64,000 nt of DNA. It comes from Anthoceros angustus. Taxonomy: Eukaryota; Plantae; Anthocerotophyta. Location: contig MU008193.1 in the NCBI GenBank assembly GCA_010909165.1, positions 1-64,000 of the forward strand, read 5' to 3'. The stretch's first letter is position 1, and every line of letters begins with the position of its first letter. A program made the translations under genes and the position numbers. The notes under the pieces were generated by a model. That model saw only the letters and a program-made list of their open reading frames with translations. It was not told where the DNA came from and searched no databases. Positions 1 to 64,000 of the stretch are shown here, piece after piece.

Positions 1-34
1 TAGACCACATTAATCCAGTTGGTCCACAGGGCAA

Positions 35-76
35 AATGCAACACATATTGCTAGAGCTTGTGTATGATTCTCATCA
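35..76 (+). repeat. 3' end of the A1 5' LTR
   Basis: Matches 6840-6877 and ends in ...tctcatCA directly before the PBS. Confidence 0.85.
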
Positions 77-87
77 TGGTATCGAGC
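77..87 (+). promoter_or_regulatory. Primer-binding site (tRNA-iMet type) of A1
   Basis: tggtatcgagc is the canonical TGGTATCAGAGC lacking one A. Confidence 0.85.
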
Positions 88-846
88 ACACTTGCTCTTT
101 GTTTGCTTGCATCCTCATGCATCTAAGTAGCTTATCTAGGAGACACTTTCTAATCTAGCATTTGCCTAGATGGATTGTGTTTATCCTAGAATTGCTATCT
201 TTGCATGCATTCTTTTATGCTAACATTTCTCTTCTAACAATGCTTTTATGCACTAATTCTTTGTTCTTCCTCCATGGATTTGTGTTCCCTTAGAAGGAGA
301 AGGCATAGAGTTAAGAAGAGAAGTAGTCTGCAAGACAACAAGAACAAATTAGGAGCCCAACACATAGAAGCAATAGAAGACAACAAGCTATAGAGGAGAG
401 AGAAACCTCCTCTTGTATAGCAAACTTCATTGCATCTATTTTAATTTCTAAACCGGATCAAGGAAGTTTATCAAGCTAGCTAGACGTGATTTGCTAGAAG
501 TTTTAGTCCAATTCACGTCAAGGCATTAGAATTAGCTCCAACATATCCCAAATTTGAATGCCGGTATTAGTACTCCTTTATCTTCTAGTCGCAAGACAAA
601 ATAGCATAGAAACTCTTAGATTTCAAGAAATTGATAGTCAATTAGCAACTCTTAGAATCCAACTTTGATCTTAAGGGAGAATTATCTGAATTAAGGACAA
701 AATTGTCTATTCTCTCTAAGGTTGATAATGCAGAGATTTGAGAGCATGCTATCATCATCCGAATCGGACTATGATGCAAGAGAAGAGTTTCGTGCAATAG
801 AGAAGATGAGAGTCTGATCGAGGCCTAGTCCTCTAAATCACCTACA

Positions 847-3800
847 ATGGCTGGAGTGATCAATAATGAAGAACAAAGCTCCTAATTTATTATTGGGTAA
901 TGATAATGCTAACACTTCATTGCATTATCATTATGGTGACAGCTTCAAAGAGAAAGATAGATTCAATGGAAGGGATTATGACATCCGGTCATTGAGAATG
1001 CGAGGAGCTTTGCGGCAAAGAGACCTTTGGGGCATCCGATGGATCAATTCCAAGGCCACGCCCGATTTGAACGTGAACTTCAACCTTCCGGGACGCCAGG
1101 ACTAGAAGGCACAAGATTTATTGGTCATGGACTTTCTCAACATATGGTGAGACATGTCGCACACGCAAAGACCTCCAAGGATATGTGGACTCACCTTGCT
1201 CAATTATATTCATCTCGAGATGTAATGAGTATTGTTGCACACGTAACTTCCGCAACCTCTCAATGAAGGAGTCCGACACCATCGAACATCATGTTAATGC
1301 ATTTCGATTGCACGATCCCATTTGGAATCTTCAAGGCGTACCTATCTAGATGGAGGCTTACGTCATTCTCTTATCTTCATTGCCACCTTCTTATAGGGCT
1401 TTCATTACAACTCAAAATGCGAATTCGCAATGTCGAAAAGCAGATGAAGATCCAAATGAAGAGCATCGAGCCCGAACTTATTGGAGCATTGCTACAGGAG
1501 GAGGCAAGCGACGTCATCATCACTCAGCCAACAAGCAGTGGTGATGTATTCACAAAGGGGTAGAGGAAGAGGACGAGGCGAGGCCGAGGTTCTACTTTCC
1601 AGACCCCATATCCCCGCACATACTTTCCATGATGGAGAGGCATCTTCTTCAACACCGCAAGAGGTAACAAGAAGATCGGGATTATATGTAATTGGTGCGT
1701 AATCCCAAATCACATGGAAAAGGATTGTCGTAAGAAGAAGAATGGGGAACCTCGCAAGGAGGCCCCACGAGCTAACATTGCAAAAGAAACAATCTTCCTC
1801 AACTCAGGTTTCACGTGTGCTTGGCTTCTTCCAAGCCCTCCAATACCTCATGGTACTTAGTGGAGCTACTTCACATATTTGTTACAACAAACTCTTTTGA
1901 GTCTTACTCACCAGTGACATCACCGTCCTCCGGAGATGATCACAACCTACCCATTGCGGTGTCGGGGCTTGTATTCAAGTGTGATTCAGTCGTTCTTCAT
2001 CTTCATCACGTCCTCCATGTTCCTTCAATGTGCAAGAATCTAGTATCATAAGTCTTTGTCAAGAACACACTAGTGATCCTTTATGAGATAGTTGTCTTCT
2101 CTCTTTCATAAGTGATAGAAACTATACAATCAGTGCACTTTAGATGATGGTCTCTATAGATTGTCAAGACAAGTGGGAGCCACCCATTCGCTAATGTTGC
2201 CATTCCAAACCATGACACCTACCCAAACCATGCTTTGGCATTGTCGCCTTGGTCATCCTAATAGTCAAAAATTAATCCAAATGTCTAAGGAGCTTTATAT
2301 AGAACCCTTGCCTTGCAAAGGTTGAACACCTACCTTGGTGCGAATCTTGTGTCCTCACTAAACGACATCAAGAGCCTTTCAAAATAAATCTCCACAAAGG
2401 GCCAAGTCACCTTTAGAGATAGTGCACACAGACATTTGTGGACCCTTGTCTACACCTCCTTTAGTGGTAGTAGATATTTTTGACCTTCACAGATGATTTC
2501 TCTGCTTTGTCTTTTCCTACATCTGAAAAACAAGAGTGATGCCTTTCACTTCTTCAAGGACTACATGAAATAGAGACTTGATCACAAACTCAAGACCTTA
2601 CGTTCCGACAATGGTGGAGAGTTTACATCATGAATTTGAGGATTTTTGTCGAGTCAAGGTATAGCTCAACAACTTCATTGTCTACACTCCTCAACAAAAT
2701 GGCGTGAGAACAAGAATCTACGCCCAAGAGATCATGTGTTGCTTATTGGTACAAGCTAAGTTATCTAAGGCTTATTGGGAGGCCCTCCTAAAGAACCTAT
2801 CTCATGAATCGATTGCCTACATCAGCAGTTCAAGGTATGACTCCATATGAAGCATTCATTGGCAAGAAGCCTTCTATTGACCACCTTCAATTTTTGGATC
2901 CCTGATGTTTTTATTCCCAAAGCATTGCGTAAGAAGTTGGATCCCAAAGCAAAAGTACACTTTCATTGGCTACAGAAGGTATCAAAGGGTACAAATTGTT
3001 CAACCCTTCTACAAGGCAACTTTTATACGCCCGAGTGTTACTTTTCATGAGTCTTACCTCTTTTCCCCAGGAGCTGATAGGCTTGGTCCTCCTCTTGATG
3101 AGACCATTGACCCTTCTTATTTTGATGATCGATTATTTCACTCCATTTCCCATTCGCTCGTGTTCCTTTAGTTGAACCTATTATGCGGAGGAGGAGGAGT
3201 TAGCATCTATTCCACAACTACAACTCAACCGCACTGATGTTGACATCCCAGGAGGGCGCTTGACACTCATGATGATGAGTTTGATGACCCTCGGAGGATG
3301 ACATTGTGGAGCCAGCAGATCCGCTGTTGATCCCGCCTCTGGATGATGCACTGCACAAAGGTACAACCTTAGATCCCGACCTACTATCTCAGGTCCTGCA
3401 GGTTGGAAGGAACCTCCTTTAGGATACCTAGCTGTTTTTGATGATCCTATACCCCCTATATCACTTTATTCTCAAGCTGTCTACAAGGCAACTATAGACC
3501 CAGAAGAACCTCTTACCTTAAAACAAGCTTTCTCTTCGAAAAAGACTTATGGAAGGTAGTCAGAGATTCCGAATATAATTCCCTAGTTAATAACTCTACA
3601 TGGAATTGGTCAAACCACCTAGGGTAGGAAGATAGTAACCAGCAAATGGGTATTCAAAATTAAAAGAAAAGGAGATGGTTCTATAGAAAGGTATAAGGCA
3701 CGCCTAGTAGAGGTTTTACACAAATTCTGGTCTAGATTACATACCTTGGGCCACTTATGCCCCAAGAGCCAAATTTGCCACACTTAATGATATTTGCCTT

Positions 3801-5003
3801 ATGTGCCCAACATGATCTTGAACTCCACATGATGGATGTTAAGACAAAGATATTTGTATGGCTACCGCAAGAGGAAATATACATGAGACAACCCGAGGGA
3901 AGTCAAAGGCAAAGAAGATTGGGTATGCCGACTCATCAAAGGTTTGTATGGCCTTAAGCAACAGCAAGAATTGGAACTTAACCATACATGTACAACTTAT
4001 TGGGAGAGGATTTAAGCAAAGCCGTGGTGATGCTTGTATGTACATCCTAATATCGCAATGATATATTTTATCTTCTACTTTATGTTGATGATGTTTTTAT
4101 GGCAACAAACTCCTCACTCTCCTAGCGAAACTAAAGCATGGCTTAGGACTCTATTTGAGATGTCCGATCTAGGAGAAATGACATATGCACTTGGTGTTAA
4201 TATTATACAAATAGAGGTAATAAGACTCTAAGTATAGTTCAAACCAAGTATATTAAGGAGAGTTTAGCTAAATTTGGACTTGAGGATGCAAAGCTGCACC
4301 CACATTTTGCAAGTGGTGTTAGGCTTACCTCATATGAGTCCCAAAACAAACAAGAAAAGCTAGAAATGTCTTCCATACCGACATGCCGCTATAACCTAAT
4401 ATATTTATGCAATTTTACGAGACGATATATCTTTTGTCCACAATTCTTGAGAGAACCACGTGAATGGATGTCCTGCGTATATTCGATACCTTAAAGGCAC
4501 TATGTACACAGGGATCGATGTTCAAGCATACACCAGCTATCAACACATTAACTCTAACGGCATATGCCGATGCCGACTATGTGACCCACACACGAAAAAT
4601 CAGATGTGGTATGTATTACTCTTAGGAGGAGCACCAATATCTGGTCAAGTAAGAAACAACCTACTATAGCTTTGTCATCCGAATCGAGTAGGTACTAACC
4701 TCGTTTCTAAAGACATAGTGTGGTCCAAAGTTAGTTTTGAGTGAACTTCACCATCCTCAACTTAAGCCTACATCTTTGTTTAGTGATAGCAGGTGCCATT
4801 GCACTTGCACGAAATCGCTTTTCATTCTAGAACTAAACATATATTGAGTATCACTACATAAGGGAAAAGTTAGAAGATCAAACCATAAATATTAGTTATG
4901 TTCAAACTTTAGACAATGCCGCGATTTATTAACAAAGTCATTGGGAATTGAGTTACATAGGAAACACATGAAATGTTTGGGTATAATGGACACAAACCTT
5001 TAA
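847..5003 (+). pseudogene. gag-pol: Copia A1 gag-pol, frameshifted
   Basis: Gag KDRFNGRDY..LRQRDLWG (~950-1035); CCHC knuckle (~1688-1730); protease WYLxxGATSHI (~1850-1880); LWHCRLGHP (~2230); integrase VHTDICGP, LRSDNGGEF, YTPQQNG; RT KWVFKIKRKGDGSIERYKARLV and YVDD (~4081); RNase H KKQPTIALS, RTKHI. Confidence 0.93.
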
Positions 5004-5031
5004 CCTAATACTCACCCTAGTAGCCTTAGAT

Positions 5032-6354
5032 TTAAGATAACCTTAAAATCTTAGCCCAAAAATTATTGTCTTACTATTTTTCTGAACATTTTTCTTCTTC
5101 TATCTCAAAATAGCTTAGGTCATCCCCGCCTTCCTCTTCATAGACGGCCAACATAGAACCTGGAATATTTATATTAAAAAAAAATAATATTTAAGCAGTA
5201 TTTATGTGATTAAAACAATAAATTCCCTTAGCACCAAAGGCACCTCAAAATATGTTTGATATGTCCTGGAAATTCCTCACATGGGAGACTTGCTATTTTT
5301 ATCATGTGGATGGTAGTTTCACATATATAGGAGTCCGGACATCTCCCCTTTTCACTTAAACCTAAGGTGAGTATGTATACTTTATTTTCCTGGTCACCTT
5401 TTGGTAGAATTCGGCTTATAATAGCCCATGTTTTTGTCTTTAATACACTTAGGGAAACAAAATGTGTTTACATCATCAGAAAATTTATGCTAGGTTATTA
5501 CCGATCCTAAAACTCATATAGAAATTAGGATGCTTAAATGGATAACCCTTATTTAATATATTGCACCTTTCTTTTCCAGCCCTTCCTTGTCATATCCTCC
5601 CCATGCCGTCTCCACCCATCGCGCAAACGCCACCACACAAGTGTCGCCTCTTATCCATCAAGGTTAGCATCCTTGTAATCCACTTGTGTCATAGCTTCTT
5701 CTTAGAAGCATAAGATGGGCAGCAATCTTTCCTACAAACACTTTTGGCGGTGGGCTTTTGGAGCATCATTCATTGAGAGGGAGGGCACGTCCTCATCACC
5801 TAGGCTGCCTCCCCTTTGGTGAGCACATCCGAATTGCTTCACAAATGAAGACATGGCGGAAATGAAGACATGGCGTGAAAATGAAGACAATCTTACACTT
5901 CGGACTTGGCTTTCCTCTTGCTGGAGCGTCCTGAGGATCCTTAGGCATCTCTCGTTCGCTTCATCCTCCGAGGATGAGGTCGATCAATGACAAATGCGGA
6001 GATTTCTTTACGAAAGGTCAGGACGAGGTCCGTGGAGGCAGACTCTTCATCACCAGCAGGGACACGATGGATGCATCAGCGTAGGGGCGCCCGTCCTTTT
6101 GTTTGGGCGCCAGGCGCCGTGAGCGCCCCTTGCTCGCAAGGACGGACGGGCGGAAGGCGCGCCTACGGCGGCGCGCCGCGCGGCGAGAGGGCGCGGGCTC
6201 GGGGACACGGCGCGATGGCGCCCACGTCGCGCCTCCCGTGATCAGCGCGCCTTGCGGTAGCCACCCTCGCCATCGCCATCACCGCACATGTACCAACCAC
6301 CAAGTTGTCGGGATCGCGTTTCGTGAAGTTTGAGGAAGAAGGGGTATTATCCAT
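5032..6354 (-). CDS. Antisense accessory gene of copia A1 (frameshifted; one or two ORFs), unknown function, Cys/His motif
   Basis: Minus-strand translation matches A2 41237-41870 at protein level (LPxGD, SYxCE, IHMIK, FPGH, CxWC, VYEExG, FEIEEE, WAKILRL*) and ends at the same stop. Candidate ATGs at 6354 and 5871/5854. Confidence 0.72.
5845..5889. repeat. Short tandem repeat (~17-18 bp, ~2.5 copies) aatgaagacatggcg...
   Basis: aatgaagacatggcgga aatgaagacatggcgtgaa aatgaagaca; each full unit contains a minus-strand gccATG. Confidence 0.8.
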
Positions 6355-6405
6355 TATCCTTTTGATTTTCCTTTTCGGAAATTAGGGTATTTTCTGGATT
6401 TTCCT

Positions 6406-6416
6406 CTATATATAAA
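6406..6416 (-). promoter_or_regulatory. Candidate TATA box for the antisense gene
   Basis: tttatatatag on the minus strand ~55 nt upstream of ATG 6354, with an accctaa telo-box-like word in between. The motif can be read on either strand. Confidence 0.4.
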
Positions 6417-6506
6417 TCCGCTTAAATACTTTTAATTAGTTTTAATTCCACCTATTTACTGAAGTTGAGTTATTAGTTTCTCATCTCAGTTCTCCTTAAG
6501 TGGGAG

Positions 6507-6877
6507 TTATTTTAATAGTGATTATTACTTTCAGTTTTTACCTTAAGTTTTACTTTATGCCTTTAAGTAAAGTTTAGTTAGGGACTAGTTTTTACTAGAC
6601 TAGTTTTTCCTAGACCTCTTTTGGTCGAAAATCACCCCTAGTTCATAGTGAGTGGGAGTGATAAAATAGCTTACTATTAGGGCACTCTTCACTAGGGCAC
6701 CTAGGACTTAATAATTAATTTAGTCCTTAGGGCTCTAGGTAGTTTCTTTTAGTAGTTATTTAATTGGTTAGTTGTTACAACCACTTATTGGTTACAACTA
6801 CCTTGCCTACATAAAGGCATGTACTTTCATTATGAATGTAATGCAACACATATTGCTAGAGCTGTATGATTCTCATC
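6507..6877 (+). repeat. A1 3' LTR (~370 bp; start approximate), preceded by PPT aagtgggag 6498-6506
   Basis: Purine tract followed by an AT-rich block whose end matches 35-76. Confidence 0.7.
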
Positions 6878-7329
6878 GCCACAAACGGCGATGAGGATGC
6901 TCTATAATGGCAAGCTAAGGATCAAAGCTTGCTCATTTTGATCCTCTATGTGGATGATATGCTAATTGTCGAACGATCGATGAGATTTCGCTTGAAGTCA
7001 AAGTTGAATGCTCATTTTGAAATGAGACGGGAGAGGCGAGCTACATACTTGGCATGCATATTCCTACAGTATATAAGCCCCGCTTATTTGTCTGACGGAA
7101 TACATTAGGTGCTTCAACGCTTCAACATGGAGAAGGGGAAGCCATTGGTACCCATTGCCTCCATATGTGAAACTTTCTGCCGGATTGCCCAAGCTCGAGG
7201 AGGACAAATGAAATGGAGAAGGTCCCATACTCATCACCGAGGGAGTTTGATGTATGCAATGATTGCTACACGCCCCACATTGCCTTTGCGTTGGAGTGGT
7301 TAGTGTTTTGCCAAACCTCGCAAGCATTG
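6878..7329 (+). pseudogene. pol: Copia B1 RT fragment
   Basis: QAKDQSLLILILYVDDML and MEKVPYSS..GSLMYAMIAT; homologous to B2 57700-58145 on the minus strand. Confidence 0.9.
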
Positions 7330-7654
7330 TGTGAACGTAAAAGTTTGGGCAACCAAATTCAAAGCCAAGAAACAAGTTTGATTTTTTTTGGCTAAGACCG
7401 ATTGAAGAGGAACATGCAGGAAAACTTCAAGATCTTGGAACTAGAGTGGAATATTGTTAGGAAGGCAAAAGGATATCCCAGAGGAAAACGGGTCAAGCGA
7501 CCCCTGCAGGCGTGAGGGCCCGAAGGTTGGTAGGTCGGGCATCACCGTAGGTCGCACACCACGCCGTAGCGAGTAAGGAGCAGATCATCATGTATCACCG
7601 GGTAGGTCGACAAATCTCGCTAAAAGGAAACTTAGAATAAAGGGGGATATCCAC

Positions 7655-7660
7655 TATATA
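7655..7660 (+). promoter_or_regulatory. Candidate TATA box for the LTR-internal (U3) ORF
   Basis: ggatatccactatatatgctca is conserved at 7646, 18120, 34057 and (minus strand, with one extra TA) ~27620-27640, ~110 nt before the coding-like region. Confidence 0.5.
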
Positions 7661-7771
7661 TGCTCATAGGGATAAATATATAAGAGTAATTAGCAAGATT
7701 AATTAGCGTAGTAGGAAAATAGGTATTATAGATCGATTAGGATTTTGGAATGATGCACAAAATCTAGGGTT

Positions 7772-10700
7772 GTGGGCGCCAGTGGCGCCCATCCAAAGGG
7801 CAAAGTGCGCTTTGGGGCGCCAACTTCCTTCGAGCTAAGGAACTCACTTCCCAAGAGATCGAGACCGGCCGAGCGCAAAAGAAGCCCGGAGGAGAAGTCA
7901 GAAGGCCATCAGCGACCAAACGAGGAAGGCGAAGGAGAAGACTGCGGAAAGGAGAAAGAGGAGGCGGAAGCACCGAGCCCAGGCACCAGAAGCTCTTCAA
8001 CCGGAAAAGAGACACATTGAAGGAGCCACACCGCAGAGAGCGCGAGTTGAGCGCTACCGGAAGAAGGTGAAGGAGAGAGAGAAGGAGGAAAATCACAACA
8101 CCTGCCTACCGGAGAAGAAATCAAGGAAGAAGGCAGCCTGAGGCTCAAGACAGGCTAACGTGTGGCCTCAGTGGGAGTGCGACAGAAAAGGAGTGTTTGG
8201 AAGTGAAGCTTGGAGCACACAACAAAATTGGGAAGTAATTCTCAGAGCGAGGGAGTAAGGAAGGTGCCATGCCTCGAGGTGGAAAAGGCAAGGGAAAGGA
8301 GCCAGCAAGGGCTCTCCTCGCGAAGAAAAGGAAAGAAAGAAAGCAGCTGGGCCCGTGGAGGTGAACTTGTGATGCCCCAATTCACTTGCTTTGCCGGGCA
8401 GCAACCCCTAGATTTGGTTGATTTTCAATGGCGGAGGAGGAGAACATCCAATCAGGATGGGTGTATGGCCGCCAATGGGCCTACACCAATTTGGAATTGA
8501 TTGAGGAGTGTTACATCAACCTCCATCAATCGGAAGCGCCGCCACGGAAGGAATGCTAGAACGGATCCTCGCTGGACCGTGAGAAGTATTCGATGTGTAT
8601 GGAAGACCGGAGGAGAGCTCCGGAATTTCTCTCTCGAAAGGTTGAATGGAGGGAAGAGGATGCCCTCCGACATCCCGCAGAGTTCCTTGACATGATGGAT
8701 GGAGGAGGAAGGCCCACGCCAAGAATGGCGGAAGACCGAGCATCAAGGAGTCAAGTGGAGGCTCTTCGCAAAGATTGTGCCGTTGGTAAATTACCAACGA
8801 CTCTTATTTCAAAGCACCAACTTCCTCCAATTTTTGTGGAAGATTTCCATGGGAGCCAAGGATTGGGGACTATCATGTATGAAGCATATACACCATCGAG
8901 AGAAGCCCTCAAGCCAAATTCGTGGATGAGGAAGGACCAAGGCCTCGCTATCTTAGCACCTATTTGGTGCATTTATGGGAAACCGAGGGACTCTCACAAG
9001 CAAGGAGCTTGAAGATGCATGGCATCCCTTTGAGGTCATCCATCTCCACCGAGGTTGGAAAAGGCCTTTGCCTTTGCATTGGAAGACGGTGGGAGGTCGA
9101 CTCCACAAAATGCTAGAGCAAGAGGAGAAGGTTCGGAGGCAACAAAGTTGCCGAGTGGGAATCCTTTCCCTGTGAGCAAGCAAGGGAAGAGCAAGAAGGC
9201 CGAAGGCCGATGGTGGTCTATGAGAGAAGGACCACAGTGAGGGGTGATGCCCAGAGTGGGGGGAGTCCCCACCATCTCCTTTGTGCCTACGAGAGGCACC
9301 CTGACACCCTAGGGGAGGCACCCAAGGGGTGGGCAGCACTCGGTAGGCCACCACCATGGTAGGTAGGCATCACAGGGGAGCAGCCACCGCTGGTAGGTGC
9401 ACCACGCCGCCAGCAAAACAGCCACGGTGGGTGGAAGGGAAGGAGAAGCATGAGGTGCCGCGAGCGCGCTCCACCATCTCCGCGCTGTGGGAGAGCGGAT
9501 GGAGCGACGAAGGCCACACAAGGCCGATGGCCCGAGAAGGCAGGAGAGCTGGAGATTTCCAAAGAAGAAGAAGGGGTGGAATTAGGACCCCTAGGAGAAT
9601 TGTGCTTGTGAAGCACTCACCGTGGATTTGAAGGCTAGAGACGCCTCCTTGTGGGCATGCCAAGAAGAAGTGAAATCTCAAGACATGGCCGGAGGAAGGC
9701 AGGACCAAATGGCAATTGGAGGCCATGGAGTCCGACAAAAGGCAGCCAAGCCGAAAAGGTCAGGAGAAGCTCCAGCGACCTATGGATCACGGAGAAGGTC
9801 TTGGAGGGAGGTTGTCAATCAAGAAAGAGCCATCCGAGCAACCACCCAACGAGACTCATGGAGATGTATATGAGGAGCATTTTGCCCAATTAGAGCAAGA
9901 GCGAAAAAAACAGAGGCTTGAAGGGAAGGTAGCGTCCAAAGAATGGACGCCAAGAAGCAGTGATGGCTACGCAAGCCATCCATCCGGACATGAAGGAAGA
10001 GTTGAGAAGAGCCCGCTTAGTTTGGAAGAGAAGCGCCCATGAAATTCAAAACCAAGAATGGAGCCGGAGCGAGAGATGCTTGGCAAGGAGGGAAGGGCTT
10101 GCTCAATAGAGGACTTGGAAGGAAAAGGTCCAGAGGAGGAGCCACAAGAAGGTGGTACATAGAATGCCGTAGTAAGGAAGAAAGGTTTTGGCAGATTATG
10201 CCCTTCGTAAAAATTGGCCACCAAGGAAGGGGAGGAGAATGTGACCTCCATGTCAAGGTGGGGAATTGACCACCTCAAGGGACGCCTACAAAGGTAGGTG
10301 TGAAGATGGAGAGTGGCCCACGGAGATTGATGATCTCCAAATGCAATATCATAGCTTGGGGCCCACCTCCACAATAGAATTTTGAAGGCCAACAATGAGA
10401 TCTTGGCCAAGAGGAGGACATTGGGTCCTCATGATGATGAAGGAGTCAGTGCAGTGAGGCCTCCGATTTTGATGAGGCCATCACGAAATGGACTCCGAGG
10501 AACTGAGGAGTCGTGAGACGAAGAGCGCCAGCGCCAAAGGTAGAAGGGCGCAGAGAGCAAGGAGGGGGGAAAGCCCACCGGGGGTCAACTACCACGGGGT
10601 GACCATTACCACGGTAGTCCGACTACCGTAGACACACCACGCCGTAGTCCCGACTACCGGTAGGGCAGCGGGCGGAGATCGGAGTCAGCCGGGGAGGCCC

Positions 10701-11431
10701 GGCCGAGGATGAAGGAGCCGGGGTCCGAGTATACCCCCGGAGGAGCAGCTGGGGTGGTGGGAGAGACAACCCCAGAGGAGACTAAGGACGGGGTCCCACC
10801 CCGAGGAAGGGGAGGGTGAAGTCTCGCCCACCTGAAGGGGAGGAGCCGGGCCGAGAGGAGACCAACGCAAAAGGCCGGAGATTAGCACATTGGTCAATGG
10901 GGAAGATTCTTTGAAGACATGCTCGATAGGTATGGACAAACCAAAGAAGGAAGGAGCAAGGAACTCACCCGAGACATCACCGATGGAGAGAAGGAGAAGA
11001 AGGAGATAGGACCGCATCACCATGGTAGGTAGTCACACCCTAGTCCGCCACTACCGCGTAGGGTGCCGATGAACGGGCGCCACCAGCGCGGATTGGAGAA
11101 AAAGGCGCTAGGTGCGGAGGGGCGCGATGGCGGAAGATACGACTTTAGGCGCCGCCCGGAGATGGAGGAAGGGGCAGATTGTACTTGCCCCACACATGGA
11201 AGGCGACAAGATCCGGGAAGGGACAAGAGCAAAGGAGGGCGAGGGAGCCAATCCTCAAGGGCCATGTCACCACCCCAAAGAGATAAAGACTAAGAATGGT
11301 CAATGACCATAAATGAGCTTTGGGGAACGGAAGGATAGGTGGTGTAGACTGACATCCTTCAAGGATGGTCTTAGGTGAAGTTACTAGAATAGAATTTACC
11401 AAGGAATAATAGATTTAGGTGCCGACATTAA
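7772..11431 (+). CDS. LTR-encoded (U3) accessory protein of family G, ~1200 codons, frameshifted; start approximate
   Basis: Peptide blocks recur in several LTR copies: MPQFTCF, GLHQFGID, NFLQFLWKISMGAKDWGTIMYEAY, YLSTYLVHLWENRGLLTSKELEDAWHP, SLWACQEEVKSQDMA, DDLQMQYHSLGAHLHNRILKANNEIL, LGEVTRIEFTK. Differences between subfamilies are synonymous or conservative. Confidence 0.75.
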
Positions 11432-11510
11432 ATGTCAAGTGTAGGAAATAATAGTTGGAAAAGGTGACTGCAGAGGGTCACCTAAGGGAGGTTGTATGTG
11501 GAAGGCCTCC

Positions 11511-11516
11511 TATAAG
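11511..11516 (+). promoter_or_regulatory. Putative retroelement TATA box (U3/R region) of G LTR
   Basis: cctataagaggaggagg at 11509 and 21910 and on the minus strand at ~23907-23924 and ~62795-62811; cctataaaaggagggg at 37025. Confidence 0.6.
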
Positions 11517-12394
11517 AGGAGGAGGATTTCACAAAGTAAAGTATCATGTCGCCCACATCGAGTCCTTTGCCATTACAGAGGAATTTCGTGGCCGTGAGCC
11601 AACGTCCTGCAGAGAGGAAGTCATGTGGTCGGAGTGCTTGGTGGAGGACTTGCTCACCGCAAGTGCCTAAACGAGTTGCTCCCTTGTGAATGGTTGCGTG
11701 AAATTGCTTTGCTTTGGGTGTGTGGCAAATGCCCAGAACTCTGCTTGAGGGTAGACTACAGTGAAAGACTCGAGGTTCTCACGCCTGTGTCAAACTCATA
11801 GCAACCGCCCAAGGAAGAACTTGCCGGTGGAGGCGACCTGTGCGCCAGCCGTAAGGGCGAGTCAAACCAAGAAGCCCGAATCGAGGTTAGAATAGGAGGA
11901 AGAGGATGAGAGATGAGAAGATGAGAGGATTAGAGGTGTAGAAGTAGTGGAGCCTAAGGGACGAATCCCAACTGCAAGTAAAAGAGCGCCCCGAGGGAGA
12001 AGTGGTCTTAGAAGTAGGACGAAATCGCGTGTGTGGGGGTCCCCGGCGCCCGTGGTAGGCTCCTCAGAGGCAGACTCGAATTGTGTTGTGTCGTGTAGGT
12101 CAAGCTTGAAGTAGGGACTCGCGGAACTCCTGGCGCCGTGGTAGGCTCGCCGAGGTGACCCAATTGTTTTGTGTCAGGGTCGAGGTTGGCGACTGCAAGT
12201 GGTGCAGAAGAGGGAGAGTAGAGGCGCCTTGCTTGTTTAGAAGGTCGAGAAGTGTGTCATCACAGTAGCGACGGCATCACAAGACCTCGAACTTTCACAC
12301 AAGTCTCATGGGACGAAACCCAACGCATTTAAGCGAGGATAAGTGTGGCTTATAGTGGAGGACCCGGGAGTGCCCCTGATTCTCCTACCATTTT

Positions 12395-12410
12395 TGGCGC
12401 CTGTCGGGAC
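12395..12410 (+). promoter_or_regulatory. G1 PBS, tRNA-Asp-like (TGGCGCCGTTGCCGGGGA type)
   Basis: tggcgcctgtcgggac after a T-run spacer, as is typical of Athila-like elements. Confidence 0.7.
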
Positions 12411-12559
12411 TTGTTGTTGAAAGTTGAAGTTTTGATCCATAGGTAATGCAAAGGGACCGAGTCGACCATGGGGTGAGAAGAGAGCGCCTAAGTTGTCATA
12501 GGGGTGACTGGTTGAGACACTAAACGGGTGTGATTTGCTTCCTCTTAACACCGTGGTTG

Positions 12560-15500
12560 GAGGACATGAGGATGGTTGCGATGTATAGGGGTCGATCTGG
12601 AGATACACGCGAAGGTCACCACCCGTCACCGCGAGATTTACGAGCTTATAAGAAACCGCTAAGGGAGAGCCACCGCCACTGTGGAGCGGGAGGAAGTAGA
12701 GACACGACCTGAGGAAGTCGCCGGACGACGGCGAGGTGCGGAACACTGACAGGGAGAAGGAGAAGAGGCGAGATCACCGCCGAGAGTGGAGGTCGAAAGA
12801 GAAGTGTGGGATTTAGGAAGGAAGGCCCGAACGAGTGTTCACAACCGCCGCGAACGCCCGCGACGCTTTGCTTCAAAGCGGACCACCTCATCTTCCATGA
12901 ACACAGGACGACGATCGCCGAGCGGGAGTTTCGTGCTTGGTCGGAGGATTTGGCGGAACGACTCGATCGAATCAGATCGATTGATCTTTGGGACGGACTA
13001 GAGGGAGGTCGCTACTCCTCGGTAGAAGATCGTGCTCGATCCCGATTGTTTCGTTACTCCGGCGAGAGGAGTTGGGACACCCGAACGAGCAACATGAGTG
13101 GAGTTGGTGGAGGAGGACCCCAACTTCATAGTCGCCAAGAATACGCCAAATTCGGGCGAAGAAAAAAGGGAGATGATGCGGAGGCGTAAGAACTTTGAGC
13201 ACGCCTCCCACGCAAATTTGGAGGATGGAGTCGCCGAGCGACCGCGATCTTCCGGACCGCGAGAGGCATGCCCAGGTGGTATGGTCATATAATTCGAAGC
13301 GCCACGGATTGGGAAGCTCTTAAGGCAGCCTTCTTGAATCGCCCGAGGGCTCGACGACACCACACCTTGGCTGTTGAGAACCCTCCAAAGGAAGAAACGA
13401 GTCGTTGTTCGATTATGTGAGAGGTTTTATGGATATCCGATCGGTTCAAATGTGCACCCGAGAGGCCGGAGATCCACCCACTGGGTACTCACAAGAACAA
13501 GCGTTGGATTGGTTTGTGAGTGGCTTCCGAAAAATGGAGGTACACCGCAGCGTGAACGAAGACGCGCCTCCGCTTAGCCGAGGAATGGGAGTCCGAGTGG
13601 GAGAAGGAGGAAGAAGAGGCGGTCATAAGAAGAGGAAAGGATCGAGGAGATCTAGCCTCGCTCCTCACCTCCTCCAGCGCCGCCCTTCCACATCGAAAGT
13701 GAGGACATGAACTCAAGGCTCCACATCGGATGAGGAATCGAGAAGGCCTACGACAATGAGGAAGGACCTGAGAAGGTCAAAACGACAAGAGGAGGCGGAA
13801 CGCGATTGGAGAAGGAGAGGAAAAGACACGTCGGATGGAGAAGGGAGAAACGTGCAGCGGGAGGAGGGATTGCCGGACAAGTGGAGGCTTTGACCAAGTT
13901 GACCGAGTTGGAGGTCAAGGCGGAAGAATCAAGCCACGAAGATCTCCTTCGCCCGCGAGCGCTTGGTGTGATGTCATCAAACGGACACACCAACCGAGAA
14001 TGTATTCGTGCACCGCGACACGTAAATCATGTGGAAACCGTTATGCCGGAGATTATTGGTACGGACGAGGTACCAGTACAAGCGGCCACCGGAAGCCACC
14101 ACCTCAATCAATGAGAGCGACTTACCACCGACCGCACTGCCTCAAGGTATGGCTCACGCGACATCACGGACAATGGAGACCGATCCGCACACATGGCAAT
14201 TTGTGGGTGTACATAATCGGAGCCCCGTGACACTACTCAACGAATGCCCGTAACCACGAAGCAAGTAGGTTATGTACCCTTGCCGTGTATGTAAGGAATT
14301 GGGACATAAAATGGGGATCCATGCACGGGTGACGCGAGGACACCACACCAGAGTCGTTACGCGCAGCGGAAGAGGCACGACCCAACACAAACCCATGTGA
14401 CCACAACACTGTTGAAGGTGGAGGCGAGTACCTCGAGGATTCGCAGACGCCGTGATCGTGGAGGAAGGATACGAGGAGAAAGCGCGGATGAAAGGTTGAT
14501 GGTGGCTGTGGTAACCACTGTGTCGGGCCGTCAAGAAAGGACGGATCGGAAAACGGCGGGCGATGAAAGGAAAACGGAGGAAGGTGAGGGATGACTCACC
14601 ATGGCCCGAGACGCGTTCAGCGCTAAGAGGAGCAGAACAGACCGCCCAGCAGGAAGGCATCACCTAGTCCGGCACTACGGATAGACCACAGACTACCCCT
14701 GAGGGCGAGCAGAGACCAAAGGAGGGGAGGAACGAATGCTTCCTCCCGACATTAGTCGAGAAGTAGCGCAATGCTGGAAGATGAATTAAACAGCTCACCC
14801 GACACGAAAGGTGGGTCGCAGAGGGAATCGTGATCCACTGCATGGGAACCCACCGATAGGAGGGTCATGGAATCAACTTTACCAATAAGGTCGGAGTCGA
14901 CCAGCTGCTGCCGGGAGGAAACTTTGTGATAAAATCAGCACGACGATTACTTGACCGCAATTTGTGGTCACCGAGATGCTTGTTACAGAAGTCCAAGATC
15001 CCGCAAAATTGTGAAGGAGGCGATCGTGGGAATCTCAAGCGGAGGGAGAAAGCGCGGAGGTAAATGTGGTCGAACTCGCTGATTTAGGGGCACCCGAGAT
15101 TGAGGTTGAGATTGCGGTGTTTGGTGCCCACGTGTAGATTCGGATCGGAGTCAACTTGATGACGGAGGAGACGCTCATCAACTCGATTCACCGAGTTTCA
15201 CCCGCCCGAGTATTTTTAATGATGGCCGACTGCATAAGGAGAAAGCCACTGGGGTGCCGAGGAACGCCCACTATAATTGGGGACTCACCTTCCATCTTAC
15301 CTACATTGTGATGCCTTTCATTTAGGCTATAAGGTTTTGATAGGTAGGCCTGGTTGTATGGTACTCGCGTGTTTTTGATTTTGGTCGAGTGGCATCACCT
15401 TCAAGTCCAAAGAGACCAAGGGCGATTGCTTTGTGTCATGGAGCAAGGCTCTTATGAGGGGAGTCTGCATCACCGACGGGTACACCCTGTAGCACGGGGT

Positions 15501-17790
15501 AAGCTCCTCAAAGGATCGAGCATATCGGGGTCCTCACGAGGTCAAATAAAGAGTGATTTGGTGTACCTGCCATATAGAGGAAGTCATAGAGGAGTCTCGA
15601 GGATGAGGCCCATAGAGAAGGAGTAGCCTTTGGAAGGGTTATGAGCGAGACTTTCCTAAGAGGGATCCTAACCGATATGATGAGGGAACATATGTAGATC
15701 CCTGTGAGAAGACCTAGAGTTAGAACCAGCAAGGTAGTCAAGATTTCTAAGTACCCAGCATAGAAAAGATGAGTTTGAGGGTCCTTAGAGAATATGTTGA
15801 TGTGTTTGCCTTCAAGATTACATATGACGGATACCAAGAACTGGAATACATCGAATAGATGGAGGGCAAGACTCGAGGATCAACACAGTCAATCCCAAGT
15901 ATTCCATGGTTGTTAAGGATCACCGACCAATACTTGAGCGGGTGAGGATTTCGGCTCACCGAGTGGGTCGCCCCATCGGATTGTACCAAAGAAGCAGGAA
16001 AGGTCGGGTGTCAAGATTTCAGAAAACTCAACGAGGCAACGGAAGGATCATCACTTTACCTTTCATGGACAAAGGTGTTGACACGAAGGGACGAGATGGC
16101 GCTCGATGGATATTCGGTAATCAAATTTCAAAGGAGGATCAGACAAGACAACGTCACACGGATTGAACTATGCCTATTCAAGCTCCTTTCAGGAATGCCC
16201 CGCCACTTTCCAGGGTGAACGCGATCTTCAGATTTCCGAGGAAGTTCATGGAGGTATTCTGATGATTGGTGTGGGAGAAGGAACGCATTTAGACCATTTG
16301 AGGCAATGTTTCGAAAATGCGTGGAGAACATGAAACTTCATCCGGAGTGTTATTTTGGCATGACGGAGGGCATATTGCATCGAGTTGCAGAGATTGGTGT
16401 AGATAAAGAGAAGGTAGCGTGATAGTAGATGGACGCACTGACGAAGGCAAAAGTAGCTGTAGGGCTAGGGGTACAGAGGTTCATCAAGGATTTCGCCAAG
16501 AGGGAGCCTTGTTGACACAATTAACCAAAAGGATACACCCTTCGAATGGACAACGCTGAGAGGCTTTCAGGAAGGAGGAGCGACCAACTCAACCGGATTG
16601 GGGAGGCTTCACGATACGTGGATGTGTCCGCCATGCTATTGGGACCGTGAGTCGAAGATGAGAAGAAACGGGATCATCCGATTTATGCTGGAGATCTGGA
16701 TCAAAGAACTACTCAACCAATGGAGCGGAGGGCCTGGTATCATTTACCTTGTAAGAAGTTTGCACTATCCGCAACGATGTCGATCATTTGCGAACAAGCC
16801 GTTTGTCGTGAAGGAGCGATGGCTAGCTGCAAGAGTTTGACTATGACGAGAAACCAGCGGAAGCAACATCGAACGCCGGATTTCATTTCTCAAGTGGAGA
16901 GCGACTTGCCACCATGACCGATTTCACGAGGAGTTGGTTACCATGCCCAAGTCAGAAGGAGGTGAGCATGTTAAGGGCCCAAGAATTGACTGCAAACCTG
17001 CCCAGAGGGTCAACCAAGAAGAAGGAGCAGGTGAGTCATGCAGGACAATTTGGAACCGAGGGAGATGGATGGCGCCAGCATGGGCAAGGAGGAGGCCAAT
17101 TTCAAGGTGAGCACTAAAGTGGAGGCCACACGTTGGCAAGGGAAAACCGCATGAGACACCTTTTGAGCGAGAACACTTGGCGAGGTCGCCTCGCCATGAG
17201 TCAGAGGAGGAGATGCCTAAGATTGACGGGAAGGACATCCCATGACAAGCTTGAAGATTCAGGGGATTGGCATCTGCAACCTCAAACACCATGGAGGTGC
17301 AACAAGTCGAGGATGCACATGTACCGATGGATGCATACGTTCATTGTGGCTTACAGACTCATGAAGGAAGGTAACCACCAAAAGACCCCTTATTATCTAA
17401 CGTATGGCATGTCACCGTGATGCGTGGAGTTTGAAGTACCCACCTGTAATCATGGAGGACGAACGATGACCAGAGGATAGCTGTAGTTAGACTAGAATCA
17501 TTCAGAGCAGAAGAACGAGGGAGGATGCTTTAGAAGAAACGCATGGATCTGTGAACTCGTAAAAGGCATGATGGGAGGTTGAGGAAGCAAGAGGCTATCG
17601 TGGACGGGATTTGGTTCTTCTATATGATAGTCGTACCTAGACTTTCCAGGAAGCTTAGGCTAAGGTGGATGGGACCTTACGAGGTGGCGCAGATACGAGA
17701 ATGGATCTGCAACTGTATTGGGGGAACATCCACCGAGTAAATGGGTGGAAGGTTAAGAAGTACCTCTCACCGAGTTCTGTTTTGAGGACG
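12560..17790 (+). pseudogene. gag-pol: G1 gag-pol, frameshifted, integrase largely deleted
   Basis: Gag YSQEQALDWFVSG; knuckle array 13960-14320; protease DS.SGVNL (~15140) and LIGRP; RT DFRKLN and FMEVFxDD (~16245); RH YVDVS and QEFDY; INT C-terminus RVNGWKVKKYL. Confidence 0.88.
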
Positions 17791-17798
17791 CAAACAGT

Positions 17799-17810
17799 GA
17801 GGTGGGGAGT
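17799..17810 (+). promoter_or_regulatory. G1 polypurine tract
   Basis: gaggtggggagt(a) immediately before the LTR start tgtggaacg. Confidence 0.85.
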
Positions 17811-17811
17811 A

Positions 17812-20800
17812 TGTGGAACGAAAAGTTTGGGCAACCAGCCCAAAAGAGCCCAAAAGACGAACAAGTTTGATTTTTTTGGCTAAGAACGATTGAAGAGGAC
17901 ATGCAGGAAATTCTCAAGAATCTTAACTAGAGTGGAATATTGTTAGGAAGGCAAAAGGATATCCCAGAGGAAAACGGTCGGGACCCCGCATTTGCGCGAG
18001 GGCCCAAGGTTGGTAGGTCGGCATCACCGAGGTCGCCACACCACGGTAGGTCGAGAAGGAGCGACTATCGTGTAAGCCGCATGGTAGGCCGATCAAAAAA
18101 GGAAACTTAGAATAAAGGGGGATATCCACTATATATGCTCATCAATAGAATAAATATAAGAGTAATTAGCAAGAGATTAATTAGGAAGTAGAAAATAGGT
18201 ATTATAGAATTAGGATTTTGGAATGATGCACAAAATCTAGGTTGTGGCCGCCAGTGGCGCCCATCCAAAGGGGCAAAGTGCGCTGGGGCCCAACTTCCTT
18301 CGAGCTAAGGCGAACTCACTTCCCAAGAGATCGACCGGCCGGAGCGCAAAAGAAGCCGGAGAAGCCGCCATTGCCGCCGCTCCGCGACCCACGAACGAGA
18401 GGAAGGCAAGGAGAAGACTAGAAAAGGAGAAAGAGGAGGCGAAGCGAGCGCCCAGGCACCGAGAAGCAATACGGAAGAGAGACACATTGAAGGAGCCACA
18501 CGGGCAGAGCGAGTTGGAGCGCCGGAGCAGCAAGGTGAAGGAGAGTGAGAGTAGAAGGAGGAAAATCAGACACCTGCGCCGCTGGAGAAGAAATCGAGGA
18601 GACGGGAGGCTCAAGACAGGCTAAGTGGTTTCAGTCGGGGCCACGACGAGAAAAGGAGTGTTTGAGAAGCTAGCACACAACGCCAAATTGGGAAGTAATC
18701 CTTCCTAGGAGCGAGGAGTAAGGAAGGTGCCATGCCTCGAGCTGAAAGGCAAGGGAAGGAGCCACCGGCAAGGGCTCTCCTCGCGAGGAGGAAGGAAGAG
18801 AGGTGCTGCGCCCGCTGTGGGAGGTGAACTTGTGATGCCCCAATTCACTTGCTTTGCCGCAGCCCAACCCCAGACGGTTGATTTTCGTGGGCGGGAGGAG
18901 GAGAACATCCACAGGATGGGTGTATGGCCGCCAATGGGCCTAGGAATTGATTGAGGAGCACATCAACCTCCATCAATCCGCCGCCACCGGAAGGAATGCT
19001 AGAACGGATCCACGCTGACCGTGAGAAGTATTCGATGTATGGAAGACCGGAGGAAGAGAGCTCGAATTGCTCTCTCGAAAGGTTGAATGGGGGAAGAGGA
19101 CAGCCTCACCGACATCCCGCAGGAGTTCCTCGACATGATGGATGGAGGAGTGAAGCCCACGCCAAGAATGGCCGGAAGACCGAGAGCATCAAGGAGTCAA
19201 GTGGAGGCTCTTCAAAGATTGTGCCGTTGGTAAATTACCAACGCACCTCTTATTTCAGCACCAACTTCCTCCAATTTTGTGGAAGATTTCCATGGGAGCC
19301 GATTGGGGACTATCATGTATGAAGCGTACATACACCATCGAGAGAAGCTCTCAAGCCAAATTCGTGGATGAGGAAGGACCAAGGCTGCTATCTTAGCACC
19401 TATTTGGTGCATTTATGGGAAACCGAGGGACTCTCACAAGCAAGGAGCTTGAAGATGCATGGCATCCCTTTGAGGTCATCCATCTCCACCGAGGTTGGAA
19501 AGGCCTTTGCCTTTGCATTGAAGACGGTGGGAGGTCGACTCCACAAAAATGCTAGAGGCAAGAGGAGAAGGTCTGAGGCAACAAAGTTGCCGAGGGGAAT
19601 CCTTTCCACAGGAGCAAGGGAAGAAGAAGCCAAGAAGGCCGGATGGTGGTCTATGAGAGAAGGACCACAGAGGGGTGAGCCCAGAGTGGGGAGTCCCCAC
19701 CATCTCCTTTGTGCCTACGAGAGGCACCGGCTGCACTACCCCGGAGGGAGGCGCCACCCAAGGGGTGCTCACCGTAGCACCATGGTAAGGCGTACTACCG
19801 GGGCAGCCACCAGAGAGGCACCCCACGCCGCCAGCAAACAGCCTACTAAGGTGGAAGGGGAAGGAGAAGCGAGGTGCCGCGAGCGCCACCATCTTCCGCC
19901 GGTGGGAGGCGGATGGAGCGAAGGGGCTGCCACGCGATGGCGTGAGAGCTGGAGATTTCCAAGAAGAAGAAAGAAGGGGTGGAATTAGGACCCTAGGAGA
20001 ATTGCGGCTTGTGAAGCACTCAGTGGATTTGAAGGCTAGAGATGCTTCCTTGTGGGCATGCCAAGAAGAAGTGAAATCTCAAGACATGGCCGGAGGAAGG
20101 TGGACCAAATGGCAATTGGAGGCCATGGAGTCCGAGGCACCAGCGAAAAGGTCAGGAGAAGCTCCAGACCTGGACCCGGACGAGAAGGTCTTGAGGGAGG
20201 TTGGCTCAATCAAGAAAGAGCCATCCGAGCAACCACCCAACGAGACTCATGGAGATGGAGGCGGAGGAGCATTTTGCCCAATTAGAGCAAGAGGGCAAAA
20301 CAGAGGCTCGGAAGGAGAAGGTAGTCCAAAGAAATGGACGCCAAGAACAGTGATGGCTAAGCCATCCAGATCCGGACATGAAGGAAGAGTTGAGAAGAGC
20401 CCGCTTTAGTTTGGAAGAGAAGCGCCCGAGGGGAAATTCAAAACCAAGAACTGTGAGTCGAGCGAAAAGATGCTTGGCAAGCGAGAGGGGGCTTGCTCAA
20501 CGAATAGAGGACTTGGAAGGAAAAAGGTCCCAGAGGAGGAGTACCACAAGAAAGTGGTACATAGAATGGTAGGAAGCCAAGGTTTTGGCATTATGCCCTT
20601 CGCAAAATTGGCCAGCCAAATTAAGGAAGCAAGGGAGGAGAATGTGACCTCCATGTCAAGGTGGGGAATTGACCACCTCAAGGGACGCCCAAAGGTAGGT
20701 GTGAAGATGGAGAGTGGCCCACGGAGATTGATGATCTCCAAATGCAATATCATAGCTTGGGGCCCACCTCCACAATAGAATTTTGAAGGCCAACAATGAG

Positions 20801-22826
20801 ATCTTGGGCTTCAAGAGGAGGACATTGGGTCCTCATGATGATGATGAAGGAGCCGCAATAAAAGTAAGAGGCCTCCGATTTTGATGAGGCCATCACGAAA
20901 TGGACTCCGAGGAACTGAGGAGTCGAGACGAAGGAGCCACCGAGCGCCAAAGGTAGAAGGTGGCAGAGCAAGGAGGGGAAAGCCCACCTCCGGGGTCAAC
21001 CTACCACGGTGGTGCCACCACTCCGCCGACCACTGTGTAGACCACACACGCCGTAGTCCGCCAGACCACCGGGTAGGTGCCCGGGCTGGAGATCGGGAGC
21101 CGCTGAAGGCCGAGGATGGTCCGTATACCCGGAGGAGCAGCTTGGGGTGGTGGGAGACAACCCCACCGGAGGAGACTAAGGACGGGTCCGACCTCGAGGA
21201 AGGGGAGGGGTGAGAAGTTCCCGCCCCACGGATAAGGGAGGAGCCAGGCCGAGAGGAGACCAACGCAAGAAGGCCCAAGGAGTTAGTAGCAACATGGTGA
21301 ATGGGGAAGATTCTTGAAGACATGCTCTGATAGGTATGGACAAACCAAAAAGGAGCAAAGAGGAACTCACCTGTGAGACATCACCGGCGGAGAGGAAGGA
21401 GAAGAAGGAGATAGGTACCGACTACCATGGTAGGTAGTCGCCATAGTCCGCATCACCGCGTAGGGTGCCGATGAACGGACCAGCGGCGGAAGCCGGAGAA
21501 AAGGCGCTAGGTGCGCGGGGAGGCGCATCGATGGAAGATAACAGACTTTAGGCGCCGCCGCTGGAGATGGAGGAAGGCAAGATGGTACTTGCCCCACACA
21601 TTCTAAGGCGACAAGATCCGGGAAGGGACAGAGCAAAAGGAGGGCGAGGGAGCCAATCCAAGGGCCATGTCACCACCCCAGAGATAGACTAAGAATGGTC
21701 AATGACCATAAATGAGCTTTGGGGAACGGAAGGATAGGTGGTGGATGACATCCTTCAAGGATGGTCTTAGGTGAAGTTACTAGAATAGAATTTACCAAGG
21801 ATGCATAATAGACTAGGTGCCGACATTAAATGTCAAGGGTAGGAAATAATAGAATTGGAAAAGGTGACCCGCAGAGGGTCACCTAAGGGAGGTTGTATGT
21901 GGAAGGCCTCCTATAAGAGGAGGAGGATTTCACAAAGTAAAGTATCATGTCTTGCGCCCACGCTCATCGAGTCCTTTGCCATTACAGAGGAATTTCGTGG
22001 GCCGTGAGCCAACATGTCTGTAGAGAGGAAGTCGCGGTCGGAGTGTTTGGTGGAGGACTCCGTGCCTAAACGAGTTGCTCCCTTGTGAATGGTTGTGAAA
22101 TTGCTTTGCTTTGGGTGTGTGGCAAATGCCTGAGAACTCTCGGCTTGAGGGTAGACCAGGAAAGACTGGAGGTTCTCACCGTGTGTCAAACTCATAGCAA
22201 CCGCCCAAGGAAGAACTTGCTGGTGGAGGCGGACCCTGTGCAGCCAGCCGTAAGGGCGAGTCCAAGAAGCCCGAATCGAGGTTAGACTAGGAGGAAGAGG
22301 ATGAGGAGATGAGAAGATGAGTAGAGGATTAGAGGTGTAGGTGTTAGTGGAAGGCTGCAGAGCCTAAGGGACGAATCCCAACCGCAAACGAGCCCCGAGT
22401 GGAGAAGTTTGGTCTTAGAAGTAGGGACGAATCGGTGTGAACTGTGGGCGCCCGTGGTAGGCCTTTGTCACCGAAAGGTGACTCGCAATTGTGTTGTTGT
22501 AGGTCAAGTTTGGTCTTAGAAGTAGGGACGAAATCGCGGTGAACTGGGGTCCCGGCGCCTGGTAGGCTCCTTGTCACGAGGTGACCCGCAATTGTTTTGT
22601 GTGTGGGTCGAGGTTGGCGATTTTTCAGCAAGGCAAGTGGTGCACAGAAGAGGGAGAGGGTGCCTTGCTTGTTTAGAAGGTCGAGAAGTGTGTCACCGCA
22701 GTAGCGACGGGCATCACAAGACCTCGAACTTTCACACAAGTCTCATGGGACTAAACCCAACGTGGCGACAGGATAAGTGTGGCTTATAGTGGGAGGACCG
22801 GGAGTGCCCCGATTCTCCCTACCACA
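17812..22826 (+). repeat. G1 3' LTR (~5.0 kb)
   Basis: tgtggaacg...ctaccaca, followed by TSD cattg. Confidence 0.92.
18244..21829 (+). CDS. Second copy of the G-family U3 ORF (3' LTR), frameshifted
   Basis: Same peptide blocks as 7772-11431, with frameshifts mostly at different positions. Confidence 0.72.
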
Positions 22827-23352
22827 CATTGGGAGGCGAAAGGAGTTATGAGGTATCCGAATGGTACAAAAGCGCATATGGTTTAGTAGTGAAGATGCAT
22901 GTGTGTTCATGCGCATGCGGTGGATATGGACAAAAAGGAGTCCACATCGTGTTATGTCTTCATGTGCATGGAGGCGCCTTATGCATCTCTGCTGGCAAGC
23001 CGCATTACGCTATCTACCACAGAGTTTAGTATGTTAAAAGAATCGAGGCTTTCAAGGAAGCTATATGGCTTGCCTGCTTAGTAGACTTGGGGATCATGGT
23101 TATCGCCAAATAAGGTATTCTTGAATATCCAATTGGCAAAGAATCCAAAGGTTTCATGCGAAGACTAAACATGTGGATGTGAAGTATCATATTCGAGAGT
23201 GTTAGATGACAAGAGGTACAACTGGAGGTTCACACCACCTCAACCACTGATATTCTTACCAAGGGACTCATGAGCAATTTCCCAAGTCTGACACCTGACA
23301 TGGGCAAGGAGAAGTCCATTCTCCCGCAAGGTAAATTCCTTTAAGTGGGAGG
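22827..23352 (+). pseudogene. pol: Copia B1 RT end, RNase H and PPT (aagtgggagg 23343-23352)
   Basis: HWEA continues from 7325; DMDK..ST; FHAKTKHVDVKYH. Confidence 0.88.
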
Positions 23353-23353
23353 T

Positions 23354-23432
23354 TGAAGCATTCGAGTCAATGCACCCAATACTCAGTCCAAGTTGGTGTC
23401 AGCCTACTTAGTTTAAAAGCCAATCACCAGGA
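23354..23432 (+). repeat. Start of the B1 3' LTR, interrupted by G2
   Basis: Similar to the reverse complement of the B2 LTR start (57198-57100). Confidence 0.65.
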
Positions 23433-24008
23433 CCCGGCACCCCGATCTCGACCTAGCGCCACACTTATCCCACTCGTGACGCTGGGTTTACTTGCAGACT
23501 AGTGTGATTCGGGCTGTGATCACCAACTCCCACCTCTAATCACACATCTTCTCATCTCTTCCTCAACCTCATCCATCTCCTTCTACTTCCCTTACGAACC
23601 GCCACTGCACCGGTCCTCACCACCAAGTCTCTTCACCAAAGGGCCGTGGTTTGACAACAGCGCCACCTGTGAGTCTTTCGGCCTCACCGCCGAGTGTTCC
23701 TCGGCATCGCCACACACACCTGTGCAAAGCAATTTCACAACAACCATTCACAAGGGGAGCAACTGTTTAGGCACTAAGGAGCAAGTCCTCCACCAAGCAC
23801 CCGACCACCGCGATTTCTCTACCGTGACGCTGGCTCACCGCACGAAATTTCAGAATGGCAAAGGACTGAGGGTGGAAGCGCAAGACATGATACTTTACTT
23901 TGTGAAATCCTCCTCCTCTTATAGGAGGCCTTCCACATACACCTCCCTTAGGTGACCCTACCGCAGTCACCTTTTCCAATATTTCTATTATTTCCTCACC
24001 GCCAAGAT

Positions 24009-27000
24009 TTAATGACCTCAAGTCTATTGTCCGTCCTTGGTAAATTCTATTCTAGCAACTTCACCTAAGATCATCCTTAAAGGATGTCACCACATCACCT
24101 ATCCTTTCTATTATTCTCTCATCATTTATGGTCTTGACCATTCTAGTCTTCTTGCTGGTGACATGTCCTTGTGGATTGGCCCTCGCCTCCTTTGCTCTGC
24201 CCCTTCCCATCTTGTCGCTTCCTAATGTGTGGGGCAAGTACACCGCCTTCCTCCATCTCGGCGCCTAAAGTCCTTCCTTCCATCAATCGCGCTCCCGCGC
24301 ACCTAGGCGCCTTCTCCATCACCGGTCGCGCCTGCTCATCGTCTACCGCGTAGTCCGGCAGACTATAGGCCGACCTACCATGGTAGTCCTTTTCCTTCTT
24401 CTCCATCGGTGAGGACTTCGGTCAAGATCTCCATTTTGCCTCGCTTGATTTGTCCATACCTACCATAGAGCATCTTAAAGAGTCTTTCCCCATTGTCACC
24501 ATGTCCCTAATCTCCGGCCCTTTTGCATCTCTCTCCCCGGCCCTGCTTCCTTATCCGTGGGGAGGGAACTTCTCACCCTTCCTTCTTCTCACGGGTCGGT
24601 CCCCGCCCCTGTCTCCTCCGTGGGTTGTCTCCCACCACCGCCTCCGGGGTATACACCGGACCCCGGCTCCTTCATCTCACCAGCCTCCGCCCGACCCAAC
24701 AGCCCGCTCCACGGGCACTCACCCCTAGTCCGCATCACCGCGAGTGGTTCCACCACGTAGTCCGCAGACCATGGTAGGTGGTCACCTACCATGGTAGGTG
24801 ACCCCGTGAGGGTGGCTGTCCCCTCCTTGCTCTCCGCGCCATCTTCCACCTTGGCGCCACTCCCTCATCTCCGACTCTCGATTCCTGAGTCCATTTCACG
24901 ATGGCCTCATCAAAATCGGAGGCCTCCGCCGCACTGTTGCAGCCCCTTCATCATCATCATGAGGACCCAATGTCCTCCTCTTGGCCAAACGCAAGATTTC
25001 GTTGTTGGCCTTCAAGATTCTATTGTGGAGGTGAGCCCCAAGCTATGATATTGCATTTGGAGATCATCAACTCCGTGGGGCCACTCTCCATCTTCACACC
25101 TACCTTGTAGGGCCCTTGAGGTGGTCAATTCCCCACCTTGACATGGAGGGTCACATTCTCCTCCTCACTTCTTTAGCCGGGCTGGCAATTTGGCTCAAGG
25201 GCAATCCGCCCAAAATCGCCGCTCACTACCAAGATTCTGCACCACCTTCTTGTGCTCCTCCTCTGGAACCTCCTTTGTTCCAGCCGCCATTTGCTTGGCA
25301 ACTTTTCCTTCTCTTGCCAAGCCTCAAGCTCTTGTACTAGGTCTTGAGCTTCTAGCTCCGCGCTTCTCCTCCAAATTGAACCGATCCTTCTCAATTCCTC
25401 TTCCATGTCCCGGATTTTGATGGCTTGGGTAGCCATCACTGCTCATGCGGCCCAATTGCTGGACCGCTATCTTCCCTTCCGAGCCTCCGCTTTGCCCTTT
25501 CGTTCTTGCTCTAATTGGGCAAAATGCCTCCGCCTTTGCCTCCATGAATCGCTTGGTCAATGGCTCTCTTCCAGACACCTTCCCTTCCAGATTTTCCGCT
25601 CCATCCATGAGGTCGCTTGGAGCTTCTCCACGCCTTTTCCAGCTTGGCGCCTTTCATCGGACTCCATGGCCTCCAATTGCCATTTAGTCCCCGCCTCCTC
25701 CGCCATGTCTTGGGCTTTCACCTCTTGGCATGCCCACAAGGAGGCTGCTAGGTCTCTAGCCCCCTTCAAATCCACACGGTTGAGTGCTTCACAAGCACTC
25801 AAAGAATTCTCCTAGGGGTCCTAATTCCACCCTCCTTCTTGCTGGAAATTTCCAGCTCTCCCGCATGACCACGGCGCGGCGCTGGTCCCTCACCGCCGCC
25901 ATCCGCCTCCCACTGCGGGAAATGGTGGGCTCGCGCGCGCCGCTACCGCTTCTCCTTCCCCCGCCGAGGGCCGCCGCCAGGGCTGCCACCGGGTAGGTCG
26001 CCTCACGGTAGTCCACCTACCGTGGTAGACGATCACCACTGGGTAGTCCGCCCACCCCTCAGGCTGCCTCTTCCACCCATGCATGGTGGGGACTCCCACC
26101 CTTGGGCCATAGTCCTCCTCTCATAAACCACTACTTCGGCCCTCTCGCCTCTCCCCGCTTGCCCTGGGGAAAAGCCTCCCACTCCGCAACCGCCCACTTC
26201 TTCCGCCTAGCATGCTTGTGGAGGTCCGACCTCCCACCGCCTTCCTCAATGCAAAAGGCAAAGGCCTTTTCCAAGCTTGGCCGGAGATGGATTATCTCAA
26301 GGATGCCAAGCATCTTCCACCTTGCTTGTGAGAAGCCCCTTCCGCTTTCCCACAAATGCACCAAATAGGTGCTGAGGTAAGGCTGGGCCTTCCTCATCCA
26401 CCGAATTTGGCTTGAGGAGCTCCTGGTGGATGTAGGCCTCATACATGATGGTGCCCCAATGCTTGGCTCCTCATGGAAATCTTCCACAGGAAGTTGGTGT
26501 TAAATAGGACGTTCACCAACCCCAAGACAATCTTTGCAAGAGCCCACTTCAGCTCCTTGATGCTCTGCCTTCCACCCATTCTTGGCATGGGCCTTCACCC
26601 TCCATCCATGTCGAGGAACTCCGGAATATCGAGAGGGCTGTCCTCTTCCTCCATTGACCTTTCGAGGAGAGCACCGAGCTCTCTCCTCCGCCTCCATACA
26701 CGAATGCTCCTTACGGCCCAACAATGGGATCCGTCGAGCATTTCTCCAATGCGGCAGGCTCGAGGATGGAGGTTGATGAAACATCTCAATCAATTCCAAA
26801 TTGGTGTAGGCCCATTACGGCCATACACCCATCCCAATTGGATGTTATCCTCTCGCCCACCGAAAATCAACCAAATGGGTTGTTGCCCAAAGCAAGTGAA
26901 TTGGGGCATCACAAGTTCACCTCTCGGCGCACGCCGCTTCTTTTCCTTCCTCGAGGAGAGCCCTTGGCCGGCTCCTTCCCTTGCCTTTCCACCGAGGCAT

Positions 27001-27500
27001 GGTGCCTTTCTTCTCCAAATGCTTCAAAGGAAGGAATTACTCCCAATTGGCAATCTAGGCTTGCTCAAACGCTCCTTCTCCAGAGTGGTGAAACCCCCCG
27101 AGGCACAATTCACGTTAGGCTTGATGACGCCCCACCGCTGCCAATTTCCTTGCGATTCTCTTCGTGGTGCCGCCATGGGTGGTCGAGGTCCTCCCTTCAA
27201 CCGCCAATTTCTCAACTTGCGCTCACTGATGCTCCTTCCAATGCTCGCGCTTGAGAGACTTCCTCCGTGGCGCATGCCTCTGCTCTCTCCTTCCTCCTCT
27301 GGCTCAACTGGCTAGGTTCTCCCTCCTTCACCGTTCTCCTTCCTTCACCGCTCTCCTTCCTCCTTCCTGTAGCGTGGCGGCGATGCGCATGATAGCAACC
27401 TTCCTTCTCCTCTCGCCTTACGCCCATCCAGCCCCTCAAGTGAGGATGCCTGCTCAAGAGAGAGTTGCAAACTGCACTTTGCCTCCTGGATGTCCACCGA
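24009..27500 (-). CDS. G2 LTR U3 ORF, frameshifted
   Basis: YLSTYLVHLWE, SLWACQEVKAQDMAEEAGTKWQLEAMESD and GEVARIEFTK on the minus strand. Confidence 0.7.
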
Positions 27501-27974
27501 GGCCAACCCTAGATTGGTTCAACATTCTAATTACCTAAGCCTAAATTACCTATTTTCCCTTATCCGCTTCCCAAATTAATCACCTTCTAATTAATCCTAT
27601 TTATCTACTCCCTATTGGTGAGCATATATATAGTGGATATCCTCATATTAATTTCTTTGCCGAGATTCCGTAACCACCGCGGTAGTCCACCACCACTGGT
27701 TCCGCTTTTTCTCACCACCGGGCGTGGTTACCAGTAGTCACATACCACCTTTCTGACCGCCTCCGCCGTCTGGGGTCGCTGACCTGCTTCTTCCCGGGAT
27801 ATCCTTTCACTTCCTAACAATATTTTACAACTCAGCTTCAAGATTCTCAAATTTTCGGCATGTTCCTTTTCAATCGCTTAGCCAAAAAATCAAACTTGTC
27901 TTCTCGCTTTGGGTTGCCCAAACTTTATGCTCCACATACTCCCACCTCACCCGCTTGCGCCCTCGCAAACAACA

Positions 27975-30900
27975 GTACTACCGAGGTACTTTGACCTTCC
28001 ACCCATTGACTCGTCGGCAATCCAAGACCGAGTTGCATGATCCATTCTCGTATAATCGCACTACCTCGTAAGGTCCCATCCATCTCAATCTAAGCTTCCC
28101 CGGAAAGTCTAGGTACCGACTATCATATAGAAGAACCAAATCGCCCACGATAGTCTCTGCTTCTTAACCTCCCATCATGCCGATCTTCCGAGTTCCCGAA
28201 CTGGTTTCTTCTAAAGCATCCTCCCTACGCTCCCCGCCTATGAACGATTCTAGTCTAGCTTCGCCATCTCTACAACATGCTCATCCTCCATGATCCGTAG
28301 GTACTCAAATTCCACGCATCACGGTGACATGCCATACGTTAGATAATAAGGGTCTTCTTGGTGGTTACCTTCTGTCCTCAGAGGCCCACAATGAATGCAA
28401 CTTAGCATCCCAATCATACATGCTACCTTGGTGAGGATTGTGCAGAACCCATTTGTCTTCTCACAATCCATTCGCTTTGGGGTTGTAGGGGGTCGCCTTC
28501 GATGCCGAATGTTGAAATAGGTGGTTAGGGACTCAACGACGAGTTGAGGAAATGTGTCCCCATTACCAACCAACTCCAAAGGACACCCATGTTATGATAT
28601 TCTAATAAAAATTTTGCCACCGCAGTGCGTCCTTCCTGTTGCTTCACTCCACCATCTTCGTGCAATAACTGTAGCCACCAAAATGTACCGCTTCCTCGTC
28701 CATGCTGGGGTTTGATTGGTCCCACGAAATCGATTCCCCACTTCTAACGGTGCTAAGCAGATGTAGATGTAGGTAAGAGGCCATTGTGTCGACAACGAGG
28801 CCGCCCAACCCTCCGACACGCATCACACCTCCGAGTGAACTCCCACACATCCTTTTGCATCAGAGCCCACCGTAACCTCGCATTCAAAATCTTCTTAACG
28901 GTCAATTGCATTAATAGTGTCCACCGCCTCGCATGTAGGCCCGTGACGAGTGAGCCCTCACCGAGACACCGCCGATCTTCGTCCGCCCAAGTTTGTACAG
29001 ATGCCTTCCTTAGCAGGGTGCGGCTTTATGGAGAAAACCGCCTTCTCGACAAACCATCCGCATGATTCCATGCTCCAGAATTTGCGTACTTCAACAAATA
29101 TCTTGGGCATGAACGCCCTCACGTTCTAATCTCCTTCCGTGTCGACTATGTCGCCTCCTAGGTCGCCGTTAGTAGCCCTGCATGGCGTTGATCTATCCAC
29201 AAATCTATTTTCTCGCCCCATGCCGCATCTCTTCTCACCCGTTTGCATGCTCTTCCTCTATTAACGGACTGATTTCGTCCATTCCTGGTCTAGCCTCGTC
29301 TAGGTCCAGCTCAGCTCCGACCTCCTCGCCTTTGTTGCACCTCCATGGTCGATTTTTATGATTGCCCACACCGCCAACTTCCTCAGCCAAACTTTTCTTG
29401 AATCCTGGTGTGTCCACCTCCTAGGGCCTTCTCCGCGGCCCATGGCGCTCGCCACCGCCAAGTGTGGTTCGCCGCTCAAAACGGCTCATGTCCGCTTTTG
29501 CTTCTTCCTTTGCCAACGTGGCCTCCACTTGCAGCCCTCCCGACTGCTCACCCTTGAGGAGCATTTCAGCCTCCTCGCGCCCATGCTGGCGCTCTATCCT
29601 CTCTCGATTTCCAGATTGTCCCCGCAACTTTTCCCCGCACAACGCCCCTTCTTGCTCATTTGGCCTCACGCAACAAGACTTGCTGATCAATTCTTAGGCC
29701 GTCATGCTCACGTCCTCCTTCGACCCGGGCCGTGGCAACCAACTCCTCGTCAGAAATCTATCCGTGGCTTCAAGTCGCTTCCGCCAGACGAAATGAAATC
29801 ATTCGATGTTGCTTCCCTCGGCCTAGTTTCTACGTCGTAGTCAAACTCTTGCAGTAGTACCCATCCGGCAATCCTTCCCGACAACCGCTTGTTGACAAGA
29901 TACTTCAACGCAAAATGGTCAACATGAAACGCCACCTTGCAAGCGGATAGTGTCTAAACTTTACAGAGTGAGTAAATGATACCAAGACCCTCCCGGTGGT
30001 TGAGTAGTTCTTTCATCCGTGAGCTGCCCACCGCATAGAAAATCGGATGATCCCGCTTTCTTCTCCTTCCGACTTAAGACGGTCCCAATGGCATAAGCGG
30101 ACATCCACGATACATGAAACGGCTTCTCCCAATCGCGGTAACGCTACGCCACCAAACTGCCCTTCAATCGAAAAGCCTCGCCTTGGTCCATTCAAGGTGT
30201 ATCCTTCTTGGTCAATTGTGTCAACAAGGCGCCTTCTTGGCTAAATCCTTGATGAACCTCCTGTAATACCCTACGAGTCCTACAAAGCACGCACTGCTCA
30301 CCGCTTATCCCATCATAACCGCTTTCTCCTTATCTACCGCAATCCTCAAACTCGATGTGCAACAAAATACCTCCATACCAAAATAACACTTCCTGGATGA
30401 AGTTTCATGTTCTCCCGACTCGAAAACATTGCCTCAAATGGTCTAGATGCGTGTTCTCCCAAACACGCAGAAATCATCCAGAATACCTCCATGAACTTTC
30501 TAAAAATCTCGAATATCGCTCACCACACCGGAAAGTGGCGGCATTGCACAACCCGAAGGGAGCTCAATAAGCGAAGTTCCCCAATCCAGAACGTTGTCTT
30601 GTCCTCGATCCTCCTTCCGCAACGAAATTTGATTGTAATACCCGCCCAAGAAATCAGACATCTCATGTCCTCATCGTGTCCAAAGACATCGTCCATGAAA
30701 GGTGATGATCCTTCTTCGTTGCTTCATTGAGCTTCCTGAAATCTTGGCATACCCGAACCTTTCCCTGCTGCTTCTTTGGTACAATTACGATGGGCGCGAC
30801 CCACTCGCTGGTGAGCACTGGATAAATTACCCCAGCCTCCAAATATTGGTCGAGCTGATCCTTAACAACCATGGAATACTTGGGATTCAGCCTGTATTGC

Positions 30901-33735
30901 TTGATCCTCACCGGGGTGCTTCCCTCCTTTAAGTCGATTCGATGTATCCCCCTTCTTCCAGATTCCCCGCCATGTCAAGAATCTTGAAGGCAAACACATC
31001 GACATACTCCCTAAGCACACTACGAAACTCTTCTTTCTCTACCGGTCCTAGGTACCTAGAAATCTTGACTACCTTGCTAGGTTCTAACTCTAGGTCTTCT
31101 ACAGCATCGGGATCTACATATGTTCCTTCCGGATCACTATACTTGACCCTCCTCCGGAAAATCTCGATCATAGGCCTTACCCTTCCAAAAGGCTACACCT
31201 TCCTATGTGCCTCATCCTCGACTCTACCTTCTCATATGTAAACAGCGACACCAAATCACTCTTTATTTCGCGACCTGACGAGACCCCGATATGCTTGGTC
31301 ACCGCCGAGGAGCTTACCCTAGAGGTGTACCCTGATCGGGATTGCACTCATAGGGAGCCTTGCTCCATGACACAAAGCGATCGCCGCAGTCCGCTGGACT
31401 TGAAGGTGATGCCACTACGACCAAAATCAAAAACACACGCAGACCATACAACCAAGGCCTACCTATCAAAACCTTATAGCCTAAATCCAAACCGCCGCAT
31501 CACAATGTAGGTAAGATGGAAGGTGAGACCCCAATCATAGTGGTACATTCAAGCACCCCAATGGCTTCCTCCTTGTCCGTCGGCCATCCGTAAAATACGG
31601 GCCGGGTGAAACTGAACCCAAGTTGATGATTCCTCCGCCATCAAGTTGACTCGATCCGAATCTAATGGCACATTGGGCACCAAACACCCGCACTCAACCT
31701 CAATCTCGGTGCCCCAAATCAACGAGTTCGACCACATTTACCTCCACCGCCGCTTTCTCACTCCTACGCCTGTGGATTCTCGACTCCTTCACAATTTTAT
31801 GGGATCTCGACTCACCGCAAGCAATCGCTCTGTCGACCACAAATTCGGGTCAAGTAATGCGTCAACAACCGAGATCTTATCGACAAGGTTTCCTCCCGCT
31901 TGCCTGCTGGTCGATTCCGACCTTATTGGTAAAGCTCCGATTCCATGATCCCTCCTCTGGGATCCCATACCCGTGGATCCACCCCCGGCCCGCGACCTCC
32001 ACCTTCCCGTGTTGGGTGAGCTCATCCTCCAAAGACGCCGCCACCCGCCGTCGGAGGAACGCTGCCTCCCCTTCCTTCGCCCTTCGCTTCGCCTACCGTA
32101 GTCTCGTTCACCGAGGGTGCCACCACCGGTAGTCCGCCCGCCTGCCGTGGGTCCTCGCCCGCCACGCCCAACGCTGCCTCGAGGCCAAGGTGAGTCGCCC
32201 TCACCTTCCTCCGCTCTTTCCTCGTGCTCACGCCCGCTTTCCGCACTTCCCTTTCTCTCGACGGTCCGATCCGTGGTCACCGCCACCATCAACCCTTCAT
32301 CCGCCATCTCCTTCATACCTTCCTCCACAATTCGGATGTCACATCGATCCGAGGAAATCGACCGCCTCCACCTTCGACCGTTATCAGAATCGCGTCTCGG
32401 ATTGGTTCGCTCCGCAGCTCGTGAACTCGACCGGTGGTGTCACTCAAGGCCACCCTGCATACACCGGGATCCCCATTTTATGTCCCAATTCCTTACATAC
32501 CGCAAAAGGGCACATAACCCACTTGCTTCCGAGGTTCCGGGCATTCGCTTGAGTAGTGACCGGGCCCGCAATTATAACAACATCCTGTGGAATTGCCATC
32601 GGCCTTTGTGATGGATCCGTCTCCATTGTCCCGCGGCGTTTGGACGTGATCCATACCTTGAGGGAACTGTGTAGTTTGCTGGTCGCCTCATTGATTGAGG
32701 TGGCCGACCGCTTGCACCGTAGGCTTCGCCCATACCAATAATCTCTCGCATGACGGTTTCCACATGATTTATGTCGAATACATTCCAGTGTCCTGCTTGA
32801 TGATTGAGCAATACACCAACCGGTGAAGGAGATCTTCGTGGAGCTTGATTCTTCACCGCTTTGACCTCTAACTCGGTCAACCTCTTGGTCAAAGCCTCCA
32901 CTTGTCCAAAGAATCCTCCCCGCCGCAGACGCTCTTCTCCATCCGACTGCTTCCCTTTTCTCCTTCTCCAATCGCTCCGCCTCTTCCCGTTTTTGACCTT
33001 CTGTGTCCTTCTTCATCTGCCGTCAGAGGCCTTCTCGATTCTTCATCCGATGTGAGCTTTCGAGTTCCGCCTCACTCTCGATGAGGACGAGGGCGATGAG
33101 GAGGTAGAGGAAGACGAGGAGCCAGATCTCCTCGATCCTTTCCTCTTCTTATGACTTCGCCTCTTCTTCTCCTCCTCCCCAACTGCTCCCATTCCTCGCG
33201 AGGGCTGCCAACATCTTCCACCCTCCGCAGTACCTCCATTTTCGAGACAAGCCACCACAAACCAATCCAACGCTTGTTCTTGTGAGTACCCGAGGTGGGC
33301 GGATCTCCCTCCTGTGCACATTTTCGAACTCGATCTAGATATCCGTAAAACCTCCACATAATCGAACAAAGACTCTCGCTCTTCCCACGAGGGTCCTCCG
33401 CCAAAGTGTGTGTGCATAATGAGCCCTGAACCGATTCAAGAAGGCTGCCTTAAGAGCTTCCCAACTGGCAGCCACCGAATATGCGCTGCACACTGCAGCG
33501 TGCCCTCTCCCTTAAAGATGCGCAATGATCGGCGACTCCATCCTCCAAATTGGCGGAGACGGCTCGAAAGTTCTTACAACGCCTCCGCCATCTCCTTCTT
33601 CTTCGACTTTGACGACCGGGCGATCGTGGCGGGCGGCCCTCCTCCTCCACCAACTCCACTCATGTTGCTCTCACAGTATGGGAGGAGTCCTCCATTTCGT
33701 GGGTGCCAGGGAAGAGGCACTCCACCCCGGGTAGG
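27975..33735 (-). pseudogene. gag-pol: G2 gag-pol, frameshifted, integrase present
   Basis: VPLDSDRVNLMAEE (protease); RT as above; FHVDHFALKYLVNK..LQEFDY (RH); HHCC and catalytic core ~28420-28960. Confidence 0.88.
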
Positions 33736-36700
33736 TGTGGAACGAAAGTTTGGGCAACTAACCCAAAAGGCCAAAAGACGGACAAGTCTGATTTTTTTGG
33801 CTAGAACGATTGAAGAGAAGCACGCCAGGAAAATTTCCAGAATCTTGAAGTTAGAGTAGAATTTTGTTAGGAAGGCGAAGAGGATATCCTCGAAGAAGAA
33901 CGGGTCGAAACGACCTGCATTTGCGGTGAGGGCAACCAAAGGTTGGTAGGTCGGCACTACCGCCGTAGGTCGCCACACACGCCGGGTAGGCTGAGTAAGG
34001 GAGCAGACCATCAAGTGTATCACCGCGTAGGTCGACAAATCAAGAAAATAGAGGGGGATATCCACTATATATGCTCACCAATAGGGAATAAATATATATA
34101 GTAATTAGAAAGCGTTAATTAGGGATAGCGCGAGTGATAGGAAAATAGGTAGTTTAGATAGAATTAGGATTTTGGAATGATGAACCCAATCTAGGGTTGC
34201 AGGCCTGTGGCGTATATCCAAGGAGGGCAAAGTGCGCTTTGGCGCCCTTCCACCACTTGGGGACGTAAGGAAAGAGAAGAAGGTGAAGAGGAGAAACCGC
34301 CATCGCCATCGCTGCCACGCCGACAAAAGGAAGACGCCAAAGAGAGAGGAGCCCCACTGAAAGGGCGGAAAAAGAAGACATCCAACATCCCGAGGGAGAG
34401 AGCCGTGCAACCAAGAGAGCCACACCAAAAGTGAGAAGCTTAAAGGGCCAAGGAAAAGGTTGAGAGGGAGAAGTGCGTGAAGGGTTGACAGAACAAGGCG
34501 GAAGAGAAGAAAATTGGCAGCTGAAGATTCAACCGTGGCTAACGCAGCAGAGGGTGTGCTACAACAAGGAAGAAGTGTGAGGTGAAATTGCTCTCAAATT
34601 GGAGAGTACTTCCTTCACTTGAAGGAACACCATGCCTCGAGGAAAAGGCAAGGGAAGGAGCCGCCGCAAAGGCTCTTCCTCGCGAGGAGAAAGAAGAAGG
34701 CAGGAGGTCGCCGCCAGTGGGGTGAGCTAAATGCCCCAATTCACTTGCTTTGCGGGCAGCTCAACCCCAGATTTGGTTGATTTTCGGCGAGAGGAGACAA
34801 CATCCAATTGATGGGTGTGTACGCCAATGGCCTACACCAATTTGGAATTGATTGAGGAGTGTTACATCAACCTCCATCAATCGGCGCCTTGCCGCCTGAG
34901 GAATGCTCGAACGATCCCCGCTGCTGGATGTATCAAGCATTGTGTATGGAAGACCGGAGGAGGAGAGCTCGAATTGCTCCCTCGAAAGGTCGAATGGAGG
35001 GAAGAGGATGCCTCTCCGACATCCCGAGATGATGGATGGAGGAGGAAGGCCCACGCCAAGAATGGTCGGAAAACCGAGAGCATCAAGGAGTCAAGTGGAG
35101 GCTCTTCGCAAAGATTGATTGGGGTTGGTAAATTACCAACGACTTATTTCAAAGACCAACTTCCTCCAATTTTTGTGGAAGATTTCCATGGGAGCCAAGG
35201 ATTGGGGACCATCATGTATGAGGCCTACATCCACCATCGAGAAGCTCCTCAAGCCAAATTCGTGGATGAGGAAGGGCCAAGGCCGCTACCTTAGCACCTA
35301 TTTGGTGCATTTATGGGAAAACCGAGGACTTCTCACAAGCAAGGAGCTTGAAGATGCATGGCATCCTTTGAGGTCATCCATCTCCACCGAGGTTGGAAAG
35401 GCCTTTGCCTTTGCATTGAGGAAGACGGTGGGAGGTCGACCTCCACAAGCATGCTAGAAGCAAGAGGAGAAGATGGAGGCAACAAGGTTGCCGAGTGGGA
35501 ATTTTCCCCTGTGAGCAAGCAAGGGAGAGAAGAACCGCCGAGGAAGGCCGAATGGTGGTCTATGAGAGAAGGACCACAGGGGTGATGCAAGGGTGGGGAG
35601 TCCCCACCATCTCCTTTGTGCCTACGAGAGAGGCACCCCACCCCCCAGAGGGAGGCACCACCCAAGGGTGACCACCGTGGTAGGCCCACCATGGTAGGCC
35701 ACCGTGGGGAGCAGCCACCACAGAGAGGCACCCCACGCCAGAAGCAGCCTACCAGGTGGAAGGGAAGGAGAAGCAAAGCCAGGGCGCCGAGGCCACCATC
35801 TCGCCCGGGTGGGGAGAGCGGATGGAGCGACGTGAAGGGGACCGGGCCGCTGATGGCCCGAAGGTGAGAGCTGGAAATTTCCAAGAAGAAGAGGTGGGGA
35901 ATTAGGACCCTAGGAGAATTGCCGGAGCTTGTGAAGCACTCAGTGGATTTGAAGGGGCTAGGGACCCAGCAGCCTCCTTGTGGGCATGCCAAGAGGAAAT
36001 CTCAAGACATGGCCGGAAGAAAGGCAGGACTAATGGCAATTGGAGCCATGGAGTCCGATGAAGGCAGCCAAGGAAAAGGTCAGGAGAAGCTCCAACACCT
36101 CATAGAACCAAGGCGGAGAAGGTCCTGAGGGAAGTTGTCAAGTCAAGAAAGAGCCATTCGGCAACAACCCAAAGGATTCATGGAGGCAAGAGAGCATTTT
36201 GCCCAATTAGAGCAAGACAAAAGGGCAAAACAGAGGCTCTAGGAAGGAGAAGGTAGCGTCCAAAGAATGGACGCATGAGCGTGTGATGGCTACTCAAGCC
36301 ATCAAAATCCGGACATGGAAGAGGAGTTGAGAAGGACCCGGTTAATTTGGAAGAGAAGCGCTGAGCACAAAGCTCAAGAGCAAGAAGAGAGTGCTTGGCA
36401 AGTGGAGAAGGGCTCAGCAATGGACTGGAACAAAGGAGGTCCAGAGGAGGAGCCACAAGAAGGTGGTGCATGCTGGTAGTGAAAGGAGATTTTGGGCACT
36501 ATGCCAGCAAAATTGGCCAACCAGGAAGTGAGGAGGAGAATGTAACCTCCATGTCAAGGTGGGGAATTGACCACCTCAAGAGATGCCTACAAGGTAGGTG
36601 TGAAGATGGAGAGTGGCCCACGAGATTGATGATCTCCAAATGCAATATCATAGCTTGGGGCTCACCTCCACAATAGATCTTTGAAGGCCAACAATGAAGT

Positions 36701-37012
36701 CTTACGTTGGCCAAGAGGAGGACATTGGGTCCTCATGATGATGATAAAGGAGCTGCAAGTGCAGCCTGAGGCCTCCGATTTTGATGAGGCCATCAAAATG
36801 GACTCCGAGGAACTGAGGAGTCGGAGGTGAGGAGCCGCGCCAAAGGTGGAAGGTGGCGCAGAGAGCAAGGAGGGGGAAAGCCCACCCTCGGGGTCACCTA
36901 CCATGGTGACCACCACCACCAGTCCGCTGCTACCGTGGGGAGCCACACCACGCCGGGACTACCGGGTAGGGCAGTGCGCGGAGCTGCTGGGGAGTTGGGA
37001 GGCCCGGCCAAG
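33736..37012 (+). repeat. G3a: 5' part of a family G LTR (contains most of the U3 ORF), inserted in G2 gag
   Basis: Starts tgtggaacgaaagtttgggcaac; colinear with 7330-~10700; ends at an N. Confidence 0.88.
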
Positions 37013-37013
37013 N
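37013..37013. other. Single-N assembly gap or contig join
   Basis: n in the sequence; ~0.8 kb of LTR is missing across it and the flanking host elements differ. Confidence 0.85.
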
Positions 37014-37868
37014 GTATGTGAGGACCTATAAAAGGAGGGGAGCTTGTGAAGTAAAATTATCGTGTCTTGCGCCCCATCCTCCCGAGTCCTTCACTTTGTG
37101 GAATTTCGTGCCGCAAGCCAACGCAGGTCCGTAGAGAGGGAGAACGCGGGCGAGTGCCGGGGTGGAGGGCTTGCTCTTGCAGTGCCCGCGCCTCCCTTGT
37201 GAATGGTTGTGAATTGTTTTGCTTTGAGTGTGTGATGCTCAAGGAACTCTGCTTGAGGGTAGACTGCAGGAAAGACTCGGAGGTTCTCGCCGTCTGCAAA
37301 CCACATAGCAACCGCCCAAGGAAGAACTTTAATTTCCGGACGGACCCTGTGCCGTAAGGGCGAGTTGGAATTAATGAGCCAAGAATTGGTGTTAGAGTAG
37401 GAGATTGTGGAGGAAGGAAGGGTAGATGAGTAGAGAAGAAGAGGGCGTTGATTGAGAGAGTTGTGAGGAGGATTAGAGGAAAAAAGGCCACAGCAGCCTA
37501 AGGGACGAATCCCAACTGCAGCAAGTAAGAGGGCGCCCCTGTGGAGAAGAGTGTCTTAGGAGTAGGGACGGTTGTGTGTGGGTCAGGGGTCCGGCGCCCG
37601 TGATAGACACCTCATAAGACGAACACAATTGTGTGGTGTCGCTAGGTTGAGGTTTGGTGAGTTTACGGCAAGCGCGAGGCCGAGAGGAGCGTGGAGAGGG
37701 CGCCTTGCTTGTTTAGAAGGCTGAGGTAGTAGTCAGCAGTAGTGACGGATTTCTCAAGATTCGACGCTCCCCAAGTCTCATGGGACGAAACCCAACGAGT
37801 AAACGGCTGTGGGGATAAGTGTGGCCGCTAGAGGGTACATCTCGGAGCCCCGGGATCTGCCTCCCACA
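37014..37868 (+). repeat. G3b: 3' end (TATA, R/U5) of a family G LTR, inserted in copia A2 gag
   Basis: Colinear with 11494-12390; ends cctcccaca and is followed by copia zinc-knuckle sequence. Confidence 0.85.
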
Positions 37869-40800
37869 TATGTAATCCCAAATCACATGAAAAGGATTGT
37901 CGAAGAAGAAGAATGGGGAACCTCGCAAGGAGGCCCCACCGAGCTAACATTGCACAAGAAACAATCTTCCTCAACTCCAGAAGGTTTCACGTGTGCTTGG
38001 CTTCTTCCAAGCCCTCCAATACCTCATGGTACTTAGAGGTGGAGCTACTTCACATATTTGTTACAATGAAACTCTTTGAGTCTTACTCACCACAGGTGAC
38101 ATCCCCGTCCTCCGAGATGATCACAACCTACCCATTGCGGTGTTGGTTCGTATTCAAGTGTGATTCAGTCGTTCTTCATCTTCATCACGTCCTCCATGTT
38201 CCTTCAATGTGCAAGAATCTAGTATCACCGCAAGTCTTTGTCAAGAACACACTGCGGTGATCCTTTATGCGATAGTTGTCTTCTCTCTTTCATAAGTGAT
38301 AGAAACTATACTGCATGTGCACTTTAGATGATGGTCTCTATAGATTGTCGACAAGTGGGAGCCACCCATTAATGTTGCCATTCCAAACCCAAATGACACC
38401 TACCCAAACCATGCTTTGGCATTGTCGCCTTGGTCATCCTAATAGTCAAAAATTAATCCAAATGTCTAAGGGAGCTTTATATAGAACCCTTGCCTTGCAA
38501 AGGTTGAACACCTACCTTGGTGCGAATCTTGTGTCCTCACTAAACGACATCAAGAGCCTTTCAAAATAAATCTCCACAAAGGGCCAAGTCACCTTTAGAG
38601 ATAGTGCACATGACATTTGTGGACCCTTGTCTACACCCTCCTTTAGTGGTAGTAGATATTTTTGACCTTCACGATGATTTCTGCTTTTGTCTTTTCCTAC
38701 ATCCCGAAAAACAAGAGTGATGCCTTTCACTTCTTCAAGGACTACATGAAATGGGTGAGAGACTTCATCACAAACTCAAGACCTTACGTCCGACAATGGT
38801 GGAGAGTTTACATCTCGAATTTGAGGATTTTGTCGAGTGAAGGTATAGCTCAACAACTTACGCTTGTCTACACTCCTCAACAAAATGGCGAGCCGAGAAC
38901 AAGAATCTACGCCCAAGAGATCACGTTGCTTATTGGTACAAGCTAAGTTATCTAAGGCTTATTGGGCGAGGCCCTCTAAAGAACCTATCTCATGAATCGA
39001 TTGCCTACATCAGCTTCAAGGTATGACTCCATATGAAGCATTCATTGGCAAGAAGCCTTCTATTGACCACCTTGAATTTTTGGATCCCGCATATGTTTTT
39101 ATTCCCAAAGCATTGCGTAAGTTGGATCCCAAAGCCTAAGTACACTTTCATTGGCTACACCGAAGGTATCAAAGGGTACAAATTGTTCAACCCTTCTACA
39201 AGGCAACTTTTATACGCCCGGAGTGTTACTTTTCATGAGTCTTACCTCTTTTCCCCAACAGTGGGAGCTGATCAGATTGGTCCTTCTCTCGATGAGACCA
39301 TTGACCCTTCTTATTTTGATGATACTGATTATCTCACTCCATTTCCCATTCTCGCTTCTCGTGTTCCTTTAGTTGAACCTATTATGCAGGAGGAGGAGGA
39401 GTTAGCATCCATTCCACAACCTGGTACAACTCAACCAGACGAACCTGATGTTGACATCCCAGCAGAGGCACCAGTTGACACTCATGATGATGAGTTTGAT
39501 GACCCGAGGATGACATTGTGGAGCCAGATCCTCCGTTGATCCCGCTCCCCGTGGATGATGCACTGCACAAAGGTACAACCTTAGATCCCGACCTACTATC
39601 TCAGTCCTGCAGTTGGAAGGAACCTCCTTTAGGATACCTAGCTTTTTGATGATCCTATACCCCTATATCACTTTATTCTCAAGCGTCTACAAGGCAACTA
39701 TAGACCCAAGAACCTCTTACCTTAAAACAAGCTTTCTCTTCGAAAAAGACTTATGGAAGGTAGTCAGATTCTCGAATATAATTCCCTAGTTAATAACTCT
39801 ACATGGAATTGGTCAAACCACCTAGGGGTAGGAAGATAGTAACCAGCAAATGGGTATTCAAAATTAAAAGAAAAGGAGATGGTTCTATAGAAAGGTATAA
39901 GGCACGCCTAGTAGCGAGGTTTTACACAAATTCTGGTCTAGATTACATACCTTGGGCCACTTATGCCCCAAGAGCCAAATTTGCCACACTTGAATGATAT
40001 TTGCCTTATGTGCCCAACATGATCTTGAACTCCACATGATGGATGTTAAGACAAAGATATTTGTATGGCGCAAGAGGAAATATACATGAGACAACCCGAG
40101 GGTTACGAAGTCAAAGGCAAAGAAGATTGGGTATGCCGACTCATCAAAGGTTTGTATGGCCTTAAGCGCAAGAATTGGAACTTAACCATACATGTACAAC
40201 TTATTGGGAGAGGATTTAAGCAAAGCCGTGGTGATGCTTGTATGTACATCCTAATATCCGCAATGATATATTTTATCTTCTACTTTATGTTGATGATGTT
40301 TTTATGGCAACAAACTCCCTCACTCCTAGCGAAACTAAAGCATGGCTTAGGACTCTATTTGAGATGTCCGATCTAGGAGAAATGACATATGCACTTGGTG
40401 TTAATATTATACGAAATAGAGGTAATAAGACTCTAAGTATAGTTCAAACCAAGTATATTAAGGAGAGTTTAGCTAATTTGGACTTGAGGATGCTGCACCC
40501 ACACCTTTTGCAAGTGGTGTTAGGCTTACCTCGGATATGAGTCCCAAAACAATGAAGAAAAGCTAGAAATGTCAGTTCCATACCGACATCTTTGTTGGCA
40601 CTCTAATATATTTATAATTTACGAGACCGATATATCTTTTGAAGTCGCCTCACAATTCTTGGAGAATCGGCGTGAGCCTTTGGATGTCTGTTATATTCGG
40701 TACCTTAAAGGCACTATGTACACGGGATCGATGTTCAAGCATACACCAACATCTAACACTCACGGCATATCGATGCCGATTATCTTGGTGACCCATACAA

Positions 40801-41210
40801 GAAAATCGATGTATGTTACTCTTGGGAGGAGCACCAATATCATGGTCAAGTAAGAAACAACCTACTATAGCTTTGTCTAGCGAGTCGAGTACAGTCCTTA
40901 CCTCTAAAGATATCGTATGGTCTAGGTTAGTTTTGAGTGAACTCCACCATTCTCAACTTAAGCCTACATCTTTGTTTAGTGATAGCCGGGCCATGCACTT
41001 GCTAGAACCCTTTTTCATTCTAGAACAAACATATAGCGGTTGAGTATCATTATATTAGAGAAAAGTTAGAAGATAAAACAATAGATATATTAGTTATGTT
41101 CAAACTTTAGACAATCTTGTGATTTATTAACAAAGTCATTGGAATTGAGTTACATAAAACACATGAAATGTTTAGGTATCCTGGACACCCACCAAACCTT
41201 CTACCTAAAG
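37869..41210 (+). pseudogene. pol: Copia A2 gag end and pol, frameshifted
   Basis: Near-identical to A1 1699-~4380; MLWHCRLGHPNSQKL; KWVFKIKRKGDGSIERYKARLVAR; LLLYVDDVF; WSSKKQPTIALS. Confidence 0.92.
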
Positions 41211-41236
41211 TTCATCCTAGCGACTAATGGGCCTAT

Positions 41237-41870
41237 TTAAAATAACCTCAAAATTTTAGCCCATATTGTTTTATTTTTCACAAACTTATTTCTTCCTCCT
41301 CTATCTCAAAGAAGCAAATATTGTCTTTTCCTTGTTCCTCATAGACGGTCCATAAACATCCTGATTTATATTGGAATAATAATTAATGCCAGTTTTTGTA
41401 TGCATTAAATCAACCATATATGTTTTTCCTAACACCAATCACACTTACGGAAAACATGAGTAGTGTGCCCTGGAAAATCCAAACTATAGGCACATTTGGT
41501 TTTGATCATATGGATTCCCGTCACTTCACAAACATATGAGTATGGGACATCCACCTTGCTAGGGCCTCCTTTTGTCAATACTACACTTTATCATAATCAC
41601 CTAATGGGAGATATTCGGATCGTAAAAGCCTATACTCTTCACTTCATTAGGCTCAGATAGTTGTAGTCTTCGCACCTGTGACACACAAGGATCAAGAAGG
41701 TTAGAACAATAAGACAAATTGAAAAGGAAACAAAACTAGAAACTCAAATTAGGAATCAACATATACCTTTTCATTCTCATTTTCCTTTCCTTTCCTTTTC
41801 TTTTCCTTTCCATCCTTCTTCCCCTTTTCTCTCCTTCATCCTCCACTGCACCACCCGCACTGCATGTGCC
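41237..41870 (-). CDS. Antisense accessory gene of copia A2 (3' part; 5' part displaced by the H1 insertion)
   Basis: KSIGFYDPN..LPLGD..VLTKGGPSKVDVPYSYVCEVTGIHMIKTKCAYSLDFPGHTTHVFRKCDWC..VYEEQGKDNICFFEIEEE..WAKILRLF*. Confidence 0.72.
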
Positions 41871-44800
41871 GGTGGACTGGACTTTGGGGTTAGGAACAGG
41901 TAGGTTTTGTTTTTCAGAGGAGCGAAGGATAAAATGAGGAAAAAGGGGAAATAAGCATGATAGCACCGGACGACTGAGTATACTCCGACCGAGTGAGGAA
42001 CGACTGACCTACTATGGTGCGCACGGGATAAGTCCGACCCACTCCGTGACCAAAGGTGATAAGTACGCCAGGAAAGTAACTTAGGAGTAAGGACGACCAG
42101 GCGACGCCACGGACGCACCCCGAGTGGAGGACGGCATGCACCGCCAGACCGTAACCTGCTGAGGCCGTTATAGCAGGTATTCACGCCGCGCGCGCGCGCG
42201 TAAGGCCGTAGCGGAGGCGTAAGGTCGGAGCCATGCACTGCGCTACATGTGGAAGAGGCGCCCGCCCGCCCGCCTCCCGGGCGCCGCGGGGAAGGTCACC
42301 GCCGCAGACACCGCGATCTTGCGCCCGCAACCGCTCGCGGTATCTCGTTGACGCCCAGACGCTGCTGGCTCACCGCTGAGGTTGGAGCAGCGAACGCGGC
42401 GAAGAAGGCGCAACGTGCCAGCCTCCGGCTGCTGCACCAAGAAGGGGAGGAGAAGGCGATGGCACCCAAAAGCCCGCGAAGTTTGGGAGCCATGGAACCT
42501 TGTGGAGCGCAACATTGTGACCCGCGCTATCCGGACTTTGGGCCTGCCCAGGAAGGGGAGAATTGGTGCAGGAGTGGCATTTGGATGTGTTCCATGGTCC
42601 GGACGCTCGACAGTGTCACCGTCCGGAGTTCGCCCAAAATGGCGGTCAATAGGAGGTGCGGTCCAAGAACCTCCGGAGGACCCAAGGCGATGGACCTTGA
42701 GGTCCCGAGGCGCCTACAACCGCCCAAAGGAGGAAGAGGGGGAGGTGCCGAGCCCTCAAGGCGAAGGAAGATAGGGCCGCCACGCCGCGGCGCCGAGGCT
42801 CGACGCAACGACCACCAACGGTTGGTCGATATCCGACCGCTGGATCCGAGTAAGGGCGGTAGCCCGATCATTGTCCATCGAACTACTACCAAGGTGGATC
42901 ACCTTGGTGATAATGCTGGTATTCGCGCCGCAATGGGGAAGAGGGCGACCGGGAAGGATTATCTTCGCCCGGTTTAGTCAGGAGGCCCGCAAGCTCAGGA
43001 CCGAGAAGCCCTCGCCATCTGGGCTGTCCCCATACCTGATCCATGTATGGGGCATTTCGAGCCCCTCAAGGAAGGAGAGCTTGAGCGAGCCCGGAAAGGA
43101 CTGGAGGCCCTGCCGGAAGTGGAGCGGGCAAGGGCGCCTGAGGGAGGAGGCCGACCGTCAAGCCAAACGGACCCGGGAGGAGGACGATCGAGGATTCCTG
43201 ACTCCATACGCCGAACGGACCCCTCACCACCTGTGGAAGTATGGGAAGAAATTCCCGCCTCCTCCGTGCCCCAACCGAGCTGCCACCAAAGAAGGCTACA
43301 CCCCCCGCAGCCATCACCACAACCGAGGAGCCCCGCCGACGTGAGGGAGCCAAGAGACGCAAGACCACGCACCAACGCTGCACCTCGGCAAGATTCTCCC
43401 CGCCCACCTGAGTGGCAAGAAGGAGGAAGCAGAAGGAGGGCGAAAGGGACGCCTGTGAGCAGGAGGACACCGCAGCACCGACTGAGCCCCGGGCGTGAAG
43501 GGGCAAAGGGCTTGCTCCTCACCTCCTCCGAGCCCTGTGAGAAAAGGGCGAGAAGGAGCTCGCGCCAAAAGGGCCAAGGAGGAAGCGAGCCAAGACTCGT
43601 GACCTAAGGGTCCCGATTAGGTCCGAGAACCCACCGACTTACTCCGACAGCGTATGGAGGTCCTCGGCGATCAGATGCCGCCCGCCACTTTGTGGGAGCC
43701 TCATCAGCGCCGTGGAAGAAACACGGTGGTCCTGCTACCGCATGGAGTGCCTGGGGTCTCAAGGATGGCCGAGAAGACCTGTGGAGGTAGAAGCCACCCG
43801 AGGCGCATGGTACTCCGTGAGCAGCTGGAGGGAGCCCAGAGGCGAGAAGGAAGGCCAAGCCTCGGATTGAGGAAGGGAAACGCCGGAGGAGAGGGAGGTC
43901 CGTCCATCCGCAAGGACCGACAAATTCCTTCACCGGAGGAGCACAAGGCAGCCAAGGAGGCCCAAGCGGCGAGGACCTCTGCAGAGGGCGAGCGCAGCAG
44001 AAGCGGAGGACGCCGGGCGCAAGCGTAACGGGCGCGGATCCGCGGAGGCAGACCGACCGAGAGCCAAGCCGAGAGGCTCGTGAAGGTGGCCAAGGAGGCG
44101 AGGCCACGGGCGGCCGATCGCGATCACCATCGGCGTGATCGAACCGGTGGAGGGAGGCGGCCGAGAGCCACGCCAATCAAGGCCGAGCAAGTGGCATGAG
44201 CACGACGAGCTGCGAGAACACTGAGGCCAAGACCCGGAAATCGGGGACCCTGTGGCGCAGCAGAGGTAGAAGGGAGGCGCAGAGCCGGAGGACAAGAAGG
44301 ACACCTTGGAGTTACAACCCAAGACGCACGGAGCAAAGCAAGGGTTCTCAACGAGAGAATCCAAGACTTCGAGCGAGATAGAGCGCCTCCGCCTCAAGAT
44401 GGAGCAGGAGGTGGCGAGCAAGCGACCACCAGCCAAGAAGTTCGAAGGAGATGGAGGAGGACTCACTCCCGGAGGTGGAGCAGCAGGAGATGGAGGACCG
44501 CAAGGAGACTTTGAGCGCAGCCCAAACTATCATTGAGAGGAATGGTAGTCAGGACATGGTCGCGAACGCGACGAGCCCCGCCTGCATGAGCCGACGGGCG
44601 GAACAGGAGCAGGACGCCGAGATGGAGAAGGGCTGGAAAGCCCGCAGCCGGGCAGGTTGCCCGACCGTCTGGAGCGGGAGATGGCGAGTTAACGTAATGG
44701 ACAAAGAGGCAGGGCGGAAGGCAAGCCGCCGGTCCAGAGGAAGCGGAAGGAACGCCGCGCTATGGCGGGTCCGGCCGAACCAAGCGAGGGAGTTGGAGCA

Positions 44801-46231
44801 AGTGGAGCAACATGACGGGGAGGACTGAGCTGGCACTGAAGCAGCCTCCCTATCAAACCCGCGGGAGGTGGAGCAACAAGGCAACAGCCTCCCGAGCACC
44901 TATGGCGAAGGAGTACGGTGCTCACACGTGGAAGAGGCAATCCACAAGTGGATTCGACTTTGCCTATTACCACGCCGAGCTGGCGAGAGGCCTCTCACCG
45001 CCGCACAGACGGACGGAAGGCCTGAGGGGGAAGGGCACGGGACAGACAGGGACCCTAGGGGCCCTGCTTGAGACGACGGCAGGAGAGGAGCCCCAAGAGG
45101 AGCGGGACGCAGGACCCCAAGGTAAGTTCACCACCACCATCCGAGAAGGTGAGGGCCCAGGGGTGCAGGGAGGGAGCCAACCCGACCAAGACAAGGGTCG
45201 GGTAAGGAGGAGGACCCAAAGACGAGGTCCATGTGAAGGGGTCCGAGCAGGACCGGACTCAGAATAAGTTCGGACCGAGGTCCGAACCTGAGACGAGGCC
45301 GACCCACCGCCGACGGAAATAAGCCGACTGGAGTTCAGTCGAGTCGAGACCGACCGAGGTCGACTCAAGAAGGAGGAGCCCCTTCGACTTCAGGGAGCAG
45401 ATGGGGGCCCCACCGAGGGGACCCATGGGAGGCTGTGGAGGATGACGGTGGTAACGCGGTCGCCGCCACGAGCCCAACCCGTGATTCCGGGAGAGGAGGG
45501 GTCCCCGCGATCATCCGATTGCGCGCCGCAATCGCCGTGACGGAGATTGGACCACCAATCCCAAGGCGGAACCTGGACCTTCCCCACCACCCCGAAGGAG
45601 ATAGGGGAGGGAATAGGATGGTAGGCGGCGATTAGGCATACCGAAATGCCGCCCGTAATAGGGGTGTAATAAAGACGCCGACCGGTAGTATAAGAGGGCC
45701 GGGCCGCCTCAATAAATCATCTTTCTTGGTGTTGATGCCGCTCTGCACTTGTGTCTTGCTAACGTGAGTCCCGATGAGGTGCACGGCGCCCGAGGGATTG
45801 ACTGTGGTCCCGTGACGGACCTAACGTGTGTGGTGTGTGCAGGAAGGGTGATCGGGACCCGTGCTCGCCCGAGCCGCGCCCAAAACGGACTGAACGGTGA
45901 GCCGAGGGACTCGGAGGGCGGCAGAGCCCGGACGAGAGGCCCGTGGAACGAGGAGGTCCGGACTGTAACCCGCTTTTTTAAGACCGATAAGTGTAGTGAG
46001 TGGAGAGAGGAAAGGATGAGGTGTGAGAGACGAACGGAACAAACGGACGCCGAACGGGTCCTTAAACGCTTGGCCATACACCCGTCGGTGTTTGAGTAGT
46101 TAGACGTGAACTAAGGAGTGTGTGCGGACCGAGGACGAAAGTAAGACGATCAAACGCGCAAACGGAGTCATTCCTTTGGGAACCTTCCTACAACGACACG
46201 GATTGGCGCGCTACCGCAAAAGTCGCGCACA
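41871..46231 (+). repeat. H1 5' LTR
   Basis: Start matches tgtggact at 51568; ends gcgcaca followed by tttt and the PBS; TATAAG at 45689 and AATAAA at 45711. Confidence 0.85.
42459..45635 (+). CDS. LTR-encoded (U3) accessory protein of family H, ~1050 codons, frameshifted
   Basis: The ATG (MAPK..EVWEPWNLVERNIVTRAIRTLGLP) is present in both LTRs (42459, 52167). GLSPYLIHVWGHFE.LKEGELE resembles the G block. An E/R/K-rich region follows and the ORF ends just before TATA 45689. Confidence 0.65.
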
Positions 46232-46234
46232 TTT

Positions 46235-46250
46235 TGGCCGCTGCCGGGAA
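46235..46250 (+). promoter_or_regulatory. H1 PBS, tRNA-Asp-like
   Basis: tggccgctgccgggaa after a T-run. Confidence 0.7.
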
Positions 46251-49200
46251 TGAAATCGCTCAGGCAAGCGGATGCGTGGAGGACGGAGGTAGTTAAGGAC
46301 GAATCGAGAGAGTCGGACGCCAGATCGCCGAGCGCCCGAGCGCAGTAACGTGAGAGACGACGAGCTCGAGGCGAGGACACCACCAATGTAAGCGTGGGTG
46401 GAGTTGTCGGATCGAGAGGAGGACGCAGACAAGTCGCGGTGGCGTTCCTCATCCTCACCGATCGCGACGATGGCAACGCCGACCAAGCAAGCGATTCTCT
46501 CTTTGGAGGTAAGAAGGAGAGGACAAACCTTCGTGGAGGATTTCGTGCGCGGCAAACTTCAACGGAGAAGGTTCGGATGCAGCTCATTCAAATTGCTCCA
46601 AGGGTCCTGCGGGCTCGCTGGTATGAGGAAATACCGACCGTAACGCACTCGCAACCTTCAAGATTGAAGGATGCCTTCTAGAAAGATTCCGCGAATCGAT
46701 CAAGAAGGCTACGCCTTGTCCAAACTCGAGAACCCAAGCGGCAAGACGAGAAGTTGGGATCAGACATCGAACGTTCACGCTACCGGACCGGCACCCCACC
46801 CACACTACCATGCAAAGGGTACGTTGGTTCGCATGGCTTATCCAAGCCAATGGCTAAGCACGCCGCTAAGTAGAAAGATGTGAGCAAGGCGGTCCGGCGG
46901 CGGAGAACTATGAAGAATCGATGCACCAACGACGAGGACTCCTCCTGGAGGAAAGAAGAAAAAGAAGAAACGGGCCTGGATCAAGATGAAGAACCCTGAC
47001 GAGGAGGATGATGAGACCGAGGCGGGAGGAAGAGGAAGAGGACTCAAGAAGAACTGAGGAGGTCATGGAAGAAGAAGAACCTCACAAAAAATAAAGAAGA
47101 AGCCCGTAGTCGGAGGGTGGAAAAGAAGGAGGTCATGATGCCCGACTGCAGAGAGGTCCCGACCCAGCCTCCTTTGAAGGAAGTAGCGACCGAGGGAAGA
47201 TCTAGAACGGTAATGAAGAGGGTGGAGGAGTTGACGATCAACCGTGAAGGATAAAGAACGTGAAGGCGGCCACCACGGTCCGACTCATCTGGTGTGCGTG
47301 TCACCAACATGGGCATTCAAGGCCAATCGCCTCCGCACTGGAACTGTGGAGTATGACTACGGGAAGAGTCCGAGGAACAAAGGAGGATGCCAAGTGCAAG
47401 AAGCACAACCGACCATCCAGAATGTACGGCACCGGTCCGTCTGCATCGACCGATGCAAAGACGCATGGGAGCCCTCCAGAATTCTCGGCGGCGTGGTCTC
47501 ATTGGAACTGTGGGAACCCCGGCACTACTCCAACGCCATACCCCACCGCAAGGCAACGGGACTTTGAACGCGGTGGAGATTGTAAGGTGCAGGGCACATG
47601 GCGCACTGTGTCCGAATCCTCGCCGAGGACGGTGCGCACGCCACCCCAGAGCCGCTGACCACCCACGCCCTCCCTAAGGCGCGCCTGAAATTGAAGACGC
47701 ACAATGGAGTGGAGGAGGCACCGAGGAGCTAACGAGGTGGTACGGGGCAAGTTCGCTAAGGAGAAGAAGGCGGACCGAGGTACCGGAAGTGTCAACCCGA
47801 GTCGCCGAAAGGAGCGAAGGAAAGGAGACAGCAAGAGGAAGAAAATGGGATAGTCCCACGACACGAGGACAACACTGAAGGAAGCCGAACCCGCCAAAGA
47901 GGACGAGTTAATAAACCGCTGGAGCCGCCAACCAAAAGCCACCGGAGTCTGGAGAAGCGGACTCACCCACGGCAACACCGCAGCCCCACCGGATGTGGTC
48001 CGAGAAGTGACCGAGATGCTTCAAGAAGAACTCCGACAGACCTGAGTGGTCCGACCACCACAGAGGCCGCCGGAGGAGTCAAGGCGCGCGGACGCAGCAG
48101 AGAACCACCCGCCTTTCAAGGTGGCCGACTTGATGATGGACCAACAACACTTGGTGTCCCTTAGGCGCTTGTTAAAAGACAACCCGGTATCGGCGAAGTC
48201 CGAAGGCCATCGTGAAACGCAACCACGCCGGAACTCCTTGGCCCTAAGGGCAAGAACGTGGAGGTAAGGGTCGATCTCATACGGACCGGGCGCCAGTGTG
48301 GAAATTGCGGGTGTGTAATTAAAACGTGCCTCTAGACACGGGTCGAGTGAACCTCATCACCGAGGCCACCGCAAGACGGCCGGGTTCACCACCTTCGAGC
48401 CATCCACCAAAACCCTCGTGATGGCGACATGTCGCGCGAGCGCCAGCGGGGAGTTGTCCCGAGTCCAAGCCACCATAGCGGGAGCCCCTATACATTAGAT
48501 TTCGTCATCGACCGGGACTGGGTACGAGGTCCTGCTCGGCCTTGGCCGGGCCTCGCCGACAAAACTACACTTGGACGGAAGGAAATACACTTCAAGCCGT
48601 GGACCGGGATCCAAGGTGAGGGAAGGACGCAGCGACACTGAGTAAGGACACATGGGGAAACCACAAGACTACGTAGGGTACACCTCCAAGACAAGTGGGG
48701 ACGATGAGCGAGGATACGAATGAGGACTACCCTTTCCCAAAATCACGTGGTCCAAGAAGAAATGGACTATCGAGGGACACCTTTGGAGCAGAGGTGATCA
48801 CCGCTTCCAAGTGGAAGTCGAGGACGGCAATAAAAGGTGAATCCGATGAGGAGGACTCAAGAAGTAACCGCTTCACTCGATTTAACTCTTCCGAGAATGG
48901 GGAATGCGTGAAGATGAACCTGGGTAGAGGATGATGGCTTTGGGCGAGAAGCGCGAGGGAAAGAGACTCAACCCGACGATGTGGAAGACGTGGAGGTTCG
49001 CCTGTGGAAATTCCTAAAATTCGCAAGGTATGCCATCGAGGAAACAAGACCTCACACGATTGTTGGGGAATTCATGAGGTGTTCGCTTTCAAGGTCACAT
49101 GAAGGCATTCAAACAAAGGCGAACACCGGATAGATCTGAAGCCGAGCGGTGCTCGATTAGGGCAAGATAAATCAATCCCAAGCACTCGCCAAGGTCAAGG

Positions 49201-51540
49201 AAGTCCCGGATAAGTATCCGGAAGCGACATCATCTTCCCAATCAATAAAGGAGGGTGGCGCATTGTGGTCGTTCAAGAAGCAGCAGGATGATTCGTCCGA
49301 GACTGGAGAAAGCTTAACGCCGCCACAGAAAAGGACCATTTTCCCATGCCCTTTGTGGACGACATACTGGACAAGGTGGCAGGACGGAGTACCTACTCCT
49401 TCTTGGACGGCTACTCCGGCTACAACCAGCTGCACCTAAGGGAGTCGGACTAGGATAAGACAACGTTCACCACGGAGTGGGGAACGTTTGCCTACAAACG
49501 AAGCGCCTTCGGGATGACAGGAGCACCCGGATCATTTATGCGGATGGTGACCAACGCCTTCCGGAATTCCGAGGGACTTCATGGAGGTGTTCTGGACGAC
49601 TTGCACGAGAGGAGGACAAACACGTGGACATTTAAGTGTTTGGAACGATGTAGGAGACTCAACTGCCTCGCATCCCGAGAAATGCTACTGCATGACAGGG
49701 AATCTTGTTGGGCACCGAGTGTCGGCAAGAGGGATAGAGGTGGACCAAGACAAGGTGAAAGTCATCCACCCCGCAGCCCACCAACGAACTTGAAGGAGTT
49801 ACGGGATTCGGGCATGGTGGGTTACTATAGGCGCTTCATCCAAGATTTTGCAAAGAGGGCCTGCTAACAGAGCTACTCAGAAGGAGGAGGAATGGACCGA
49901 CGCCGAAAGGGAGGCGGCATTTGAGACCTGCACCACTGTCGGCCCCAAGACCAAAAGGACCGGACCGGGAAGCGATTCCATGTGTATGTGGATGTGTCCG
50001 CCATCGAGTAGTGCTCACCAAAAGATGATAAACGGAGGGATCACCCAATCTACTACTGGAAGACGACGCGAACGAGGTACACTACTACGGAGCGAGAGGC
50101 ATTGGGAATGGTATACTTAAGAAATTCGCATACCTTCCGCCCAATGAGTTTGTGTTCTATGTTGATCACTGCCAAGCATTTGGTGAACAAGGCACTTGTC
50201 CACGGATTGCGAGGTGGATTCTGCTACAGGAGTTCACATTTGAGGTGGAGACTAGGCAAGGAAGGCAACACCAAACGACTTCTTGTCCAGAAAGCGGAGC
50301 CCCAGGATCAAGAGGACGCCTTCGGATGAGGAATTGGTGGCGCGATAGAGGAGGAGGTAGAGGAGCACCGACAAACCCTAAGCCGGGACATGGACCCACC
50401 AGGAGGGGAGCGACGGGGCGCCCTACGCGGAGTTGGAACGGTACCTATGGGAGATGGAGCCAAACGAATCGAACCGTCCGGGCAGCCTTTGTGCACTACG
50501 CCTTGTATAACTTGCATCTTTAAGGTGGGGCGTGGAACGAAGGTACCCAACAAAGTGAAACGGAGGTGGTAATAAAGGGATGCACGAAGGACTAGGTGGT
50601 GGACATTATGACAGTCACCACCAAGAAAATCTTGAGGTCGGGTACGTGGCCCACCATGTATGGGGAAACACACCAATTCGTGAAGAAGTGTGATGCTTGT
50701 CAGCGGATCGGGAAGCCGACTGCCACAACCCAATGGCCGTTAGTGCCCATACTAGCACTAGCGCCTTTTGAGAAGTGGGGCATCGACTTCGTTGGACCTA
50801 TACAGCCAACGACGAGGCACACACAAAAGCGGTACATCTTGGTGGCAACGGACTACCGCACTGTGGGTGAAGCGCTTAGAACGGACTGCAGGTGGCCAAA
50901 TTCCTCACGAAAACATCATCACAAGGTATGGGTGTCCGCGTAGTGATAGGGGAACCCATTTCCTCAATGATGTGATAACGCAATGACGGACTATTTCGCA
51001 TCACACATCGAAACGCCCCTACAACCAAGGCCAACGGATCGGAGAAAGACCAATGGACTTATCCGCCGATCCTCAATAAGCTTTAACTATGCGCACGATC
51101 GATACAAAGTCACCATCGCCATGGGCGCTCGTAACGCAGAGAAGGTAACCACGCAACGAACTCAGACATCGACGGGGCACTCACCCGTTATGCCGGTAGA
51201 GTTTGAGGTGCCAACACCCGTCATGATGGAAAGGCGCTTAACGGATGAAGAGAGCCAACGAGCTTTGCTAGGGTTTGTGCAAAGATACGGAGGACCGGGA
51301 AGAGGCGCAACAATAATGCAATCGCATGTAATCAACGAAACCGGCATGATCGCCTCAATCGTGGGAGTATGTGAAGGAGGGAGATCCGCCTCCTTTACGA
51401 CCGACATATGCACTTCCTGTAAACTCCACCGATGGATGGGACCTTACCAAGTCGCGTATACCAATGGGTCCGCTCACGGCTTGGATGGTGAATTGCCCAC
51501 CGGTGAACGGGTGGCGGGTGAAAAGTATTTTAGTGTTGGC
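46250..51540 (+). pseudogene. gag-pol: H1 gag-pol, frameshifted
   Basis: Knuckle array 47290-47615; protease LDTG (~48332); RT RKLNAATEKDHFPMPFVDDILDKVAG..SFLDGYSGYNQ and FMEVFxDD (~49580); RH RIARWILLQEFTF; INT KKCDACQR..PFEKWGIDFVGP. Confidence 0.9.
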
Positions 51541-51567
51541 GAGACGCCAACAGTGAGAAGGGGAGTA

Positions 51568-53170
51568 TGTGGACTACCCTTGGGGGTTAGAAATTAGGTA
51601 GGGTTTTTTTTTTGTAGGAGTGGATAAAATGATAAAAAGGGGGAAATAAGCGGATAGCACTCGGACGGCACCGAGTATACTCCGGACCGGAGGAACGCAC
51701 GACCTACTATGGCGCGCGGGTAACATAAGTCCGACCCACCTGTGACCAGGTGATAAGTACGCCAGGAAAGTAACTTAGAAGTTGAGCCGTGAGGACGGAC
51801 CAGGCGACGCCACGTGACTCCCCGAGTGGAGGCATGCATGCAGACTGAACCTGCTGCAGGTCGAGGCAGTGGTATTCACGCCGCCGCGCGCGAGGCCGCA
51901 GGCAGCGCGCGTAAGGCGCGAGTAAGCGGAGGCGTAAGGTCGAGCTGCGTGCACTCGCGCGATGGAAGAGGCGCCCCCGCCCCGTTACTCGGCGTCAAGA
52001 AGGTCACGGCACGAGACAATTTCGCGATCTCTGCGCCCGCAACCCTCCGGGCGGTATCTCGGGACGCCAGACGCCTGCGCTCACCGCTGAGGTTGAGCAA
52101 TAACGCGGGCGGAAGGCGCAACGAGCCTCTCCACAAGCTGCTACAGAACCAAGGGAGGAGAAGGCGATGGCACCCAAAAGCTGCGGAAGTTTGGGAGCCA
52201 TGGAACCTTGTGGAGCGCAACATTGTGACCCGCGCTATCCGGACTTTGGGCCTGCCCGTGAAGCGGAGAATTGGTGCAGTGGCATTTGGATGTGATGGTC
52301 CGACCTCGATAGCGTCACTGTCCGGAGTTCGCCCGAAGATGCCGGGCGGTCAATAAGGAGGTGCGGTCCAAGAACCTCCGGAGGACCCAAGGGCGATGGA
52401 CCTTGAGGTCCCGAGGGCGCCTACAACCGCCCAAAGGAGGAAGAGGGGAGTGCCGAGCCCTCAAGGCGGGGAAGATAGGCCGCGCCGCAGCGCCGTAAGG
52501 CTCGACGCAACGACCACCAACGGTTGGTCGATATCCGACCTGACCGGGCCGAGTAAGGGCGGCCCGATCATTGTCCATCGAACCTACTCACCAAGGTGGA
52601 TCACCTTGGTGATAATCTGGTATTCTCGCCGCAGCTGGGAAGAGGGCGGACTGAAGGATTATCTTCGCCGGCTTAGCCAGAGGCTCGCAAGCTCAGGACC
52701 GAGAAGCCTCGCCATCTGGGCCCCCATACCCGATCCATGTATGGGGCATTTCGAGCTCCTCAAGGAAGGAGAGCTTGAGCGAGCGCCCGAAAGGACCGGA
52801 GGCCCCGCCGAAGTGGAGCGGCAAGGGGAGGAGGAGGCCGATCACGAAGCCAAACGGACCCGGAGGAGGACGATCGAGGATTCCGACTCCATACGCCCGA
52901 ACGGACCCCTCACCACCTGTGAAGTATGGAAGAAATTCCTCCTCCTCCCCGTGCCCCAACCGAGCATGCACCCAGCAGAAGCGCCCCGGCCCCGCAGCCC
53001 CCTACCACCGCCATCAACCTAATGAGGAGCCCCCGCTGACTGTGAGGGAGCCAAGAGACGCAAGACCACTCACACAACGCTGCACCTCGTGACGGTGCCA
53101 AGATCTTACCCCTCGCCACGGAGTGGCAAGAAGTTTTGAGGAAGCAAAGAAGGAGGGCGTAAAGGGATCG
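51568..53170 (+). repeat. H1 3' LTR, truncated
   Basis: Follows PPT gagaaggggag; colinear with the 5' LTR up to agaaggagggcg. Confidence 0.87.
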
Positions 53171-56050
53171 GCTTTGAGCTTTTAACTTTGCGCCGCTTGT
53201 GTTTTCACCATCCGAACATAGTCTAGAAACTTCATAAGTCCGATGACGATGCGTAAAAATACAGCAAAGAATAATGGCTCCATTCATCGATAAACAATAG
53301 GAAATATATCAACCACCGAAAGAAGATGTTGACATAGGGCCGCATATATCCGAAAGTACTCATCAAGGTTGTTGCTTTTGGTAGGCTCAGATCATGATAT
53401 GGCTTCGTGCCATTTTTCCACTTGGATGTTTTCGCAGAAAAGGTGATCTTCAAGTTTAAAAAGAAATGGGATCCTTGTATACCGCTTACTAACGACTTGA
53501 CGATGTACGTTTATGCTAGGATGATGAGAGGCGATTATGCCAAAGGGAAGTCTTGTCTACATCACTCTTGGCATCAAGAACACCCATATGCATAATTGGT
53601 TGTAATGTCAAAATGGTAGAGATCATTGTAAGTGACTCCTTCTCCTAAAATGATTGAGTGGTTGTTAACTGATGTTACTATACAGCCACTAGGTGTGAAA
53701 CACACTCGCAGATGGTGGTCTAGGACAAGTTTCCTGACTGATAAAAGATTCTTCTTCATGTTAGGTACATGTAAGACACCTAACAGTGTGATGTGGTTCC
53801 CTCCTTTCATAGGGAAAGAAACATCACCATATCCAGCAATCGCCAATCCACTGTCATCTCCAAGTAGCACAAACTGACTAGTTGGTGCTAGTTTATAGGT
53901 GACAAATTTGTCTCGATAGGTGAATGATGTAGCCCCGAGTCCAAGAACCACATATTAGTATCGCCTGAGTAAGGAGAGACATACCGCAAGGATGGTTGGC
54001 TTTGTGTGTTGTTGTGTAGGACTAACTGCCCTCTTGTCACTACATGGGTTTCAAAGACTGTGTGGTGCCTCTCGCGTGGCTCTCCAATTTCTTACGACAT
54101 TCTGGACCAAGTGTCAGTATGCGACACTGGGTGTGCCCTTCTTTTCCGTCCAAGTGTAAAGGAGGTTGGTGCAGTGATAGGGTCGTCCCTTCCTCTACCT
54201 CGGCCCCTCTACCACGCCCACGTTGGGTGTAGAGTACTTGTGAATTATGTTGCCGACTGCCCAAGAGCAACTCAGGATTCCTCCTCCGCAAAGGCACCAA
54301 CTACTTGTGAGAAAGTAATGTTTGCACCGCTTTTGCAAAGTTGGTTTGTGTGGTGACAAATGCCTAGAACTATGTGGCGTAGATGTGAGAAGGAGAGTGA
54401 TAGCCTTCTGCCTCGCTCAAAACATCACCACAGTGAAGCAAGCTTGGCACGAAACCGCGAAACTTGAGTAAGTGATTCTCCACATCGACTATCCTTCCTC
54501 CGAAGGCCATAGAGTTGTTTAGTAGCATTGATACATCCGCCTTTTGCCGCGAACATGTCCTTAAACAATTTATACTGCAGATGGTCTCGCCTTGAGTGTG
54601 TTGAACCATATTCGCCAAGAGCGTATAGGATTATGATATGCGTTTCTTGTCCAGCTTTACCTAAGCTTGAATGTCTCGGATCACCTCTAGGGTTTGCTAA
54701 TGCGGATTTGTGATTTTTCTGCCAACATCCATGAGATCTTGCTCTTCAAGATTGCTCCATTCAAGCTCCCATATTGGGTAATCCGCTAAATCTGTCCTTG
54801 TCTTTCATGTCGATTTGAAAGTGTTGTTTGTATTGTTGTTTTATAATTGTGCATTAGGAGGATTGGGTGGATTAGTTGCCATGAGTGGAGGTTTGAGGGA
54901 GGTAGGACTATGCCGAGGTAATCTAGGATACCTATTTGGAGGTGACCACATGCCTATTATTGTACAAAGTTATAAAACCTTCCATTTTACCCTAGAGTAT
55001 AGAGGATCGAGAGTCCCGACCAAACATTCTTGTAAAGACCCTAAGATCTGCTCGTTGGTTCGTGTACTTATCACCAAAGATGGGTCACAATGAGAGATGT
55101 CGACGAGGTATAGCTGCCTAAGAAAATCGAATACTAGGTGGTAATTTTAAGTCGATCCGACCGAGAGACTGTGATAATTTTTGTTCAAAACACCTATCCT
55201 GCTTTTTGTAGTTTGATCCGTCCTTTCTATAGTTTTGATGTGCTAGATGTGCTTGGTCTTTAAGGATTCCTACTGTGAATTTTAGATGTCTAATGGCTAT
55301 GTGGTCTTGCTGAGATGTGTTGTGTTGTGTAGGTAATGCACGGCGAGGCAAAGGCCGCTCTTCTACACGCTGAACAGAGCAGCAATTACAGCGACTACAG
55401 GAATGATACAGGGTTTGAGAAGGTGACTCTTCATCTCCCCAAAACCTGTCTCGATTCCGCCTCGTTCAGGCCATGCCGTGATCGCCACCGTCGCGCTTTG
55501 ATTGCGCCTCCCATTTGCTCACCCAAGATTGTTTGAGCAAATCAAGTAAATTCTTCTTCCTCCAGGGAATGCTCAAGGTCTTCCAAAATGGATGATGTTG
55601 CAAAGAGCTCGTCAAGAATTCGTGAAAAAGAAACGCCTAATTGCGGCTCCAAAAGATCTAATCTTGGGATTGCCATGATGCCGATCGCTAGGGTTAGGAT
55701 TGCCTTCAACAGATGGTGTTGATTTCTTCCATGTTAATGGGGCGGATCCCATGCCATAGGGGATCCGACATGTTCATAGCTCGATACCATAAAGTGGATT
55801 AAGATATCACCATGCCGATACTTGAGAGTGGCAACAAAACTAGAGCGCGAACTAGTGTGATGAGCTAAAAAGATAATCGTACTTAGGGTTCAATGAAACA
55901 ATAAAGAAAAGTGAGGTAATCGCTTTTTAACCTAATAACTTAATAACCTATTGAAACGTTATTCACGTTAGTTAACCCGTGATCATTCATAACCACGCAG
56001 TTAGTGTCCGCTTAACGTAACGCGATTCCACACCTCATGGCCTGTGGGCC
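53170..56050 (-). mobile_element. 5' half of copia element C (related to family A): LTR ~55790-~56050, PBS 55779-55789, gag from 54882, PR, INT N-terminus
   Basis: PBS tggtatcgagc on minus; MKDKDRFSG; VLYTQRGRGRG; GATS..LLGDDSGLAIAGYGDV..VLHVPNMKKNLLSV; YFLLFIDEWS. Confidence 0.85.
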
Positions 56051-56059
56051 CCTATAGTC

Positions 56060-56749
56060 AGGCGCCTTGGTCTGGTGGCTTGATGATCAACAATTCTCCT
56101 TTTTCCCTCCGCCACGAGACTCTTACGTCGCTAAAGAGGCTGCCAGAGGCCGGGCGCCTTAAAAGACAGAGCGAGGTAGGTGGTGCCGAGCGAGTGATCA
56201 TGAAATCCGCCTGAAGCCGCCGCCGAGAATGGCCTTCGGGCCGCCACGGGAGAACCAAGCCCTTCGCCGCCTGAATCGCTGTGAGTCTGCAGGATTGACA
56301 TCAGAAGCGCAGAAGGCCGCTGGCCGCTTACGCATTTCCTTATCGCATGTGCCTTGAGCGTGGTTACTTGCCCCACAAGCATCGCAACCTTGTACGATCC
56401 TCGTCCGCCGCATGCCTCGGCCCCCTCGACTGGCCCAAGTGGCGCCTGCCAAAAATACGCCTCCCATTCCAAGTTACCCTTCTCGGCGCGATTATCGCGA
56501 CTTACTCCCACCGGAGTACCGGACTACCATGGTCACTCCTTAGCGCGGTCCGAAAGCCATCAAACCGGCCACTCGGAGTGCGGTCCGAGTCCCATGTCTA
56601 CCTCGAAGTGCGGTCAGTCCCACTGCTACTCGGGAGTGCGATCTCGAGTACCCTTCTTACCCATCCCGGCCTTATTTCCTCTTCCGCCTTTTATTTCCTC
56701 ACTCCAAAACAAAAAAACTAGCTATTACCCTCTGGAGGCCTACCCCACA
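56060..56749 (-). repeat. 5' start of an H-related gypsy LTR (third family or subfamily), interrupted by copia C
   Basis: Minus strand tgtggggtagg..agttttttgttttggagtgaggaaataaaaggcggaagaggaaataag resembles the H LTR start (51568-51650). Confidence 0.5.
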
Positions 56750-57245
56750 CCTGCCAGGAAGTATGGAAGAAATTCGCTTCCTCCTTTAGTCCTCCAACAA
56801 CACCTTTGGCCGGAGGCAACCACAATGGTGAGGGCCAAGGGTCGCTGCATTTTATCAAGACCCAATTGCCTAGCCCACGAGCCCCAGGACCAGGAGGAGG
56901 CTGTAAGAGGGCCCCCCACCACTCTTGCTCCAAGGACCGCTCAAGGATTGTGTGGGCACATGATGGTGGAAAGAGGAGGAGAGGAGGAGGCAAGAGTAGC
57001 TCTCTCACATTGAGATGAGGCTTGGAGGGGATTTATACCCTCCAATAGGGCTCCCTAGGAAGCTCCACAAGAAGCCCCTAGGAAGGAGCACAAGAAGCTT
57101 CCTAGTGATTAGCTTAAGCTAAACTAATGATACTTAACTGACACCTAACTTAGACTAAGTGTATTAGTCTAAGTACATTGGGCTTTAATACCCTTACAAC
57201 CTCCCACTTAAAGGCCAATTTACCTTCAGAGGAGAATGGACTATC

Positions 57246-60200
57246 TCATGCCCATGTCCGAGCTTGTGCAAATTGTCGTAGAGAGTCCCTTGGTAAGAAT
57301 ATCTCAGGTTCTGGTGTGAACCTTGACAAGTTGTACCCTCTTGTCATCAACACCTCTCGAATGAAGTGATACTTCACATCCACATGTTTAGTCTTCGCAT
57401 GAAACATCGGATTCTTTGCCAATAGCACCTATCACAATGCAACACCGGCACAACCTTGATCCCCAAGTCTCCACTAAACGAGCAAGCCATATGGCTTCCT
57501 TGCAAGCCTCGCTTGTGCAACATACTCGGCCTGGTAGATAGCGTAATGCACGATCGCAAACGAGATCGCCATGAGATCGCCTCCAAAGGCACGTGAAGAC
57601 ATAACTGATGTGGACCTCCTTTTGTCCATATCCTCGAGATAATCCACATGCATCTTCACTACCCAACCACACATGCATCTTCACTACCAATAAACCTCGC
57701 TAACCACTCCTAACGCAAAGGCAATGTCGACGGTAGCAATCATTGCATACATCAAACTCCCTACATTGATGAGTATGGGACCTTCTCCATTTCAGCTTTG
57801 TCCTCCTCGAGCTTGGGCAATCCGCGCTTGAAAGTTTCACATATGGAGGCAATGGAGTACCCAATGGCTTCCTTCTCCATGTTGAAACGTTGAAGCACTA
57901 ATGTATTCCGTCTCGAGACAAATAAAGGACGCTTATGTCTTCGACGACGCATGCCAAGTATATGGCTCGCCTCCCAAGTCTCGCTATTTCAAAGTGAGCA
58001 TTCAACTTTGACTTCAACAAATCTCATCAAGATCGCTCCCAAAGAATTAGCATATCATCCACATAGAGGATCAAAATGAGCAAGCTTTGATCCTTAGCTT
58101 GCTTCAGATAGAGGCAATGATCCTCATCGCCACGCTTTGTAGCCTTGAGAAAGCATAAATGAGTGGAACTTGTGATACCACTGGGTGCTGTTTCAAACCA
58201 TAAAGGCTCTTCCTCAACCTCGCACACCGATTCTCTTGCCCTTCTCAACAAAACCTTCTCGTTGCCGCATGTATCTTGAAGGTCACCATGCAAGAATGCC
58301 GCCTTGACATCCATCCGCATAAGTTCCATATCATCCGCAACCAAAGCAAGAACACATCGCAAAGTTGTCATTTTGACTCGGTGAGAAAATCTCATCAAAG
58401 TCAATGCCTCGTTGTTGCTTGAAACCCTTAGCAACCAATCGTGCCTTGTACTTTGGTTTGCTATGACCTTCATCTTGTACACCCATTTGCACTGAGTGCC
58501 TTCTTATCCTAGGCAACCAAACCAACTCCCAAGTTTGGTTCTTATGCAAATAATTCATCGATCGCATGGCCTTCTCCCACTTCTGTTACTGCTGACATGG
58601 CCTCTTTGTAAGAAGAGGGTTCCCCACAATCACAAGATACATAATCCAGATGGATCATCCCGCTGAGGTCGTAATCCGCCTCGACCTAAAGCACGTGCAC
58701 CTCTATAGGAGCTTGTTCGACTTTTCATCTATCGGTGGAGGAATGTGCTCCGCACATTACCACTATCAACCCGCCATGATGATCATGTCCATCTTCTTGA
58801 AGATCACCCTTCGCACCTCCACAGCTTGGAGTAGGCTTCGTGCATCTTGTTCTCATTGAAGAACACGTTAGTACGAACAACCTTTCTAGCCTCGATCCCA
58901 CAAACGGTATCCCATCTCACTGAATCACCATAGCCAAGAAAAATACATTTCTTGGACTTAGGTGCCAACTTGTCCCGAAACTCTTTTGGAACATGGCAAG
59001 ATGCCTCACGCCCAAACACTCGCAGATGCTTGTAGGATGGTTTCTTTCCGCACCATAGCTCGAACTCGCTCATCAAATTTTATTAGGAGATCGTTAATAA
59101 GATGAACTGCAGAGACACGCCGCCCAAAACCCATTAGGCAATCCGAGTTTGACAACAAACTACGCATCCTCTCCGAATGGTTCTGCTCATCCGCCACCAC
59201 ACCATTTTGTGGAGGAGTATACGAAATTCTTTTGATTCCCTTGGAATCAGAATGACCGAAAGCTGAAACATACTTCCACCATTATCCGCCCTTAGACACT
59301 TCAATCGGCTGATCGATTCTCTACAAGGGTGACAAATTTCAAACACCGTAACTTCATCCTTTTTCCTCAAAGGATAAACCCACACCTTGCGTGAGAAATC
59401 ATCTATGAAAGTGACAAAATAGAGGCACCGCCTAATGATGTAAGAGGCATAGGTCCACATACATCACGTGAACCAACTCAAGAGGTTTACTTCTACTTTT
59501 CTTGTTCGATGTGATGATTTTGTCTGCTTCCCATATAAACAAAGGCTCACACATCGAGAGATCGAGAAGTTAAGAACAGGATATAACCGTAACGAGATAA
59601 AACCTTCATTCCCTTCTCGAGACATATGTCCTAACCGCAATGCCACAAGGAAACATTTTGGCTCGCACGATCACATGATCGATGTGTTTACTCAAGTGAG
59701 TACAAAGTGCCACACTTCGATCCACGAGCTAACACAAGAGAACCTTTGGAGATCTTCCAAGAGTGATCCCCAAACCAAGTGGTAACCAAAGATCATCCAA
59801 GCCCCGCGCTAATCATGCTCTTGTCAACTTAACATGCCTAACGCCCTTCAAAGATGAATGAAGATCCGTTGTCAAACTTGAGTTGCACATCACCACGCCG
59901 CGATCCGGCATAGTTATTTCCAAGCCTAACGCATCCTTTCCTTGTAGCATCATACGCTAAACCACTCTATGAGGAGTAACATGGAAAGATGCACCGAGTC
60001 AATTATCCAATTGCGTAATAAATGACTATCCACGCAGATTCAAGTAAGAAGAGATAAGGACATCTCCGCCTCAACCGTAGTTTAACTCTTCCAACCGATG
60101 CATAAGTCGCCTTCTTGTCGCCCCGCTTCTCTTTTCCTTGGTCCTTTTGAACTTCTCGCACTCTCTTTGAAGTGACCCTTTGTGACAATAGTGACACTCC

Positions 60201-60849
60201 ACATTCTTGTTACGACTACGAGATTTGCTACGAGAGAAGCTTCGTCCGTTGCTTCCCTTCGCAGCGGGACCTCCCTCTCACTATGAGGGCACCGGGAACC
60301 TTTGGAAGGTTCCATATTTTTCCTGCTCACCTCCTCGCCATGTGCTACCTTCTACATTTACAATGGTAAGACCACTAGGGAATTACTCGAGTGCATTTAA
60401 AGGTGTCCCAACTCTCCGTAATGTGACCATAAAACATAGCTCACTAACTGGGAATGTGATACCTTGAGATGAGAGTCGCTGAAAATGGTATTGAAATCAT
60501 TCGATGATCGGACATCCTCGTCCCTTCCTTCATCTTCAAGTCCACCAGCTTTCAACCAATACACCGAAGCCGCACTTTGCTTCTCATACAGTCACATGCC
60601 TACCACATCGTAACTCGTGGTCTTATCTTTCACATTGAAGTACACTGCTTTTGACAATGTTAGCATGATAGTAGATCTAGCAAGCTCATCCAGTCCCGCC
60701 ACTCATCCTGTCATACTATCGGTTTGACGCCTAACAACTTTATGGGCTTGATCCGCTCGCTACTAGAACATTATACACTTGTTCTTTCCAACGGAAGTTA
60801 GTACCATCTAACTTCTCGATATTGAACATGACCTCGATGATGAAGACAT
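57246..60849 (-). pseudogene. gag-pol: B2 gag-pol, frameshifted
   Basis: MFNIEKLDGTNF; WIIDS.ASFHVTP; RLGHMS; YFVTFIDDFSRKVWVY; LRADNGG; YKARLVAKGFKQQRGIDFDEIFSP; MDVKAAFLHGDL; YVDDML; FHAKTKHVDVKYHFIRE. Confidence 0.92.
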
Positions 60850-60979
60850 CATGACTCAAAATCGATACAGATAAAACACTCGACTCGCCTTGTCGAAAAG
60901 TCAAAGAAGAAAACTCACCACCGTGGCCCGTGTATTTTGCTCGCTCATTCCACGAGTATTTTGCCGAATATTTCACGAT

Positions 60980-61810
60980 TTCGCCACCGCCCGCGCTCGG
61001 CACTCATCGCCGTGCCGCCACCCGCTCACGCCGCGCAAGGCCAAGACGGCCACCGCTGGCGCATCACGACGGGTTACGCTGGCGCGCCCAAGACGGCGCC
61101 GCGCTGCCATGCTGCCGCGGCCACTGCCGCGGCGGTCGGCGCAGTGCACCGCTGGCGCCGCGCTGCGCGGCCGCGCTGCTACCAAGGGCCGCTGGCCAGC
61201 GGCCACCGGCGGCTCGCCGGGCGGCTGCACCGCGCTCGCGGGCCACTGGCCAAGGCGACCCGCGGCTCAAGGCCAAGCGGGCCGCGCTCAGCAGCGCCGG
61301 GCTCGCGGCGGCCGGGCCGCGGCCACCGCTGGCGCTGGCGTTTGGCGCTGGCGGCTCGCTTCGCGGCGGGCGCCGGCTGCTGCTCTGCCGCTGCTGGGCG
61401 ACGGGTGCGGCTGGCGCCGGCGCTGCTCGCGCCGCGGCCGCTGGCGCCAAGGCTGCGGCAAGCGGGCGCCGCGCTTCTCTGCTGGGCTTGCGGCCGCTGC
61501 GCGCGGGCGAGTAAGGCTGCGGCCGGCGCGGGCGCCTCGCCGGGAAGGTTGCTCGGGCGGCCACCGCTGTTGGCCGGCTGCGCCCGCTCCTCGCTACTCG
61601 CGCCAAGGCTCGGCGCCCGCGCGCCCACGGCGCCGCTGTGGCGCTGCCGGGCGGGGCCGCTGGCTCAAGGCGCCGCTGGCCAAGGCCGCCCCCGCTGGGG
61701 CCGCGGCACGGCCCGACGCTCCACAGGCCCGCGCCCGCGCTGGGGTCGCGTCACGCTTGCTGGGCCGCGGCCCGTGAGGCTCGCCGCGGCGGCGGCATCT
61801 GCCGCACCGA
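60980..61810. repeat. Extremely GC/CpG-rich degenerate repeat in the B2 5' leader
   Basis: Recurrent words ggcc(ac)cgctggc and (c)caaggc; very little A or T. Confidence 0.65.
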
Positions 61811-61984
61811 TCACTGCAACTCCACGAGCTCACCTCAGCTAGAAAATTCTAGCATCACAACACAACCAAAACCAAGGCTCCGATACTGCTTGAAGGATCG
61901 TATTTAAAGACAAGAGGAGAGGAGGAGGCAAGTGTAACCTCTCACATTGAGATGAGGCTTGAGGGTATTTATACCTCCAATAGG

Positions 61985-64000
61985 TGTGGTAGGGAAAACC
62001 CCGGGTCTTCCGAGATTCTCCCACTCAGGGCCACACTTATCCCACTGCCGCCAGCGCTGGGTTTCGGCCCCATGAGACTTGTGTGAAAGTTCGAGGTCTT
62101 GTGGATGACCGGTCGCCACTGCTGACACACTTTCATTCCTCTAAACAAGCAAGGCGCCTCTACTCCCTATTACGTTGCTTGCCCCACCGCACCGCTCGAA
62201 AAATCACCAATCCTCGACCCACACGACACAACACAATTGTGTGTCCGCCTTAGCAATGAGGGAGCCTATCATCACGGCGGGACCCCGATCCACACCGATA
62301 ACCGTCCCTACTTAAGACCACTCTTTCCACTCGGGGGAGCGCTTTTACTTGTGATTTGGGATCTGCCCCTTAGGCTCGCTCCCTGTGGCCTTCTAACGCC
62401 TACAATCTATTCCTCTACTCATCTCCTCATCCTCCTATTCTAACCTCGGCTTATCGGGCTCGACCGCCCTTATGGCACAGGGGTGGCCCACCAACAAGTT
62501 CTTCCTTGGGCTTGCTATGAGTTTGACACCAATGAGAACCTCTGGAGTCTTTCCTCAGAGTCTACCCTCGTCGAAAGTTCCCCAGCATTGCCACACACCC
62601 AAAGCAAAGCAATTTCAAAGAACCATTCACAAGGGGAGCAACTCGTTAGGCGCCAGTGAGCAAGCCCTCCACCAGCACTCCGACCACCGCGACTTCCTCT
62701 CTACCAGACTGCGTTGGCTCATGCGTAAATTCCTTTACAAGGGCAAAGGACTCATGAGTATGGAAGCAAGACGTGATACTTTACTTTGTGAAATCCTCCT
62801 CCTCTTATAGGAGGCTTCCACATACAATTCCCTTAGGTGACTACCGCAGTCACCTTTCCAATATTCTTTTTATTTCCTACGCCAGATTTAATGCCCGGCA
62901 CCTAAGTCCATTGTCCGATCCTTGGTAAATTCTATTCTAGTAACTTCACCTAAGATCATCTTAAAGGATGTCACCACACCACTTATCCTTTCTATTCTCC
63001 CACTCAAAGATTTATGGTCTTGACCATACCTAGTCCTCACCGGAATAGTGGCGGTCCTTGGTGGATTGGCTTCCTTGCCCTCTTTGCTCTCGCCCTTCCC
63101 AAATTCTGGTTGCCTTCCAAGGGCAAGTACAATTTTGCCCTTCCTCCGCGGGTGCCCGATTCCTCCATCATCCCAAGCAACCGCACTCGCGCCACTTGCC
63201 CTTCTTTCCAGCCTCACCGCCGCCTCCTTTTCCAAGGGCACCCTACGCGGTAGTCGGCGATCATCAGCCGACATCATCATGGTAGTCCGATCTTCATCTT
63301 CTTCTTCTCCCCATCTACGCTTGCCTCTTGGGTTGGAATCTTCCGTGCTCCTTTCCTCTGTTGATTTGTCCATACCTATCATGGAGCATTCAGATTTTCC
63401 TCCCCAATTGTCACGATTTCACTAATCCCTCCCTTTTGATCGCCTCCTTGGCTCGGCCCTTCCTCGCCTGGGTGAGGGAACTTCACCCTCCTTCTTCCTT
63501 AACGGACGGATCCCGCCTCTCCTGGTGGACCTCCCACCTCCTCTTCTATTCTGAGGGTGCCCCCCCGGCCCTTCCTCGCAGCCTGCTGACTCCCAGCCTC
63601 ACAACAAGTTGTTGCCCACCCCTAGTCCCGCATCACGCGTAGAGTTGTTCACCACGGGCAGACCACTGTGGTAGGTCACCTACCATGGTAGGGTGACTGA
63701 GGGCGAGGGCTGTCCCCTCCTGCTCCTCACGCCATCCTCGCCTCGGCCTTCTTTCTCCACCTTCCGACTCCCTAGACTGAGTCCATGTCACTGTAGCCCC
63801 GCCGGGTCTGAGGGCTTCCACCGCACTTGCCGCAGCCTCCTTCCCTGTCATCATCATGAGGACCTATTGTCCTCCCTTCACCAACTGTGAGAATCTCAAT
63901 GTTGGCCTTCAAAATCCCATTATGGAGGTGAGCCCCCAAGTTATGATACCGTGATTTGAGATCATCAACTCCGCGGGCCACTCTCCATCCTCACACCTAC
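61985..64000 (-). repeat. G4: 3' portion of a family G LTR (runs off the window), including the C-terminal part of the U3 ORF (stop at 62888)
   Basis: tgtggtagg is the reverse complement of the LTR end cctaccaca. The ORF ends GVVTSFKMILGEVTRIEFTKDRTMDLGAGH*. Confidence 0.88.

Follow-up and report, generated by a model that had tools for sequence, protein, structure and literature searches.

Two stretches of the minus strand, 5092-5410 in one copy of a retrotransposon (A1) and 41290-41613 in another (A2), are probably the remains of an antisense accessory gene of a Ty1/copia lineage, probably a spliced one, which is dead here. Both copies lie in the window, by which we mean the whole stretch of 64,000 nucleotides of Anthoceros angustus DNA that was analysed. 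The gene would be protein-coding, run in the direction opposite to gag-pol and occupy the spacer that separates pol from the 3′ LTR. The observation behind this reading is real over about 340 bases, in which the minus strand is statistically coding-like when the two copies are compared. The antisense unit is broken in both window copies, no open minus-strand stretch being longer than 79 codons in A1 or 52 in A2. An earlier note on this DNA had proposed a conserved antisense gene over the much longer span 5032-6354. The likeness of the antisense peptides holds for 5092-5435 against 41290-41639, whereas it does not extend to 5436-6354, for which A2 has no counterpart.

The carrier is a Ty1/copia LTR retrotransposon, with integrase before reverse transcriptase, LTRs, a primer binding site and a polypurine tract. 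The order of the Pfam domains on the pieces of A1 and A2 (Retrotran_gag_2, gag_pre-integrs, SH3_retrovirus and then RVT_2) bears out the assignment made in the earlier note. In A1, all of whose element features are on the plus strand, the window start cuts the 5′ LTR, so that its end remains at 1-76; it finishes in CA and is directly followed by a primer binding site of the initiator tRNA-Met type at 77-89, read from the sequence. The gag-pol region, delimited by ORF fragments, Pfam matches and indels relative to A2, extends over 866-5003 with many small length differences, and its pol stop is 5001-5003. Between pol and the polypurine tract (6333-6345, also read from the sequence) there is a spacer of about 1.35 kb, and the 3′ LTR lies next to the tract at 6346-6877, with an approximate start and an end that matches that of the 5′ LTR. 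The matching ends of the LTR pair measure 41 bases (35-75 against 6840-6877, 93% identity). Moreover, contigs of the sequencing run X1, an independent set of DNA data, that leave the 3′ LTR at 6877 go on with the letters of the primer binding site, and the word depth in this run is in the hundreds to 2000 from 6416 on. The coordinates confirm the proposed placement of the stretch discussed here, downstream of pol, before the 3′ LTR and on the other strand. The flank of the 3′ LTR, 6870-7303, matches an inverted stretch at 57700-58151 at 84%, so that A1 is nested in another repeat family. Most of the window is purine-skewed, G+C-rich, gypsy-like DNA.

Copy A2 spans 37872 to about 41900 and is truncated at both ends. 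Its gag end and pol, 37872-41240 on the plus strand and truncated at the 5′ side, match A1 1699-5218, and the pol frame ends at 41238-41240. No further copy of the element was found by tblastn in the 64,000-nt window. The two pol regions are 96.8% identical in aligned columns, with no excess of differences at third positions, and they are separated by 101 indels of 1-7 bases over 3.3 kb (1699-5003 against 37872-41203). Small indels are thus about as numerous as substitutions (about 3%) between the pol copies, and gaps also outnumber letter changes when A1 is compared with the short-read contigs of run X1. This load of small indels points to assembly indel errors in repeats or to strongly deletion-biased decay. 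The identity per 60-base window, 0.84-0.98 before about 5080 and 0.62-0.80 after it, switches from about 0.9 to about 0.7 just downstream of pol, at about 5080 in A1 and 41280 in A2. From the pol end to about 5450 in A1 and 41656 in A2, the DNA homology amounts to 67.5% over 585 columns. With pol nearly identical and the 3′ part diverged, the aligned copies are mosaics, the pol having been shared recently and the 3′ parts attached to it having diverged long ago. The switch at the pol end is most simply read as a recombination between copia lineages just downstream of pol, which suggests that the 3′ module was swapped between lineages.

The peptides quoted in the earlier note are indeed present on the minus strand where it had placed them, although each is a composite, of three frames in A1 and of four pieces in A2. 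The evidence base consists of two copies, both broken, and the frames were first chosen by eye; a test independent of frame is therefore given first. In this test, a frame-blind DNA alignment of the copies was scored by summing the best-frame BLOSUM62 score over gap-free blocks. The sum for the minus strand was 377, against 292 ± 19 for shuffles of columns within blocks (maximum 349, with 0 out of 2000 reaching 377), while the plus strand gave 270. A codon alignment guided by the eye-chosen frame was also made between A1 and A2 only, with five natural pieces and 90 codons. The differences at codon positions 1, 2 and 3 numbered 30, 25 and 45 (p 0.039), and the codon changes comprised 23 silent and 43 replacement ones. 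The resulting dN of 0.38 and dS of 1.70 correspond to a dN/dS of about 0.23 (0.225), whereas the other five frames over the same columns gave 0.58-1.65 with 7-16 stops. None of 500 column shuffles reached 0.225, even taking the best of three frames. Within the blocks, the length differences are net multiples of three, except for one single-base break in A2. This comparison of two copies shows that the minus-strand frame was held under purifying selection across the divergence of A1 and A2. Both the conservation at protein level put forward in the earlier note and the third-position and dN/dS check on the minus strand that it had suggested came out in favour of coding.

Other data touch the same stretch. 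It is present in run X1 at word depths of hundreds, and three-letter steps at 5245/5246 and 5318 separate its main form there from A1. A contig of run X2, from a second organism, shows seven differences from A1 in the acidic block described below, four of them at third positions; this is in line with coding, the sample being too small for a test.

The same data could be read as an ordinary untranslated spacer, in which the peptide likeness is a by-product of DNA similarity in hand-picked frames. Such a spacer would explain why the frame has to be switched three to four times, why no start codon, homologue, fold or RNA was found, and why the last stop appears to be kept, lying as it does in near-identical DNA. 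Nevertheless, the plus strand and the two other minus-strand frames share exactly the same DNA similarity and give no signal, and shuffles that keep both the identity and the composition of the columns never reach the observed score or dN/dS. We thus consider the untranslated spacer unlikely.

The antisense gene that we prefer would be made up of several blocks, which are given here in A1 and A2 coordinates on the minus strand. The core block is found at 5246-5410 in A1, with 55 codons in one frame and no ATG at its head, and at 41449-41613 in A2, where there is one single-letter frame break near 41582. A tblastn search within the window aligned the A1 core with A2 at 45% identity (E 1.6e-7). 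The differences in this block are of synonymous type and its indels are net in-frame. The two cores share one invariant Cys and three invariant His. Upstream of it, a weak block of nine codons (5409-5435 in A1, with differences of 1/2/5 by codon position over these few codons) is in a frame that differs from that of the core in both copies. Downstream lies an acidic block, at 5092-5159 in A1 and, by the codon alignment, at 41290-41360 in A2. It includes 22 aligned codons with differences of 7/4/10 and one three-letter indel, and the first stop after it is 5074-5076 in A1 and 41278-41280 in A2.

Between the core and the acidic block there is an intron-like spacer, 5160-5245 in A1 and 41361-41448 in A2. 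The spacer of A2 has 88 bases, starts with GTAAGT and ends with CAG, and is in phase 1 on both sides: the core ends on the first base of a codon, directly before GTAAGT, and the two bases that complete this codon open the acidic block. The spacer of A1 has an acceptor AG at 5161-5160 and no usable donor. The A+T content is 0.76 in A1 and 73-81% for the two spacers together, and the indels between them have lengths of 3, 3, 1, 2, 5 and 4. Without splicing, the reading of either copy ends at a stop after five or six codons. In A1, the first 18 bases of the spacer (5245-5228) can be read through in frame up to the stop at 5228-5230, a reading that contains a CxWC motif, and in A2 the read-through reaches a stop at 41429-41431. 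This is where the CxWC motif and the kept stop of the earlier note fall; lying just past the likely splice donor, they would be read-through. The place of the donor in A1 (5245/5246) shows a three-letter length difference from the abundant X1 form, so that the missing donor would be private to A1. We think that splicing is likely from the signals of one copy, A2, and their context, GT and AG pairs being common, and we lean somewhat towards a spliced unit rather than an ORF that ends at 5228-5230. The earlier picture of a single ORF interrupted only by frameshifts is not supported, because the coding signal is split by the intron-like spacer. Nor is there support for the metal-binding site C..H..H..H..CxxC that had been suggested: its CxxC part is past the likely donor, no Pfam family matches, and the mean pLDDT of the predicted structure is 36. 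The invariant Cys and His residues of the core make a metal site no more than a guess.

The two ends of the unit deserve separate comment. At the downstream end, the final stop at 5032-5034 in A1 and 41237-41239 in A2, which had been counted as kept, is uninformative, since the copies are still 85-92% identical there. The proposed gap of about 30 nt between pol and the antisense gene is correct for A1 as it stands, but not for A2, where pol overlaps the antisense stop; the difference at the pol end corresponds to a five-letter length difference in A1. The overlap in A2, between the stop of pol and that of the last peptide on the minus strand, falls in a TTTAAA palindrome at 41235-41242. Where the frame ends cannot be read from A1, because the X1 form differs from it in length at 5089. 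On the minus strand, an AATAAA at 4925-4930, within conserved codons of the pol end, follows the antisense stops at a distance of about 100-150 bases and is a possible polyadenylation signal for the putative antisense transcript. At the upstream end, no ATG is present in the conserved part of either A1 or A2, so that the unit would have to include further upstream exons, unless the start was lost. A start at the ATG of 6354 is not supported: nothing in A2 corresponds to this region, and the one contig of X2 that covers the place shows a changed ATG, at 6352. A TATA-like palindrome on the minus strand near 6409-6417 precedes that ATG.

The rest of the A1 spacer, 5436-6332, to which no strand is assigned, is specific to the lineage and is not shown to be part of the antisense unit. 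A local alignment of 5436-6354 with A2 gave no counterpart clearly above shuffles, and homology beyond 5450, upstream on the minus strand, was rejected on the same grounds. The ORFs of 5436-6354 gave only self-matches by tblastn within the window, the six ORFs of 5732-6354 gave no match in Pfam, and this part of the spacer gave none in Rfam. A tandem repeat of about 16 bases, in two and a half copies, is found at 5843-5890. At 5990-6330 there is a G+C-rich patch, with a G+C content of 0.66 against 0.33 beside it, in an element that has 33-41% G+C. The patch, nearly missing from the word depth of run X1, could be a captured fragment or an insertion of a sub-lineage.

Such a patch brings up the possibility that the whole antisense stretch is a piece taken from a host gene or some other mobile element, captured in reverse by an ancestor and now passively carried with no role in the retrotransposon. 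LTR retrotransposons are known to transduce pieces of genes (PMC7264820), the patch gives the A1 spacer a foreign look, and splice-like signals would accompany a captured piece of a gene. On the other hand, both lineages join the stretch to pol in the same way, which indicates that the signature of selection arose while the stretch already belonged to the element. Besides, no host-like or transposon-like relative was found, and the high word depth in run X1 is not that of one or few copies. A passive capture seems to us quite improbable, and we retain the antisense gene of the element itself as the best explanation.

The search for relatives of this gene was broad. The six minus-strand pieces matched no Pfam family at E values up to 10, TRP28 included. 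A search of 1.84 billion representative proteins with a profile of the core returned a single match, to a bacterial repeat protein, which was rejected as spurious. The likeness between A1 and A2, about 40 bits, is itself at the threshold of the profile search, so the blank result excludes only close kin. The two putative exons of A2 were searched as separate natural pieces. A word-based protein search with the core and two pol pieces had no match, and neither did scans of metagenome and viral contigs with the core. When these contigs were scanned with a reverse transcriptase piece, two distant copia loci only were retrieved, with 42% identity, and the antisense pieces had no match at these two loci. 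The ESM Atlas held no match of at least 0.9. The structure check with AlphaFold that had been recommended was carried out with AlphaFold2 and yielded no confident fold. As for transcripts, the core at 5246-5410 was found in no run recorded as RNA; run X3, guessed to be RNA, has contigs that cover only 5786-6452. Expression from a promoter of its own, which the earlier note had put forward, is accordingly not supported.

A further proposal, that what is conserved is not a protein but a signal acting in cis in the RNA or DNA of the sense genome (serving, for example, packaging, priming of the plus strand or termination), is very improbable: such signals of retroelements do lie by the pol stop, upstream of the polypurine tract, but the folding energy of the two copies is no better than that of shuffles (z of -0.5 and -0.4), which makes a structured RNA signal unlikely, Rfam gives no match, and a three-base periodicity with saturation of silent sites is unexpected for an RNA signal.

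The antisense gene may be pictured as follows. Transcription would start from a promoter at the LTR-proximal end, and the transcript would be spliced by removal of an AT-rich intron of 86-88 bases between a core containing Cys and His and an acidic tail. An intron that is antisense to the genomic RNA is not spliced from it and passes through reverse transcription. The intron of this unit would thus escape removal, be inherited through reverse transcription and survive retrotransposition. The small product would most likely serve the element itself, for example by tuning expression, copy number or silencing, as has been suggested for the gypsy antisense extra ORFs. More tentatively, and with slightly less than even confidence, we suggest that copia lineages of A. 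angustus regularly carry an intron-containing antisense gene between pol and the 3′ LTR, kept by selection through retrotransposition and exchanged between lineages by recombination just downstream of pol.

It is useful to compare this unit with the systems already described. In the reviews and surveys consulted, extra ORFs that lie antisense in the region from pol to the 3′ LTR are listed from gypsy elements only, namely gene23 of maize Grande, rice RIRE2, Silene Retand with its TRP28-domain ORFs, and fifteen families of bean, with the bean ORF2 (PMC7264820, PMC4093653, PMC11963269). The only extra ORF that they list for copia is the sense env-like ORF of SIRE-type elements (PMC4093653). These reports agree with what the earlier note had stated on both superfamilies. 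No antisense extra ORF of copia was found in the open literature, the subscription literature being largely outside the search. The A1/A2 unit resembles the gypsy antisense ORFs in its position between pol and the 3′ LTR, in its direction opposite to gag-pol, in being family-wide and in having a function that is not known. It differs from them in its carrier, which is Ty1/copia rather than gypsy of the Tat/Retand type, in having neither TRP28, PF04195 nor any other Pfam domain, in being apparently interrupted by an intron, and in length, as the ORFs of Retand exceed 600 bp and the visible coding part of the A1/A2 unit is about 80-100 codons. In terms of the aORF-3R class, the unit agrees in placement (between pol and the 3′ LTR, opposite strand, with coding evidence) and departs in carrier, domain and ORF length. 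Like the env-like ORF of SIRE, it is an additional coding region that follows pol in a copia element (PMC4093653), but the SIRE ORF is in sense direction and several hundred codons long; a sense env-like ORF was rejected for A1 and A2, whose plus strand is without coding signal.

The HBZ gene of HTLV-1 is alike in that it is read from the minus strand and sits at the 3′ end of its retroelement; a spliced form of it starts in the 3′ LTR. It belongs to an animal retrovirus and has no sequence relation with the A1/A2 unit, and its expression and function are established by experiment, whereas the unit is known from sequence alone. HBZ has been given before as an analogy for plant antisense ORFs (PMC11963269, PMC7264820). 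In plants, the extra genes carried by LTR retrotransposons come closest to the accessory genes of retroviruses, and a role is known for none of those that are antisense. If a spliced antisense gene of copia is confirmed, accessory functions would have arisen repeatedly in both superfamilies. Moreover, its intron would offer a handle for separating antisense mRNA from genomic RNA in expression data, in the same direction as the search for spliced antisense transcripts of extra ORFs that a review has called for (PMC7264820). The A1/A2 unit would then be to copia what the antisense ORFs are to gypsy, with the further layer of splicing.

What the first reader, a model, noticed from the sequence alone, without database searches (positions are those of the whole stretch)
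7772..11431. Gypsy elements with a ~1200-codon gene inside the U3 region of 5 kb LTRs
Seen: G1 is bounded by TSD, PBS and PPT, so the 5 kb repeats are true LTRs. About 3.7 kb of each reads as one frameshift-broken protein that ends ~80 nt upstream of a conserved TATAAG box. Five copies (G1 5' and 3', G2, G3a, G4) preserve the peptide where they overlap. For example G1 IDDLQMQYHSLGAHLHNRILKANNEIL versus G4 VDDLKSRYHNLGAHLHNGILKANIEIL, with synonymous and conservative changes. Known: plant gypsy accessory ORFs (Athila env-like, Ogre ORF1, Retand/Grande antisense ORFs) lie in the internal region, whereas U3-encoded genes are known from retroviruses such as MMTV sag. Inference: this gene is duplicated at every retrotransposition and would survive intact in solo LTRs, so it could act in trans after gag-pol is lost.
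Basis: partly seen in the sequence, partly recalled or inferred. Interest (0 to 1): 0.92.

Follow-up and report, generated by a model that had tools for sequence, protein, structure and literature searches.

The report
Anti-silencing-like gene inside retrotransposon LTRs
Two families of plant jumping genes in this window carry a protein gene inside their 4-5 kb terminal repeats, normally control DNA, and its likely intact relatives are predicted to fold like the transposon anti-silencing protein VANC21, so it may help the element escape host silencing.

Summary
Real, with corrections. G1 (7330-22826) has true 5 kb LTRs (perfect 5-bp target duplication, PBS, PPT). A sense-strand gene lies inside them, but it likely runs about 8269-11300 (1,000-1,100 codons), not from 7772. 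Its breaks are mostly long-read errors. It behaves like gag-pol and unlike the LTR flanks in a strand-contrast codon test. Bryophyte-type relatives from metagenomes carry intact versions: inside the LTR in L001, between two polypurine tracts in L003, suggesting capture by a switch of plus-strand primer. The link from G1's gene to this family is moderate, G5's strong. The intact N-domain model (pLDDT 94) has one standout match among 48,161 solved chains: VANC21-DNA (Z 6.8, 198 of 220 residues; next Z 2.0). A coiled coil follows; no transmembrane helix. Best reading: a relocated Athila-type accessory gene, likely a DNA-binding anti-silencing factor; function, expression and U3 placement are untested. 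The scan noted LTR-encoded genes before on other DNA, several called fungal; I found none for this family.

The parts
7330..12390 (+). G1 5' LTR
7325..7329 (+). left target-site duplication (CATTG)
7652..7665 (+). TATA-like box, candidate promoter of the LTR gene (inferred)
   Evidence: present 305-331 nt into the LTR in 4 of 4 copies
8269..9100 (+). LTR gene: start codon and conserved globular N-domain
9101..9550 (+). LTR gene: variable linker (inferred)
   Evidence: strand contrast -11.3 and -1.6; homologs have a disordered linker here
9551..10520 (+).
10521..11300 (+). LTR gene: low-complexity tail; end uncertain
   Evidence: synonymous share 98 of 229 vs 83 of 248 in LTR flanks, p 0.04
11489..11502 (+). 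look-alike of the PPT/LTR junction, possible relic second PPT (speculative)
   Evidence: pattern chosen after seeing it
11511..11516 (+). TATAAG, candidate promoter of the genomic RNA (inferred)
12395..12410 (+). primer-binding site resembling the tRNA-Asp type
   Evidence: compare FIDEL PBS
13087..17770 (+). G1 gag-pol; integrase core appears missing
17799..17811 (+). G1 polypurine tract
17812..22826 (+). G1 3' LTR with second copy of the gene (start about 18733)
22827..22831 (+). right target-site duplication (CATTG)
23440..27936 (-). G2 3' LTR with the gene, directly after G2's PPT
27940..33670 (-). G2 gag-pol
33736..37012 (+). G3a, LTR with the gene, cut at an N
41865..46231 (+). G5 5' LTR (second family) with related gene from about 42459
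46400..51530 (+). G5 gag-pol
51568..53180 (+). G5 3' LTR, cut short, holds the N-domain
61960..64000 (-). G4, 3' part of an LTR, runs off the window

Best explanation
The 5 kb repeats are true LTRs of a bryophyte-type Ty3/gypsy element and contain a sense-strand protein gene, likely the lineage's 3' accessory gene moved into the LTR, whose product likely binds the family's own DNA and would relieve host silencing as VANC does. Shown: LTR ends, gene position, coding-like divergence, intact relatives, their position inside (L001) or just outside (L003) the LTR. Predicted: globular N-domain, linker, long helices, disordered tail; VANC21-like fold. Inferred: capture by use of the upstream polypurine tract for plus-strand priming, which moves the LTR edge without rearranging the RNA; own promoter near 7655; nuclear oligomer acting in trans, also from solo LTRs. 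My odds by step: real gene in the LTR 0.9; homologous to the intact family 0.8; in U3 0.75; PPT switch 0.5; DNA/chromatin factor 0.6; sequence-specific anti-silencing 0.35-0.4.
For: LTR anatomy. Sense-minus-antisense codon score: gene segments positive in 10 of 15 (mean +6.8), gag-pol 4 of 6 (+7.9), LTR flanks 0 of 7 (-17.2); Mann-Whitney p 4e-4; synonymous share in the N-domain 75 of 122 vs 83 of 248 in flanks. 5 of the 9 best-ranked loci examined have a long sense ORF after pol; all five group with G1, G2, G5 by RT-RNase H. Profile of 124 intact domains: top of 2,428 window fragments is a G3a piece, E 0.018; frameshift-aware z 12.4 and 9.5 (G5), 6.5, 4.1, 3.7, 3.9 (G1a, G1b, G3a, G2), colinear over profile 32-206 in G1a, antisense and reversed at background. 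Model pLDDT 93.8; VANC21-DNA Z 6.8, rmsd 4.2, 198 aligned, next Z 2.0. Helices 281-427; VANC21 and the Athila domain are modelled as coiled-coil oligomers (PMC13547354). No hydrophobic 19-mer of 1.6 or more in 27 homologs. Private short motifs in L001-L005, 4 of 5 past Bonferroni.
Against: G1-family profile scores are inside the tail of unrelated tiles: 28.4-33.5 against up to 34.4 at the lenient penalty; 20.1-27.0 against up to 22.9 at the stiff one; hhalign probability only 27.6%. The coil profile gives z 0.7-4.7. Substitution periodicity is significant for gag-pol (p 0.002) but not for the gene (p 0.10, 0.09, 0.80). Segments share G1a and the aligner favours synonymy. Z 6.8 is below the tool's caution line of 8, identity 12%, and the fold was predicted for L002, not for the window's protein. 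Motif enrichment also passes in 20 of 52 other loci, is modest in G1a (10 vs 4.7) and G1a and G5 have no 7-mer past Bonferroni. No start site, RNA, protein or methylation data.
Confidence: 0.45

Rival explanations
1. Same gene and layout, but the protein acts in the replication cycle (particle scaffold, RNA or integration-complex trafficking, target-site tethering), not in anti-silencing.
For: Coiled coil and basic tails (8 or more K/R in the last 25 residues in 15 of 27 homologs, fragments included) fit many nuclear roles; such roles are proposed for plant accessory ORFs (PMC7264820). The fold match is middling.
Against: The only clear structural match is a DNA-bound anti-silencing protein covering 90% of the domain; family-private motifs.
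Confidence: 0.3
2. The gene lies in R/U5 and is read as a 5' leader ORF of the genomic RNA started from the upstream TATA-like box, like the 5' ORFs of Ogre or Retrosat2.
For: TATA-like box conserved in 4 of 4 copies near 7655; no start site mapped.
Against: A second TATA box lies downstream at 11511, about 880 nt before the LTR end; in L003 the homolog lies 3' of pol and before a 1 kb LTR, which maps it to U3 after a PPT switch; R+U5 would be 4.7 kb.
Confidence: 0.12
3. Envelope-like membrane protein for cell-to-cell movement.
For: Position 3' of pol in the RNA; weak ties to Transposase_32 and ATHILA families that include 'env-like' ORFs.
Against: 0 of 27 homologs with a transmembrane-grade segment; soluble helical model.
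Confidence: 0.05
4. In the G1 family the stretch is non-coding purine-rich LTR DNA, a long-dead relic, or a separately inserted element.
For: No copy reads through; periodicity test not significant; no database hit from window pieces.
Against: Strand contrast like gag-pol; conserved start; no inverted repeat pair bounding it among 6 pairs found; same place in G5 and L001; breaks equally dense in pol.
Confidence: 0.08

Closest known systems
Athila 3' sense extra ORF ('env-like'; Pfam Transposase_32 PF20167, ATHILA PF03078)
   Same: Non-chromovirus gypsy with tRNA-Asp-like PBS; sense ORF 3' of pol in the RNA; L005's ORF hits PF20167 (E 2.5e-4, below cut-off); Atlas leads 0.89 and 0.88; L005 aligns weakly to the family (E 0.009).
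   Different: Described ORFs lie in the internal region (PMC7264820, PMC6317226); here inside the LTR. Pol groups apart from the 40 other loci in the tree.
VANC21 of Arabidopsis VANDAL21 (PDB 9LNK), structurally related to MAIN
   Same: Predicted fold of the intact N-domain (Z 6.8); domain plus coiled coil; element families with private short motifs.
   Different: VANC is encoded by Mutator-like DNA transposons of dicots; 12% identity; binding and demethylation untested here; motifs here are 5-7 nt and dispersed or loosely clustered, not shown as tandem arrays.
MMTV sag and the U3-overlapping nef/bet genes of retroviruses (recalled, no call)
   Same: Protein gene within or reaching into the LTR, copied at every cycle.
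   Different: Unrelated protein, about three times longer, in a plant retrotransposon.
Phygy/Selgy and Tat Z clades of bryophytes and lycophytes
   Same: Nearest named RT relatives are liverwort proteins, 63-73% identical; pol fills the internal region, as described for Phygy.
   Different: Phygy are called short and prefer NCGN targets; G1 is 15.5 kb with a 5-bp target. No reference set was on hand to assign the clade.
Retand/Grande antisense TRP28 ORFs and Ogre PMD ORF1
   Same: Accessory ORFs with proposed DNA-binding or nuclear role, some with SMC-like coils.
   Different: Antisense or 5' internal; no PF04195 or PF10536 hit listed.

Membership tests
Full-length LTR retrotransposon (G1) | TG..CA LTR pair, target duplication, PBS, PPT | tested here: met
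Athila clade | PBS for tRNA-Asp | tested here: inconclusive
   G1 PBS resembles it with missing bases; L001 and L003 match with one change
Athila clade | [quoted passage not shown] | tested here: not met
   PPT follows pol directly in G1, G2, G5; met only in L003
Athila clade | RT-RNase H groups with reference Athila | tested here: inconclusive
   separate clade (support 1.0) from the other loci, but no named references in the tree
Phygy | short element, NCGN target preference | tested here: not met
   15.5 kb, CATTG target vs PMC6317226
Tat | additional RNase H domain | not tested
   no aRH profile on hand; G2 has a low-complexity stretch between RNase H and integrase
Transposase_32 / ATHILA ORF-1 proteins | Pfam score above gathering cut-off | tested here: inconclusive
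   L005 21.4 bits vs cut-off 45; not among the 25 families listed for 80 homologs; 0 of 13 window pieces
VANC anti-silencing proteins | VANC/MAIN-like fold | tested here: inconclusive
   Z 6.8, rmsd 4.2, 198 aligned, on a model of homolog L002
VANC anti-silencing proteins | coiled-coil region | tested here: met
   helices 281-427 in the L002 model; weak PDB sequence hits are coiled coils
VANC anti-silencing proteins | family-specific target motif accumulated in non-coding tandem repeats | tested here: inconclusive
   private motifs in 4 of 5 intact loci, but also 20 of 52 other loci; modest in the window
VANC anti-silencing proteins | sequence-specific DNA binding and demethylation in trans | not testable with these tools
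   needs EMSA/DAP-seq and methylomes
VANC anti-silencing proteins | encoded by a VANDAL (Mutator-like) transposon | tested here: not met
   host element is Ty3/gypsy; works-like claim only
Envelope proteins | transmembrane helix | tested here: not met
   0 of 27 intact or long homologs
U3-encoded gene (MMTV sag layout) | ORF wholly inside the LTR | tested here: met
   both LTRs of G1; N-domain in both LTRs of G5
U3-encoded gene (MMTV sag layout) | upstream of the genomic RNA start, with own transcript | not testable with these tools
   two TATA-like boxes only

The most novel reading that the evidence does not exclude
A bryophyte gypsy lineage packs a VANC-like, sequence-specific anti-silencing gene and its binding motifs into the LTR, so every LTR, solo ones included, is a self-contained unsilencing cassette; and the Athila 'env-like' proteins are anti-silencing factors, not envelopes.
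Probability: 0.25. Interest if true: 0.92.

Novelty: new variant of a known kind. Interest (0 to 1): 0.72.

Why it matters
The role of plant retrotransposon 'env-like' ORFs is a long-open question; a 2026 paper lists anti-silencing by Athila ORFs as still to be investigated (PMC12844716). A VANC-like fold, intact natural homologs and candidate motifs make it directly testable. [quoted passage not shown] L003 versus L001 suggests a simple route by which LTRs grow and swallow a gene. If solo LTRs express it, removing elements by LTR recombination would not remove their anti-silencing activity.

Tried and rejected
No host genome held. Homolog search with 8560-9009 found nothing; that piece is largely off the conserved frame. 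Pfam on window pieces: nothing relevant. Representative search with a G3a piece: 3 hits, all bacterial repeat proteins, artefacts. Atlas on that piece: unnamed clusters, low recognition. Viral and metagenome scans with it, and viral scans with pol: no loci. Best-of-three-frames synonymy test rejected: its gag-pol control failed (p 0.35). The second read laying gave only 3 substitution rows, too few for a codon test. No RNA holder listed; depth of X1 was not used as copy number. Foldseek on PDB and viral libraries and the second look: no match; sequence search of PDB gave only weak coil hits. Fold search of the full-length model was not run. A frame-anchored dN/dS was not obtained, so selection rests on the contrast test. 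Two segments were dropped as not alignable. The 3.5 kb repeat 1699-5218 / 37872-41413 was considered as an LTR pair; it holds copia polymerase sequence. Wright and Voytas 2002 and the VANC21 structure paper are not held. Complex prediction not used. No supplements were read; those of PMC6317226 and PMC10508981 may list LTR lengths or ORFs that bear on novelty.

Full report
1. The element. Self-comparison shows a 5 kb direct repeat at 7330-12390 and 17812-22826 and related stretches G2, G3a and G4. The pair starts with TG, ends with CA, is flanked by CATTG on both sides, is followed by a PBS-like sequence and preceded by a polypurine tract. It interrupts a copia RT stretch (reading by eye). These are true LTRs. 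G1 seems to lack the integrase core that G2 has. No host genome is held.

2. Sequence quality. Between the two LTRs there are 173 substitutions and 359 gaps, 284 of them 1-2 nt. RT-RNase H needs 34, 36 and 25 breaks in G1, G2 and G5 over 460 positions. Contigs of run X1 differ by indels at 47 sites in 401 nt, some at nearly full depth (X1 may be the source sample). The frameshifts are therefore mostly errors and say nothing on whether copies are intact.

3. Is it coding? Substitution spacing was significant for gag-pol (p 0.002) but not for 7772-11431 (p 0.10, 0.09, 0.80 in three pairs). A best-frame test failed its control. A frameshift-aware codon alignment, run on both strands, separated the classes: sense minus antisense per 100 codons was negative in 7 of 7 LTR-flank segments (mean -17.2), positive in 10 of 15 segments of 8269-11300 (+6.8) and in 4 of 6 gag-pol segments (+7.9); 2 segments were dropped as not alignable. 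Sense synonymous shares: N-domain 75 of 122, coil 90 of 195, tail 98 of 229, gag-pol 139 of 293, flanks 83 of 248, and 7772-8268 64 of 171 (p 0.41 against flanks). The aligner inflates synonymy and segments share G1a, so only the contrast counts. An ATG in the same context stands at 8269 in 4 of 4 copies. The gene likely spans 8269 to about 11300.

4. Relatives. The G2 RT piece is nearest to Riccia and Marchantia proteins; P0012 of Riccia scores best over pol. A pol alignment fetched 80 metagenome loci. Of the 9 best-ranked that I listed, L001-L005 carry a long sense ORF after pol. In L001 the sequence after the PPT is the inverted repeat of the 5' LTR end, so the ORF starts about 515 nt inside the LTR; in L003 it lies between two PPT-like tracts and a 1 kb LTR follows the second. 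In L002 and L004 PPT and TG follow pol directly, but the other end is not on the contig; L005 is unclear. On a 66-row RT-RNase H tree (loci above L045 left out, no named references, midpoint root) G1, G2 and G5 join the liverwort proteins (0.87) inside a clade with L001-L005 (1.0). A homolog search gave 248 proteins, 120 listed, none with a Pfam family; its query held three window pieces.

5. Link to the window. A profile of 124 domains, none from the window, ranks a G3a piece first of 2,428 fragments (E 0.018). Frameshift-aware scoring gives z 12.4 and 9.5 for the two LTRs of G5, a second family in this window, and 6.5, 4.1, 3.7 and 3.9 for G1a, G1b, G3a and G2; reverse strands are at background. 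Against real tiles the G1-family scores do not all clear the tail, and hhalign gives 27.6%. I put homology at 0.8 for the G1 family, higher for G5. No inverted repeat pair bounds the gene, and the same position in families with about 50-58% pol identity argues against a separate insertion.

6. The protein. The L002 N-domain models at pLDDT 93.8; the full protein is domain, disordered linker, helices 281-427 and disordered tail. None of 27 long homologs has a transmembrane-grade segment. L005 hits Transposase_32 below cut-off and the Atlas points to Transposase_32 and ATHILA at 0.89 and 0.88; PMC11728184 reports PF20167 and a nuclear signal in a sunflower Athila ORF (passages). Foldseek found nothing. 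The wide structural search gave 2 of 48,161 chains at Z 2 or more: VANC21 bound to DNA at 6.8 over residues 7-217, and one at 2.0. This is below the tool's caution line but isolated, near domain-wide and biologically apt. VANC binds short motifs that differ between families and removes methylation from cognate elements (PMC5735166, passages); VANC resembles MAIN, and VANC and the Athila domain are modelled as coiled-coil pentamers (PMC13547354, passages).

7. A prediction tested. Each intact locus has its own enriched 6-7-mer, shared only between the close pair L001 and L002; 4 of 5 pass Bonferroni, but so do 20 of 52 other loci. A 5-mer found in G2 is raised in G1a (10 vs 4.7) and G1b (13 vs 4.5), not in G5's LTR (2 vs 2.3). 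This fits but does not single out anti-silencing; repeated motifs are common in LTRs.

8. Mechanism. In RNA order L003 reads pol, PPT, ORF, PPT, LTR; G1, G5 and L001 read pol, PPT, LTR with ORF. Priming at the upstream tract would move the LTR edge and take in the gene (inference). A look-alike of the PPT/LTR junction just before TATAAG in G1a, G1b and G2 could be a relic (pattern chosen after the fact; it would leave a very short old U3). Direction of change is not tested. A TATA-like box near 7655 could drive the gene.

9. Novelty. The review PMC7264820 (parts 1-2 of 3) and passages of PMC6317226, PMC3485330, PMC10508981, PMC1142308, PMC2844528, PMC7466625, PMC11963269, PMC12885004 and PMC12844716 place plant extra ORFs in the internal region or do not mention ORFs in LTRs. 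Ten searches listed no report of an LTR-internal gene in bryophyte elements or of a VANC-like fold in a gypsy ORF; subscription papers and supplements were not seen. The retroviral examples are recalled. The scan holds 40 notes with these words on other DNA, 8 shown, several called fungal, none for this protein by sequence or for bryophytes by words. Verdict: real, a new variant of a known kind, interest 0.72.

Noticed in passing
window 41865-53180 (+): G5, a GC-rich second gypsy family with a 4.4 kb LTR holding a related gene; the clearest link to the intact homologs.
   Followed up: yes
L003 3717-7600: Circularly collapsed element with the homologous ORF between two PPT-like tracts, outside a 1 kb LTR; its sister L004 has TG right after the first tract.
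   Followed up: partly
window 17000-17370: G1 appears to lack the integrase core present in G2.
   Followed up: partly
window 37013: Single N; the LTR parts left (G3a) and right (G3b) differ in closeness to G1 (81% vs 71%) and share no target duplication, so probably an assembly join; G2's 5' LTR is missing here.
   Followed up: partly
window 1699-5218 and 37872-41413: 3.5 kb direct repeat, 89% alike, holding copia-type polymerase sequence; one tile here scored 34.4 with the N-domain profile, probably chance.
   Followed up: partly
window 60844-61900: Island of 74% GC with long open frames on both strands; two tested frames have no Pfam hit.
   Followed up: partly
L001 whole contig: Its private 7-mer occurs 42 times, also throughout gag-pol, not only in the LTR.
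   Followed up: no
window 8477-8522, 17606-17839: Contigs of run X2 (RNA only by guess) touch the gene and the pol-LTR junction at under 90% identity: a diverged relative, no evidence of expression.
   Followed up: no
window 29150-29700 (-): Low-complexity stretch between RNase H and integrase in G2, longer than in P0012.
   Followed up: no
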